This document shows, in pieces, positions 1 through 64,000 of a stretch of DNA of 64,000 nt; positions within the stretch are counted from its first letter, which is position 1, and every line of letters starts with the position of its first letter. Position numbers and translations under genes: made by a program. The notes beneath the pieces are model-generated. The model was not told the DNA's origin. It saw only the letters and a program-made list of their open reading frames with translations, and made no database searches. This DNA comes from Isurus oxyrinchus (taxonomy: Eukaryota): the NCBI GenBank assembly GCA_026770705.1, contig JANJGN010000006.1:45136001-45200000 (forward strand), read 5' to 3'.

Positions 1-36
1 AGCACAGGCCTGAGGTCCAGTGGACAGAAATTGCTT

Positions 37-778
37 TATTCTTTCAGGGGATGTGAGCATTGCTGGCCAGACCATATTCTGAATTGCCCGTTGGAAGGTG
101 TTAGAGAGCTGCCTGCTTGAACTGTCACAGTATATCAACATACTGGGGATTACCATTGACGAGAAACTGAACTGGAATAGCCATATAAACACGGTGGCTA
201 CAAGATGCTGGGAATTCTGCAGCAAGTAACTCACCTCCTGGCTCCCCAAAGCCTGTCCACCATCTACAAAGCACAATTCAGGAGTGTGATGGAATACTCT
301 CCACTTGCCTGGAGAAGTACAGCTCCCACAACACTCAAGAAGCTTGACGCCATTCAGGCCAAAGCAGCCTGCTTAATTGGCACCACAACCACAACCATTC
401 ACCCCCTCCACCACTGACACACAGTAGCATTAGTGTGTACCATCTACAAGATGCACTGCAGGAACTCACCAAGGTTCCTTTGACAGCGCCTTCCAATCCC
501 ATGACCTCTACCATCTAGAAGGACGAGGTCAGCAAATGCATGGGAACACCACCACCAAGTTCCCCTCCAAGCCACCCATCCTGACTTGGAAAGATATCGC
601 TGTTCCTTCATTGTCACTGGGTCAAAATCCTGGAACTCTCTTCCTTACAGCCCTGTGTACCTGCAAAATATGTACCTACAATACATGGTCTGCAGCACTT
701 CAAGAAGGTGGCTCACCCTTCTCAGGAACAATTAGGAATGGGCAATAAATGCTGTCCCAGCCAGTGAAGCCCGCATCT
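37..778 (+). mobile_element. 3' fragment of CR1/L2-group LINE (132-778, plus) preceded by an inverted copy of the same 3' tail (37-131, minus)
   Basis: Translation LGILQQVTHLLAPQSLSTIYKAQFRSVMEYSPLAW matches the post-RT region; tail GGGCAATAAATGCTG...GCCAG is the same as in the copies at 7015, 11858 and 49275. Confidence 0.8.
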
Positions 779-929
779 GGATAGCAAGGACAGTCAGCAG
801 CATTAACTTAGCTCCACTATTTTAACATACCAGAATTCAAGCCTGGGTAAGCCACTCCCCAGATAGATGCAAACCTACTTAACATGCATGAATTCATATA
901 AAATCAGTGTAATGATAAGCTTTTAACTC

Positions 930-3250
930 CAGAAATAGTAAACATCGTAGGGTGCCAGAGTCACCAACAATACCTGGCAGTAGTCAGCACTGTGAGCTGA
1001 AGGGATCATGGTGAGCAGTTTTTACACCTCTGTGAGGACATGTTGGGATTTATGGTGGTCTACTCCGTGCTGCACAAAATTTCAACCATGAGGGAACAAT
1101 TCTTGCCACCAGCCATCAAGTGAGAAGCCGAGTGGCAGGAACACAAGGAAAAGGTGGAGGAGGAAGAAGTGCAAAAGGAAGTGAAGGAATAAGAAGGCGC
1201 TTACAGAAGAAGAGGGAGGCTACAATATAGAATTCACCTTTCTGCTTGAGCGCCACATGATGAAGTAATTAAGGAGTGAAGCCAATCACCTCAATGACAC
1301 CTTTTCATTCACCAACAGTTCCACACTCTTTGCCTTTCCTCTACCATTGATTATCATGCGTCCTTTTTCTTATAACACAAAAATAAAAACCACCACAAAA
1401 AGCCCACTCTAACCCAATTCTATACATATTAAATAATGCATGCAAAAAATAAGTAACCACCTTTGCACCTTAGCGCCTGTCTTCCATGTGCTACTACAAG
1501 GTGCTTCCCCAGTGGCTACAGCATGGATGGTGGATGACTGCTGATCTCCAATTGACAAGACTACAGGTGGTCTTGGAGTACAACTTCCAGCAGCCCTGAA
1601 CCTAGAGGACCTGGCTTTAAACTGCCCCATTTAAGCCTAGGCTGCATTAGCCTGGGGTGTCTGGCTGATGGACAATGGCAAGGGCACTGGCAGTGTGCGA
1701 CAAGACAGCAGATTCATGCTCCATGAACCCAGTGCCATTCACAGTGCCTCAGAAATCCTAGTAATGTGTAGGAGGACAAATTGATGTGCATCACCGTGGA
1801 AGCCCCTTGAGCATTGGCAGCCAGAGCCATGATGGCAACAGTTTGTGCTTCCAATATTGCACTCAGGCCTTTGATAGAACCTGTTTGTGCTACAGTTCAA
1901 GCTGTGACATTGATGATACATCTGGGCAGGTTTAGGAGGTATGCTAATAGAGGTAACTGCCTGTTTCATGCTGGGAAAGATGGGCTCCAAGCTCTACACA
2001 GAGCCCTGTGCCCTGTGCTCTTTATCATTGACCATAGGTTTTCTGGCAGGCTTGCCAGTGCACCAAATGTTTGATTATATTCGCCCATCAGCTTTCTGCT
2101 GTTACCTGGCTCATATATCTCACTTCTCTATAGCAGTAGTGTGAACTTCACACTTTTGTGAGCTGGTACCTGTGTTATCATTTCCCCAACCTTGACTCCT
2201 GCGCATTTGTGCCTAGTGTCTCACCACAGGCAGATGTCTCCTCTTTCCTAGCATCTAAAATATGCACAGTGTCAGTATCTAAGCTGGTGGCTGCAAATGT
2301 AATATTGAGTGATGGTGTCTCTTCAACTTCACTGCCTTCTTCCTCTTCTTCCCCTGGTTGAAAAGGCTCCCATTCTTAGGTATCTGAAATGAAAGAGGGC
2401 TAAGAGTTAGGTTGTAATGAGAGGAGAGGGGGAAGTAAGGAATGTAAATATAAACCACCTGCAGTTTTTAAGCCATTAGAGGTTGAAGGATGACAGGGAA
2501 ATGGGATGAGAGAAGGAGGGTTAGATACGTAGGTATCCTCATTATCAATCCCTCCAGCTCCAACAGTGGCCACAGCCTCAGTGATGTCCCATCCCATGAT
2601 GGCGAGCACTGTCTCCTTCATGGGGTTAAAACATGCAGGTGTGCTATCCTCCTGAGACCTCTTCCTCTGGTATGTTCCACCTTCTGCTGCAACACAGAGA
2701 GGAAAATGTGTCAATGAGTGCCCTTATGTGTTTGGGTGCAGTGGCTGTCATGTTTGAATAGTTGGCACTGTGTGCAAGCTGTGGGTTGTGGGTGTTAGTC
2801 TTTGGGGTTATCCAATTTAACCTCCGTCGCATGCTGGGAAGCACAGGAGTGCTCCTCCAGCTCACGCAAAGAATCCTTGGCATCCCCTTTCTATTTCCCT
2901 CCCTGCATTGGCATCTGTTGGTAAACTCCACCTTCCAGCATTACCCCGATTTGGTGGCCCATGCACCATTCATTTGGGTCCCCAATGGTGTTCAGTTTTT
3001 CCCCCAATTCTTGCTAGCATTGGGAATTTTCAGGCAGGAGACAATTCAGCATTATTTAAGTAAGGCCTGGGAGTTAAAATGGCCCAGTCCTCATGCTTCA
3101 TCATCTTTACAGCCACAGAGAGGGCAGTGCAGGCAGATGGCAAAGGGTTACGGGTCCTCATACAGTTGCTGGCACAGCCCCCATGTTGCATCTCTAGTGA
3201 AGTGCATGGTCCTAAAACATAAGTTTTTCATAGGGCCTTTGTTGCCTGCA
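930..3250. mobile_element. Decayed PIF/Harbinger transposon: transposase C-terminal remnant (plus, ~930-1260) converging on a Myb/SANT-type gene remnant (minus)
   Basis: Plus strand gives VV.SVLH followed by an acidic EEEE stretch; minus strand at ~2530-2690 gives a frameshifted KV.H.R...LHVLTPMKETVLAIMG segment similar to those at ~47850 and ~59350. Boundaries approximate. Confidence 0.55.
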
Positions 3251-4159
3251 TCTTCTCTGGTGGTGTGGCGGGGGAGGCTATGGGAATAACAATTTGATGG
3301 TGTGCATCCTCCTTAAATGTTGCCTTTTCTTTTCTCTACCTTCTTCTGCTCCTACCTGTCCTTGATAATTGCATTCAAAGAAATGCCCAAGTGGAAAGCT
3401 GTACCTACCCCTGAATAAAATTGTAGGAGGAGAGGGGTGAGGGGGAAGGGAATCAAAATCTCCTGGTGGTCTCAAGCTCTCAGAATCAGAAGGAAGTTCA
3501 AGGCTGCCTAGGCTCAATGCCAGAAAGAAAAATACTTCAAAGCATTGTTGTCAGATGCAGGGATCACTATTAAACCATTAAGCAGTCTTTAGGCTTGAAA
3601 ACCTCCTACTTCTGCGGTCTCAGTTGATCGTAGGAACAATTACGCCTTATATTTCTCATTCAGCCTTATCCCCAGTAAATTGTGAGCAAAAGCAGGAAAT
3701 TTGGGGCACCACTGGCATTCATAATAATCATTTGTGATTAAATGCAGGGCTGATCTTGGAAAGGGCCAAACTGTGCAAGGAAGTTCAAGAGGGTTGATTT
3801 TAGGCAGTGAGCAGGCGAAAACAGTTTCCACTCTGACTTGCTGGCCAGACAAAGTACTTGCTCCAATATCTTTCTGCAACCATTAAAAATGATGTCAAAT
3901 TCGTGGTCCAGTAACATATTTTGATTTCTACAGAAATGGCCCTGAAATTCAGTAGGGTTACCATTGCCTTCTTAGCATGGGTGCAGGACTAATGGAATCA
4001 TAGAGAAATGGTGCAAATGGTTACTTTCTACCCACTTGAGTCGTTTAATTGGGATTCTTAACCAATCTCTTGCTGGAGTCATATCGGGAGACCAATGATG
4101 ATCCTGTGAACTATCAGAGCCAATATGTATGTACTGATAGCTGTATATAGTTGCAGATT

Positions 4160-4603
4160 TGGTAGTATAGTGGTCTTAATTAACTTGTAAGCCAGAGGCC
4201 CACACTAGTGATTCAACAATATGAGTTCTAATCCCACCATGACAGCTGGGGAATTTGAATTCAGTTAGTTACTTAAATCTGGAATTTAATAATAAAATCT
4301 AGTGTCTAGTAAAATCATGGTGTCCCATGAAATTACCAAATTGCTGTAAAAACATTGGCTAATGTCCTTTAGGGTATGAAATCTGCAATTCTTATCTGCT
4401 CTGGCCTATAAGTGACTCCAGACTCAAAGCAATGTGCTTGACTCTTAATTGCCTCTGAAATGGCCTAGCAAATCACTCAGGTGTATCAAACTGCTATTCT
4501 TCCAGTGGTTCGAGAAAGTAGCTCACCACCACCTTCTCAAGAGCAGTAATGGATGACCAATAAACACAGGCCTTGCCAGCTATGTCCACCTTCTGAGAAT
4601 GGA
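4160..4603 (+). mobile_element. tRNA-derived SINE, LF-SINE-like
   Basis: A/B-box-like head (GGTAGTATAGTGG...GAGTTCTAATCCC), body CTAATGTCCTTTAGGG...TGGCCTA...GTGACTCCAGAC...GACTCTTAATTGCCTCTGAAATGGCCTAGC, and a 3' tail shared with the LINE above. Confidence 0.75.
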
Positions 4604-6260
4604 AAACATAGTCGCCATATATAACATTAATGGTGTTACTTAGAGCACATGCAAATGTTGCTTATAACAGCTACACCAATTTCAGACTTAACTAGTATAT
4701 ACATAAGAATGGATTTATGCAAGATGTTATGATAATGTATGGAAAATATATTAGGTTAGCAGTAAACCAGATCTGAAGTGACCTGAAATAGCAACTTTGC
4801 ATTTTATGTCATCAATATGTCTATTAAAAACAAATTAAGTTCCTATGTGCTGAGACATAATACAACCTGACACCCCAAATGTTGTAACTCCATCAGAAAG
4901 CTTCCTGCTGCACTGATGAGTGAAGAACAACAAATTCCCCTCTGTAACTGGAAACAGAACAAAGCTAAATGTTTAAAATGTGCCTGCCAGATGGTGGTCT
5001 AGTGGAGAGAATCCAGTTCTTGATAAAATTGGCATGGTAAGCACCAATCCCTGGCAATGCAGTTTGGCCCTGTGCATGCCTGTAATCCCGATGAGAGTGG
5101 TGGAGCATGGAGGAAGGTGTAGTTGGAGCAATTGGGCTGATATTAAATTGGTAGTTTTTTGTTAACTATTTCCAATCCTGATATCCGAGACTGATTCCTT
5201 ATTAGTACCAGCAAATGTATCTAGCATATGTATAACCTTAACCCTTTATTGCTAACATCAGACAAGTATAATTAAGCAGATATAGTCTAATTTTACCACC
5301 ATCCCAAAACACTGCTTTTGGGTGCAAAGAAACAACCAATGAATGAAGTTATATTTGTAGCATATGCACATTTATTTACTCCAAAGACAGAAAGACAGTT
5401 TCCTGATATTATTTTAAGAGTTATTTTTTGAAGGTTCATAGACACATTTGAAAATGATCCCGTGGTGGCAAAGCTGGGTTAACCAGTGAAAACCTTGTGG
5501 TGGGTGGAGGAAACACACACTCTCATTCCTGTGCAATGATGCTAGCATTGTTTTTCAGAAACGTTGAATGATGAAAATGGTAAGGCAAGTTTGCCTATTA
5601 TTTATTAGGTTGCATTAAGTCTATTTGAAATTTCTATGCTAACCTCTAAGGAAATATTTCCGTCTTCTTCCCTTATAAACTATTCTTGACCCCATAGCAT
5701 GACGCCATTTTCTGAAAGACAAAGACAGAAATGATTCAAAGAGATACTGACTTCAAATGCTATTAGTGGAGAAGTAAAACTGCTGTAAAGATAACTGCAG
5801 AATGTAATTTAGACACCAAACTTAAGCAGCCAAGATTCCAGAGATGAATTTTAATGAGGCACTTATTTACATGTGCAATTATTTACTTGGGAAGTTAAAA
5901 CTTCCAATGGACAGAGTTATGATGCCTGGGCCACTCTGTCCCCTCCCCTCCCTGCTCCCGCCCTGAGAACATCTGCAACAAAGATCTTAGTTTCAGAGAA
6001 TTGGGGCTGTACTTTATGCACTCCTGCCTGGCGTGCTTTGGGCAGGGGGGCGCCATGTAAAATAGGGTAGGTGCCCACCCCACCACCTTCCCACCAATCC
6101 CCAAGCTCACCCCCCTAGTTGGACAGGAGCCAAAATCAGCATAATAAGTAATCAATGGACAATTAGGCTTGTTACCAACCCAATTGACTTGATAATATGC
6201 TACCCATGGCGATCGAAAGTTGTGGCCGCTCCGGGGTTTCCTAGGCTGCCGGAGCAGGAG

Positions 6261-6738
6261 CTCTTCCTTTTCGACTCTGACATCTTGAAGCCACAACATG
6301 CCTCCTAAAGATGACAAGAAGAAGAAATATGGGGGGCAAAGCGGGAAAAAAGGATAAAGATCCAATAAACAAGACTGGAGGCAAGGTCAAGAAGAAGGAG
6401 TGGTCAAAAAGAAAAGAGAGGGACAAGCTGAACAACTTGATCCTGTTTGACAAAGCCACATATGACAAACTGTTGAAAGAGTTACCAAACTACAAACCCA
6501 TCACGCCTGCTGTCATCTCTGAAAGACTAAAATCAGAGGGTCTCTGGCCAGGGTTGCCCAGCAGGAGCTGCTTGTGAAAGGTATGATCAAGCTGGTGTGT
6601 AAACACAGGGCACAGGTAATTAACACACAAAATACCAAGGGAGGGGATGTACCTGCTGCTACAGATGAAGTGTAAACAGGTGCTGGAATGGATCCCAAGT
6701 AAGGATATTTAGATATAAGTACAAAATAAAAATAAAAA
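6261..6738 (+). pseudogene. RPS25: Processed pseudogene of 40S ribosomal protein S25 (eS25)
   Basis: 5'TOP tract CTCTTCCTTTT at 6261, ATG 6298 ([10 protein letters not shown]), [56 protein letters not shown], stop 6673-6675, intronless, two frameshifts (~6332, ~6530), A-rich end 6723-6738. Confidence 0.95.
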
Positions 6739-7014
6739 TGTATGGTGTGGCCAGTCGGGTGGGAAGTCCAATTTTTTTAACGAAGCTCTTCACAGGGTAA
6801 GAAGAGGAGTTTGACCTTCATGGAGGGACCCTTTCCTGAATGGGGAGGGGTTGCGGCCACCCTTAAGATGAATCCCTGCTTCCTTCCTACCTTCCTGCAG
6901 ACTTTAACCTCCCTCCCACCACCCCCAGCTCCCCTGCCCCTCTCCCTGACCTTCCCAAACCCTCCCTATCTCCCTGCTTAGCAATAACCTGCTCACTGAT
7001 GCCCGGCTTGAGTT

Positions 7015-8262
7015 CCACCAGTGTCACTCAGTTCCTGATCTCATCACAGCCTTGCTTCAAACATGGACAAAATTGTTGAACTCAATAGGTGAGGTGAGAG
7101 TGACTGCTGTTGACATTGAAACAGCATTTGACTGAATGTGGCGTCGAGAAACCCTAGCAAAACTGGAATCAATGGGAATCAGGGGAAAACTCTCTGCTGG
7201 TCAGAGTCATACTTAGCACAAAGTTGTGGTTGTTGGATATCAATCATCTCAGTTCCAGAACATCATTGCAGGAGTTCCTCAGGGTAGTGCCCTAGGCCCA
7301 ACCATCTCCAGTTACTTCATCAAAAATCTTCCTTCCATCATAAGGTCAGAAGTGGATATGTTCGCTGAGGATTGCACAATGTTCAGCACCATTTGTGACT
7401 CCTCAGATACTGAAGCAGTCCATGTCCAAATGCAGCAAGACCTGGACAATACCCAGGCTCGAGCTGACAAGTTGCAAGTAATATTCGTGGCACACACATG
7501 CCAGGTAATGACTATTTCCAACAAGATAGAATCTAACCATCGTCCCTTGACATTCAATGGCATTACCATTGCTGAATTCCCCACTGTCAACATCCTGGAA
7601 GTTACCATTGACCAGATGCTGAACTAGATTAGCATTATAAATACTATGGCTACAAGAACAGGTCAGAGGCTAGGAATTCTGCGGTGAGTAACTCACTTCC
7701 TGACTCCCCAAAGCCTGTCCACCATCTACAAGGCATAGGTCAGGAGTGTGATGGAATACTCCCCACTTGCCTGGATGAGTGCAGTTCCAATAACTCTCAA
7801 GAAACTTGACAACAGCAGGACAAAGCAGCCTACATGATTACCCCATCCACCAACTTAAACATTCATTCCCTCCATCATTGATGCACAGTGGCAACAGAGT
7901 GTACCATTTACATGATGCACTGCAGGAACTCACCAAGGCTCCTTCGACAGCACCATCCAAACCCATGACTGCTACCATTTAGAAGGACAAGGGCAGTGGA
8001 TGCATAGGAACACCACCACATGGAAGTTCCCCTCCAAGTCACTCACCATCCTGACTTGGAAATATATTGTCATTCCTTCACTGTCACTGGATCAAAATTC
8101 AGGAACTCCCTCCCTAACAGCACTCTTGTGTGCACTTACACTACATGGACTGCAGCGGTTCAAGAAGGCAGCTCACCACCATCTTCTCAAGGGCAATTAG
8201 GCTTGGGCAATAAATGAGGGCCCAACCAGCAACATCCACATCCCATGAATGAATAAAATAAA
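7015..8262 (+). mobile_element. 5'-truncated CR1/L2-group LINE (RT C-half plus 3' tail)
   Basis: GVPQGSALGP and MFAEDC (FADD) motifs; ends CATCCCATGAATGAATAAAATAAAA. Confidence 0.9.
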
Positions 8263-9482
8263 ACCCTGGACTGACCTGCCCCAGAGATACATGGATCTCC
8301 CTGCAGCCCCTATTGATGCGCTCTTGGTGCTGCCAGAACTGGTGGAGCTGCCGGTCAATCTGATTGGTGGGTCTTCCTCCTGAATGAGGGTCAGATGTAC
8401 CACTTGACTCTTGGTTAGCCACCCGATAGAGCTTTATAGCTGCAGGATGGGGTGCCATGGAGCGTGTTGGCTCCACACCGGCTTTGCTTCCAGAGGGGTG
8501 AGCCATACAGGCTCCTCATATTATTCAGCCTTTGGACTTGCCCTCGTCTTACCCAGATATTTCCTCCATCCTTCTCCTACCAATAATCTCAGGCATAGGG
8601 CAGTGATTAACAGTGAGAGCTCTATTGGGAAGGCTTAGAAAACACCACACCCCCCTGCGCCCCTGACAATGTTCATCTCCCTCATCCCCTCCCAACAATG
8701 CTCACAACAGTGCCCCCCACCGCAACCCCCCCCACCCCCCTCCCCCCACTTCCCACCGACACTGCTCCCTCCCCCTCGGACCTCCAACAATGCTAACTCC
8801 TAACCCTCAGGCTCTTCCTGAAAATGCCCAACCCCGCTCCCCTTAGGCTTTACCCTCTGTTTCATGGCTCAGAGGCCCTGGAACTTCAACCTGAAAAAGG
8901 AGAATCCTAAACCTGATTCAGTGAACTGGCAGAAACAGAACTTTGTCCAAATGCTGCTTGTTCAGAATTTTAGCTCTGCAACCATGATCTTTATTGTATT
9001 GTGAGAACATTCCCACACATGTATTTAATTAGCTGTACTGCTTTCTTAAAACTGTCCAAATTCAGTTCTAGTAACAGTAAACATCCAACCATTTAAACGT
9101 CAGGAACAGGAATGGACATCTTTAAAGGATTATCATAAAATTTTGTAAATTATCAAAAAAAAGCATCTTTTTGTATCTCTATTTATACTGCCACACAATC
9201 TAATTGTGTAAAAAATTAACAACTTTCATCTGAGAAAATGGGAAAAACTGTGAGAGAAAAAGATTTACAGGTATAGAAAGGGTGAAAACTACAGTGAGGT
9301 GAAAGAGATTGAGGGTTCACAGAGTGGAATGACAGAAAAGCACAGACTGTACTTTCCATCTTTTTGTGTTTGTATCTGTGCCCAGGTCTGTTCAGACATG
9401 AGAAATCAATTAAAGCAAGAAGTAACACAACTAAAAGTGGAAAAGTAAAGATAAAACTGGAATGATAGGTAAGAGAACCCTA

Positions 9483-9600
9483 GGGCGAAATTTTACGCTG
9501 GTGGGGTTTTACAGCCCCACTGAAGTCAATGAGCTTTTGAACGGCTCGTTGCATTTTACGGCCCCACCCCTGCCGCGACGGGGCTGTAAAACTCCGGCCC
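9483..9600. mobile_element. 118-bp Harbinger-type MITE
   Basis: Ends GGGCGAAATTTTAC / GTAAAACTCCGGCCC form imperfect TIRs; 3-bp TSD CTA at 9480-9482 and 9601-9603. Confidence 0.8.
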
Positions 9601-11419
9601 CTATAGCCTTTGAAATTGACAGCACAGTGGGGACTATTATTGGCCCTTGTGTCTGTCCATTTTTTGCTGGAGTCAAGAGTACTCCCAGTATCAGCTATTT
9701 AACAAGTGGCTATTTGGTGGTCGTGACTTTCTGGTAACATTTTCAAAATGATCATTTCATACATGATTTGACAGTCGAATTTATTGATATTTGGAATACC
9801 AGTGCACTATTAGCCAACTTACACCCGGCCCAAGCTGGAGGGGCTCTTTTTAAATACGCAGATTGGGCCTGGTAACATCATCACCCGGACTTATCAGCGC
9901 TCTGCCAGCTTCAAGGCTCACACATGCTCTATAACTTTTAAAGTCAGAGCCTAAGTCTGACAAATTTGTTGTGAGAAAGCTTATTAACATCCTTTAAGAG
10001 ATTCTTAAATATCCATCAAGGAAGTCTTTTTAATCAGCCATGGAACTTCCTGTATCCCTTAGAATAATCTACTACTCAGGGCAAATTATTACCTGAGAAA
10101 ACCTGATCATGTGTGTTATCATTGGACAACTAGAGACAGCAGGAAGCTATTATAGGAGTGGACTATGGATGAGGCACTGAAGCTCCATAAGTAATTAGAT
10201 TGCCGATCATCTATCCGTGGATCATTGACTGAATAAGAGTGATTGAATATCATTTGCCACCATAAATTTAAGGCGAACACAGTGAATGCATGTGTGCGTG
10301 TGTGTATATATTTTCAAATACCCATCAAAGAACAAGTAGAGACTTATCAGGCTAGGATCTACATGATGTTGTAGGAATCAACTTGCTGTTTATGTCTGGG
10401 ATTGACCAGATCAACCTCCCTTCCTAGCCCATTAAAGTTAGCCATGGATTTATTGTATTATTAATACCAGTCTGTCTGCTGAAGAAGTCTGTTCTCCAAT
10501 GTGGAGTGGCAGCAATACATTTTTATACGCATTATTATAAATGACAGGCAGGATTATTACACATAGATTGAAAGCGTTTAAAAATATGAGTAAGCAAGAT
10601 ATAGAACTAGCTAAGATAATAGAAAATGTCCTTTCTAAACTACTTTCACATAATTTCTGCTGATTCCTGCTGCTTTTCCTTTGAACCTCTGATGCAGTCA
10701 TGAAATTGGTACATTGCCCACAGCTCTAATAATTGTATAAAGCACATGTTTGTCATATGAATCATGCTTTCTCATAATCAGTTAATAGTTGACTGAGGGA
10801 TTTCTACAACAACCAAAAAGGTGCTTTCTGCCTGTAGATCAGGGATGACTATGTTCCTGAATGGAATATTTTTCTTTTTTTTTAACCTTCAAATTCCTAA
10901 TTGTATAGCATGGATCAAAGGAATACAAAGCTCCCTCTTCATTTGTATCATATCGGAGAACACCAGCTTTACAAGCTTTGCCAGAATGACTTTTTAATTT
11001 GCCTCATGCTGTAGCCTTGCGCCTTTCACAAAGAGTGTGCTGGATATACTGGTAGGTGAGCACCTGAAACATTTTATTTTCCTGCAAAGCTGTTTGTCAA
11101 ATCCTCCATAACAGAACTAAGGTTATCAAAAAAAGTATGAGTCATTGATGAATAGACCGCTTCACGTTAGTTGTCTTGAATTTGAAAATTGTTTTCCCAA
11201 ATAATATTTATGATATGAAGGAGTGAAATTGGATTTTGGGTATGCCTGTTGGGATAGAAATTGGTCTTGGGCAGTAGCACTAACCGGGCAATATTGAATC
11301 TACCACTCAGCATGCTTTCTGCCTGGTGTTCAGTCCCATTTACTTCAATTGAATTGAATATCAGTGTTGTGAAAATGCCCATAGAGTCCAACCACCCATT
11401 TTATACCCCAACAGCTGTT

Positions 11420-11566
11420 AGCCTTGGCTCAGGGGAAGCGCCACCCCATTGAGTCAAAAGATTGTTGTCCAGAAAGCTGAGCACACAATTTAGGTTGACA
11501 CTTTAGTCTTGAGGGCGTGTCATTGGGTATAATCAGCAAGGGTGCTTTCTTTCAGATGAGACATTA
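11420..11566 (+). mobile_element. Deu-domain SINE (SacSINE1/AmnSINE-like), 5' part; continues at ~13635-13765 and ~18066-18135
   Basis: AGGTTGACAC...GAGGG...TTTCAGATGAGACATTA joins collinearly to TTAAAGCGAGG...ATCCCATGACATCATTTGAAGAGCAGGGAG; similar to copies at 36355 and 54398. Confidence 0.65.
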
Positions 11567-11857
11567 GCCCAAAACTTCCGGTATCCAAATCATCAGAGAC
11601 CAGATGGAAGACAGAAGATGCACATCAAGGGCTCTGTGGAAGTCCTGACATGCAGGCATATGTGGGAACTTCCCAGGAAGTTTAAACTTCCATCGGACAG
11701 TTCCCTGCTGCCGGGGACCCTGAGCTAGAGTCAGAGACTCAGGACAGATCCATGTGACTTACATTGTTGGTTACACAGGAAATCTTAAGCAGTTTAAAAC
11801 ATGGTCTAACACCTGGTTAACTCCATAACTAATCCCATCAAGCACCAAGCTAACCAC

Positions 11858-12830
11858 TTTTTTTTATTCATTCACAGGATATGGACTTTGCTGGCTGGGC
11901 CAGCATTTATTACCGGTCCCTAGTTGCCTTTGAGAAGGTGGTGGTGAGCTGCCTTCTTGAATCATTGCAGTCCATGTGGTGTAGGTACACCCACAGTGCT
12001 GTTAGGAAGGGAGTTCCAGGATTTTGACCCAGCGACAGTGAAGGAACAACGATATATTTCCAAGTCAGGATGGTGAGTGACTTGGAGGGGAAATTCCAGG
12101 TGGTGGTGTTCCAACTGTCTGCTGCTCTTGTCCTTCTAGATGGTCGTGGTCGTGGGTTTGGAAGGTGCTGTCGAAGGAGCCTTGGTGAAGTCCTGCAGTG
12201 CATCTTGTAGATGGTACACACTGCTGCCACTGTGCATCGGTGGCAAACGGAGTGAATGTTTGTGGATGTGGTGCCAATCAAGCGGGCTGCTTTGTCCTAG
12301 ATGGTGTTGAGCTTCTTGAATGTTGTGGGAGCTGTACTTATCCATGCAAGTGGGGAGTAATCCATCACACTCCTGAATTATGCCTTGTAGATGGTGGACA
12401 GGCTTTGAGGAATCAGGAGGGAGTTACTCGTCGCACGATTCCTAGCCCCTGATCTCCTCTTGTAGCCACAGTATTTATATGGCTAGTCCAGATCAGTTTC
12501 TGGTCAATGGTAACCCCCCAGGATGTTGATAATGGGGGATTCATTTATGGTAATGCCATTGAACATCAAGGGGCGATGGTTGGATTCTCTCTTGTTGGAG
12601 ATGGTCATTGCCAGACATTTGTGTGGTGCGAATGTTACTTGCCACTTGTCAGCCCAAGCCTGGATATTGCCCAGATCTTGCTGGATTTGGACATGGACTG
12701 TTTCAGTATCTGTTGAGTCGCGAATGGTGCTGAACGTCGTGCAATCATCAGCGAACATCCCCACTTCTGACCTTATCAAGAAAGGAAGGTCATTGATGAA
12801 GCAGCTGAAGATGGTTGGGCCAAGGACACC
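11858..12830 (-). mobile_element. 5'-truncated CR1/L2-group LINE
   Basis: Minus-strand MFADDC RT motif; tail ...ATCCTGTGAATGAATAAAAAAAA at the low-coordinate end. Confidence 0.9.
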
Positions 12831-13385
12831 CTACCACCCGATTACACCCTGACCACCCAACTAACCCCCAGCCCGTCCCAACTATCCCCCCTAAATACCC
12901 CCCAATCCAACCCAGCTATCCCACAACCGTCTGATTAATCTGACCAACCAACCAGCCCCTGAATACTTGCCTGTGCCCCCTACCTGACATAACCATCCAC
13001 CTCACCACCCAACCAGCGTCCGACCACCCAACAAACACCCCTCCCACCTGACTACCTCCCCACCCAACCGCCTTCCCACCTGACCACCACCGACCAACTT
13101 TCTACCTTCTGTGCATTCGACTACCTCCTCTGACCACTCGTCTACTTCCCGTTCACTACCTTTGATCCGACCCAACTACCTTCCCAACCAGACCCAACTA
13201 CCCCTTGCCGCTTGACTACGCTACAGCCCGACTACCCACTCACCCACCTCACACATCTACCCATTCACCCACCTACCCACCTACAAACCTCACCCAATCA
13301 CCCATTTACCCATCTCACCCACTCACCCACCTATCCTCCTCACTCTCCTACCCATTCAGTCACTCATTTTCTCATGCACTCATTC
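12830..13385. repeat. C/A-rich low-complexity decayed minisatellite (CCCACC/CTGACC-like units)
   Basis: Direct composition; G-rich on the minus strand. Confidence 0.8.
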
Positions 13386-13760
13386 AATAACTTAGCAAAA
13401 TTTTTGGGACTTTTAAATACTGACCAGAATATGACCACTAGTGCTATAAAAGGGGATGTGTCCTCTACGTTGATTCCCTTTGCAGATCTCTTCATGGAAT
13501 CCTGCACTGAGGGAGTTCTTTTGTATCCTGCAGGGGAGTTTGGCCAGAAAAAAATGTATCCAGGTAAGTGGGTAGTTTTCTGTCTGATGAGCGTTGGAAG
13601 CAGTGGTTCCAATGCTGATTCGAAGATTTGGACCATTAAAGCGAGGTCCTTTCTGTCTTCTCATGTCGATACAAACAATCCCATGACATCATTTGAAGAG
13701 CAGGGAGTCCTCCTGGTGCCATGGCTAACATTTAACCTTCAATTGATCCCTAAAATAGAT

Positions 13761-16700
13761 GATCACAGGATCACAGAATCACAGAATTTTAACGACACAA
13801 AAGGAGGCTATTTGGCCCATTGTGTCTGCACCGGCTCTCCAAATATGCATTATGACCTAGTGCCATTAGCCTGCCTTTTCCCCATAACCCTGCACATTGT
13901 TTCTATTCAAATATTAATCTAATGCCCTCTTGAATACCTCGATTGAACCTGCCTCCACCACACTTCCAGGCAGTACATTCCAGACCTGAACCACTCGTTG
14001 CGTGAAAGAGTTTTTTTCTCACACCACATTTGCTTGTTTTGCCAATCACTTTAGATATGTGCCCTCTCATTCTTGATCCTTTTATGAACGGGAACAACTT
14101 CTCCCTATCTACTCTGTCCAACCCCTCATGATTTTGAACATCTCTATCAAATCTCTTCTTAGCCTTCTTCTCTCCAAGGAGAACAGTCCCAAGCTCTCCA
14201 ATCTATCCTCATAGCTAAAGTTTCTCATCCCTGGAACCATTCTTGTAAACCTCTTCTCCACTCTCTCCAATGTGTCCACATCGTTCCTATAATGTGGCAC
14301 CCAGAACTGTACACAATACTCCAGCTGAGGTCTAACGAGTGTCTTATATAAATTCAGCATAACATCTTTGCTCTTGTACTCTATGCCCCTATTAATAAAG
14401 CCCAGGAAGCTTTATTAACTGCTCTCTCCAACTATCCTGCCACCTTCAATGATCTCTGCACATATACAACCAGGTCTTTCTGCTCCTGCAGTCCCTTCAA
14501 AATTTCACCCCTTATTTTATACTCTCTCTTGATGTTCTTCCAACCAAAATGTATCACGTCACGCTTCTCCACGTTGAACTTCATCTGCCACCTATCTGGC
14601 CACTCCACCAATTTGTCTATGTCCTCTTGAAGTTCCACACTGTCCTCCCCACAGTTCACAAGCTTTGTATCATCCGCAAGCTTTGAAATTGTCCACTGCA
14701 CACCAAGATCTAGATTATTAATATATATCAGGGGAAGCAAGGGTCCCAATACTGACCCCTGGGGAACTCCACTACAAACCTTCGTCCAGCCCCAAAAATA
14801 TTCATTGACCATTACTCGCTGTTTCCTATTTTGCAGCCAGTTTTGTATCCATGTTTCGACTGTATGTTTTATTCCAAGAGCAATAACTTTCCTCACAAGT
14901 CTGTTGTATGGTGCTGTGTCAAATGCCTTTTCAAAGTCCATGTACACAACATGAACAGCATTCCCTCATCAATCATCTCTGTTGCCTCTTCAAAAGCCTC
15001 TAGCAAGTTAGTTAAACATGATTTCCCTTTTAGAAATCCATGCTGGCTCTTCCTTATCAACACATATTTTTCCACGTGACTACTAATTCTATCCCAAATA
15101 ATTGTTCCTAGAATCTTGCCCACCACTAAAGTCAAACTGACTTGTCTGTAATTGCTGGGCTTATCCTTACAACATTTTTTGAACAAGAGCGTAATGTTTG
15201 CAATTGTCCAGTCATCTGGCATCTTCTCTGAGTCTACGGAAGACTGAAAGGTTATGGCCAGTGCCCCTGCAATTTCTACTCTCACTTCTATCAATAATCT
15301 TGGATTTATTTCATCCAATCCCAGTGCCGTGTCAACTTTAAGTACTAACAGTCTATTCAACACTCCTTCCTTGTGAATTTTGAACCTTTCTAGTGACAGA
15401 CTTTCTTTGTCTGTCACCATGGCCTGGGTAGCATCTACCTCCTTAGTAAAGACGGATGCAAAGTATTCATTTAATACCTCAGCCATGGCCCCTTCATCCA
15501 CGTGTAAATTCTGTGTAAGGTCCCTAATTGGCCCTACTCCTCCTTTTATAACTTTTCTACTATTTATATGTCTATAGAAGACTTTAGGATTCTCCTTTAT
15601 GTTGGTTGACAGTCTTCTCTCATAATCCCTCTTCACTTCTTTAATATGATTTTTCACCTCCCCTCTGAACCTTATGATTCTCATTGTATTTTCTACCTGA
15701 CACCTGTCTTAAGCGCACTTATTCTTCTCTATCTTAATTTCTATTTACTTTTTCATCCAGGTAGCTTTGGATTTGTTTGCCTTACCTTTCACTTTCGATA
15801 GGATATGCCTTGACTGTGCTCAAACCAATTCTTTTTTGAATGTAGCCCATTGTTCAGCTACAGTTTTTCCTGGCAATCTTTCATTCCAGTCTATCTAGCC
15901 TAGCTTTGTTCTTGCCCCATCAAACTTGGCTCTCGTCCGGTTAATTATTCTTACTCTGGATTGCCTATTGTTCTTTTCTATCATCATCCTAAAATGTACA
16001 ATACAATGATCACTGTCTCCTAAATGTTACTCCATTGGCACTTGATCTACCTGGCCCACCTTATTTACAAGAACCAGGTCCAACAGTGCGTCTTTTCTTG
16101 TTGGATTGGACACATACTACTATAGAAAATTCTCCTGAGCACAATTTAGGAATGTTTTCCCCTCTCCACTCTTTACCACCACTGTCCCAGTCTACACTCG
16201 GGTAACTAAAGTCCCCCATTATAACAACCCTATAATGCTTGCATCTCTCTGTCATGTCCCTGCAGATTTGTTCTATATCCTTCTCACTGTTTGGTGGTTT
16301 ATAGACTACACAGAACAATATAATTGTACCCTTTTTTTGTTCCTTAGCTCTAGCCAAATTGATTCTGTCCTTTTACCCTCTGGGGCATCATCTTTCTTTA
16401 GCATTGCAATGTTCTCTTTAACAAATACTGCCCCAATGCCCCCCCACCCCCCCCCCCACCACACCCTTTCCTTCCTTTCCTATCTCTTCTGAACACCTTG
16501 TACCCAAGAATATTTAACACCCAATTCTGCCCTTCCTTGAGCCAGTTCTCTGTTATCGCCACAACATCAAATTTCCATATGACAAACTGCGCCTGTAACT
16601 CCCCAATCTTATTTACTAAAATCAATGCATTCACATACATGCATTGTAACCCTGATTTAGATTTTGTTACTTTCTCCCATGCCCTGATTTTACCTATTAA

Positions 16701-18050
16701 CTTATTATTCTGTTTACTATTGCTATCTGTCCCTCCCAGTATTCCTCTCTAATCTTTTCTCTTCCCACACCGCTGCCGAGTTCGTTTAACGCCCTCCCAG
16801 GAGCACTAGCAAAACACCCCGGAAGGAACACCATTCCAGTTCTGTTCAGGTGCAACCCATCCGCCTTGTACAGGTGCCATCTCCCCCAGAGCCAGTCCCA
16901 GTGTCCCAGGAATCTAAAGCTCTCCCTCCTGCACCGTCTTTCCAGCCACACATTCATCTGCCTTATCTTCCTATTTCAATGCTCACTGGCAGGTGGCACT
17001 AGGAGTAATCTGGAGATTATAACATTAGAGGTCCTGCTTGCTAATTTTTTACCTTGGTCCCTAAATTCTGATTGCAGGACTACATCCCCCTTCCTTCTTA
17101 AGTCATTGGTACCAATGTGGACCACGACCTCTGGCTGATCACCCTCCCCCAGAAGAATGTCTTGCAGCCGCACTGTGACATTCATGACCCTGGCACCAGG
17201 AAGGCAACATACCATCCTGGAGTCACATCTATGGCCACAGAAATGCCTGTCTGTTCCCCTAACCAAAGAATCCCCTATCGCCATAGCTCTTCTTTCTTCT
17301 TCCTTCCCTCCTGTATAGCTGAGTGGCTTTTGCTGCCACAAACTTGGCTCTGACTGCACTTCTCTGGGGAATCAGCGTCCCCACCAGTTTCCAAAATGGA
17401 AAACCAGTTTGTGAGCAGGACCCCAGGGGACTCCTGCACTACCTGCCTAATTCTCTTGGGCTGCCTGGTGGTCACTTATTCCCTCTCTGCCTCCAGGCCC
17501 TTAAGCTGTGATGTGACCACCTCTCTGAATGTGCTATCCACATAGCTCTCAGCCTCATGGATGTCCAACAGTAACTTCAGCTGCCACTCGAGCTCTGAAA
17601 CCTGGAGCTCAAGTTTCTGTACATGTGGTCAGCCAGGACATCAGTAGCATCTGTGACTTCGCACATATTACAGGACACATAGTCCACTCAATTGAGCTGC
17701 CCTGCAATGTTTTACCTCTACTTCCCTTACATTAACTTTATTCTACCAGGATTATTTATATTACTTTATTATATTGGCCCTAAATTTCCCTTATCCCTGG
17801 TGCTTCTCAGTTGAATCCAAGTATAGCAACTTGCTTAAAAATATTATACTTTTCTAATTTAGTCACCAGTTCCTGCTTACCAAGGCCACCGCACTTCTTT
17901 CTGAGAACCTCCTCCCTTCTCACCGAACTCACTCAGTCACCAAACTGAAGCACTTGACTGCAGCCAAAAACAGCACTCCAGTATAGACAAAGTTAGCACT
18001 ATCAGATAGCCTACTTTTATACTCTCTAAACTAGCCTCTGAAAACCTGAT
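13761..18050 (-). mobile_element. Near full-length degenerate CR1 LINE (ORF1 with SGNH esterase; ORF2 APE endonuclease plus RT)
   Basis: ORF1 IGDSLVRG, CCLPGAR, VHIGTND, DGLHLN; EN YVNA..., GDFSYP.VDW; RT QHGF, DFEKAFD, VPQGSVLGP, LADDT; (ATTCTGTG)n tail at 13761-13787. Many stops and frameshifts. Confidence 0.95.
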
Positions 18051-19059
18051 TAAGCCAGTTTTCTAATATGGTCATTTATTTCCTTGTTTGTTGTTGGAGC
18101 TTCCACTCTGCTATATGGTTGCTATTTTACATTTACATCTCTGGCAGAAGAGCAACAGGAACCTGTGCAAATACCAAGGGCTGGATCTAACAGAGGTTGG
18201 TGGGGCGGGGGGAATGTGGGAGGGGGAGGTGTCTCAATAGTCCAAAGGGCAGTCAGCCTAGTGGTTAACTTACTCTCTCCCCGTATTATGGAGAATACAT
18301 GGAGAGTTGTAGGGAAGGAGATGGGCCGGGACCTGACATACCTTATGCGTTCCCCTGCTGAAAAATCTAGCCACATGAATTTACAGCAGCCAAGTTGGGG
18401 AACACTGGTGGAAATTCACCTCTTCATGTTAAAATTTGCAAGTCACCTTTTCCAGAGGTTTGATGAACTGTTCAAGCAATGATCTAAAGCTTGGAAATTC
18501 CACAGAGATTTTCCCACTCACCCATGGTAATTTTAATAAGAGATTGGCAGCACCCCTGGAGAAATTGGGAATACAATTGGTAATAGTTGTTCCAATATTC
18601 CTCTGAACGTTGCACCAGTTTTGGGATGAATGGAGAAAATACCCAAAGCATTTCAGGGCCTAAATCTCCAAAGGTTTCCTAATTTTGCATAACCTGTAAC
18701 ATGACAGGATCTTTAACTTCATGGATCACTGATTTGATTTTGTTGAAGATACTTATTTAAATTTTTATATTTGACTTTTTTTTAGAGTGTTTGACTTATT
18801 TTGTTTTTCTAGTTTCTTTGTAGTGTAACATTTGGATGCCTATAAGCTATTTAAGCACCAACACAGGAACTAGTGAAATTTAAATTTAATTAATTTAAAA
18901 AAATTTGGAATCGAGAGCTAGTCTCAGTGATGGTGACCATGAAACTAATGCACCAGTTAATTTCTTTACCTAGGAAGAGTGTCCTGCAGTCAGCATCATG
19001 GTGAAGCAGTCTGGGAAGATTGTCCTGCAGTTAGCTCTTGTTGAAAATAACAAGAGTGT

Positions 19060-20810
19060 CATCACAAGACAGTGTGAGAGAGCATCGGAGAGATCAGAAC
19101 CAGCATGAGTATGGGGAAGCTTCGAAAAGTAACATCAGCTAAAAGGTGAGAGCTGATTGGTGACTAGTGGGTAAATGTTTCTCTCCAGTTTTTTTTTTCC
19201 AGTTTAAAATAGATTAAGCTAAGGAAAGGTAAGGGTTCTGGTTTTTATTTAAAGTACATAAAAAATGTAACTTTTTTTACTGTATTTAACTTAAAGAAAG
19301 GGTATTTTTTTCAAATAGAGGCATGGCAGGGCAACTGTTTTATATACTGGCTGCAACATGCGGGAAATCCTAGATGCTCCTTGTGCTCTGACCAACCAAG
19401 TGTGCAGGAAGTGCCACCAGCTGCAGCTACTTGCGCTCTGAGTTTCGGAGCTTGAGTGGCAGCTGGAGGCACTGAGGTGCCTCCCTGAGGCTGAGAGTTT
19501 CGTATATAGCACATTTTTAGACATGGTCACCCCACAGCTTATGGAGGTGCAAACAGAGAAGGAATTGGTGACCATCAGTCAGAAGAAAGGTGTCAGATAG
19601 GTAGTCATGAAATCCTCAAGACGCATCTCGCTTGAGGACTGTTTATCTGTGTTGGAAAATGGTGAAAGTGACGGTTCCTCTGGGGAGTGCAGCCTAAATC
19701 TGCACTCTGCAGATCATGGCAGTGGGAGTGGCTCAGCTGCACAGGGGGAGAGGAAAAAGAGGGGAAGAGCAATAATGATACGGGACACAATAGCAAGAGG
19801 AACATACAGGCGTTTCTGTAGCCGTATAGGTGACTCCAGGATGGTACATTGCTTCCCTGGTGCCAGGGTCCAGGATGTCACTGAACAGCTGCAGGGCATT
19901 CTAAAGGGGGAGGGCAAACAGACAGAGATCGTGGTGCATATTGGTACCAATGACATAGGTAGAAAGAGGGATGAGGTCCTGCAAGCAGAATTTAGGGAAC
20001 TAGGAAACATTAAAAAACAGGACCTCAAAGGTAGTAATCTCTGGATTACTTCCGGTGCCATGGGCTAGTGAGTATAGAAATAGGAGGTTAGTCCGGATGA
20101 ATGCATGGCTGGAGAGCTGGTGCGAGGAAAGGCTTTAGATTTCTGGGACATTGTGACCGTTTCTGGGGGTGATGGGACCTGTACAAGGCGGATGGGTTGC
20201 ACCTGAACCGGAATGGGATCAACATCCTTGTGGGGAGGTTTGCTAGTGCTGTTGGGGAGGGTTTAAATTAACTTGGCAAAGGTATTGGATCCTGAGAGGG
20301 GGTTCAGCAGGGGAAGATGCACAGCCAAAATTAGAAGAGAGAGCAAATGAGTCTGGAAGGCATGAGCATTTAGTTATGAGGAGAGATTGGATAGACAGGG
20401 GTTATTTTCCTTGGAACAGAGGAGGGGACATTATTGAGGTGTATAAAATTATAAGGGGCATAGATAGGGTACGCAGCAAGGAACTTTTCCCCTTGGTAGA
20501 GGGATCAATAACCAGGGGGCATAGATTTAAGGTAAGGGGCAGGAGGTTTAGAGAGAATGTGAGGAAGAACTTTTTCACCCATAGGGTGGTGGAAATCTGG
20601 AACTCACTGCCTGAAAGGGTGGTAGAGGCAGAAACCCTCATAACATTTAAGAAGTATTTGGATATGCACGCGCGATGCCATGGCATACAAGGTTATGGGC
20701 CTAATGCTGGAAAATGGGATTAGAATAGTTAGGTACTTGTTTGACTGGTGCAAACCCACTGGGCTAAAGGTCCTTTTTCTGTACTGTAGACCTCTATGAC
20801 TCCATGACTA
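19060..20810 (+). mobile_element. Internally deleted CR1: 5'UTR plus ORF1 joined to the last ~110 codons of ORF2 and the 3' tail
   Basis: ORF1 from ATG ~19323 with Cys-pair/zipper and esterase motifs (HCFPGAR, VHIGTND, DGLHLN); jumps at ~20370 to SYEERL...TRGH..K...FFTHRVV..WNSLP; tail CTCTATGACTCCATGACT. Confidence 0.85.
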
Positions 20811-20992
20811 AAATTGCTCTTCCAAGCAGATTTCTAGTCCCTTTTCTTCAAGGACTTAACCAATTCTCCACAGGCAGCAGCTTCTGCGTAACAGGATTCC
20901 ACCCATGAAATCTTCCCTTTGTGGCATACCTCTTTCCTTTCTTCTTTCTGCCTTTGCCTGCTTTCTCTTTGTGACTGCCACAGGATTTCCAG

Positions 20993-21615
20993 CGGCAGAA
21001 TTTTCACCTTGGTGGGCAGGCGTGCACCTGACCTGCTGAAGCGTAAAATGATGTGCGATGATGTCAGGTGAGCATCCCAACGTCAACACACAGTTTTGCA
21101 GTCATCTGGTCAGCGGGAATTGGCAGTGCGCCTGCCGATAATTAGAAGGCCTATTAAGACCATCTAAGTATTAACTAACTTAAATTTTTCGCTGCCCGTC
21201 CAACCTTACAGTTGGCAAGCAGGCAAAAAGGCCAGTCGGCTATTGCACTTTTTTGGAAACCTCATCCACGGGCAGAATGAGGTTTTCCAACATCAAATAA
21301 AAATATAATAACATTTTTAAAATTTAATTTATAACATGTCCCCACTCATGTGACAGAGTAACATGAGGGGGCATGTTTTATAACACTTTTAAAAATCTTT
21401 ATGTCTAATTTTTAAAATTCTTCATCTCCCTGAGGCAGCTCTGCGCTCCTCCCCCCCACACACAGGCAGTGCTGAGGGCTGCTATTCGCGTTTTGCACCG
21501 GGTGGGCATTAATTGGCTCGCTAGCATGAAATCGTGGTCCCGCCCTGATGATGGGTGGCGGCCAGCTTCCTGACTGCCCTTGCCAAGCCCGCCTGACAAG
21601 GGCAAAATTCTGCAT
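20993..21615. mobile_element. Harbinger-type MITE (~620 bp)
   Basis: TIRs CGGCAGAATTTT / AAAATTCTGCAT; CAG TSD at 20990-20992 and 21616-21618; related to copies at 42974 and 45320. Confidence 0.8.
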
Positions 21616-24416
21616 CAGGTTTTTAACCTCCTTCCTATTAGTACTGCTTCCAGATCAAGGGTTGCCAGATCACTTGGATAAATATTTCTTATGTAACATG
21701 GGATTGAAGTACACAGAATGCATGGAAGTTCCATATATAGTGATCTTTTATTTCACCAACAACATACCTATAAGTACACTCATGAAAAAGTTTATCCTAA
21801 AGAAATAAATTTCTTACAAATTTTCCTTACTGTTACTGCTTCTGGATCAAAGAGTGTCACAGTTCAATGGTTTTCTGCATGAGTTTCATTACCCATGGCA
21901 ATCGGATCGCATGGGTATGTCTCCAAGCTGAGGTGTTTATCTAGAATTGTCTGTTTTACTTTGGTATAGAAGCATATTTCAAAACATAACCACCTTGCAG
22001 AGTTCAATGTTCATGACAGTGACATATTATACTTATAAATTAAATTACATTCAATTGAGATATTTTGGCCTTGGATGATGTGAGTGGCAAGACTTTCAAT
22101 CGTACATTGTATCTTCAACGTCTGCCCCTCTGAGTAATGTAATGAAAAAGCTGAAAATGTGTGTAAAGTTTTGACTTAGACCGTGTTAACAGGCGGTAAT
22201 GGGCCATCTACCTGATACATGGTAGTCAGACACTTTTACCTTGTCATATTCTTGAAAGCGTGTTATTTTCTTATGCACCTGTTCCAAGATCCTGAGCATG
22301 GTCATCATCTGCTGACAGGAATAATGAACTACTGTCCTCCGGGGAGGATGGTCGAAAGTGAAAATCAGGACAACATTCCATGCACCACCATATGCAGCTG
22401 CACATTCATTCTGCTGAACGTCAAACAAGTGTTTGGGTGCAAAAGGGTTCTGCAAGTCAACACATTCTTTTCTATGCCTTGACATTGTTTTTTCTTTCAC
22501 ATAATTTCTTGACCTATCCCCATTGCAATTAATACCCACTGAAGGGCCTCATCCCACTGCCACTGGTATTCAATGAGTGGCAGGCGGGGCAGTCACCATG
22601 TGGGAAGCCCAAAAAGCAAACCCTGTCTTGCGGGCGAGAGGGATCCTTCATTCAAAAGCATTTGGGGCCTGCTTGAGGGACCCGGCATAGGGAAAGCTAT
22701 TGAAAGTCACCCCACTGGCTGTGTTGCTAACCCCTCAATCCTCCCTCAACTGTGACCTCCCCCCACCCCATGATTCCCCTCTCTGCCCTCATTCACCTAT
22801 GGCCTGGGTCCCTCGGTGACCCTCGGCCTCTCCATTGTTGCATTGCTGGCAGTTGTCACTGCTGCCACTGGTGCTGTCTGCAATGGACAGTTTTCAGATC
22901 CTGATTGGCCTACAGCTATCAGAGCACAGGATTTCCTCCCCTAGGGTCCTTAATCCTGGGGAAACCTAGCTGCTGGGCACTTAAGTTCCTGTTCAGCACT
23001 TAATTTGGCGGGCCTTCCCCAAAGGAGGCTACATGGGGTTCCCGGTGGCTTTCCAGCCGACGGGTGAGTCCCCTTGCCTCAATTAAATGACACCTATCAT
23101 TTGCAATCATGTGCAGTTACTTACCTTAAATTAGCCATGCAAATCCTTTCAATTTTAACTTGCCAGCCAGATTTTATGACAAACCTATTACCTTCACTTG
23201 TATATAAGGCCAACGCTGCACAGGCAGCTATTAATAATTATTCAAATGAACTGACCAAAATGAATTGCAGAATGTTTGCTCACTGCACAGTTAGCCAACT
23301 TGGTCCCAGCAGCTAGGCAGAAAAGCCTGGCATGGAAATCAGCCATCATCTTTGGAAGGTAAAGTCAAAAATGCATGTATGATTGGGGGACAGTGGGAGG
23401 GCAGAAACCGATATGATTAGCAATGTGGGCAGGGTGGAGGGGAGATGTTTTAATATTCAAAGGATCCATAATCTTTTTTATATTTGTTTACTGTCGACTT
23501 TTTTACAAACTTAATTTCTATTGCTGCCAGACTTCACAGCAGTAGCTCTGGCACAAAACAGTAAAAAGCAATTAGATTGATTTGAACGGTTCAATTTCTG
23601 TCTAGTTTTAACACACTTCTGAGGCAATTAGTATCCTCATTACTGGCTGCTCTTAATTGAAGGTGGATGGAAAACCTCTGTTCAATTAAGTCAATAAGCA
23701 GTTAATTCATATCCTGGTCTGCGTTCATTCTTCTTGTAAATAAGATCAATATTTGTTCTCATACACCTCAATAACTTATTACTTACAGCTTCCTGCTTGT
23801 CATTTAGACGGCAAGATTTTAGTGCCATCTATATAGAGCAATTCTGTGAAGTTACAAGCCAATAAGCCCAGTTTCATTATGGTTTTAGGGCACCTGCCTT
23901 ATAAAAAGAGAGGGGAAGCCAAGCAGGAATGCTATAAACATATTATGAACACATTATAAGCAACACATAAAAGGTTTGCAGCAACTTCTCACTTGTGTTC
24001 TCAACTACTGTTATTAGGAAACAAAGAGAGTGATTTCCTGATATGCAGGCATTGGGATACTTCAGACACTTTTCTGGCAGAAAGATCTGTCAGCCTACCA
24101 TGGAGAAGGAAAGGTTCAGATCCCAATATTCAACACCTTAAATTACATTTGTACTAATTAAAGGCATTTGATCGAGAGCTACTTGAAATCATTCAGATCT
24201 GCAGCCTCAACTAACAAGAAGGAGGCTCTTTCAAGTTTCCAATGTAAAATATTGTAATGAATGATACTTCACTGTTGACAGTAAAGATCATGACCCTGAA
24301 TAATCATGGCTGTGGTATAACAAGTGCACTCCCAGTGCTTGTCCACCTGTGCTGCAAGAACAGCCAGCACCTAGCATTCTTTAGGGAAATGTTTCTAAAG
24401 GCCCCCTTCAGATTCT

Positions 24417-25027
24417 GGGTGAAATATTTTTAGGCAAGGGGAGGCAGGTTTGGGTGTGCGCGGGGTGTTAAATTGACCTAACTGTTAGGATCAGCCTGCA
24501 TAAAACATTGCTTCAGCCTCAACGGTAGCATTGCATCCAATTCTGGGCATCTCACTTTATAGAAAGGATGTAAAGGCTCGAGACAGGGTGCAGAAAGGGA
24601 CGAGAATGGCAGCGGTGGCAGAGAGGTGCCAGCCAATCAAAGGCTGGCAGCATTTTTGCTCAGCAATGTCACTGAGGGGTGATGGCTGCTACAGAAACGA
24701 CAGTCACCAGTTGCCTAGGATCAAGGAGAGACCCAGGCCACAGGGAAAGTAAAAGCAGAAGCAGGTCTCGCAGAATGGGGGTCATGGTGTAGGATGCTGT
24801 AAAGGAGTGCAGGGAGGTTGGAAGCAAGGATGGGGTGGGCAGCACTCTCAGCAGATCCATCCCCCTTCCCAATGCTGGGTCCCTCAAGTAGGTCCTTTGA
24901 AGGAGGCCCCCAAGGCCCCCATCATGGGAGATGATGAGCAACTGGTACAGATTTACTTGTCGTAATCCCCACAAGGCTACAGGCCTGCCCGTAGCCGGGT
25001 CAATATCAGCAGAGAAAGGATGAGGCC
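24417..25027. mobile_element. Harbinger-type non-autonomous element, left part (right part ~32049-32238), host of the Gypsy insertion
   Basis: Ends GGGTGAAATATT and AAGATTCCACCC are imperfect TIRs; TTAATTGCCCACTTAA motif shared with other MITEs in the window. Confidence 0.55.
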
Positions 25028-25263
25028 TGTTACAGAGTTGATCTTCAGACAACTTTTCTTATTAGAAACATTTGGTTTTATTTACAATAGAGCAGTGGCA
25101 ACTATATGCATCAAAAAAACTCCATAACTAAAAGACGTACTCTCCCTGTAAAGGTTCCCCGCGCTGCTATTGCATTGGTTGATACAGATCATGTGATCTT
25201 ACATCACAGGATTATTCTTAAAGCTATAGTCCAACATTTCCCAAAACTATAATTATTACTACA
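25028..25263 (-). repeat. 3' LTR of the Gypsy element
   Basis: Direct repeat of 31821-32048, abutting the polypurine tract. Confidence 0.92.
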
Positions 25264-25787
25264 TTCCTCCTCCTTTAACTTTTCTGAACATTTTGTATTT
25301 ACAAGGATATTTATCTCATGACATTACAATATTTACACAGGTCATGGAATTACAAGTTCAGGCTTTCAGGCGGCTTCCTGATCCGTGTGGAATGTTGCAG
25401 TTCCAGGACTTCAGATTCTTTTGTAGTAAACACATTCCCTGGAACCACATTAAATTCTGATACCTCATTAGGCACATTCAGTTCATTGTCTTCCACTCTG
25501 ACAAAGACATCAGGCATGTCTATCCTTGGTTAAACATCTTCAACAGAAATCAGTGGTTCCATCATCGTTACAGGTAGAACAATATCTTATTGTGTTATCT
25601 CTCTTTCTCTTAAATGATCCACATACTTACGGGTCTTCCATTTCCATATGGTATCACAGTGGTCCGGTCACTGAATTCACTTTACCAGGAAACCACTTCA
25701 GTCCTCCATCGAAATTCTTGACATATACTGCATCTCCAACAGTAAATTTTCTCTCACAACTGTGCAAATCATGAGTCGCTTTTTGGT

Positions 25788-28700
25788 ACAGCGATAGAAG
25801 GATGAGTGATGTGTTGCTGCTGCAATAAGTGAGCGCTGCTGGACACCAAGGTGATCCAGAGTGAACACATCTTTACCAGATGTTGCAGCTCAAGGAACTT
25901 TGGATCCGAGTTAAGGAGCTGGAGTCTGAGCTGCAGACGTGGCACCACATCAGGGAGGGGGAAAGTTACCTAGACACTTTGTTCCAGGAGGTGGTCACAC
26001 CTCTCAGATTAGGTCATTCAAATTTGGTCTGTGATCAAGGATGGGAGGGTGTGCCTGCAGGTGAAACAGAAATGGGGACCCAGGGGCTAGCGTTCAAGGA
26101 GCCTCAGCTCCTGCAACTGTCCAACAGTTACGAGGTTATTGCAAGCTGTGTGGACGAGAGCGGAGACTGCAGGGAGTATGAGCGAACTGACCATGGCACC
26201 ATGGTACAGGGAGCCATTCAAGTTGGGGGAGAAAATAGGAACATAGTAGTGGTAGGGGACAGTGTAATGAGGGGGATAGATGCTGTTCTCTGCAGCCATG
26301 AACGTGAGTCCTGAAGGCTGTGCTGCCTGTCCTGTGCCAGGCTTAAGGACATCTCCTCAGGATTGGAGAGGAACTTGGAGTGGGAGGGGAGGGATCCAGT
26401 TGTCGTTGTCCACACTGGTATCAATGACATTGATAGGGCTAGAAAGGAGGTTTTGCTGAAATAATTTGAACAGTTAGGAGTTAAATTAAAAAGCAAAATC
26501 TCCCAGGTAATAATGTTGGGATTACTACCTGAGTCACGGGCAAACTGGCATAGGGTAAATAAAGTCAAAGAGTTAAATGCGTGGCTCAGATATTGGTGTG
26601 GGGGGAATGGGTTTCAGTTCATGGAGCACTGGCATCAGTGCTGGGGTAGAAGAGAGCTGTTCCAGTGGGATGGGCTTCATTTGAACCGTGCTGGTACCAG
26701 TGTCCTGGTGAACCAAATAACTAGGGCTATAGAGAGGTCTTTAAACTAAAAAGGGGGGGGGGGGGGTGGCTCTGGAAAGGGGATCTGTAGGCTTACAAAG
26801 CAAAAGGATGTGGCAGCTTTGCAGGGCAGACATTTAGGTAATGATACCCAGAGTGTGACAAGAAGGGACAGAATATACAAACATTAAAAAAAGCAGCAAA
26901 TAGGGTCAAAAGGGGAAAAGAATGATCAAACAGCAAAATTAATGGTTCTTTACTTAAATGCATATAGTATTTGGAACAAAATAAATGAATTAACGGCACA
27001 AATAGAGGTTAATGGCTGTGATCTTATAGCTATTAATGAGATGTGGTTACAAGGAGATCAACGCTGAGAACCAAATATTCAGGGTTTTCGAAAGAACAGG
27101 CAGGAAGGAAAGGGTGGTGGGGTAGCTTTGTTAGTATGAGATGGAATAAATACAATGGCAAGAAAAGATCTTGGATCAGAAGATGTAGAATCCAAATGGG
27201 TGGACGTAAGAAGTAACAAGGGGAAGGAGATACTGGTGAGAGTAGTCTATAGGCCCTCTTAACAGTAACTATACTGTAGGACAGAGAATAAATCAGGAGA
27301 TAATGAGGGCATGTAAGAAAAGCAGTAAATTAATCATGGGTGACTTTAATCTCCATGTAGATTGGGCAAATCAAATTGGCAGAGGTAACCACAAGCTGTA
27401 ATTCATAGAGTGTATTTGGGACAGTTTCCCAGAACAATATGTTGTGGATCTAACCAGGGATCAGGCTATTTTGGATCTGGTAATGTGTAATAAGGAAGGT
27501 TTAATAAATAATCTCAGAGAAAAAGATACCCTAGAAAACAGTGACCATAATATGGTAGAATTTAGCATTCAGTTTGAGAGTGAGAAACTTGGGTTGGAAA
27601 CAACCGTGCTAAACTTAGATAAGGGTAATTAGAAAGGAATGAGGGCAGAGTTGGCTGGAGTGGACTTGGATAGGATTTTAGCAGAAAAAAAGCTTGATGA
27701 ACAATGGCAGATATTGAAGAAAATAGTTCATGACTCTCAACAAAAATATATCCCAGTGAGGAAGAAGGATTCGAGGAATGGGATAAACAAATCATGGTTA
27801 ACCAAGGAAGTTAAAGATAGTATCAAATTAAAAGAAAAGACATACAATGTGACAAAGATTAGTGATAAACCAGCTGATTGGGAAAGTTTTAAAAACAAAC
27901 AGAAGATAACCAAAAAATAGTAGAGGGAGAAAATAAACTTTGAGGGTAAACTAGCAAATAATATAAAAATGGACAGTAAGAGCTTCTTTAAATATATAAA
28001 AAGGAAAAGAGAGGCCAAGGTGATCTTAGGTTTCTTACAGAACGAGGCTGGGGAAATAATAATGGGGAACCAGGAAATGGCAAAGTACTTGAATACTTTG
28101 CTTCAGTCTTCACGGTAGAAGACACTAATAGCATTCCAATACTAAATAATCAAGAGGAGAAAGAAGGGGAGGAAATAAATGCAATAACTATCACCAGAGA
28201 AAAGTACCAGGGAAACTAATGGGGCTAAAGGCTAATAAGTCCCTTCGACCTGATGGGTTGCATCATAGGATATTAAAGGAAGTAGCTGCAGAGATAGTGG
28301 ATGCACAAGTGGTAATCTCCCAAGAATCCATAGATTCTGGAAAAGTCCCAGAGGATTGGAAAACTGCCAATGTAACACCCTTATTCAAAAAGGGAGAGAG
28401 ACAAAAAATGGTAGCTATAGGCTTAACATCTGTCATTTGGGAAATATTAGTTTCTATTATAAAGGGTAATAGCAGAGCATTTAGAATTACATAATCTAAC
28501 CAAGTAGAGTCAGCATGGCTTCATGAAGAGGAAATCATGCCTGACAACTTTATTAGAATTCTTTGAGGAGGTAACAAGCAGGATAGATAAAGGGGAACCA
28601 GTAGATGTGATATATTTGCATTTCTAAAAGTCATTCAATAAGGTATTGCACGTAAGGCTACTTAATAAGATAAGAGCCCATGGCATTGGGGGTAGTATAT

Positions 28701-29811
28701 TAGCATGAATAGAAGATTGGCTAACTAATAGAACACAGAGAGCTGGGAGAAGGGGGGCAGTTTCAGCGTGGCAACCTGTAACACATAGAGTGCAACAGGG
28801 ATCAGTGCTGGGGCCACAATTATTTACAATATATATTAATGACTTGAATGAAGGAATTGAATGTACCATCGCCAAATTTGCAGATGATACATAAATAGGT
28901 GGGAAGGCATGTGGTGAAGATGACACAAAGAGTCTCCAGAGGGATAAAGACAGGTTAAGTGAGTGGGAAAAAAAGTAAAAAGTGGCAAATGGAATATAAT
29001 GTGGGAAAATGTGAGGTTATGCACTTTGGCAGAAAGAATAGAGGAGCTGAATATTATTTAAATGGAGGAAGACTGCAGAAGGCTGCAGCACAGAGGGATT
29101 TGGCAGTCCTTGTGTATGAATCCTAAAAAGCTAACATAGAAGTTCAACAGGTAATAGGGAAGGCAAATGGAATGTTGGCCTTTATTTCAAAGGTAATGGA
29201 ATATAAAAATAGGGAAGCCTTGATAAAACTATGCATGGCACTGGTTAGACCATGCCTAGAATGCTGTGAACAATTTTGGTCCCCTTATCTAAGGAAAGAT
29301 ATACTGGCATTGGAGGCAGTCCAGGTTGATCTTGAGTATGGAGGGATTTTCTTATGAGGAGAGGTTGAGTAGGTTAGGTCTGTACTCATTGGAGTTTAGA
29401 AGAATGAGAGGTGACCTCACTGAAACATATAAGATTCTTAGGAGGCTTGACAGGGTAGATAATGAGAGGTTCTTTCCCCCTGTGGGAGTCTAGGACCAGA
29501 GGGCATAATCTCAGAGTAAGGGGTCACCCATTTAAGATAGAGATGAGGAGGAATTTCTTCTCTCAGGGGGTAGTTAATCTGTGGAATTCTTTACCACGGA
29601 GGGCAGTAGAAGCTGAGTTTTTAAATATATGCAAGGCTGAGATAGACAGATTTTTCAATCAGTATGGGAATCAAGGGCCATGGGGAAAAGGCAGGAATGT
29701 GGAATTGAGGATTATCAGATCAGCCATGATCTCATTGAATGGCAGAGCAGACTCGATGGACCAAATGGCCTACTTCTGCTCGTACATTTTATGGCCTTAT
29801 GGTCTTATGGT
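25788..29811 (+). mobile_element. Near full-length degenerate CR1 LINE inserted in the Gypsy integrase tail
   Basis: ORF1 esterase (VVGDS, WDGLHLN); EN (YLNA, GGGVAL, GDFN, SDHN); RT (PDGLH, QHGF, QGSVLGP, FADDT); (CTTATGGT)n tail; TGGT at both junctions. Confidence 0.95.
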
Positions 29812-29929
29812 TCCCTTGACTTTTCTCCACCTTCCCCTCCAAATTGGGAAGTATTAAGTTCAGTCTTGTCTGAAGACGACACCTCATCAGTAATTCTGCA
29901 TCTTCTTTCTACGTGTCTCCTTTTTACCA

Positions 29930-30470
29930 CAGAGCTTCATCTAGGCTTTCTTTTTGACTTCACAGTTGGCCAGGCTTCTCTCAGATGCAATCTCAACTTG
30001 TTTCAGTTCAGTAGCTGAGCTACCCAAGACTTCATTATCTGCTTGCATCTTGGAAAGTTCTAGGATTTTCACTTCCAAAACTTCTTTAGCTTCACTCAGC
30101 TGACTCTTCAGCTCTTCTGTTTCTTTCTTGCATCTGTTGGCTCCCTCCTGGAAAGTTGAACATTGCTGCATCTTCCCTGCCAACTGGGTCTTCAGTTTGT
30201 TCAGGGAGGTGTCAAATCTTCCTGTTTCTCTTCATACTTTTCCAGAGGCACAAACGTTGACCTGAGGGAACCTTATAATGTGTGAAGGTCTTTCAACAGG
30301 TTTTCCTTTTCTTTGTGAAGGTTACTCACTTCGCTTGGAACTCTGTCATTCAGCATAGTCTCCTTAAGTTTCTTCTGCTGTTCTTCAATGTTGTTGTTTA
30401 AGGCAGTTTTTATTTCTTCAGACTGTTAAATCGTACACACTCCTTTCTCATCCTGTTGCAATCCTCAGAC
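29930..30470 (-). pseudogene. Coiled-coil fragment resembling the UACA/RAI14/ANKRD24 repeat, inside the LTR element
   Basis: Stitched translation QSEEIKTALNNNIEEQQKKLKETMLNDRVPSEVSNLHKEKENLLKDLHTL*GSLRSTFVPLEKYEEKQE/FDTSLNKLKTQLAGKMQQCSTFQEGANRCKKETEELKSQLSEAKEVLEVKILELSK; the VPLE..EE spacer between heptad runs is typical of this family. Similarity judged from memory. Confidence 0.65.
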
Positions 30471-30479
30471 TCTTCAGGC

Positions 30480-31758
30480 TCTTTCTGAAGTACCTTGCCT
30501 TGTTCCTTTTTCCAGACAAGAACTCTTCCAGCTTCCTTTGGAAATCTCACTGGCCAATCAAGGTTAATTTCCCTTTTCCAAATTAGACCTAGAAGGCTTG
30601 GTCCTCTGCCTTTCAATACTATCACTGGTAGATATGCCAATTAGTTTGTATAATGAACAGTTGCTCTGGTGATACCTTTCACTTGGATTTCTTCGCCTGT
30701 GTAGGTTTTAAACTTTGCAGATGTTTGTTCCAATTTTAATTGTTGACCATCTTTATTTAACTATCTGAAAGTATGTTCTCCTATTAGAGTGGTGGAAGCT
30801 CCCGTGTCTACTTCCATTTTTAATGGTTTACCATTTTCTTGCACTGTAACAAATATTGGCTCTGTCTTCCTAACTTTCATGTTGAAAAGTGAATAAATGT
30901 CAGAATTTGTTGTTTCAGGCTCTTCTACATTATAAACTTCATTGGACTTCATTTGTTGTTTGGAAGCCTGTTTAAATCTTGCTTTGCACTGTCTCATTAT
31001 CTGTCCACTTATGTGACAAAAATAACATTCTACTTTTTAAAATTGCCAACCGCTAAAAGACTGATTGTTTCCACATTGCTGAAAGTTATTTTTTGATTTA
31101 GTTACTAAGCAGTTTCTTCTCAATTTTCAGTTAGTGGGGGCTGTTACCCACTTTGCGACAGAGTCCCAGCTTTTCACGCGACATTCGGCTAACCGTTCCT
31201 GCCCTATTTGGAGTACGGGGCCATTTTGTGCCCCTTGGATTACTTGTGAATCCCTTACAGCGCTTTCCATTGCCAGTGCTATTTCTAACACCTCTTTAAA
31301 ATCAAAATTCACTTCAGCCAGCAATATTCACTGAATAGTGTCTCTCTGTACGCTGCATATAAATGATCTCTGAGCATGTCATGTCATTCAGGGTTTCACC
31401 AAAATCACAATATTCCATTAGTTGCTTTAATTTCACTACGTAAGTAGCAATTGTCTCACTCTGAGCTGTACTTAGTGAATTGAACCTGAACATCTGCATT
31501 GTGACGGAGGGCTTGGGTTGAAATTGTCCCTTATCGAGGTCTACTAATTCACTGAAAGTCTTCGAATCTGGGACACTGGGGGCTGTCAAACTTCGAACCA
31601 AACTGTAGGTTTTGCTCCCACAAGTACTTAGGAGGATCGCTGTCCTCTTCTTCCTCCATGATTTTGTTTGCTTGAAAGAAGAACGCAAGGCATTCTATAT
31701 ACTGACACCAACTGTCCATGGCTGGCTCAAAGGGATCGATTCTACTGCACTGTGGCAT
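30480..31758 (-). pseudogene. Degenerate Gypsy gag plus aspartic protease
   Basis: MPQCSRIDPFEPAMDSWCQY; AILLSTCG; decayed Zn knuckle CYFCHISGQIMRQC; NGKPLKMEVDTGAS; collinear with the element at 61527-62850. Confidence 0.9.
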
Positions 31759-31820
31759 TTCGAATGAATATTTCTTCTGATATTTTTAACACTGACTCTA
31801 ATTTATCTTTGTCATCAGTT

Positions 31821-32048
31821 TGTTATAGAGTTGATCTTCATACAACTCTTAGTGGAAACATTTGGTTTTATGTACAAGACTTTAGTGGCAACTACACACA
31901 TCCAATAAACTCCATAACTAAGAAGTACTCTCCCTTTAGAGGTTTCCTGTGCTGGTTACACATTGGTTTACACAGATCATGTGATCTTACATCACAGGAT
32001 TATTCTTAAAGCTATAGTCCAACATTTCCCAAAAATATAATTACTACA
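31821..32048 (-). repeat. 5' LTR of the Gypsy element
   Basis: Direct repeat of 25028-25263, next to the PBS remnant. Confidence 0.92.
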
Positions 32049-32699
32049 AGGCCCTTAGTGGTTATTAATTGCCCACTTAAGAGCCTCAGTTGGTGGGCAG
32101 GGTAGAAGGTTAACCAAGAGCTTTCCCACCCTAGACTTAATTGGGGTGGAGATGGGAAGGTGGCAGGCTGCTCACCTGCCTCCCTCCTGCCCAATTAAAT
32201 ACCCTCCCCGCCACTACAGAAGACCAAAGATTCCACCCTATAATTCTACAAAGTGGCATCAGGTTGGCATCCTGGCAAAATCCCCCCCTCTTTCAGCTTT
32301 CACCTGGGTGAGTTCCAAGATGAGTAGGGAACCCCTGCCTAGCTATCAGGAAACTCGTTAGGAGATGCAAATTGCCAACCAAGTCTGACTTTAACCCTGT
32401 GATCTGGCTTTAACTAACATTGAAGGGGTTTAACAATGTCCCAACATCTCACCAGGTTGGAGGAGGCATGTGCACACCCAGAAGTCAATGTTGGCTGAAA
32501 CGGATCTCATGGCAACAATATAAAGGCTGAAATCAGCCAGCTTGTAGTTAGCTGCAGCAAAAGGTTAGCACTGACAGGAGCCGTTCTATCCAGTCTGAAT
32601 TCAGTGGTTTCAGAGGGAATTGCAACATTTTGCATTAACTTTCAATTGCACTGGAGTCCATTGCGCTCATCTTCAACTTCATGCCTGTGAGACTTCCCT

Positions 32700-33560
32700 G
32701 CAACATGGGGGCTGTCTATGTTGTAGTAGCTTAGATCCCTGAGGAGGAGCAGCAGCTTGATCCAGCTCAGCAGCCACAGTGACAGAGTCAGCTGCTCCAG
32801 CAGCAACAGCATCGGGTGCCTTCTCCACAGCTATGGGCAGAGAGGATGGACACACAGCTACAGCTCAAAGCAGAGAATGCCTCCAACACAGGGTCATAGG
32901 CCAAGGGTCAGCCTCCTTGACATGTTTGAACAACAGGAGGCTCTTATAGTGGATAGTCACAGAAATCTGCAGCCTTCTGAAAGCAGCCCTTCAGCCAAGA
33001 GGAGCAGCTTGTCCATGACTGTCAAGATCACCGCAGCCCTCAATTTCTTCACCTCCAGCTCCTTCCAGGGATCTGCTGGTGGCATCTCCAAGATTTCACA
33101 ATCTGTAGCCCACAATTGCATCACACAGGTCACCAATGACTTGCTTGTCAAGGCCACCAACTATATTCACATTGACACAGATGAGGCAAGTCAAACCCAG
33201 AGGCTATCGGCTTCATTTCACTCATAGGATCCCACAGGACAAGGCGGTGATTGACTGCACTCATGTGGAAATCAAGACACCATTAGTTCAACCAGGAGTC
33301 TTTGTTAATCAAAATGGTTTCCACTTACTTAGTATGCAGCTGATCTGTTACCACCTCAAGGACATCATGCATGTCTGCACCAGGTATCCAGGGAGCTTTT
33401 ATTACTCCTTCATCCTTTACCAAATACTTCAGTGGTTAGCTCCTAAAAGACAAGGGATACCCATTGAAGACCCGGCTGCTGACTCCAGTGTAAAACTCTA
33501 CCATAGACTCATGGGAGAAGTATAACAGGAATCATGTCAGCATCAGGGCAACAATAGAAC
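32700..33560 (+). mobile_element. Harbinger (HARBI1-like DDE) transposase pseudogene
   Basis: VKITAALNFFTSSSFQ...ISQS.AH.CI.QVT; VIDCTHVEIK.P; FVNQNGFH; YPGS; frameshifted. Confidence 0.85.
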
Positions 33561-33569
33561 ATTGTTAAA

Positions 33570-33860
33570 CTCAATTATTAAATCTAGAATTATAAAGCTA
33601 GTTCCAGTGATGGTGCCATGAAACTATCATTGATTGTTATAAAAACCCATCTGGTTCACTAACGCCCTTTAGGGAAGAAAACCTGGCATTTCTGGTCTAG
33701 ACTACGTGGAACTCCAGACGACAACAATATAGTTAACTCTTAACTGCCCTCTGAAATGGCCTAGCAGGCTATACAATTCAAGGGCATTTAGGGGGGAACA
33801 GCAATGAATTCTGGCTTTGCCAGCGACACCCACATCCCAATAAAAGATAAATTTAAAAAA
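33570..33860 (+). mobile_element. LF-SINE-like copy, 5'-truncated
   Basis: AAAAACCCATCTGGTTCACTAA...AACTGCCCTCTGAAATGGCCTAGC...GCCAGCGACACCCACATCCC. Confidence 0.8.
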
Positions 33861-35949
33861 AGAGGAGCCTAATGTGTCGTTGCTGTCTACAGCCACACAC
33901 CTGACTGCTAGAAAAGTCCACAATGGAATCGTCCAGGCACATATCACTTGAAGCAGTTTGAGAATTCCATCCAAAACCCTGCACCAGCTCTCGTGCCCCT
34001 ACCACCCTGCCTGGTACCAGCACACTTCATTCTACAGTTAACCATCCAACCCATCCCACTTACCCTTTCCTCTTTATCAAGGAAGGAAACTGACCAGGAT
34101 GAATGGGGCATACAACAAATTAGAAGCCATGAGAATGAGGAGACTCTCCTGCTCGCTCTGCCAGTTGACGTTGTGACAAACTGGTCAAGGTTCTCCTTCT
34201 GGATGAGAGCACCAACAGTTAGTAGGGTCTCAGCATTCTGATTCCCTGTTTATTTCCCGGATGTTCCACCAGGATTACTTTGGAACATGGTGCTGGTCAG
34301 GCAGAATGCATGAGGAAATTTGGGTCCCATAAAATGGAGAAAAATATGTTCAAAGCCTGCCATGTCTAACGAAAGCAGAAAGATTAATTCATGAAATTCA
34401 AGATGCTTTCTTTGATATGATGTTGACAGCAAAAAGATCAACTTTCATCCTTACAGTGCCTTTCATGTAGTAAATTGTCTCCAGGTGTTTCACAAGGGAG
34501 AGGAAATTCAAGACAGTCATGCCAAATAAACTGAAGGCTTTTACTAAGAAAGTGGGGAACAAGGCCAAGAGATGTACAGAAAGCCAGAGCCAGACGACCT
34601 AAGAATATAGGTTTGAATATAGGGTTAGAGGAGGCTGCAGAGGTAATGCGGAACAGTACCATAGGGCGATGGTAAATTTTTTAAAAAATGTTGAATTTAA
34701 TGCATTAAAAAATGAGGAACCAATGGAAGTTTAGGGTAAAGCAGTAGAACATTGCCAGCATTATTTGAAGGGACAGGAAAGTGTCAGCCTGAGCTGAGGT
34801 GCAAAGGAAAGGAAATTCCATTATGAACTGCAGAGGCAGGGGAGGAGAATGCTAGCTTGGCTGATGATCAGAAGAGAACTTATAACTAACACAGGGTGGG
34901 AGGGGCAGCAGATAACTAGGTTGGAGGGCAAGATAAGTGTTAGCTTTAGTAGTGGGTGGGGCCAGAGGTGTACAACAGTGCCAATTGAAGTGGAAGAGTT
35001 GGCCAAGGAAAAAGCATTTTAAGAGTGCAGTGCCTCTCTCAACTAGGTCCAGAGATGATAGTGTGCCTCTAGGATGGGGCTATTATGGTGGTTGGCGGTG
35101 GGAGGGTGACTATTGAGGTCACTTTTGAAGAAATAAATGTCTGGTTTGTCTATTAGAAAATAAACATCCCTTCTTTTATAATGAAAAACACCTATCAGTT
35201 TTGAAGTATAAGCATTCATAAAATTAGCCAATATGCATGAATTTTAATATAAAAATTAAAATGTTTCTAGAGATTGTCCCAAGATTCATAAAAATGCCCC
35301 TGCACTCATTGATGTAGGGAGAGCGTAATTTGGAAGGAATGTACTCAATTCTAAATTTACTGCCTACAGCCCTGACTGGAATTTCCCATGATCACTAACT
35401 TTGCCTTATGATTCCCCAATTTGCTATTAGGCATTTTTTTTAAAAAAGGAAAATTTAATTAAAACGTTTTTTCACCTACTAATAGATTATCTGATGCTAC
35501 TGGGAGAAATTGTAAAAGATAAAGAAAATAATTCATTCCCAAATGGTAAATCATAAGTAGTTTTCAATATAAAAACGATCTTCCCTTTTAAATGAAAAGA
35601 ATAAACATGAGGCACATTTTCATTGTAGATTACAAACTACTGGAAAATGTATCAGTTTAAGTAGCAAAAATTCACAAGCCCCAAATTCTGCCAGAGCTGC
35701 TTTGCCAGAGGAAGAATCTCAGACCCTGACCTAAAAAATGAGGATCAGGTAAGTTGCATACTGAGGATTGGCAGCCAGCATCTGGGGGAGGATTTCTTCA
35801 CTGACTGCTCTAAATCGTTAGCAGCAAAGTTGTGGTGGCAAAATGATGCTCCAACAGGAGATGGGAAATGGCCACCAAAATATTAAACGTACCCAAGGCA
35901 ACAAAGTAAATCTGGTGGAGTGGGTTTTGATGATGAAGGGGTAAACTTA

Positions 35950-36078
35950 GGCCAGGATTTTCCGGCCCCGTCTCGGGTGGGACCCACCGCGGGCGAGGCG
36001 GCGCCCCAGCCAGAAGTCCATTCACTTGCGGCAGGACCGGAAGATCGTGGCGGCGAGCAGATGCGAAAAATCCCGCTG
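35950..36078. mobile_element. Short GC-rich Harbinger-type MITE
   Basis: GGCCAGGATTTT / AAAATCCCGCTG ends; TTA/TCA flanks. Confidence 0.55.
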
Positions 36079-36354
36079 TCAGTGTGACAACAGCTCGAAA
36101 TGCTTCTCTGGAGCCAGAACCATAATTTTGAACACTGTTTTTGGGACTTCAGTTGTACCACTCCAATAGATGTCTCCAAAAATGTAATCAGAGTTCTATG
36201 TATTTCAAGGGCATATTAGCAGAGCCCATTTCCAGAAACAAGCAGCATTTCCATTCTCCCGGTGCTTGGTCTGTTTCAGGATAGTTTCAACTGAATTGAG
36301 AGCAGTGGAGACAGTGAACATCTTCCCCCATATTGTCCTTCGCAAACTTAGGAT

Positions 36355-36710
36355 TTCCCAAAAGCGCTTTGGATCATTTTTTTAAGTGTAGTCACCGTTG
36401 AAATGTCAGTAAATGTAGCAATCAGTTCGCATACAGCAAGGTCCCACAAATTGCAAATAAATAAATGGCTAGACCGTTTGTTTTAGTTGTTGGTTGAGGG
36501 GCAAATATCGACCAGGACATCAAGGAGAATTCCTCTGCTCTCCTTCAAATTCTTTCACTCGATCTTTTACATCTACCTGAGAAGACAAACCACACCTCGG
36601 TTTAATGTTTCATTCAAAAGATGATACCTCTGACAACACTATACTGAAGGCTCAACTTAGATTATGTACTGACATCTCTCCAGTGGGGTTGAGCTCTCAA
36701 TCTTCTGATC
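36355..36710 (-). mobile_element. Deu-domain SINE
   Basis: Minus strand ATGAAACATTAAACCGAGG...GATGTAAAAGATC...GAGCAGAGGAATTCTCC...GTCCTGG...CCCTCAACCAAC. Confidence 0.7.
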
Positions 36711-38261
36711 ATCTCTTCCCTGGTGCACAGCTAAGCTTTGGCCGTTGGAAACCTACACCTGAGCCCTTCTGACCTAACAAAGTCTAGAGTGTCCCCAAAG
36801 GGATTTTCAGTACTAAATATTGAGAGAAAACAGACTCTGTATAGCTTTCTTGGCACCTTAGTTTGAAGCATATGGGATGAAACTTACACATAGGTCAAGA
36901 ATTCAGCTGCTTTGCACCGCCCCAAATATTTTTTTAACTACAATTTTTTTTTTTTGTTTCTGAATTGAAAGTCATATATTTTCCTTAATTGTGGTTCCAT
37001 TATCTTATTTTCCTTATCCTCTCAACAGGAACCCTCCAGCATAATGTCCAAGTGTAACTGCAGTGGTTTCTTCAGTGTTCAGTCTCATGTAATGTGTATT
37101 ATGCTGTAGGGTCTGCCAGCCTTAATATATTCATGTAGAGGCTTTCGTGATTTTGCCAGTTGCAATGGATAAATTGTTTCTTTTATGTCAATCTTCCACA
37201 TGCACCCATGTCTGATGTGTGAGTTTAGGATAATGGGCTAATACGTTGTGAAGCTATGATTGTTTGCTGTACATATTGCAATGTGTGCTAACATGAAAGA
37301 GGCTTATTAATATTATTGTGTGATACCCCACACAGGCAAGAATGGGCTAATTTTAAATGATGCATCTGAAATTTATTTTAAAAGATTTAATTATGTTGAT
37401 TTGGTTCACTGGTGTAGATGACAGTCTGGTCAGCTATGATCGAGAACTCCAATAGTATGCGCCATGAAACTATTCAGAATTTGCAATTTTACTGAAGTAA
37501 GTTGGAATTTGTTTCCCAAAATGAGCTGAATTAATACTTTTAGCCCACGCACTCTAAATACTTACTGCTATGCTAACCCATTTAACATTTGCCATTTACC
37601 ACATGCTAATAGGCTGGTTTAAAATTATTGACAATCAACAATTCACCCTAAAAGTTTTTAACAAAAATGGTTATTGATTCAACTTCACATGAGAATGTTG
37701 TTTATCATGACCCTTTAGCAGAAGTGGATAGGTTATTAATAATAATTTTCCTTCACTAGATGACTCTATTTAGAGCAATTTTCACATTTATTTCATCCTG
37801 CAATAAATTATAAGATGCCTTCCATCCACTTTATTATGACCAAGTCCGGAGGGGTGAATAAATTCCTCTCTTTTCCTAAGGTTGGTTATTACAGAGTTTG
37901 AATTTTTAAGAAGTTGGGATTTCTCAATCCCATATGTACTTGACCATATGTAAAGCTATATGAAGAAATAAGCCAGTCAGATTTCTTGAGTTAACAAGGA
38001 AGGAGTTAGTTTTATTGTTAAAAACTCACTCAGGTTTAAGACATATTAAAAAGTAAAAAGACATCCCGAATCCCATGTGTTGGGGTCCTCCGTCACGGAA
38101 CAGGAACCCAAACTGCGTTTATTTAAAAGCATTATCCTTATAGCTATTTCTTAATTTAAATTAGACTTTTCTGCTGAAATAAGACAATTAAGATGGTTAA
38201 CCCTCTGCCTGGGAGTTATCCACACAGTATTCAGAACAAAAGAATTCTCTTGTATAATATA

Positions 38262-38340
38262 AAACAAAAACAGAAAATGCTGGGAAAACTCAGTAGGTCT
38301 AGCAGCACCTGTGGAGAGAGAAACATAATGTTTTGAGTTC
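38262..38340 (-). mobile_element. Older PLE terminal-repeat fragment (continues at 41642-~41675), target of the Neptune insertion
   Basis: Diverged copy of the same terminus (AGAAAATGCTGGGAAAACTCAG...); rejoined halves give a hammerhead-like CUGACGA-AGAG...CUC-AAAA. Confidence 0.75.
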
Positions 38341-38409
38341 AAACAAAAACAAAAACAGAATTACCTGGAAAAACTCAGCAGGTCTGGCAGCATCGGCGGA
38401 GAAGAAAAG

Positions 38410-38448
38410 AGTTGACGTTTCAAGTCCTCATGACCCTTCGACAGAACT
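38410..38448 (-). ncRNA. Minimal hammerhead ribozyme-like motif (variant core CUGUCGA)
   Basis: AGUU-CUGUCGA-AGGGUC AUGAG GACUU-GAAA-CGUC-AACU. Confidence 0.6.
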
Positions 38449-39195
38449 TGAGTTCGAGTCCAAGAAAGAGTTGAAATATAAGCTGGTTTAAGGTGTGTGT
38501 GTGAGGGGCGGAGATAGAGAGAGAGAGAGAGGTGGGGGGGGGTGTGGTTGTAGGGACAAACAAGCAGTGATAGAAGCAGATCATCAAAAGATGTCAGCAA
38601 CAATGGTACAAAAGAACACATAGATGTTAAAGTTAAAGTTGGTGATATTATCCGAACGAATGTGCTAATTAAGAATGGATGGTAGGGCACTCAAGGTATA
38701 GCTCTAGTGGGGGTGCTTTTTTTTAATTTTTTTTAAAAATAATGGAAATAGGTGGGAAAAGGAAAATCTTTATAATTTATTGGAAAAAAAAGGAAGGGGG
38801 AAACAGAAAGGAGGTGGGGATGGGGGAGGGAGCTCACGACCTAAAGTTGTTGAATTCAACATTCAGTCTGGAAGGCTGTAAAGTGCCTAGTCGGAAGATG
38901 AGGTGTTGTTCCTCCAGTTTGCGTTGGGCTTCACTTGAACAATGCAGCAAGCCAAGGACAGACATGTGGGCAAGAGAGCAGGGTGGAGTGTTAAAATGGC
39001 AAGTGTCAGGGAGGTTTGGGTCATTCTTGCGGACAGACTGCAGGTGTTCTGTAAAGCGGTCGCCCAGTTTACGTTTGGTCTCTCCATTGTAGAGGAGACC
39101 ACATTTGGAGCAACGAATGCAGTAGACTAAGTTGGGGGAAATGCAAGTGAAATGCTGCTTCACTTGAAAGGAGTGTTTGGGTCCTTGGACGGTGA

Positions 39196-41102
39196 GACAT
39201 TAGTCGTCTCAATTTCTCTGCTCCTCTCATCCATTCTAACCTGTCTCTCTCTGAACTTACTACACTCCATTCTCTCAGGTCCAACCCTGACATTGTCATC
39301 AAACCCGCTGACAAGGGTGGTGCTGTTGTTGTCTGGCGCATTGACCTCTACCTCGCGGAGGCTGAGCGTCAACTCGCAGATACTTCCTCCTACCTCTCCC
39401 TGGACCATGACCCCACCACTGAACATCAAGCCATTGTTTCCAGGACTGTCACTGACCTCATCTCCTCTGGGGATCTCCCTCCCACAGCTTCCAACCTGAT
39501 AGTTGCCCAACCTCGGACGGCCCGCTTCTATCTCCTACCCAAAATCCACAAACAGAACTGCCCCGGTAGACCGATCGTCTCAGCTTGCTCCTGCCCCACA
39601 GAACTCATTTCTCGTTATCTTGACTCCCTTCTCTCTCCCCTTGTCCAGTCCCTTCCCACCTACATCCATGATTCCTCTGACACCTTATGTCACATCAACA
39701 ATTTCCAGTTCCCTGGCCCCAACCGCTTCCTCTTCACCATGGACGTCCAATCCCTCTACACCTCCATCCCCTGCCAGGATGGTCTGAGGGCCCTTAGCTT
39801 CTTCCTCGAACAGAGACCCGAACAATCCCCATCCACCACTACACTCCTCCGTCTGGCTGAACTTGTTCTCACACTGAACAATTTCTCCTTCAACTCCTCT
39901 CACTTCCTCCAAATAAAAGGTGTGGCTATGGCTACCCACATGGGCCCCAGCTATGCCTTTCTCTTTATGGGGTATGTGGAACATTCCTTGTTGCAGTCCT
40001 ACTCCGGCCCCCTTCCACAACTCTTTCTCCGGTACATCGATGATTACTTCGGTGCCGCTTCATGCTCTCGTTGGGACTTGGAAAAATTTATTAATTTTGC
40101 TTCCAATCTCCACCCCTCCATCATTTTCACGTGGTCCATCTCTGACACTTCCCTTCCCTTCCTTGACCTCTCTGTCTCAATCTCTGGTGATAGACTGTCC
40201 ACCAATATCCATTACAAACCCACCGACTCCCACAGCTATCTCGACTACAGCTCCTCACACCCCGCTTCCTGTAAGGACTCCATCCCATTCTCTCAGTTCC
40301 TTCGCCCCCGTCGCATCTGTTCCAATGATGCTACCTTCAAAAACAGTTCCTCTGACATGTCCTCCTTCTTCCTTAACCGAGGTTTTCCACCCACGGTCGT
40401 TGACAGGGCCCTCAACCGTGTCCGGCCCATCTCCCGCGCATCCGCCCTCACGCCTTCTCCTCCCTCCCAGAAATATGATAGGGTCCCCCTTGTTCTCACT
40501 TATCACCCCACCAGCCTCTGCATTCAAAGGATCATCCTCCGCCATTTCTGCCAACTCCAGCATGATGCCACCACCAAACACATCTTCCCTTCACCCCCCC
40601 TATCGGCATTCCGTAGGGATCGCTCCCTCCGGGACACCCTGGTCCACTCCTCCATCACCCCCTACTCCTCAACCCCCTCCTATGGCACCACCCTATGCCC
40701 ATGCAAAAGATGCAACACCTGCCCCTTCACTTCCTCTCTCCTCACCGTCCAAGGACCCAAACACTTTTTCAAGTGAAGCAGCATTTCACTTGCATTTCCC
40801 CCAACTTAGTCTACTGCATTCGTTGTTCCAAATGTGGTCTCCTCTACAATGGAGAGACCAAACGTAAACTGGGCGACTGCTTTGCAGAACACCTGCAGTC
40901 TGTCCGCAAGAATGACCCAAACCTCCCTGTCGCTTGCCATTTTAACACTCCACCCTGCTCTCTTGCCCACATATCTGTCCTTGGCTTGCTGCATTGTTCC
41001 AGTGAAGCCCAATGCAAACTGGAGGAACAACACCTCATCTTCCGACTAGGCACTTTACAGCCTTCCGGACTGAATATTGAATTCAACAACTTTAGATCGT
41101 GA
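39196..41102 (+). pseudogene. PLE RT plus GIY-YIG endonuclease, 5'-truncated, one frameshift at ~40768
   Basis: Frame open 39196-40776: IKPADKGG, YLLPKIHK, GRPIVS, DVQSLYTSIP, QIKGVAM, RYIDD, PFLD, linker CPCKRCNTC; then VYCIRCSKC..YNGET..EH..E..LIFRLGT.QP.GLN. Confidence 0.95.
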
Positions 41103-41495
41103 GCTCCCTCCCCCATCCCCACCCCCTTTCTGTTTCCCCCTTCCTTTTTTTTCCAATAAATTATAAAGATTTTCCTTTTCCCACCTATTTCCATTATTTT
41201 TAAAAAAAATAAAAAAAAACACCCCCACTAGAGCTGTACCTTGAGTGCCCTACCATCCATTCTTAATTAGCACATTCGTTTAGATAATATCACCAACTTT
41301 AACTTTAACACCTATGTGTTCTTTTGTACCATTGTTGCTGACATCTTTTGATGATCTGCTTCTATCACTGCTTGTTTGTCCCTACAACCACACCCCCCCT
41401 CCACCTCTCTCTCCCTCTCTCTCTCTCTCTCTCCGCCCCCCACACACACACCTTAAACCAGCTTATATTTCAACTCTTTCTTGGACTCGAACTCA

Positions 41496-41534
41496 AGTTC
41501 TGTCGAAGGGTCATGAGGACTTGAAACGTCAACT
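41496..41534 (+). ncRNA. Minimal hammerhead ribozyme-like motif (variant core CUGUCGA)
   Basis: Stem I AGUU/AACU, stem II GGGUC/GACUU, GAAA, GUC triplet ending at 41530. Confidence 0.6.
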
Positions 41535-41699
41535 CTTTTCTTCTCCGCCGATGCTGCCAGACCTGCTGAGTTTTTCCAGGTGATTCTGTTTTTGTTTTTG
41601 TTTTGGATTTCCAGCATCCGCAGTTTTTTTGTTTTTATCTCTGTTTTGAGTTCATATGGCTCTTCGTCAGAGTCTTCAGAAGAATACTCTTCTCAGTTT

Positions 41700-42641
41700 C
41701 AGGAATGTCACACCTCGTTATGCCTAAACAGCTACCAACAGACAATCTGGGATTGTTCAAACCAATTTGAAAGGGAGCTGTAGGAAGGCCATTTGCATTT
41801 GATAAGCCAATCCTGCTAGTGGAATCAGTGGGTCTGCTGAGACAATGGCTTTCCAAACATCAGACCCTCAATACAAATGACACCCCTTTCAACCCATGAT
41901 AGCTGAGACATTATCAGCCCTGAAAGCAAATTCCAGAAGCTGGATAAAGATCCTGTGTTGAAGTAATTGTGGAGAAGGAAGGTCTTATGACCCAAGTCTT
42001 TGGCCTTTTGAACAGGTTAATATTGTATTTCTGGGCTGCGCAGGCAGTTTTGCTGTTTTACCATCTGACTGGCAAGCCACAAAGAAGCTGACTCTGTTTG
42101 GGCAGGGCAACTGGCCCATCTAACCTAACTCTGCTGGAAGATTTTGTGCCATTGCCTTCAGGACTGGTTCTAAGTCTTCATGTCTACTTCATCTTGCGAC
42201 ATCAACACCACCTGAAAAGCAAACCTTACAACTCTGATCTCCAGCCAGCTGAAAGCCTACATGAAAGAATTATTCATTGGCTCTGACTTTGGTTTACTTG
42301 AGTTCCAGAGTCCCAATGCTCAGTTTTCTGTGGTTCTGTACTGTAAACCTCCTTTTCTCTATCTCTCCCTTTACTGTGTGAATGCAGAGTGGGATGTTGC
42401 GAACACTCTTTTTTGTGGGTTTTGAATGTGTAAAAATAGACTAACTTTCTGAGTTAATCCTAACTCGAGACTGATGTGGGTTTATGAGTAAAAACTGAAT
42501 CACACAAAAGCCGAGAGGTCAGGAAATGATACGCCATCTCTTACTCTTAAATAAAAACTAATTCAAACCACCTTCTGTTTATGCACAGGTGGTAAGAGGA
42601 AAACAGGGCTGTTTGAACTAACTCCCTTCCTGCCCATAACA
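41700..42641 (+). mobile_element. Probable decayed LTR fragment
   Basis: Ends ...CCCTTCCTGCCCATAACA; a loosely similar terminus lies inverted at ~37833. No TSD or PBS found. Confidence 0.3.
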
Positions 42642-42973
42642 TGTGACATATGCAAAGGAGCAAGCAAAACAGAACAAGTTAAAGGGCAGAGGAGTTGAAA
42701 TTGATAAGAGTTCAAGTCCATAAGGAAGAAAAGAAATATATGTTCCGATGTTCCTTTGCTGGTCTTGAAATTCCAGTGGTGTTATGGCCGATGTAAGCTA
42801 GTTGTTTTTCTGGAGTCAGCCTCTTTTAAACTGTAATCCGTCTTTTTTCTAAAGTGGAGGCTGTGACATTTGAGGTTCCTTTCAATTAAAATTCTCTGTC
42901 TCTGTGATGTAGGCCAAATGCAACAGAGATTGCATCCTGAACTTGAGAATAGGAGTGAGGGAGAGAGAGAGAT

Positions 42974-43465
42974 GGGCCAAGCTTTTCCTCTCAGTGAGCA
43001 GGTGGGGCAGGGCCTGCTTGCCGACACGTAAAATGACACGCGGTGACATCGGGCAGAACACTCGGCATCACCGCGCCCCATTTAAATTTTCAGGTAGGCG
43101 GGGGCTCAGCAAAATCAGCTGGGCACATGCTGACCTGTCAATGGCCAGTTGAGGCCATTGACAGAGTCATTAAAGTAAATAATAGACCTGCCTGTCCAAC
43201 CTTAAGGTTAGCGAGCAGGCCGGGAGCCCTGGCAGGCATTAGAAAAAGCGTGAAACCTCATCCATGGGCGGGATGAGATTTCATGTAGGTTTTAAAAAAT
43301 TTAATTAAAGTGTTTTTAAAAGTTACAGACACGTCCCAACTCATGTGACAAGGGATTTTTTTTTATTTTTAATATTTTTTAATGAGGCAACACTTTGCCT
43401 CAGGGAGATTAGTGTGCTCTTTCGTGAGCATGCGTGAAAGACCGCACTCTTGGATTTAGGGATCA
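42974..43465. mobile_element. Harbinger-type MITE, right end missing
   Basis: Collinear with 20993-21615 (CTGTCCAACCTTA, AAACCTCATCCA.GGGC, CTCATGTGACA). Confidence 0.75.
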
Positions 43466-43469
43466 GGTG

Positions 43470-45060
43470 ACTTCTGGAGCCATTTTTAAAACACAATGCC
43501 TTTGCAGTTCTAGCTGTTTCTTTTCTTGTTTAAACTTATGGTTGCAGACATGCTCTATTGTTGGGTTGGCAACCGAGGTAGTTTTAAACTGAGTTAGATT
43601 CTGGATAGCATGCTGTTACATGGCTCAACCACTGGAATTAACTAATAATCATTTGGTAATATAGAACTTGAGAAATGCTGGGAAAAGAGATATTTTTGTC
43701 AAAGCATGTATGCCCAAATAGCTGGTGTCACCATCGGATCCCTTCTAGGCCCAGCTCTGGCAAACATCTTTGTTAGATTCCATGAGAAACATGTCTTCAA
43801 TGGAATGACACCTAACCTCCTACCCTTGGCATATTCTTGATATATATGTGATACGTTTGCTATATTTAAATCTGCAGCTGCATATAATAATTTCCTTACA
43901 TGTCCTAATGGGCGCCATTCTACACACAAATTCACCTTGGAAATGGAGCAGACAAATGAACTCCCCTTCCTTGACGTGCTATTTGAGAAACCTGCCAGAC
44001 GGTTCTCAAACCTACCTTCACTGGTTAATATAAGTGTTGGGATTCTTACAGATCCACATGCTATAGGATTGGTCTTAACGGCAGCATTGTGAATAGGGCC
44101 TGATCCATTTGCTCACCATGCAAGCTTGGTGCTGAAATATGGCACATCAAAGGCATCCTGTAGGATAATGGCTACCCTGATCAGATCATTTTGCCCTCTA
44201 TATTGCACAAACTCATGAACAGGTTTTGGCCCTGAAAAGTTCCCAGTCTACCTCAGATTACCATGGAAGTTTAAGGTATCTCAAATTTCAGCAACAGGTG
44301 AAGCTAGCTGTTTCACACTGCTACCATGCACTAGCAACATGAATGGTATTCACCACTAACAGAATGCTGCCATCAAGCCAAAAAGACATTCTGCCTGTCA
44401 CACAAATGAGTAATGTGGTATATGAATTTCAATGCCAGTGTGATGCTAGGTATGTAGGCCATACATCTCAAAGACTGGCGGATTATACAAATAGCATGTC
44501 CTTTCTACTGTTCACAATGGGCAAAGTACAAGCTATACCTAACCAGCCTGTGCTTGCAAAATTCAAAACAGTGTCTAACATTAGATGTGATTCCGCGATT
44601 GGACAACATTTGCTAAATAATCCTCAGGGCACTAAGAATTACGCTAACAACCAATTTACGATTGTCAGTCAGGCTTGTAGTGTGGTACACTTGCGTGTAT
44701 TGGAAGCTACATATATTAATACACAAGTCCCTGTTCTTTGAAGACAGAAAAAACATGTACACACATTGCACCTGTTTTAGCTAAACAAAATAAGTGACAG
44801 CCATTTGCTGGTTCATGACTCAGGGCAATGCCTTGACCAGTCAGAGTCAAGCTGCCTAGTTTAAAATTCCAAACAATTCTCGGCAGTTAACTGTCACTCA
44901 TCATCAACTGGTGCATTCTCCGTGGAACCATCTCTACCAGTCAGAGTCCAGCACTCTCTTCTCATACAGTATAAATTGTTGTTCCCTTTACATTTGGTAT
45001 TTTTGTGAATTGTCCTGATGAGTGCAAGATGAAAAGCTTTGGCAAAAATGTTTTTTTCAT
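43470..45060 (+). mobile_element. Degenerate Poseidon-type Penelope-like element (RT C-half plus GIY-YIG)
   Basis: YAQIAGVTIGSLLGPALANIF, FTLEME..NELPFLDV, NVVYEFQCQCDARYVGHTSQRL, SAIGQHL, LEATYI; no CxxC linker. Confidence 0.9.
45010..45045 (+). ncRNA. Minimal hammerhead ribozyme motif at the PLE 3' end
   Basis: UUGUC-CUGAUGA-GUGCAAGAU-GAAA-AGCUUU-GGCAA: canonical core, stem I UUGUC/GGCAA, palindromic AAGCUU stem III. Confidence 0.7.
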
Positions 45061-45319
45061 GAATGAGCTAGATGTACATTAAAGAGGATTTGTCTCTATT
45101 ACAATATCCTTTTCTTAAATGGTTGATTAATTTTACACTGTTTGGCTGAAATTTTTCCATTTGCTGTACTCAGTAGGAATAATTTTGACTTTGGGTGATA
45201 GTGCTAAATGGGCAATATTAAATTGAAGGCAAGGAAATTGATTTGGGAGGGACGCATAGCAAATACTGGTTAGATACTCCCCATCCTATAAAGAGACCTA
45301 TATTAGACATAGTGACATT

Positions 45320-45947
45320 GGCCTGAACTTTTATCTCGGTGGGTGGGTGTAATCAGTGGGACCGGGGTTGGCCAGGAAACGGACTGCCAACCAATTAACG
45401 GCCAGCCAGCATAAAACGTGCGCTGAAAAGCAGCGCTGCTGGGTTGGGGGTGGGAGGAGGATGGACGATGACGTCAATGGGCGAGCGCTGAGAGAAAGCT
45501 CCCTGAAGGCAGAGAGCTGCATCAGGGAACTACAGACCCGAAACTGTTCCAGTAAAGTTTTAAAAAGTAGTAAAAAATGTCTGAGCATCACAATCAAGCA
45601 CCTGAAAATGTAGATGATAAAAATTTTTATTTTATTTTATACCAGAAACCTCATCCCGCACTTGGATGAGGTTTCTTGAAAAATGTAAAGGACGCCTGGC
45701 TGATTCACCCGTCCACTAACCGTTAAGTTGGACGGGAAATGAAAAATAGCAGACAGTTGCGCTGTTAATGGGCTTAATTGCCACTTAATTGTCGGCAGGC
45801 ACGTTTCTGACTTTTGCATGTGCCCGCCTAGCAAAATATTGCACAAGTGCACAACGACGTCGGGATGCTCGCCTGACGTCATCTCACGTGATTTCATGCC
45901 CGATCAGGTCAGGCCTGTGTCTGCCCGATCAATGTAAAATTCATCCC
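45320..45947. mobile_element. Harbinger-type MITE, inverted relative to 20993-21615
   Basis: TIRs GGCCTGAACTTTTA / TAAAATTCATCCC; internal similarity to the 20993 copy. Confidence 0.8.
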
Positions 45948-46004
45948 ATGGTACTCTAGCTGATGCCTAACCAACATTTTGTATGGCAACAAAATGGTAT
46001 GCGT

Positions 46005-46102
46005 TGTTACCACTGCCACCGAAGGTGAACAGAGGTAACATCACACCCCCCCCGACCCCATTTGTTAGTCTGTTTGTCTGTAAGCAATATATTTCCAAAA
46101 CG
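46005..46102 (+). mobile_element. Helentron-associated (HINE/DINE-like) repeat, resumes at ~48672-48810
   Basis: TTACC...CCGAAGG...GAGGT hairpin, (GTTT/GTCT)n microsatellite, later GATTTCAACAAAGCTTGGT and GATCTGGAATCTGGA. Confidence 0.55.
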
Positions 46103-48670
46103 GGTGCGAGCAGAATATGGTGAGAAGGCCAAAAATTGGTTTTAAGCCTTCACGAAACTTGTTTGCGATCATCTGCTTCGCCCATCAATGGCTGGCCGCA
46201 TTTCTCACCATAGCATGTCAGGGACCTAATTTCAGTCCTTCAGCATCTCAATATAAGCCCTGCTTGCCGGAATTATCCCCCACATCAAATTTACCGTCCA
46301 CGTCGGCATCACTTCAGGATGGAGTGCTTCACGACTGCCTTCATGATGGTGTGCACCTGGCAATCTGAACATCGAGGGGAGCTCAGAGGTGAGTGCACAC
46401 AACCTTGCGCAGGGCTAGTAAGCAGCACTTTCGGACATTCGCAGCGGGCAAAGGTAAGTCACTTTTTCCTGGCTGGCTTTCAGTATGGTGCCAGGGCAAG
46501 GGCTCCAGTGTAGGTGAGGCCAAGAGGGCACAGGAGCCAAGGCAGCACAGACTGAAAGTAGTATGCAAGCATATGCTGGGAGCAGGGCGGAGGGTGGGGG
46601 GGTCGTGGGGGGGCAGGGGGTGGTGAGAGAAGCAGCCATGCACTTGGCAAGGAGACATTCTTGGGAGTTTATTTACAACGGAGAACATTATGTGATTAAC
46701 ACCCATGTACAGGCTGTGCGACCACACCTTCTTAACCTTCCTAACCCTTCTGCTATGCCTTGGTGCTCCCCTGACAACTACAGTGGAGATGAAGGCAGCC
46801 TGCTGACAGCTACACCATATCTGTGATGAGTTCGGCGTGCATCCGTTGAGACCCGGAGGGCCTGACCTGCTTTGGCTGTCCCGCTGTAGAACAACTGAGC
46901 CTTCCTCAGCCTGTTGAACTGCACTGTTGGGGTCACTGGAAGAGGAGATTTAGATCGGCCGGACAATCCCGGAGTCACCTGGGTGAATGGCCCTGGGGTG
47001 TGCACTTGCTGATCCTCCTCCCTATGTGTTTCCAATGGCCTCATCCAACTCCTTGAGGAGAAGGGGAAGCTGGAGTCAGATCGAGCTGCCCTGCACCCCT
47101 CTCGCTTTGACACTGTTGGAGGCCAACTGTGGCATCAGCAACAGAGTTCAGCCTACCCAGCAGTGCTGGGCCAACGTCCTGGACCAAGGCCTCCATGGTG
47201 GCTGCATTGACCTTGGTGCGTCGTCATGCTGGCGCTATCAATTCGGACTGAAGGCAGATGTACCCCTGCATCATCCCTTGCAATTTGAGGAGTGTACCAG
47301 ACATCCCTTCCTGATGTTCCCATGATTGTCTTTGCAGCTCCACTAACTAATTGAGGACCGAGTTCAGAGGCTCATCATCTGACTCAAACTCAGCAGATTC
47401 CTTACCTCCAGCAGTTGTCAAAGTGCTGGTGACCTCAGATGTCCCTGCCTCCATTTGTTGTGGAACGTATTGTGTGGTGTGCTCACCAGATTGTGATCCC
47501 AAGACTATACTACATCTAGGTCCCACCGAGGTGTGTGTTTCCATACTGGTGGAGTGTGTGGGTGAGTGCCTTGATTGGTCTCCAATGGTGCTGCCTTCAG
47601 GGTCCTCATCCGAGGTGCTCTTGGCGCTGGGGTTGGGGTCAATGTTGCCTGAGGGCAACGTGGCAGATGTGCCTAGGATAGAAAGTGGAGATTGTTAGTG
47701 CTTGGCAGCCACATTGAACACAAACAGTGGATTCAGAGTAGCACTGAGAGAGGGATCATGTGGTGCAGGATCCTCACATGGGTGTTTGCCACCGGCCTCA
47801 CCATTGCCTCAGGAACAGTCGATATCCTCTCCAGCAAGCTCCAACACGTGACTCTCAGACAGAGTGAGGACCTTGATGTCCAGCACTGCACCCCTAGTCT
47901 GGGGCCACTCCAGGTGATTGCGCATGATCTTGTCCTGCATGAGGACAGATGGAGAAAGTGAGCAAGGCGCATGCCAGGCCAAATGAGAAGGATGCCAGGC
48001 ATGCATGTATGCTGAGTGGAGCCATGGACAGGATGAGGTGATATCCAGAGGAGATGAGGCCAGATGGAGATATGAGGGTGTGTGTGAGAGAGTGAATGGT
48101 GATGTTCCTTGAGCTGACAGTGAGTGAGATGCCAGTGAATGTGTGATGGGCTTGTGAGTGGGTGAGTTGAGATTGATGAGATGGTTGACTTATCCTGGCA
48201 GCACGGATAAGATCGATCACCCTGTTTCTGCACTGGAAGGCTGACCTCTTGTGTGCAGCATTGGCACTGGCCACCTCTACCACTGCCCCGCAAGCCAAAG
48301 TGGTGAGATTGATGGGCCTCCTGCAGCCAGAAAGGGGGTAGAGGACTTCACGGCGGGTTGCCCAGGGATGTATCACTGAATTGGGGGGGCAGCACTCTCC
48401 CTGGCTTTCAGGGCCATGGCTTCACCAGTGCAGCCGAGGCTGCAAGCATTGAGAAATGAGCATGTGGCTGCATTTTAAATACAGTGCTTGGCATGGCGGG
48501 CCAATTGGAGGCCTGCCACCAGCGATCCGGCATTTTCTCCGTGAATGCATAATTTATGAGGTGGGAAGGAGAATGATACGGCTCAAAAACCTGCCATTGC
48601 GCCCAGTGAGTAAAATGTCTTTTTCCATGCGTGCTACCACACCGAGTGCAATTCCGGGACAATTCTGCCC
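46103..48670 (-). mobile_element. Harbinger derivative carrying a decayed, intron-containing Myb/SANT gene
   Basis: RREVLYPLSG.RRP.NLTTLA...V..V.SA......QCRNRVIDLIRAAR; next exon QDKI..N.....TRGAVLDIKVLT..E..VLELAGED; end AATTCTGCCC followed by TAA. Confidence 0.75.
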
Positions 48671-49274
48671 TAACGGGCAGATTTCAACAAAGCTTGGTAC
48701 ACAGATACAGTGTATACCATGGAAGAACAGATTAGATCTGATGAAGAAGCAGCTCCTGATCTGGAATCTGGAATGATTTTTAAGGATCTGTTAACATTGG
48801 GAGATAGGGGAACTTGACTTTAGCTTTAAAATGTTGTGAGCTGTCTTATTTAAAATGTTGTTGATTGTTTTAGAATGTTGTAGATTATCTCAGCTGCTGT
48901 GATGGAATTTGTCACAGCTTTCAAAACGTGAGCAGAATTTTCAGAGCAGCTCATTGGACGTGGTTTGGCCTGAAGCCTACTCAGTAATATGGAAGCTCTT
49001 ACTAAACATATTTCTGTTTTCAGCTTTGCAGTTACAGACCATCAACCAGGCAGGGAAAAGCCTCAAGGAAGTGCTATATAACTGTAATAATGTTGAGTTA
49101 GCACAGCATGGCAGAGCAATGCACTCTACTGAGTGGTGTCTTCACTTGTTCTACATGATTCTATATTATAAAGAAGCCTTTAATATAATGCTTTATCAAA
49201 ATCTTTCTGAAAGTCTACGTGAATAAGGTCTACTGGATTATCCTCATCCACCAACCTAGTGGCTTCTTCAAAAA

Positions 49275-49690
49275 TCCACAGCATCCACAAACATTCAATC
49301 CTTCCACCACCGACGCACAGTAGCAGCAGTGTGTACCATCTATAAGGTGCACTGCAGGAATTCACCAAGGCTCCTTAGAAAGGACCATCCAAACCCATGA
49401 CCACCACCATCTAGAAGGACAAAGGCAGCAAATAGATAGGAACACCACCACTTGGAAGTTCCGTTCCAAGTCACTCACCATCCTGGCTTGGAAATATATC
49501 GCCATTTCTTCACTGTCGCTGAGTCAAAATTCTGGTGCTCCCTTCCTAACAGCACTGTGGGTGTATCTACACCACATGGACTGCAATGGTTCAAGAAAGC
49601 AGCTCACTACCACCTTCTCAAAGACAACTAGGGATTGTCAATAACTGCTGGCCCAGCCAGCGAAGCCTACATCCCATGAATGAATTTTTA
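49275..49690 (+). mobile_element. 3' end of CR1/L2-group LINE inside an older minus-strand CR1 fragment (~49190-50000)
   Basis: Same tail as 7015-8262; flanks translate to FEEAT.LVDE.NPVDLI.VDFQK.FDK and W....VV.IFKKG. Confidence 0.8.
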
Positions 49691-51468
49691 AAAGTTCTAT
49701 TAAATTGGTAAGACATCGTATTCTTTTTTCGGAGCCTTACTGGATGTCCCTTATATGTCCTCCCTTGACCAAGTGTTTATATAGTACTTCCTTAATGAAT
49801 TGTTCGAATATATTACCAATTGCTGACATCTAGCTCTGGGCCCGTAGTCACCTGGATCTGTCTTGCCCCCTTTTTAAAAATGGAAACCACGGTATCCTCT
49901 TTCCAGTATAAAGAAACATTCTCAGATACCAGTGACCTATCTAAGATATGGACAAGAAGTGCACATATCATATGAACTAGCAGGTTTCTTAGTCTTTCTA
50001 AAATTATATCCTCATTGAAACTAGACAAGTTCAAGAAATAAGAGCACAAAGATATACTGAAAGGCTGAGATGGGCTAAATGAAATGGAAGGAGACTCATG
50101 TGAAACATCAATAACAGCATAGCTGGGTCAGGTGGCCTGGTTCTGTTCTGTATATTCTATGTAATTCTATTTCAATATTAATAAATTTATCATAAACAGC
50201 ACCACTTAATGCTATTAATTGAGCATCATCAGGAATGAAGACTGATGGAAAGTATTCATTTAGAGTCTCTGCCAAGCTGAGTCCTATTTAACCTTACCTT
50301 GCGCATCCTTTAATAACCAAATAGTCTTTAATAGTCCACTGACTCTTCGCATAGCCCACAACCTTTTGTTTCATTAGCATCTAAGCTAATCTAGTGGTTG
50401 CTTTTTAAAAAAAACTGTTAATGACATTTGTCTTTGTTTATCTTTGATAATAATCTTTGATTATATACTTTATGTGGTTTATATATTTAAAAGAATGTTT
50501 ACATTTTATTTACCTGTGTACATGACCAACCAGTCACTTTGACTTTTTCTTACTACACTCTGTTCAATTGAATTTGGGGATGTACATGCTTTCTAAGGCT
50601 GGAACCTTCTGTTTTGGAGTCAAGTTCAGTGACAGGCATGGAAGTGGCACGGATTTCCATTGGTTGGGGGGGTGGTGGTGGTTGGGTGAGGGCCGGCTGA
50701 CCACATGCGATCTTGTGGTGCTCAGCTCATTAAATATGCATCCACGAGAAGCTCGCCAATTCTCATGGTGTAGGCAGGCAGGAAGTCGCTATCCCTGCCA
50801 TTCTCTCATGGGGTCAAAAGTTCTGGTGACAAATTTAAAGGGCACCCAGACAGCCTGCCCTATCTTTTCCACCTTTGCCCAGCCACTGCTCCACCCTTCT
50901 CACTAACCATTCTTCCTTTCCTTGGTCATCCGTCACACAACTTGCACTGCCACCGCCCGTCTCAAGCATAGGCTGGCATTTACAGATGCTCCTCAAAGAG
51001 GATAATACAGGAGCAACTCACTGTTAATCATTGAAAAACTTTACCCTGCCAGGTGCATGCCACTTATGTAGAGTCCTGAAAGTGAACATTCTAATTTCTT
51101 GCTGGTATGGAACTTAATTTAGAGGATGAATCTAATTTAATTCCAGTGAGCTGGCCTTTTAATGAGCATGTATGACACGCTAATGCATGCAAAAGGACTT
51201 CCCAACATTATTCATTGGGAGGCTCAACACGCCTTTAACCTGCCTTTAAAGTCCCAAAAACTTAACTCCTAAAGTTCATCCTATCATCTGGAAACCCAAA
51301 TTCAGTTCCCTTGCCCCCCCCAAGCTTCCCAATGCTGGTGGGACCAGAAGATCCCCAACCAATGTGTTTTAGTTTGGTCATAAAATCTGGCCATTTGTAC
51401 TTTGCACCAGTCTCAGTCCCACCCAATAGGTCGACCAATTTACCTGTTCCAAATCCACTATAATTTAG

Positions 51469-51682
51469 GGGAGACCGTGACATAGTGGTAATGTTACTGG
51501 ACTTGTAATCCCAGAAACCAGGCTAATGTTTGGGAGACAAAGGCTCAAATCCCACTACAGCTGCTGGTGGAATTTAAAATTCAATTAATAACCTGGAGTT
51601 GTAAAGCTTGTTTCAGTAATGGTGACCATGAAACCATTGCCGATTGTCATAAAAACTCATCTGGTTCCCTAGTGTCCTTTAA
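51469..51682 (+). mobile_element. LF-SINE-like copy, 5' half (3' half at ~53961-54140)
   Basis: Breaks at GTGTCCTTTA and resumes at GGAATCTGCTGTCCTTACCTGGTCTGG. Confidence 0.8.
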
Positions 51683-52300
51683 GTAAGAACATAAGAGCTA
51701 GGAGCAGGAGTAGGCAATCCAGCCCCTAAAGGCTGGCCCACCATTCAACAGGATCATGGCTGATCTCATTTCAGCCTCAACTCCAATTTCCTGCCCTCTC
51801 CCCATAACCTTTCAACCCGTTACTAATGAAAAATCTGTCTATCTCCTCCTTAAATTTATGTAGCCTCCCGGCATCCACTGCACTTTGAGGGAGTGAATTC
51901 CATAGGTTCATGACCCTTTAAGAAAAGTAATTCCTCCTCTTCTCTGATTTAAATCCACCACCTCTTAACCTACTCATTCTGAAAGCCCCACAAGGGGAAA
52001 CATCCACTCCATGTTGACTTTGTCTTTCCCCCTTAGCATTTTATATACCTCAATTGGATCTCCTCTCATCCTTCTAAACTCCAGTGAGCATAGGCCTAAA
52101 CTGTTCAATCTCTCCTCATAAGACAAGCCCCACATCTCTGGAACCAATCTAGTGAACCTCCTCTGATCCGCCTCCAATGCTCAAGTAAGGGGACCAAAAC
52201 TGTGGACAGTATTCCAGGTGCAGTCTCACCAATGCCTTGTACAGCTGCAACAAGACTTCCCTATTTTTATACTCCATTTACCTTCCTTATTACTTGCTAT

Positions 52301-53504
52301 AACAAAAACAGAATTACCTGGAAAAACTCAGCAGGTCTGGCAGCATCGGCGGAGAAGAAAAGAGTTGATGTTTCGAGTCCTCATGCCCTTCAACAGAACT
52401 AGGTGAATCCAAGGAGAGGGGTGAAATATAAGCTGGTTTAAAGTGGGGGGTGGGGGGGTGGGGGGGTGGGGTGTTGAGTGGGGGGAGAGAAGTGGAGGAG
52501 GGTGTGGTTGTAGGGACAAGCCAGCAGTGATAGGAGCAGATAATCAAAAAATGTCACAGACAAAAGAACAAAAGAACACGTGTTAAAGTTGGTGATATTA
52601 TCTAAACGAATGTGCTAATTAAGAATGGATGGTAGGGCACTCAAGGTATAGCTCTAGTGGGGGTGGGGGGGCATAAAAGATTTAAAAATAATGGAAATAG
52701 GTGGGAAAAGAAAAATCTATATGAATTATTGGAAAAAAACAAAAGGAATTGGGAAGAAACAGAAAGGGGGTGGGGATGGAAGAGGGAGTTCAAGACCTAA
52801 AGTTGTTGAATTCAATATTCAGTCCGGAAGGCTGTAAAGTGCCTAGTCGGAAGATGAGGTGTTGTTCCTCCAGTTTGCATTGGGCTTCACTTGAACAATG
52901 CAGCAAGCCAAGGACAGACATGTGGGCAAGAGAGCAGGGTGGAGTGTTAAAATGGCAAGCGACAGGGAAGTTTAGGTCATTCTTGTGAACAGACCGCAGG
53001 TGTTCTGCAAAGCGGTCACCCAGTTTACGTTTGGTCTCTCCAACGTAGAGTCGACCACATTGGGAGCAACGAATGCAGTAGACTAAGTTGGGGGAAATGC
53101 AAGTGAAATGCTGCTTCACTTGAAAGGAGTGTTTGGGCCCTTGGACGGTGACGAGAGAGGAAGTGAAGGGGCAGGTGTTACATCTTTTGCGTGGGTATGG
53201 GGAGGTGCCATAGGTAGGAGTTGAGGAGTAGGGGGTAATGGAGGAGTGGACCAGGATGTCCCAGAGGGAACGATCCCTACGGAATGCCAACAGATTTGCC
53301 TTCCTTCTCCCCCCTACACTTCTCTCCCCCCCTTAAACCAGCTTATATTTCACCCCTCTCCTTGGATTCACCTAGTTCTGTTGAAGGGTCATGAGGACTC
53401 GAAACGTCAACTCTTTTCTTCTCCGCCAATGCTGCCAGACCTGCTGAGTTTTTCCAGGTAATTCTGTTTTTGTTTTGGATTTCCAGCATCCACAGTTTTT
53501 TTAT
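52301..53504. mobile_element. Second fold-back Neptune PLE: minus arm 52301-53290 (GIY-YIG), short plus arm ~53292-53504
   Basis: Intact 166-codon endonuclease frame (VYCIRCSQC..YVGET); ~15-bp TSD TTATTAC(T/C)TGCTATA at 52287-52301 and 53505-53519. Confidence 0.92.
53374..53412 (+). ncRNA. Hammerhead-like motif, variant core CUGUUGA (mirror copy at 52363-52400, minus)
   Basis: AGUU-CUGUUGA-A-GGGUC AUGAG GACUC-GAAA-CGUC-AACU. Confidence 0.6.
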
Positions 53505-54397
53505 TTATTACCTGCTATACCTGCATTCTAGCTTTCAGCGATTCATGCACGAGGACATCCAGATCCCTCGGCACTGAAGCATTCAGAAGTTTCTCTCCAT
53601 TTAAATAATAAGTTAGCTTTTTATTCTTCTGACCAAAATGGATAACCTCACACTTACCCACGTTAAATTCCATCTGCCAAATTTTGGCCCATCACCTAAC
53701 CCATTTGTAAGTTTCTTATTTCTTCATTGCAACTTACTTTCCACCAATTTGGTGTCATCTGCAAATTTAGCTTTTATCCCTGAATCCAAGTGATTAATAT
53801 AGATTGTAAATATAAGAGGCATTTTCTACATGGCGTAATTCTATGAACAGCCATGTTTTCTTGAGAAAAGACCCAAGGACCGAACCCTGTGGCATCCCAC
53901 TAGTTACAGCTTGCCATCCAGAAAAATACCCATTTATCCTGACTCTCTGCTTTCTGTTGGGGAATCTGCTGTCCTTACCTGGTCTGGCCTACATGTGACT
54001 CCAGGCCCACATCAATGTGGTTGACTTTTAACTGCCCTCTGAAATGCTGTGGCATGACACTGAATTCCAGGGCAATTAGGGTTAGGCAGCAAATGTCAGC
54101 CTTGACAGTGACACCCACATCCCATGAGAGAATAAATAAAAGTTTACTGAAGTTGGCCCTATTGAAGTCTGGAATTAATTGTGGATTTTCAATATCTGTG
54201 GTTCTACCAGACAATTGAAGAGCACTAAAATGCCTGGGCTAATGTTTCTTTTCTCAAAAAAACATTAGTTGGTCATGGCTGTTCATGGAATTATGTCGTG
54301 TTGAAAATACCTCTTGTATTTCAAAAGAATCAATTCTGACAGGATTTGGGATGTTCTGTAAATCCAAGCTTTTCTTTAACTATGTCATGATGCACCA

Positions 54398-54630
54398 GTG
54401 GCACTCATCCTGAGTCAGAAGGTAATGGCTTTCAGAGCATGATTTTAACATATAATTTAGGCTGACACTTCAGCGCGTTGCTGAGGGAGTAGTGCACTAT
54501 TGGAGGCATTGTCTTTTCGATGAAACTTTAAACCAAGTCTGGCCCCTCAGGTGCATACATGGCACATATTTGAGGAACATCAATGAAATTGACTAATATT
54601 TATCCCTCAACCAGCATCACTAAAAGAGAT
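54398..54630 (+). mobile_element. Deu-domain SINE fragment
   Basis: AGGCTGACACTTCAG...CTGAGGGAGT..TGCACT..TGGAGG...AATATTTATCCCTCAACCAGCATCAC. Confidence 0.75.
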
Positions 54631-54683
54631 TAACAGGAATATGGGGATAATCTGGGTAGGTGCCGTTCGAGATGAGGCAAAAG

Positions 54684-55025
54684 CAGGGTGACCAACCATC
54701 CCTTATTTTACAGGATTGTCCTGTAATTGAGTACACTGTCCTGTGTCCCAGGTTGCATGCATCCCTGGTGATATTTTACACTTAATTTGGATCTTTCAAT
54801 CTCATGCATTCACAATACCCCCTGCCTCCCACCTCCCAATGCTGTCACAGCTCAGCAGCCTCCTCCGTCCTCCACTCTCATAGCCCTGGCAGCAACCCTA
54901 CCACCCCAGCACCTACACCCCACCACTCTGACAGCCCATCCCCCACCCCCACACTCTCCTCCCATTCCAGCGGACCCCCATGACAGAGTGTCCCTTATTT
55001 TTCTCTGCAAGGCTTGGACACCTTG
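54684..55025. mobile_element. hAT (Blackjack-like) MITE inside a CR1 3' tail
   Basis: TIRs CAGGGTGACC / GGACACCTTG; 8-bp TSD GGCAAAAG / GGCAAAAC. Confidence 0.75.
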
Positions 55026-55859
55026 GGCAAAACATCGACCCTGATTTTATTGAGTGGTGGAACAGGCTCAAAGGGCCAAATGGCCTTCTCTACCTTCAAT
55101 TTCTGATGTTCCTGTGTTCTTTTATCTAAAAGCGGTCCTTTCCTTTTCTGTGGTAGTGATACACATAGTGAAGATAAAGAAATTTCTCTTCTGTATCAGC
55201 CCATCATGAGAATCAGAAAAACATGCTTCTTATTTGCAGTGATAAAAACCTTTAAGTCTGTTTAAACAAGTTAGAAATGTGACTTTTACACTGAGTTGAC
55301 TGAATGAATAATGAGGTATTAAATTGACCTATTTATATGAACAAGGAATAGATTAGCATTTGTGAAGGTGAGAAAATGGGTCAGTAACTTACTGTTTAAA
55401 TGTGATTTGTATGTGTGGATTGTAACACCATACAATTAAATTGAAAATGACGTGATAATAATAGTATCTGCCGAACAGAACAAGCTTACCTGGAAAGTAA
55501 TATTTGCTTTTTCATAATTTACTACTTTACTAATATATGCTTTTCACAGATATGCTGCGATCTGTTTAATGTTGATTTGCACAACCAGTTTGCTCTTAAC
55601 AGCAGCTTCAAAACGTTGGCAAAATAACGATATAAATGAGGTGACATTTCAGCCTCCAGAGGTGCTGTGTATCATAAAAAAAAGTGAGTTTAGGCAGCAC
55701 TCCTTGAAGCCTCCAAGATCAATGTAAATACAATGTGATACACAAGAGGGTATCCTACCAAAGATGGAGGTGGCTGTTCTAATTTGTAATCGTCATTCTC
55801 ATTTTTGAACCCCTGTGTCATTTTACCCTCTTTATTTGCGTAATGTCATCTGATCCCCC

Positions 55860-56145
55860 AAGTCCTAGAACTGTTCATTACTCTGACTCGGGTTACCTCT
55901 GCATCCTCTCCCTTGCCCCTCTGCTGCAGCTGTGCCATTATCCATCTAAGTCCCATATGCCCTGGAATTCTGTTCCTAAACCCCACTACCTCTCCCTTTC
56001 CATTTCCTCCTTTTAAGATTCTCCTTAAAATTCACTTCTTTGACCAAACTTCCTAATCTCTGTCTTTAACCGGGCATCCATTTTTGTTGATTATACACCT
56101 AAAGCACCTTGAGATGCTTTTCTATGTTAGAGATTCTATATATGG
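55860..56145 (+). mobile_element. Old L2 LINE 3' end
   Basis: CTGGAATTC...CCTTTTAAGA..CTCCTTAAAA..CAC.TCTTTGAC...AAAGCACCTTGAGATG. Confidence 0.55.
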
Positions 56146-56369
56146 TTTCAATGCAATCCATTGTAATTCAACAATACCTACATTATCTATATATTTACTT
56201 CAAGGAGCGCTAGGCTAACTGCTGTTAAAACAATGAAGGGCCAGACTGTGAACTTATGATTAGTGTCATTCTGAGTGTGAGGTCTTTCGCTGCACTCAGT
56301 ACAGGCAGTATGAGGAAAAGCTTGAAAAGAGTAGTACATTTAGTTTTATTTTGAAAGCTGTTACAATAA

Positions 56370-57211
56370 TAAATAAAAACATAAAATGCTGGAAAAACTC
56401 AGCAGGTGCAGCAGCATCTGTGGAAAAAGACATAGAGTTAACGTTTTGAGTCCATATTACTCTTCTTCAGAGCTGAAGGGAAGTTGAAATGTGTTGGATT
56501 TTAAACTATTTAAGATGGAGTGGAGCAGGTGAAGCAAAATAGCAGGTCAGGGATAGGTGGGAGCAAAGGAGAAATTTGACAAAGATGTGATGGACACAGG
56601 ACAAAGGGAGTGTTAATGGCAATGGTAAAGACTAAAGAAGGTGCTGACAGTGGCATGAAGGTAAGATAGCAGAACATGTTAATAGCAGAACAAGGGTCAG
56701 TGCTTTGTGAAAGCAAAACAGAAAAAACAAGTGACAAATGACACTCTCTGGGGGGTGGAGCTTTTGGGGAAAAGGATAAAAAAATTAAAAAGGTAAATGA
56801 ATAAATAAATATATTTTTTAAAAATTTTATTGAAAAAGGGGAAAAGATGGAGGAAAGAGTCCATGGCCTGAATTTGTTGAACTCAATGTTAAATCTGGAA
56901 GGCTGTAAAGTGCCTTAATAGAAAGGTGAGGTGTTGTTCCTCCAGTTTGCATTGAAATTCACTAGAACATTGCAGCAGGTCAAGGACGGACTTATAGGTA
57001 TGAGAGCAGGATGGTGTGTTGAAATGGCAAGTGACAGGGTCATGTTTGTGGAGTGAGCAAAGGTGTTCTGCAAAGTGGTCACTCGGTCTGCCCTTAGTCT
57101 CCCCAGTGTAAAGGAAACAGCATTGGTTGCAGTGAATACAGTAGACCAAATTGAAGGAGGTGAAAGTGAAGTGCAACTTCACCTGAAAGGAGTGTTTGGG
57201 GCCTTGGACGG
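56370..57211 (-). mobile_element. Older Neptune-type PLE 3' end
   Basis: QGPKHSFQVK..F...S.NLVYCIHCNQC..LYTGET; hammerhead CUGAAGA-AGAGU...ACUC-AAAA-CGUUAAC at ~56436-56472. Confidence 0.85.
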
Positions 57212-57660
57212 TGTAGTAACTGAAGGTATGGCTGTTCTTGCTGTCTATCACGGGTCACGTGATGTGTTCTTGGAGGCTTCAACCAATGAGCCTTAAGCGC
57301 AGGTAATCCGGTGGCGGGAGGGGGAGGAGGGTGGGGGGTGGTGGTGGGTGTGCTGGGGCTTCTTGATGATAGTCCTGATCGAACATGTAGCATCTGAAAA
57401 ATCTCTTGGTAATAAAGCTTATCTGTTTTTGGTGAAACCTGTCTAGTCCATCAAGTCATTACATTTGGCTATGAGAGTAAAATAGCTCCAATGCTGCACC
57501 TGACCTTGTATATGAGTACATCAAATCTTAAGAAAAATGAAAAGACCACTCACCTTCATGCCACTTTTCGGCACAATCGATCCTTATGATGTGACTACGG
57601 AAGACTGGAGCCAGAATGTAGAGCGCCTTGGATTTTATTTTGTAGTAAATAACGTTCAGC
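57212..57660 (+). mobile_element. Truncated Gypsy: LTR 57212-57463, PBS remnant, gag start
   Basis: Similar to the 61219 element; MPLFGTIDPYDVTTEDWSQNVERLGFYF. Confidence 0.85.
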
Positions 57661-58179
57661 CTTAAAAGCAAACACAAAATAATGCTACAGGGAGGCATGA
57701 ATCGTAATGGTGCTTGATGATAAATAATACTTTTACAAAAACATCAGTCATTAAATAAACACCATTGCAAAGCACACTTGGGTGATAAAACTCCAACATT
57801 GGTCATAACCAATACTTACAAGATCCACAAACTGCAGACTTCAGAGGGATAAAATCAGGATAATCACTAATCTTGGTGAACAATTCTCATGAACACATCA
57901 TATCTTCCTGAGCTGCAAGGGTTACATGTGTATTGTCCAGTCATCATTCTCATAAAGGAAATGCCTTTGTTACTTTCACAGATGAGGACCTAAACAGTGA
58001 ATCACTGTGATGAGATTAAGTGAGACTTAATGGAACTGAGAGACAAGATGAGAGATAATTTTGGGGTGGTTAATTTTGTACCCTCGAACTCCATCAAATT
58101 AATTAGACATTCAATACCTGAGACTTAGAGGGGAATAAATGCAAAATACATTTACAATAGTGTAGAGCATATACAGTGA

Positions 58180-60200
58180 ATGAACATCTGTGCCACCATT
58201 GTGCATTCAAAGCTTCTTAATTTACCACTACATCTAGGTGTAGCCCCGACATCTGCAGCAGAGATAGAGGCAGCCTGCTGACTGCTATATACCCTGTTGT
58301 CTGAGATGACTTTGGCAGGCATACTCTGGAGCCCCGAGGCCTGGATAGCACTGGCCTGCTAAGGAGAGTCTAGTGCTCTGGGGCAGATGCACCCTCCTCA
58401 GCCTGACTTGCTGATGGGGTCACAGACAGAGAAGATTTAGAGCAGCAAGGCACCCTTGGATGCCCCCAGGGTTTCTGGCTGGCACTCCTCCTCCCTTTGG
58501 ATGCCCAAGGGTTCCTCCCTGATTCCTTGAGGAGAAGGGGCACCAGGAAGGAATTTGATGTGTCCCATCTCCCTGTAGTCTAGCCACTGCTGGAACACAT
58601 CCATGGCTAGAGTGATGGTTTGCAGTTCTGAGAGCAAATCCAACAGAAACGCTGGACCTGGGTCTCCAAGGCGGCCGCCACCGTTCCTGTGGAGACTTTG
58701 ATGCACTCGTATGTCGGAGCCACAATATCAGGCAGAACATGGGCGCACTCCTCCAGTTGCAATCTGGTAACAGCCTCTGACAAATCTGCCTGATGTTTCC
58801 CTTCCTGTCATTGTGTCTCCAATGTTTCTCTCAGGGCCGACTGCAGAGGCTCATCATTGGACTCTGACTCAGCAGGGGTCTGGTCTTCATCACTCCTCCA
58901 AATGTCAGATACCTCAGCTGTCACTGTCTCCACCTGCTATGGACACCTGTCTGTTTGGTGATTACCAGATTGTGACCACAAGCCTACCCTAGAACAAGGA
59001 CCCACGGAGGTGCATGTATCTGTGATGATGGAGGGTGCAGGTGAACGCAGTGATGAGTCTTCCTCGGATGCTTCACCTGCCTCATCTGAGGTGCCCTGGG
59101 CGCTGGGGCTGAGATGCTTGCTTGGGGTTTTCCTCTGTCTTTACTTGCTGGCAGCTGGAATAAAGAGAAGAGGTAATTAGTGATTGACCAGACAGGATCC
59201 TGCATTATAGGTTACTCACAGTCATTGTCCCCTTGTTATCAATGTATACTGAATGGACCACATTGGCTTGTTGGGGGAGATTGATCTCACCTTCAGCGTA
59301 GGAGCGATCTCTGTCCTCGCCAACCAGCTCTGCTGCCTGTTGCTCATGGGAGGAGAGTATCCTAAGCTCAGAGGTCCCTGCTTTAGACTTCAATCTCTCC
59401 CGTTGGTTGTGGGAGATCCTGTCCTGCATAAAGACAGGTGGAGTGACTGTGAGCACTACAGATGAAATAGCAGTTCAGAAGCATGCATGCCAGCTGTGTG
59501 TGCTCAGCCTTCCCCAGTAAGGGATTAAGATGCTGTTTGTGTAGGATCTTACATGAGGTGGTGATGTTAAAGTGGTCGGCAGCCATGCAGTGCTGATGTC
59601 CCATCAGCTAACCCTTAGACTGGCTGATGCCCCTATGCAAGTGCGAGTTTGGAGTGAGTAGAATTTTACTTACCCTGGTGGAGCACATCAGATCTTTCAT
59701 TCGTTTCCTGCACTGCAGGGCAGTGTGCATGGACACTGACCACACTGGTAACTTCCTCCCAGGCTGGCGTGGTCAGGTGGGAGAACCTCTTGCTCCCATC
59801 CCAAGAAAGAGGACCTCCTGCCTTTCCTGGACGGCCTGGAGGAGAACCCCCACGGAGGCTCTGCTGAACTATGGAGCCGAGGATTTGTTTCATTTGGGCA
59901 CCGTGGTAGTACAGACATTCAGCCCACACCTGGGCTGCAGTGAGTGAATGCCTGCCTGGGTGCCAGTTAAAACTAGTGCCAGGATCTTTGATCCCATGAG
60001 GCAATGGCAGGGCGGACGAATCCCTACCCTCCCCGCCACGAGATTGGACAAGTTCCTCATTGATGCATAATTAATGAGCTGAAAAGCAGAAAATTGGGCA
60101 CAAAAATCCATCCAGCCGCCCAGCAGGAATCACGCACTTAGTCTCCAGAACGGACAATTCCATGCACAGTCTTTCTTTGCTAGTTCTCAAAATCTGTCCA
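58180..60200 (-). mobile_element. Decayed Harbinger Myb/SANT gene region
   Basis: VLLQAVQERQEVLF..TTPAWEEV..VVS..QCRKRM.DL; QDRISHNQRERLK...LRILSSHEQQAAELVGEDRD. Confidence 0.7.
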
Positions 60201-61218
60201 ATATTCTTACCTACACTAAACTCCTGAGAATTGCACAGTGCTTCTTTCAATTTAATATTATCTTAACTTGCTTATTTAACCATGGATGATGGAAACTGGA
60301 TTGGGCGCAGGATGGCTGGGACAATAGTGGGAGCTATGTCTGGCAGCTCCTTTATGGGACCTTTACAGAGGCAGGCTGGAAATTGGGTTGGCTGCCTGCT
60401 CCAAGGAGACCAGGCAGCCAATTAGTCCAAATTAAGGCTCCACTTACCTGCCAGTATTTTACCAATATCAGATCAGCCAACTGTCTGCTCAATTGAGACA
60501 GCTTCTTGACTGTAGACCAGTGGGCCACAGAGCCTGAGGCTCCATGCCCAATTACAAGGCCTCGGGGATGAAAGTCTGCAGCGCTGTCTTTGAATAGGCC
60601 TGTAGAAGGGCTTTCTCTCCACCCTGATGTCCCTACCACCTTCGAGAGGTTTGACTGCAGCTCTCCTGTGCAGGCCATTGAGAACCATACATCATTGGCT
60701 GAATAATGCAGTCCCAGGACAATATTGGCTCTTACCTGGTCTAATCTGCACATGTCAGGATTCACACTTCTGGCCAAACAAAATTCCACTTCAGTGGAGG
60801 TAGGTGATGATTTAACTAGCCATCTCCATCCGTAAACCACGCATGCGCGAAACCAGGCCCGACTCCACTTTCAACCTCGTCAAAATAGGAAGTGCCCTAT
60901 TTGGGGGTGAGGCTTCCAATTTCCAGGCTTGTCCACCATTTTCACCATATCAGAGAGGCTTTCTGTCTTGGGGAAGGTCCAGGCCATAAACATGGGTCAA
61001 AGATAGGATGAAAATATTGCAAAGCTGCTACTGTTACTCATACGCCATACTAGGTACAGAGTTTCACAAAATTACCTTTTTATTATGAGCTACGTATTAC
61101 TAAGTAACAAACTGTAAAGGAATACAAACAAGTTAGCTAACTTTTACAGTTTTTTTTACAGTTAGAACATAAAACTAATTCCCCAATTTTAACACTGGGT
61201 CAGCTTTTGGCATGTGAG

Positions 61219-64000
61219 TGTAGTAACTGAAGGTATAGCCTCTCCTGCTGTCTATCAGGGGTCACATGATGTTCTGGGAGGCTCTGACCAATGAGTCCTA
61301 AGCATGGGAAATCAGGGAGGTGGGACTTCCTTACGGAAGCCCTAATCGAGCCTATAACACCTGAAAAGCTCTCCGTAATAAAATTTATCTGTTTCTTGTT
61401 GAAACTTGTCTGCTCCATCGCTTCATGACATTTGGTGATGAGGATAAAATAGCTCCAAAGCTGCACCTCACCAGGTTACCATGAGTACATCAAATCTTAA
61501 GAAAAAGAAAAGACGACTCAGTAGTCATGCCACTCTTCAGCAGAACCGATACTTATGATGCGACGATGGAAGACTGGAGCCAGTATGCAGAGCGCCTTTG
61601 ATTTCATTTCATAGCAAACCAAATTACCATGGAGGAAAAGCAGAAATCCATCCTTTTGAGTGAACGTGGCGGTAAGAGATACAATCTCATTCTCAGTCTG
61701 ACGGCACCGAGCATGCCCTATGATCAATTGGTGGATCTTGTGAAAACACACTTCTAGCCGAAGCCATCTGTAATAATGCAGCATTTTAAGTTTAATTCCA
61801 GGGCAAGGGCCCAGGGAGAGTCCATAGCAACCTATGTAGCGAATCTCAAGCATTTAACAGAACACCACAACTTCAGCGACACTTTGAATGATATGCTGCA
61901 GGACCAATTAGTTTATGGAATTCAGGATGACATCATACTGTGCTGTTTACTCGCTGAGGGCGACATCAACTTTAAGTGCATCCTAGAAATCTCCCCTCAC
62001 CATGGAAAGAACTGCGAGAGATTTGCAGGCTTTGCAACACATAGGACGTGGTGTTGTATTTCATGTTGGGTGGGAACCTACCGCCGGGCATGGCATGGCA
62101 TGAAAACAAGACCCATAGCATTGAAGTGAGAGGCAATGTCTGCTGTGAGAAACATGAAAAGATCTAGTAGAACCATTTCAGCAGCGATTCCAAGATTAAG
62201 TTGTTATAGATGTGGAGGTGACCATGGACCAAACATCTGTAAATTCAAGGAGGGAGAATGCAGTTACTGCCATTAAAAAGGTCACGTAGTAAGACAATGC
62301 AGGGCAAAGTTAAAACAGCCCATAAAGCAACAAACCAACATGAATGAATTGAAAAACACAGCAGAACCTGGAGCTACCGACACTGACATCAATTCTCCAT
62401 ATAACGTCAACGCTGTAAAAACCGAGCCCATCACTGTCACAACCCAAGTGAATGGGAAGCCACTAATAATGGAGGTGGATACGGGAGCCTCAACCACAGT
62501 GGTGGGAGAACATGCATTTAAATACCTAACTTAAGGTACCCAACCATGAATTTGGACTGGACAACCTCTAAATTGAAGACATATACTGGAGAATCCATAC
62601 AGATAAGGGGTGTCACCACAGAACCAGTGTCTTATGGGCAACAGGCAGCTCAGCTTCCAGTGATAATAGTGACAGGAGAAGGACCTAGTCTTCTGGGCCG
62701 AGACTGGTTACAGAAAATCAAGCTTGACTGGTCTGAAATATTTCACCTGAGAACAGGAGGAATTCCTGAACTGTTAAGGAAATATGACAACGTATTTTGG
62801 GATGAATTAGGGAAGTTAAAAGGCTTGCAAGCAAAAACATATGTGGATCCTTAGACAACACCATGTTTCTTTAAGGCCAGACCTGTGCGTTATACATTCA
62901 TGGAGAAGGTAGATGCAGAACTGTGCCAATTAGAAAAACTGGGCATCATCCAACCTGTCCAATTCTCAGAATGGGCAGCACCCATTGTGGTTAAACCTGA
63001 CCAAACCATACGCATTTGTGGGGACTATAAATTGACCGTAAGCAAGGCAGCGATACTAGCTAAGTACCCCATTCCAAGGATAGACGACATATGTGCAAAG
63101 CTAGCTGGAGGTAAATCCTATACAAAATTGGATTTTTTTTTATTCATTTACAAAATATGGGCTTCACTGGCTAGGCCAGTATGCCCATCCCTAGTTGCCC
63201 TTGAGAAGGTGATGGTGAGCAGGGGCAACTAGGGAAAAAAAACAGTTAGAGCTGGATAGCACTTCTAGAGGATAGGAGACTATTAAACACACTCAAGGGT
63301 CTTTATCAGTACAATTGCCTACCCTTTGGCATATCGTCTGCATGTGCAATCTTCCAAATGGAGAGTCTTTTGCAAGGATTTCCCCAAGTGGTATTATACC
63401 CTGATGATGATCTAATCACAGGGTCAACCGAGACCAAACACTTGGCCAACCTGGAGGAGGTGCTAAGAAGGCTCATGGAAGCCGGCATACAACTAAAAAA
63501 GACAAAAATGTACATTCCAAGTGCCAGAAGTTACTTACCTGGGTAACAGGATGGACACCATGGGTTTGCATCCAGTGGAAGAGAAAGTTGGAGCAACAAA
63601 AGATGTGCCCTTATCATCCAAGGTAACCAAACTTAAGTCTTTTCTGGGTATGGTCAACTACTATAGCTGCTTCTTGTCAAACTTATCAACTGCATTTGCA
63701 CCATTGCACTTGTTAAAAAAGAATCACCACGTGGTCATGGAATTCACAACAGAAAGAAGCCTTTGTGAAAGTAAAGAAACTTGCATTTGTCGCATTTATT
63801 GGTACACTACGACCCATTGAAAGAATTGGTATTAACATGTAATGCCTTTCCTCATGGTGTAGGAGCTGTGTTATGGAATGGAAAATGGATCAGAAAGGCC
63901 CATTGGCTACATCTCGAGAACCCTCTCCACAGCCAAGAACGGTTATTCCCAGCTATAAAAGGAAGGTATTTCGGTGGTATGCAGGGTGAAGAAATTCCAC
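61219..64000 (+). mobile_element. Degenerate Mag-type Gypsy element (LTR 61219-61430, PBS, gag, protease, RT, start of RNase H), running off the window
   Basis: PBS TGGTGATGAGGAT (CpG-decayed complement of the tRNA-Ser(GCU) 3' end); double knuckle CYRCGGDH...C..C..KGHVVRQC; VDTGAS; WAAPIV, RICGDYK, YPIPRIDD, LPFG, LYPDD; LINE-tail insertion at ~63133-63240. Confidence 0.93.

Follow-up and report, generated by a model that had tools for sequence, protein, structure and literature searches.

A Dead Gypsy Element of Isurus oxyrinchus and the Probable Relay of a UACA-Derived Coiled Coil between LTR Families

In the genome of Isurus oxyrinchus, a stretch of 64,000 nucleotides (contig JANJGN010000006.1, positions 45,136,001 to 45,200,000, hereafter the window) contains at 25028..32048 a gypsy element with long terminal repeats (LTRs), in which a coiled coil resembling the host protein UACA occupies the place of the pol core. 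The locus raises the question of how this coil reached the element and whether it was ever of use there. The answer preferred here, which we consider probable, is that this dead element belongs to a family, B, whose coil was likely relayed from an older LTR family by template switching and whose fusion with Gag and protease was likely translated.

The focal element and its family

The focal copy belongs to a non-autonomous gypsy family of 3.0 kb and is dead; its own parts all lie on the minus strand. It is bounded by identical target site duplications (TSDs) of GGCCT at 32049..32053 on the 5' side and 25023..25027 on the 3' side. The 5' LTR (31821..32048, 228 bp, TGT...ACA) pairs with the 3' LTR (25028..25263), the two being identical at 199 of 228 aligned bases (87%), and is 81−82% alike to the LTRs of the full-pol partners described below, while a polypurine tract (25264..25285) stands directly before the 3' LTR. 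The LTRs, tract and TSD of the original prediction are therefore all present; of its primer binding site (PBS), the position at 31800..31820, a place conserved across copies, retains only a PBS-like stretch that is decayed in the focal copy.

Internally, gag (30950..31758) comprises a capsid region, a spacer and a zinc knuckle near 31030, and its match to PF03732 (E 1.1e-4) scores under the profile cut-off. Next comes the N-terminal part of an aspartyl protease (30635..30949), with DTG at 30808 and a match to the full-pol partner; PF13975 scores under the cut-off in the focal copy (E 7e-5) and over it in copy L029. The protease frame remains positionally collinear with that of a neighboring gypsy element (62546−62854) up to approximately 30478, as had been noted before. 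The stretch at 30456..30634, which takes in the final ~25 codons of the protease and what was formerly the linker between protease and RT, is diverged from the partner and common to a second family, B'. It is followed by two pieces of UACA-derived coiled coil, corresponding to aa ~902−1020 (30105..30455) and aa ~1167−1204 (30001..30111), which are joined over a 450-nt deletion common to an older family, A, and by a non-UACA flank of ~100 nt from family A (29899..30000), whose basic tail ends the fusion frame in B. The integrase C-terminal remnant was correctly predicted to begin at 29899, near which the junction shows 5 nt of shared letters; its first part (AELLMR..., 29805..29899) is out of frame with the fusion, and it resumes at 25787 (25350..25787, 81% alike to the partner's tail) beyond a plus-strand LINE at 25788..29808, which we take to be of CR1 type (RVT_1 piece, E 4.5e-6) and which is a later insertion private to the focal copy. 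The element is devoid of RT, RNase H and integrase core. Since gag, protease and insert are all broken by stops and frameshifts, the focal copy is dead, as previously stated.

The possibility that this arrangement is a one-off rearrangement is answered by the number of its copies, which were taken from the top matches and not randomly sampled. At least 221 matches to the 3' junction were found, with 0 in the control, and all 40 scored matches span nearly the whole 781-nt junction-to-junction query. Of 15 two-LTR copies (14 of B and one partner), 10 are flanked by TSDs that have no more than one mismatch and differ from copy to copy, and 26 of 30 protease-first loci contain the insert with no RT match. 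A multicopy non-autonomous family is thus confirmed. Additionally, five of 40 protease-first matches run on into RT-RH-IN with the LTR of B, so that a putative helper for mobilizing the family in trans exists, in agreement with the original prediction. Partners L167 and L176 display the order PR-RT-RH-IN, as in Ty3/gypsy, and the five partners L167, L168 and L176−L178 resemble B in LTR (75−87%), gag-protease (81−83%) and, where present, integrase tail (81−82%), levels equal to those between B copies. Going by the separate TSDs, RT and integrase were probably provided in trans by these full-pol elements.

Descent of the insert

The identity of the insert with UACA, as originally proposed, is supported by the protein search, in which six of the seven matches were shark UACA (best 58% identity, E 1.5e-33) and neither RAI14 nor ANKRD24 appeared among the seven, and by the UACA exon of the same genome (G000:C25:4881192-4883918), which has 75% DNA identity to the first UACA piece (30105..30455) and is itself 98.8% alike to Carcharodon UACA. 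An atlas search with the insert returned generic coils only. The heptad-rich coil is therefore UACA, but it is not the single continuous segment once assumed, being composed of two pieces separated by the deletion and followed by the non-UACA flank. As a single 2.7-kb exon contains both pieces, intron loss is uninformative for the UACA cargo.

Family A carries UACA aa ~688−1204, another coil and intron-less exons of TPR. The 450-nt deletion was observed in seven of nine A-deletion copies, 24 of 29 copies of B and 16 of 18 of B', and the non-UACA flank of A is also shared by B. The B insert scores 0.770 against the deletion-bearing A copies and a less close 0.748 against the host, it is nested in A in the tree with clade support of 100/99, and a separate capture is rejected (AU p 0.0048). 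The shared deletion, the shared flank and the tree together show, at the level of sequence comparison, that a single subfamily of A gave rise to the B insert. No LTR or gag remnants of A were detected in B. The source of the middle coil of A was not found in the protein search, the atlas or PDB; a further search gave 150 matches that look like element copies, as judged from the two inspected.

Regarding age, UACA was captured before any of the 18 residues specific to lamnids had arisen. A tree forcing family A together with lamnid UACA is not rejected (p 0.42), so the tree alone fails to fix the age and it is the residue count that dates the capture. As to a possible shared insertion, contigs of a second species show 99% similarity within the copy and 98% in its flank, none of them spanning the LTR-flank junction.

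The insert did not travel by itself. Between 30900 and 30636, B and its full-pol partner differ by 0 fixed differences at 219 positions, whereas in 30634−30455 they differ at 12 of 60 and 27 of 54 bases, compared with only 3 of 60 and 13 of 60 between B and B'. By these counts, the stretch 30634−30455 travels with the insert and is foreign to B's own full-pol partner. Upstream of this cassette (protease end, linker, UACA and basic tail), B and B' each match their own full-pol partner, and the alignments thus show the cassette on two gypsy backbones. It was likely passed from one backbone to the second, that of B', in which case recombination would have brought about the change. The gypsy lineage first joined to the cassette was not found among the elements compared, and the 3' structure of B' differs from that of B.

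The fusion frame and competing explanations

Across copies, one frame of ~620 codons extends through gag, protease and UACA and stops at the 3' junction, so that the protease frame does run into the insert without interruption, as the original prediction held. The distance from protease to insert is 147 nt in 24 of 30 copies of B and 84 nt in 23 of 25 of B', with spacer indels private to single copies. No majority stop occurs across 591 codons among the copies compared; frequent stops were seen at seven codons, six of them CpG-decay sites and none in the majority. A frameshift shared in the gag spacer was considered and ruled out, the one-base gaps being scattered among copies. The frames of B and B' both close with a run of Lys/Arg. 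The predicted continuation into the integrase tail did not hold, in that the distance from insert to tail is 2 mod 3 in 24 of the 28 B copies counted; insert and tail are read in different frames, and the fusion consequently ends at the junction. Annotated proteins of comparable length that fuse a protease to UACA were looked for and none was found, which is weak evidence. Two sequencing runs, guessed to be RNA, contain short, diverged pieces of the family that are not usable for expression.

Selection on the insert appears modest. For changes shared between B and B', omega is 0.39 (0.24−0.66), compared with 0.73 for decay within families, with intervals that overlap slightly and a decay baseline whose CpG-driven spectrum may not match the replicating lineage. 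On the B-to-B' stem, 13 of 28 single-base fixed changes are silent versus 120 of 473 private ones (p 0.016), and third positions are in excess (21 of 42, p 0.028). The stems from A7 to B (p 0.55) and from older A to A7 (p 0.56) exhibit no silent excess, which is thus seen on one of three stems. No stop is fixed on the three stems, where ~3.9 were expected. The two integrase-tail omega rows were left out on account of the different 3' structure of B', which makes the columns non-homologous. The low omega of gag and protease between B and B' was discarded as a sign of selection on the chimera, as it reflects two full-pol backbones instead.

On balance, we lean slightly towards a scenario in which a Gag-protease-coil protein of ~620 residues would have been made, weakly selected during spread and used as a Gag supplier for the element's own RNA. 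It is doubtful, and suggested by analogy, that the coil took over from the RT/integrase portion of the polyprotein, acting as a putative dimerizing arm for protease activation. According to published accounts, activation of HIV protease is helped by RT-RT contact (PMC11998509), and a leucine zipper adjoining the protease boosts its activation, the zipper being N-terminal in that case (PMC5899837).

A passive coil deserves serious consideration as the main alternative, and we regard it as possible. Here the relay would be real and the coil without a role, the frame staying open through in-frame repeats and through the greater stability or better packaging of an RNA whose translation extends further. 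The absence of silent excess on two of three stems favors it, as do the numerous other UACA deletions among A copies and the possibility that A-rich, repetitive coiled-coil mRNAs are easy targets of template switching. The same applies to the in-frame share of short exon repeats (0.71−0.79), owing to which the in-frame deletions of A (102, 282, 450 and 126 nt) were rejected as proof of selection. The silent and third-position excesses on the B-to-B' stem nevertheless point to amino-acid constraint beyond stop avoidance, and two unrelated gag types each acquired a different host coil in frame after the protease.

Under the preferred relay, reverse transcription would have switched templates twice during the transfer from A to B, within a particle that contained both RNAs; the two switches would have fallen on short stretches of common letters, one just past the protease linker and the other at the integrase tail. 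At the 3' junction, ~5 letters are shared between A and the partner's integrase, and the 5' point is blurred by divergence; overall, the apparent junction microhomology amounts to only ~5−8 letters in A/G-rich sequence. Microhomology-mediated repair leaves short junction homologies as well, and the transfer could accordingly have occurred at the DNA level, an A copy having been inserted into a full-pol element or used as a repair template and later trimmed, with no co-packaging. Nested insertions are indeed common here, such as the LINE in the focal copy. We nonetheless judge this route unlikely, considering that B lacks any LTR or gag remnant of A, that both junctions fall inside the captured coil of A, and that the later backbone change at a homologous protease point is the usual pattern of reverse-transcription switching (PMC5131818).

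The other cargo concerns TPR. In family C, a SCAN-gag LTR family, TPR is fused in frame behind the protease, the protease end running in frame into TPR exon 1 in eight of 11 copies. The TPR exons in A and C are joined at splice sites, while in the host they are spread over 15 kb, and it is only for this TPR cargo that the sequences show capture at the RNA level. Thus, two unrelated gag types bear different host coils in frame directly behind the protease. TPR acts at the nuclear basket, and the coils might be thought of as decoys binding host TPR or UACA and aiding passage of the nuclear envelope, with the basic tail of B as a putative nuclear localization signal. Capture of TPR from its first exon, its in-frame fusion and the Lys/Arg run ending both B and B' frames are compatible with this proposal, which is made rather improbable by the lack of TPR in B and by the repeated deletion and reshuffling of the captured pieces.

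The route originally envisaged, in which family B took its insert straight from the UACA mRNA of the host, accords with the UACA identity of the insert, the presence of the host exon and the documented capture of mRNA by vertebrate LTR elements (PMC5131818), but is scarcely credible given that the insert has the deletion and flank of A, is nearer to A than to the host, nests inside A in a tree whose alternative with B apart is rejected, and has no counterpart with deletion and flank among host transcripts or paralogs in the protein or genome search.

Under a broader extension of the preferred reading, which is tentative and less likely than not, shark gypsies would have arrived at least twice (UACA and TPR) at a helper-dependent form in which the coil takes the place of the pol enzymes and serves as the working arm of Gag-protease; the coils would have become portable and been handed on among at least four LTR families since early galeomorphs owing to a benefit for the element carrying them.

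Comparison with known systems

Gene capture by animal LTR elements is known mostly in the form of young, low-copy retrocopies without further spread. Acutely transforming retroviruses are defective, possess a gag-onc fusion in place of pol and are moved by a helper, and maize Bs1 is an example of multi-gene capture. The shark families resemble these systems in that host coding sequence is fused to gag and pol is replaced, and differ in carrying structural coiled coils only, with no oncogene or enzyme, and in having been relayed across germ-line gypsy lineages.

In the LTR-mediated retrocopies of animals, a discontinuous LTR element encloses a piece of host mRNA (Tan et al. 2016, PMC5131818). 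These retrocopies share with the shark families multi-gene chimeras, onward copying as non-autonomous elements and perhaps also short common letters at the switch points; they are young and occupy one or few insertion sites, whereas the shark families comprise hundreds of copies with ancient cargo that is in frame with gag-protease and has moved between families. CrocERV31-nectin3 and CrocERV29-KIT-ligand likewise represent old vertebrate retroelement lineages with captured host mRNA, for which sharing between species and purifying selection are reported (PMC4299795). In that account they are retroviruses with a handful of copies, in which the cargo replaces env or is added, in contrast to the gypsy cargo of sharks, which stands in place of the pol enzymes and is fused to the protease. 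The wheat pair RLG_Quinta/RLG_Cereba is similar in organization, its non-autonomous member having gag and an extra domain, no RT or integrase, and LTR ends, PBS and PPT common with its autonomous partner; RLG_Quinta is a proposed Gag supplier whose extra domain is described as having no known source (PMC11302176), while shark family B has a traced host coil, retains its protease and has yielded no active copy among those compared. No description of these shark families was encountered in the literature searched, mostly at the level of listings and abstracts.

The shark cargo is present in hundreds of copies and has persisted since close to the origin of the modern shark orders. Its shared deletions form a dated chain that would document recombination at the RNA level among distantly related LTR families, a process usually assumed and rarely traceable. 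The recurrence of the protease-then-host-coil design in two gag lineages makes the usefulness of host domains to an element testable. Additionally, copies of these families contaminate shark gene models and would inflate counts of UACA and TPR: an MHC-like gene model of Carcharodon contains a gag-UACA piece, and two catshark gene models resemble the TPR pieces.

Structure, insert identity and copies of family B

The LTR element of the window lies on the minus strand from 32048 to 25028 and contains gag, an aspartyl protease, a coiled-coil insert, and then an integrase tail, which is interrupted by a 4-kb LINE on the opposite strand; without the LINE, its length is 3.0 kb. Both LTRs, the target-site duplication (TSD), and the polypurine tract are present as originally predicted, with 199 of 228 LTR bases identical, GGCCT at both ends, and the tract directly preceding the 3' LTR. 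The copy is indeed dead, since every coding part has stops and frameshifts.

The assignment of the insert to UACA was likewise confirmed. With a natural copy carrying an open insert (L002) as query, seven protein matches were obtained, six of them shark UACA, the best covering UACA 901-1029 (E 1.5e-33, 58% identity). The host UACA exon was also found in the genome (G000:C25:4881192-4883918), is open, and codes for aa 402-1310, its product being 98.8% identical to the Carcharodon protein, which marks the host as a lamnid-like shark. Two segments of that exon, encoding aa ~902-1020 and ~1167-1204, form the insert, and about 100 bases of non-UACA sequence directly follow; being confined to a single exon, the segments carry no information on UACA intron loss.

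The window element belongs to the gypsy family B, and the prediction of a multicopy family with independent TSDs was borne out. All 40 scored matches to a junction-to-junction query cover nearly its full length, the 39 besides the window copy at 82-86% identity, and the 28-base 3' junction has 221 matches at ≤2 mismatches, compared with 0 for the control. This pattern recovered just 10 of 25 copies picked by protease, so family B likely numbers several hundred copies in the genome. Both LTR ends could be placed in 15 copies (14 of B, 1 of its full-pol partner); their mean LTR identity is 87%, and 10 of them have a TSD with ≤1 mismatch, all different. The insert is present in 26 of 30 protease-found loci, with RT continuation in two and interruption in two. 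Five of 40 matches to the protease-first query are full-pol elements bearing the LTR and gag-protease of B, in which RT, RNase H, and integrase domains were detected; four of them also share its integrase tail, and these elements are likely the helpers of family B.

Probable transfer of captured pieces among LTR families

A genome search with UACA revealed numerous copies at scattered sites that contain longer pieces (aa ~688-1204). Those examined belong to a distinct LTR family, A (L035-L054, including L053:1817-6068), which has LTR pairs of its own and in whose 20 loci no match to the gag, protease, RT, or integrase of B was found. These elements, about 4.2-4.5 kb long, comprise a gag-like start (seen by eye only, a Pfam search of it giving none), UACA aa ~688-1204, a coil, and TPR exons in spliced form. 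Among copies there are nested in-frame deletions, the captured pieces are in swapped order in L035, L036, L041, and L048, and UACA, the middle coil, and the TPR start share one 253-residue frame at L199:1168-1929. The middle coil spans about 130 codons (L053:4450-4840), its first ~100 bases being present in the window element at 30000-29899; its source gene was not found by protein search, genome search, atlas, or PDB.

Family B had been proposed to have captured host mRNA directly, a reading contradicted by its sharing of deletion and flank with family A. The alignment of B with A is gapless over the internal deletion and onward into the non-UACA flank of A, and a deletion size of 450 nt was scored in 7 of 9 A copies having the deletion, 24 of 29 of B, and 16 of 18 of B', a sister family. 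Despite the decay of the A copies, B is nearer to those bearing the deletion (0.770) than to the host (0.748). In an insert tree built from the host, all 20 A copies, and subsets of B (10 of 30) and B' (5 of 25), 36 rows in total, B and B' group with seven A copies at support 100/99; the alternative in which A and B are separated is rejected (AU p 0.0048). Sequence comparison thus indicates that the insert of family B came second-hand, from family A.

The insert of B is carried on another backbone by B' (40/40 matches; L056:2020-5954, L174, L175), which retains the RNase H end and the whole integrase. A separate full-pol partner exists for B': among 30 integrase-found loci, 16 carry the insert and 11 have RT without it. 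Upstream of about 30634, fixed differences from the own partner number 0/219 for B and 4/237 for B', whereas B and B' differ at 39/219; downstream of it, 3/60 positions separate B from B', and both diverge from their own partners. This similarity switch indicates a single mobile cassette made up of the protease end, the linker, the UACA piece, and the basic tail. In the insert tree, B' falls within B, and its 5' junction is 63 nt shorter, in frame. A second 3' junction was observed in 6 of 30 B' loci, where the insert meets RNase H at a more upstream position.

Behind UACA and the middle coil, family A carries TPR, as indicated by PF25481 over cut-off and TPR protein matches. The exons of the host TPR gene (C16, from 74249796) are spread over about 15 kb, while in the A copy L053 they are joined end to end at splice sites; family A took up spliced mRNA. 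In a further family, C (L084-L087, L089, L182-L197), a SCAN-type gag (PF02023), whose lineage we take to be Gmr1, and protease are fused to TPR from exon 1, and 8 of the 11 copies scored read in frame from the protease end into TPR; in the family C alignments, TPR exon 3 is not seen, nor is exon 2 in most copies. One TPR deletion junction is common to A and C, and TPR was therefore captured once and then transferred, with C the probable donor and A the recipient, because C holds more TPR. Counting A and C together, the genome has at least 74 scattered TPR stretches without introns.

At 18 columns with a residue specific to the host and Carcharodon, A copies match other sharks 18/18, so the UACA capture precedes the changes of the lamnid branch; in the tree, family A and the shark orders form a polytomy. 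The family was found in all bins of a second species, where short contigs match the window copy at 99%, none of them spanning an LTR-flank boundary. Some public gene models seem to contain fragments of these elements: P0012 (Carcharodon), where two MHC-like halves flank a gag-UACA stretch, and P0013 and P0014 (catshark), which look like element-borne TPR pieces.

Reading frame and possible role of the fusion

The predicted stop-free passage from protease into coil was seen in three copies (L004, L007, L029). From the gag start to the insert end, modal distances between in-phase anchors are multiples of three, the protease-to-insert distance being 147 nt in 24 of 30 B copies, and a doubtful frame step in the gag spacer stems from scattered private gaps. 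No stop occurs in the majority at any of 591 codons checked across copies. The fusion frame, about 620 codons as the sum of modal distances, closes at the 3' junction, in the basic tail. The suggested single frame extending into the integrase tail fails, as the tail is in a different frame from the insert in 24 of 28 B copies.

For changes in the insert common to B and B', omega is 0.39 (0.24-0.66), compared with 0.73 for within-family decay. Silent single-base changes account for 13 of 28 fixed and 120 of 473 private changes (p 0.016), with no excess on two older stems, and 0 fixed stops were observed over all stems against about 3.9 expected. In-frame deletions were ruled out as selection evidence, since short repeats within the exon are for the most part in frame anyway. 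On this modest evidence, translation of the fusion under weak selection is somewhat favored. The most economical role, doubtful as it is, would be that of a Gag-protease supplier in which the coil would substitute for the dimer contacts once made by the missing enzymes; it is suggested by analogy with HIV-1, for which published reports describe RT contacts as aiding protease activation (PMC11998509) and an added leucine zipper as boosting it (PMC5899837).

Known systems and other repeats in the window

Capture of mRNA by LTR elements is itself already known. Published accounts describe LTR elements in several animals that capture mRNA via template switching, form multi-gene chimeras, and copy on (PMC5131818), old captures under selection in crocodilian retroviruses (PMC4299795), and a gag-only partner element in wheat (PMC11302176). 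A search of the open literature returned nothing on these shark families; new relative to it are the tracing of a relay from one LTR family to another, how old and how abundant that relay is, and the recurrence of the protease-coil design.

A related gypsy with gag, protease, and RT lies on the plus strand at 61218-64000 and in L055; other repeats break up the window copy, which is truncated in the integrase region, and from about 57211 there is a short relative whose LTR is similar. Inverted and direct repeat copies at 38341-41604 and 52301-53482 are near-identical (93-98%) and the youngest-looking of the window. Strong GC-skew reversal marks 13000-21000, where inverted arms (16763-17619 and 19424-20289) are probably two LINE copies head to head.
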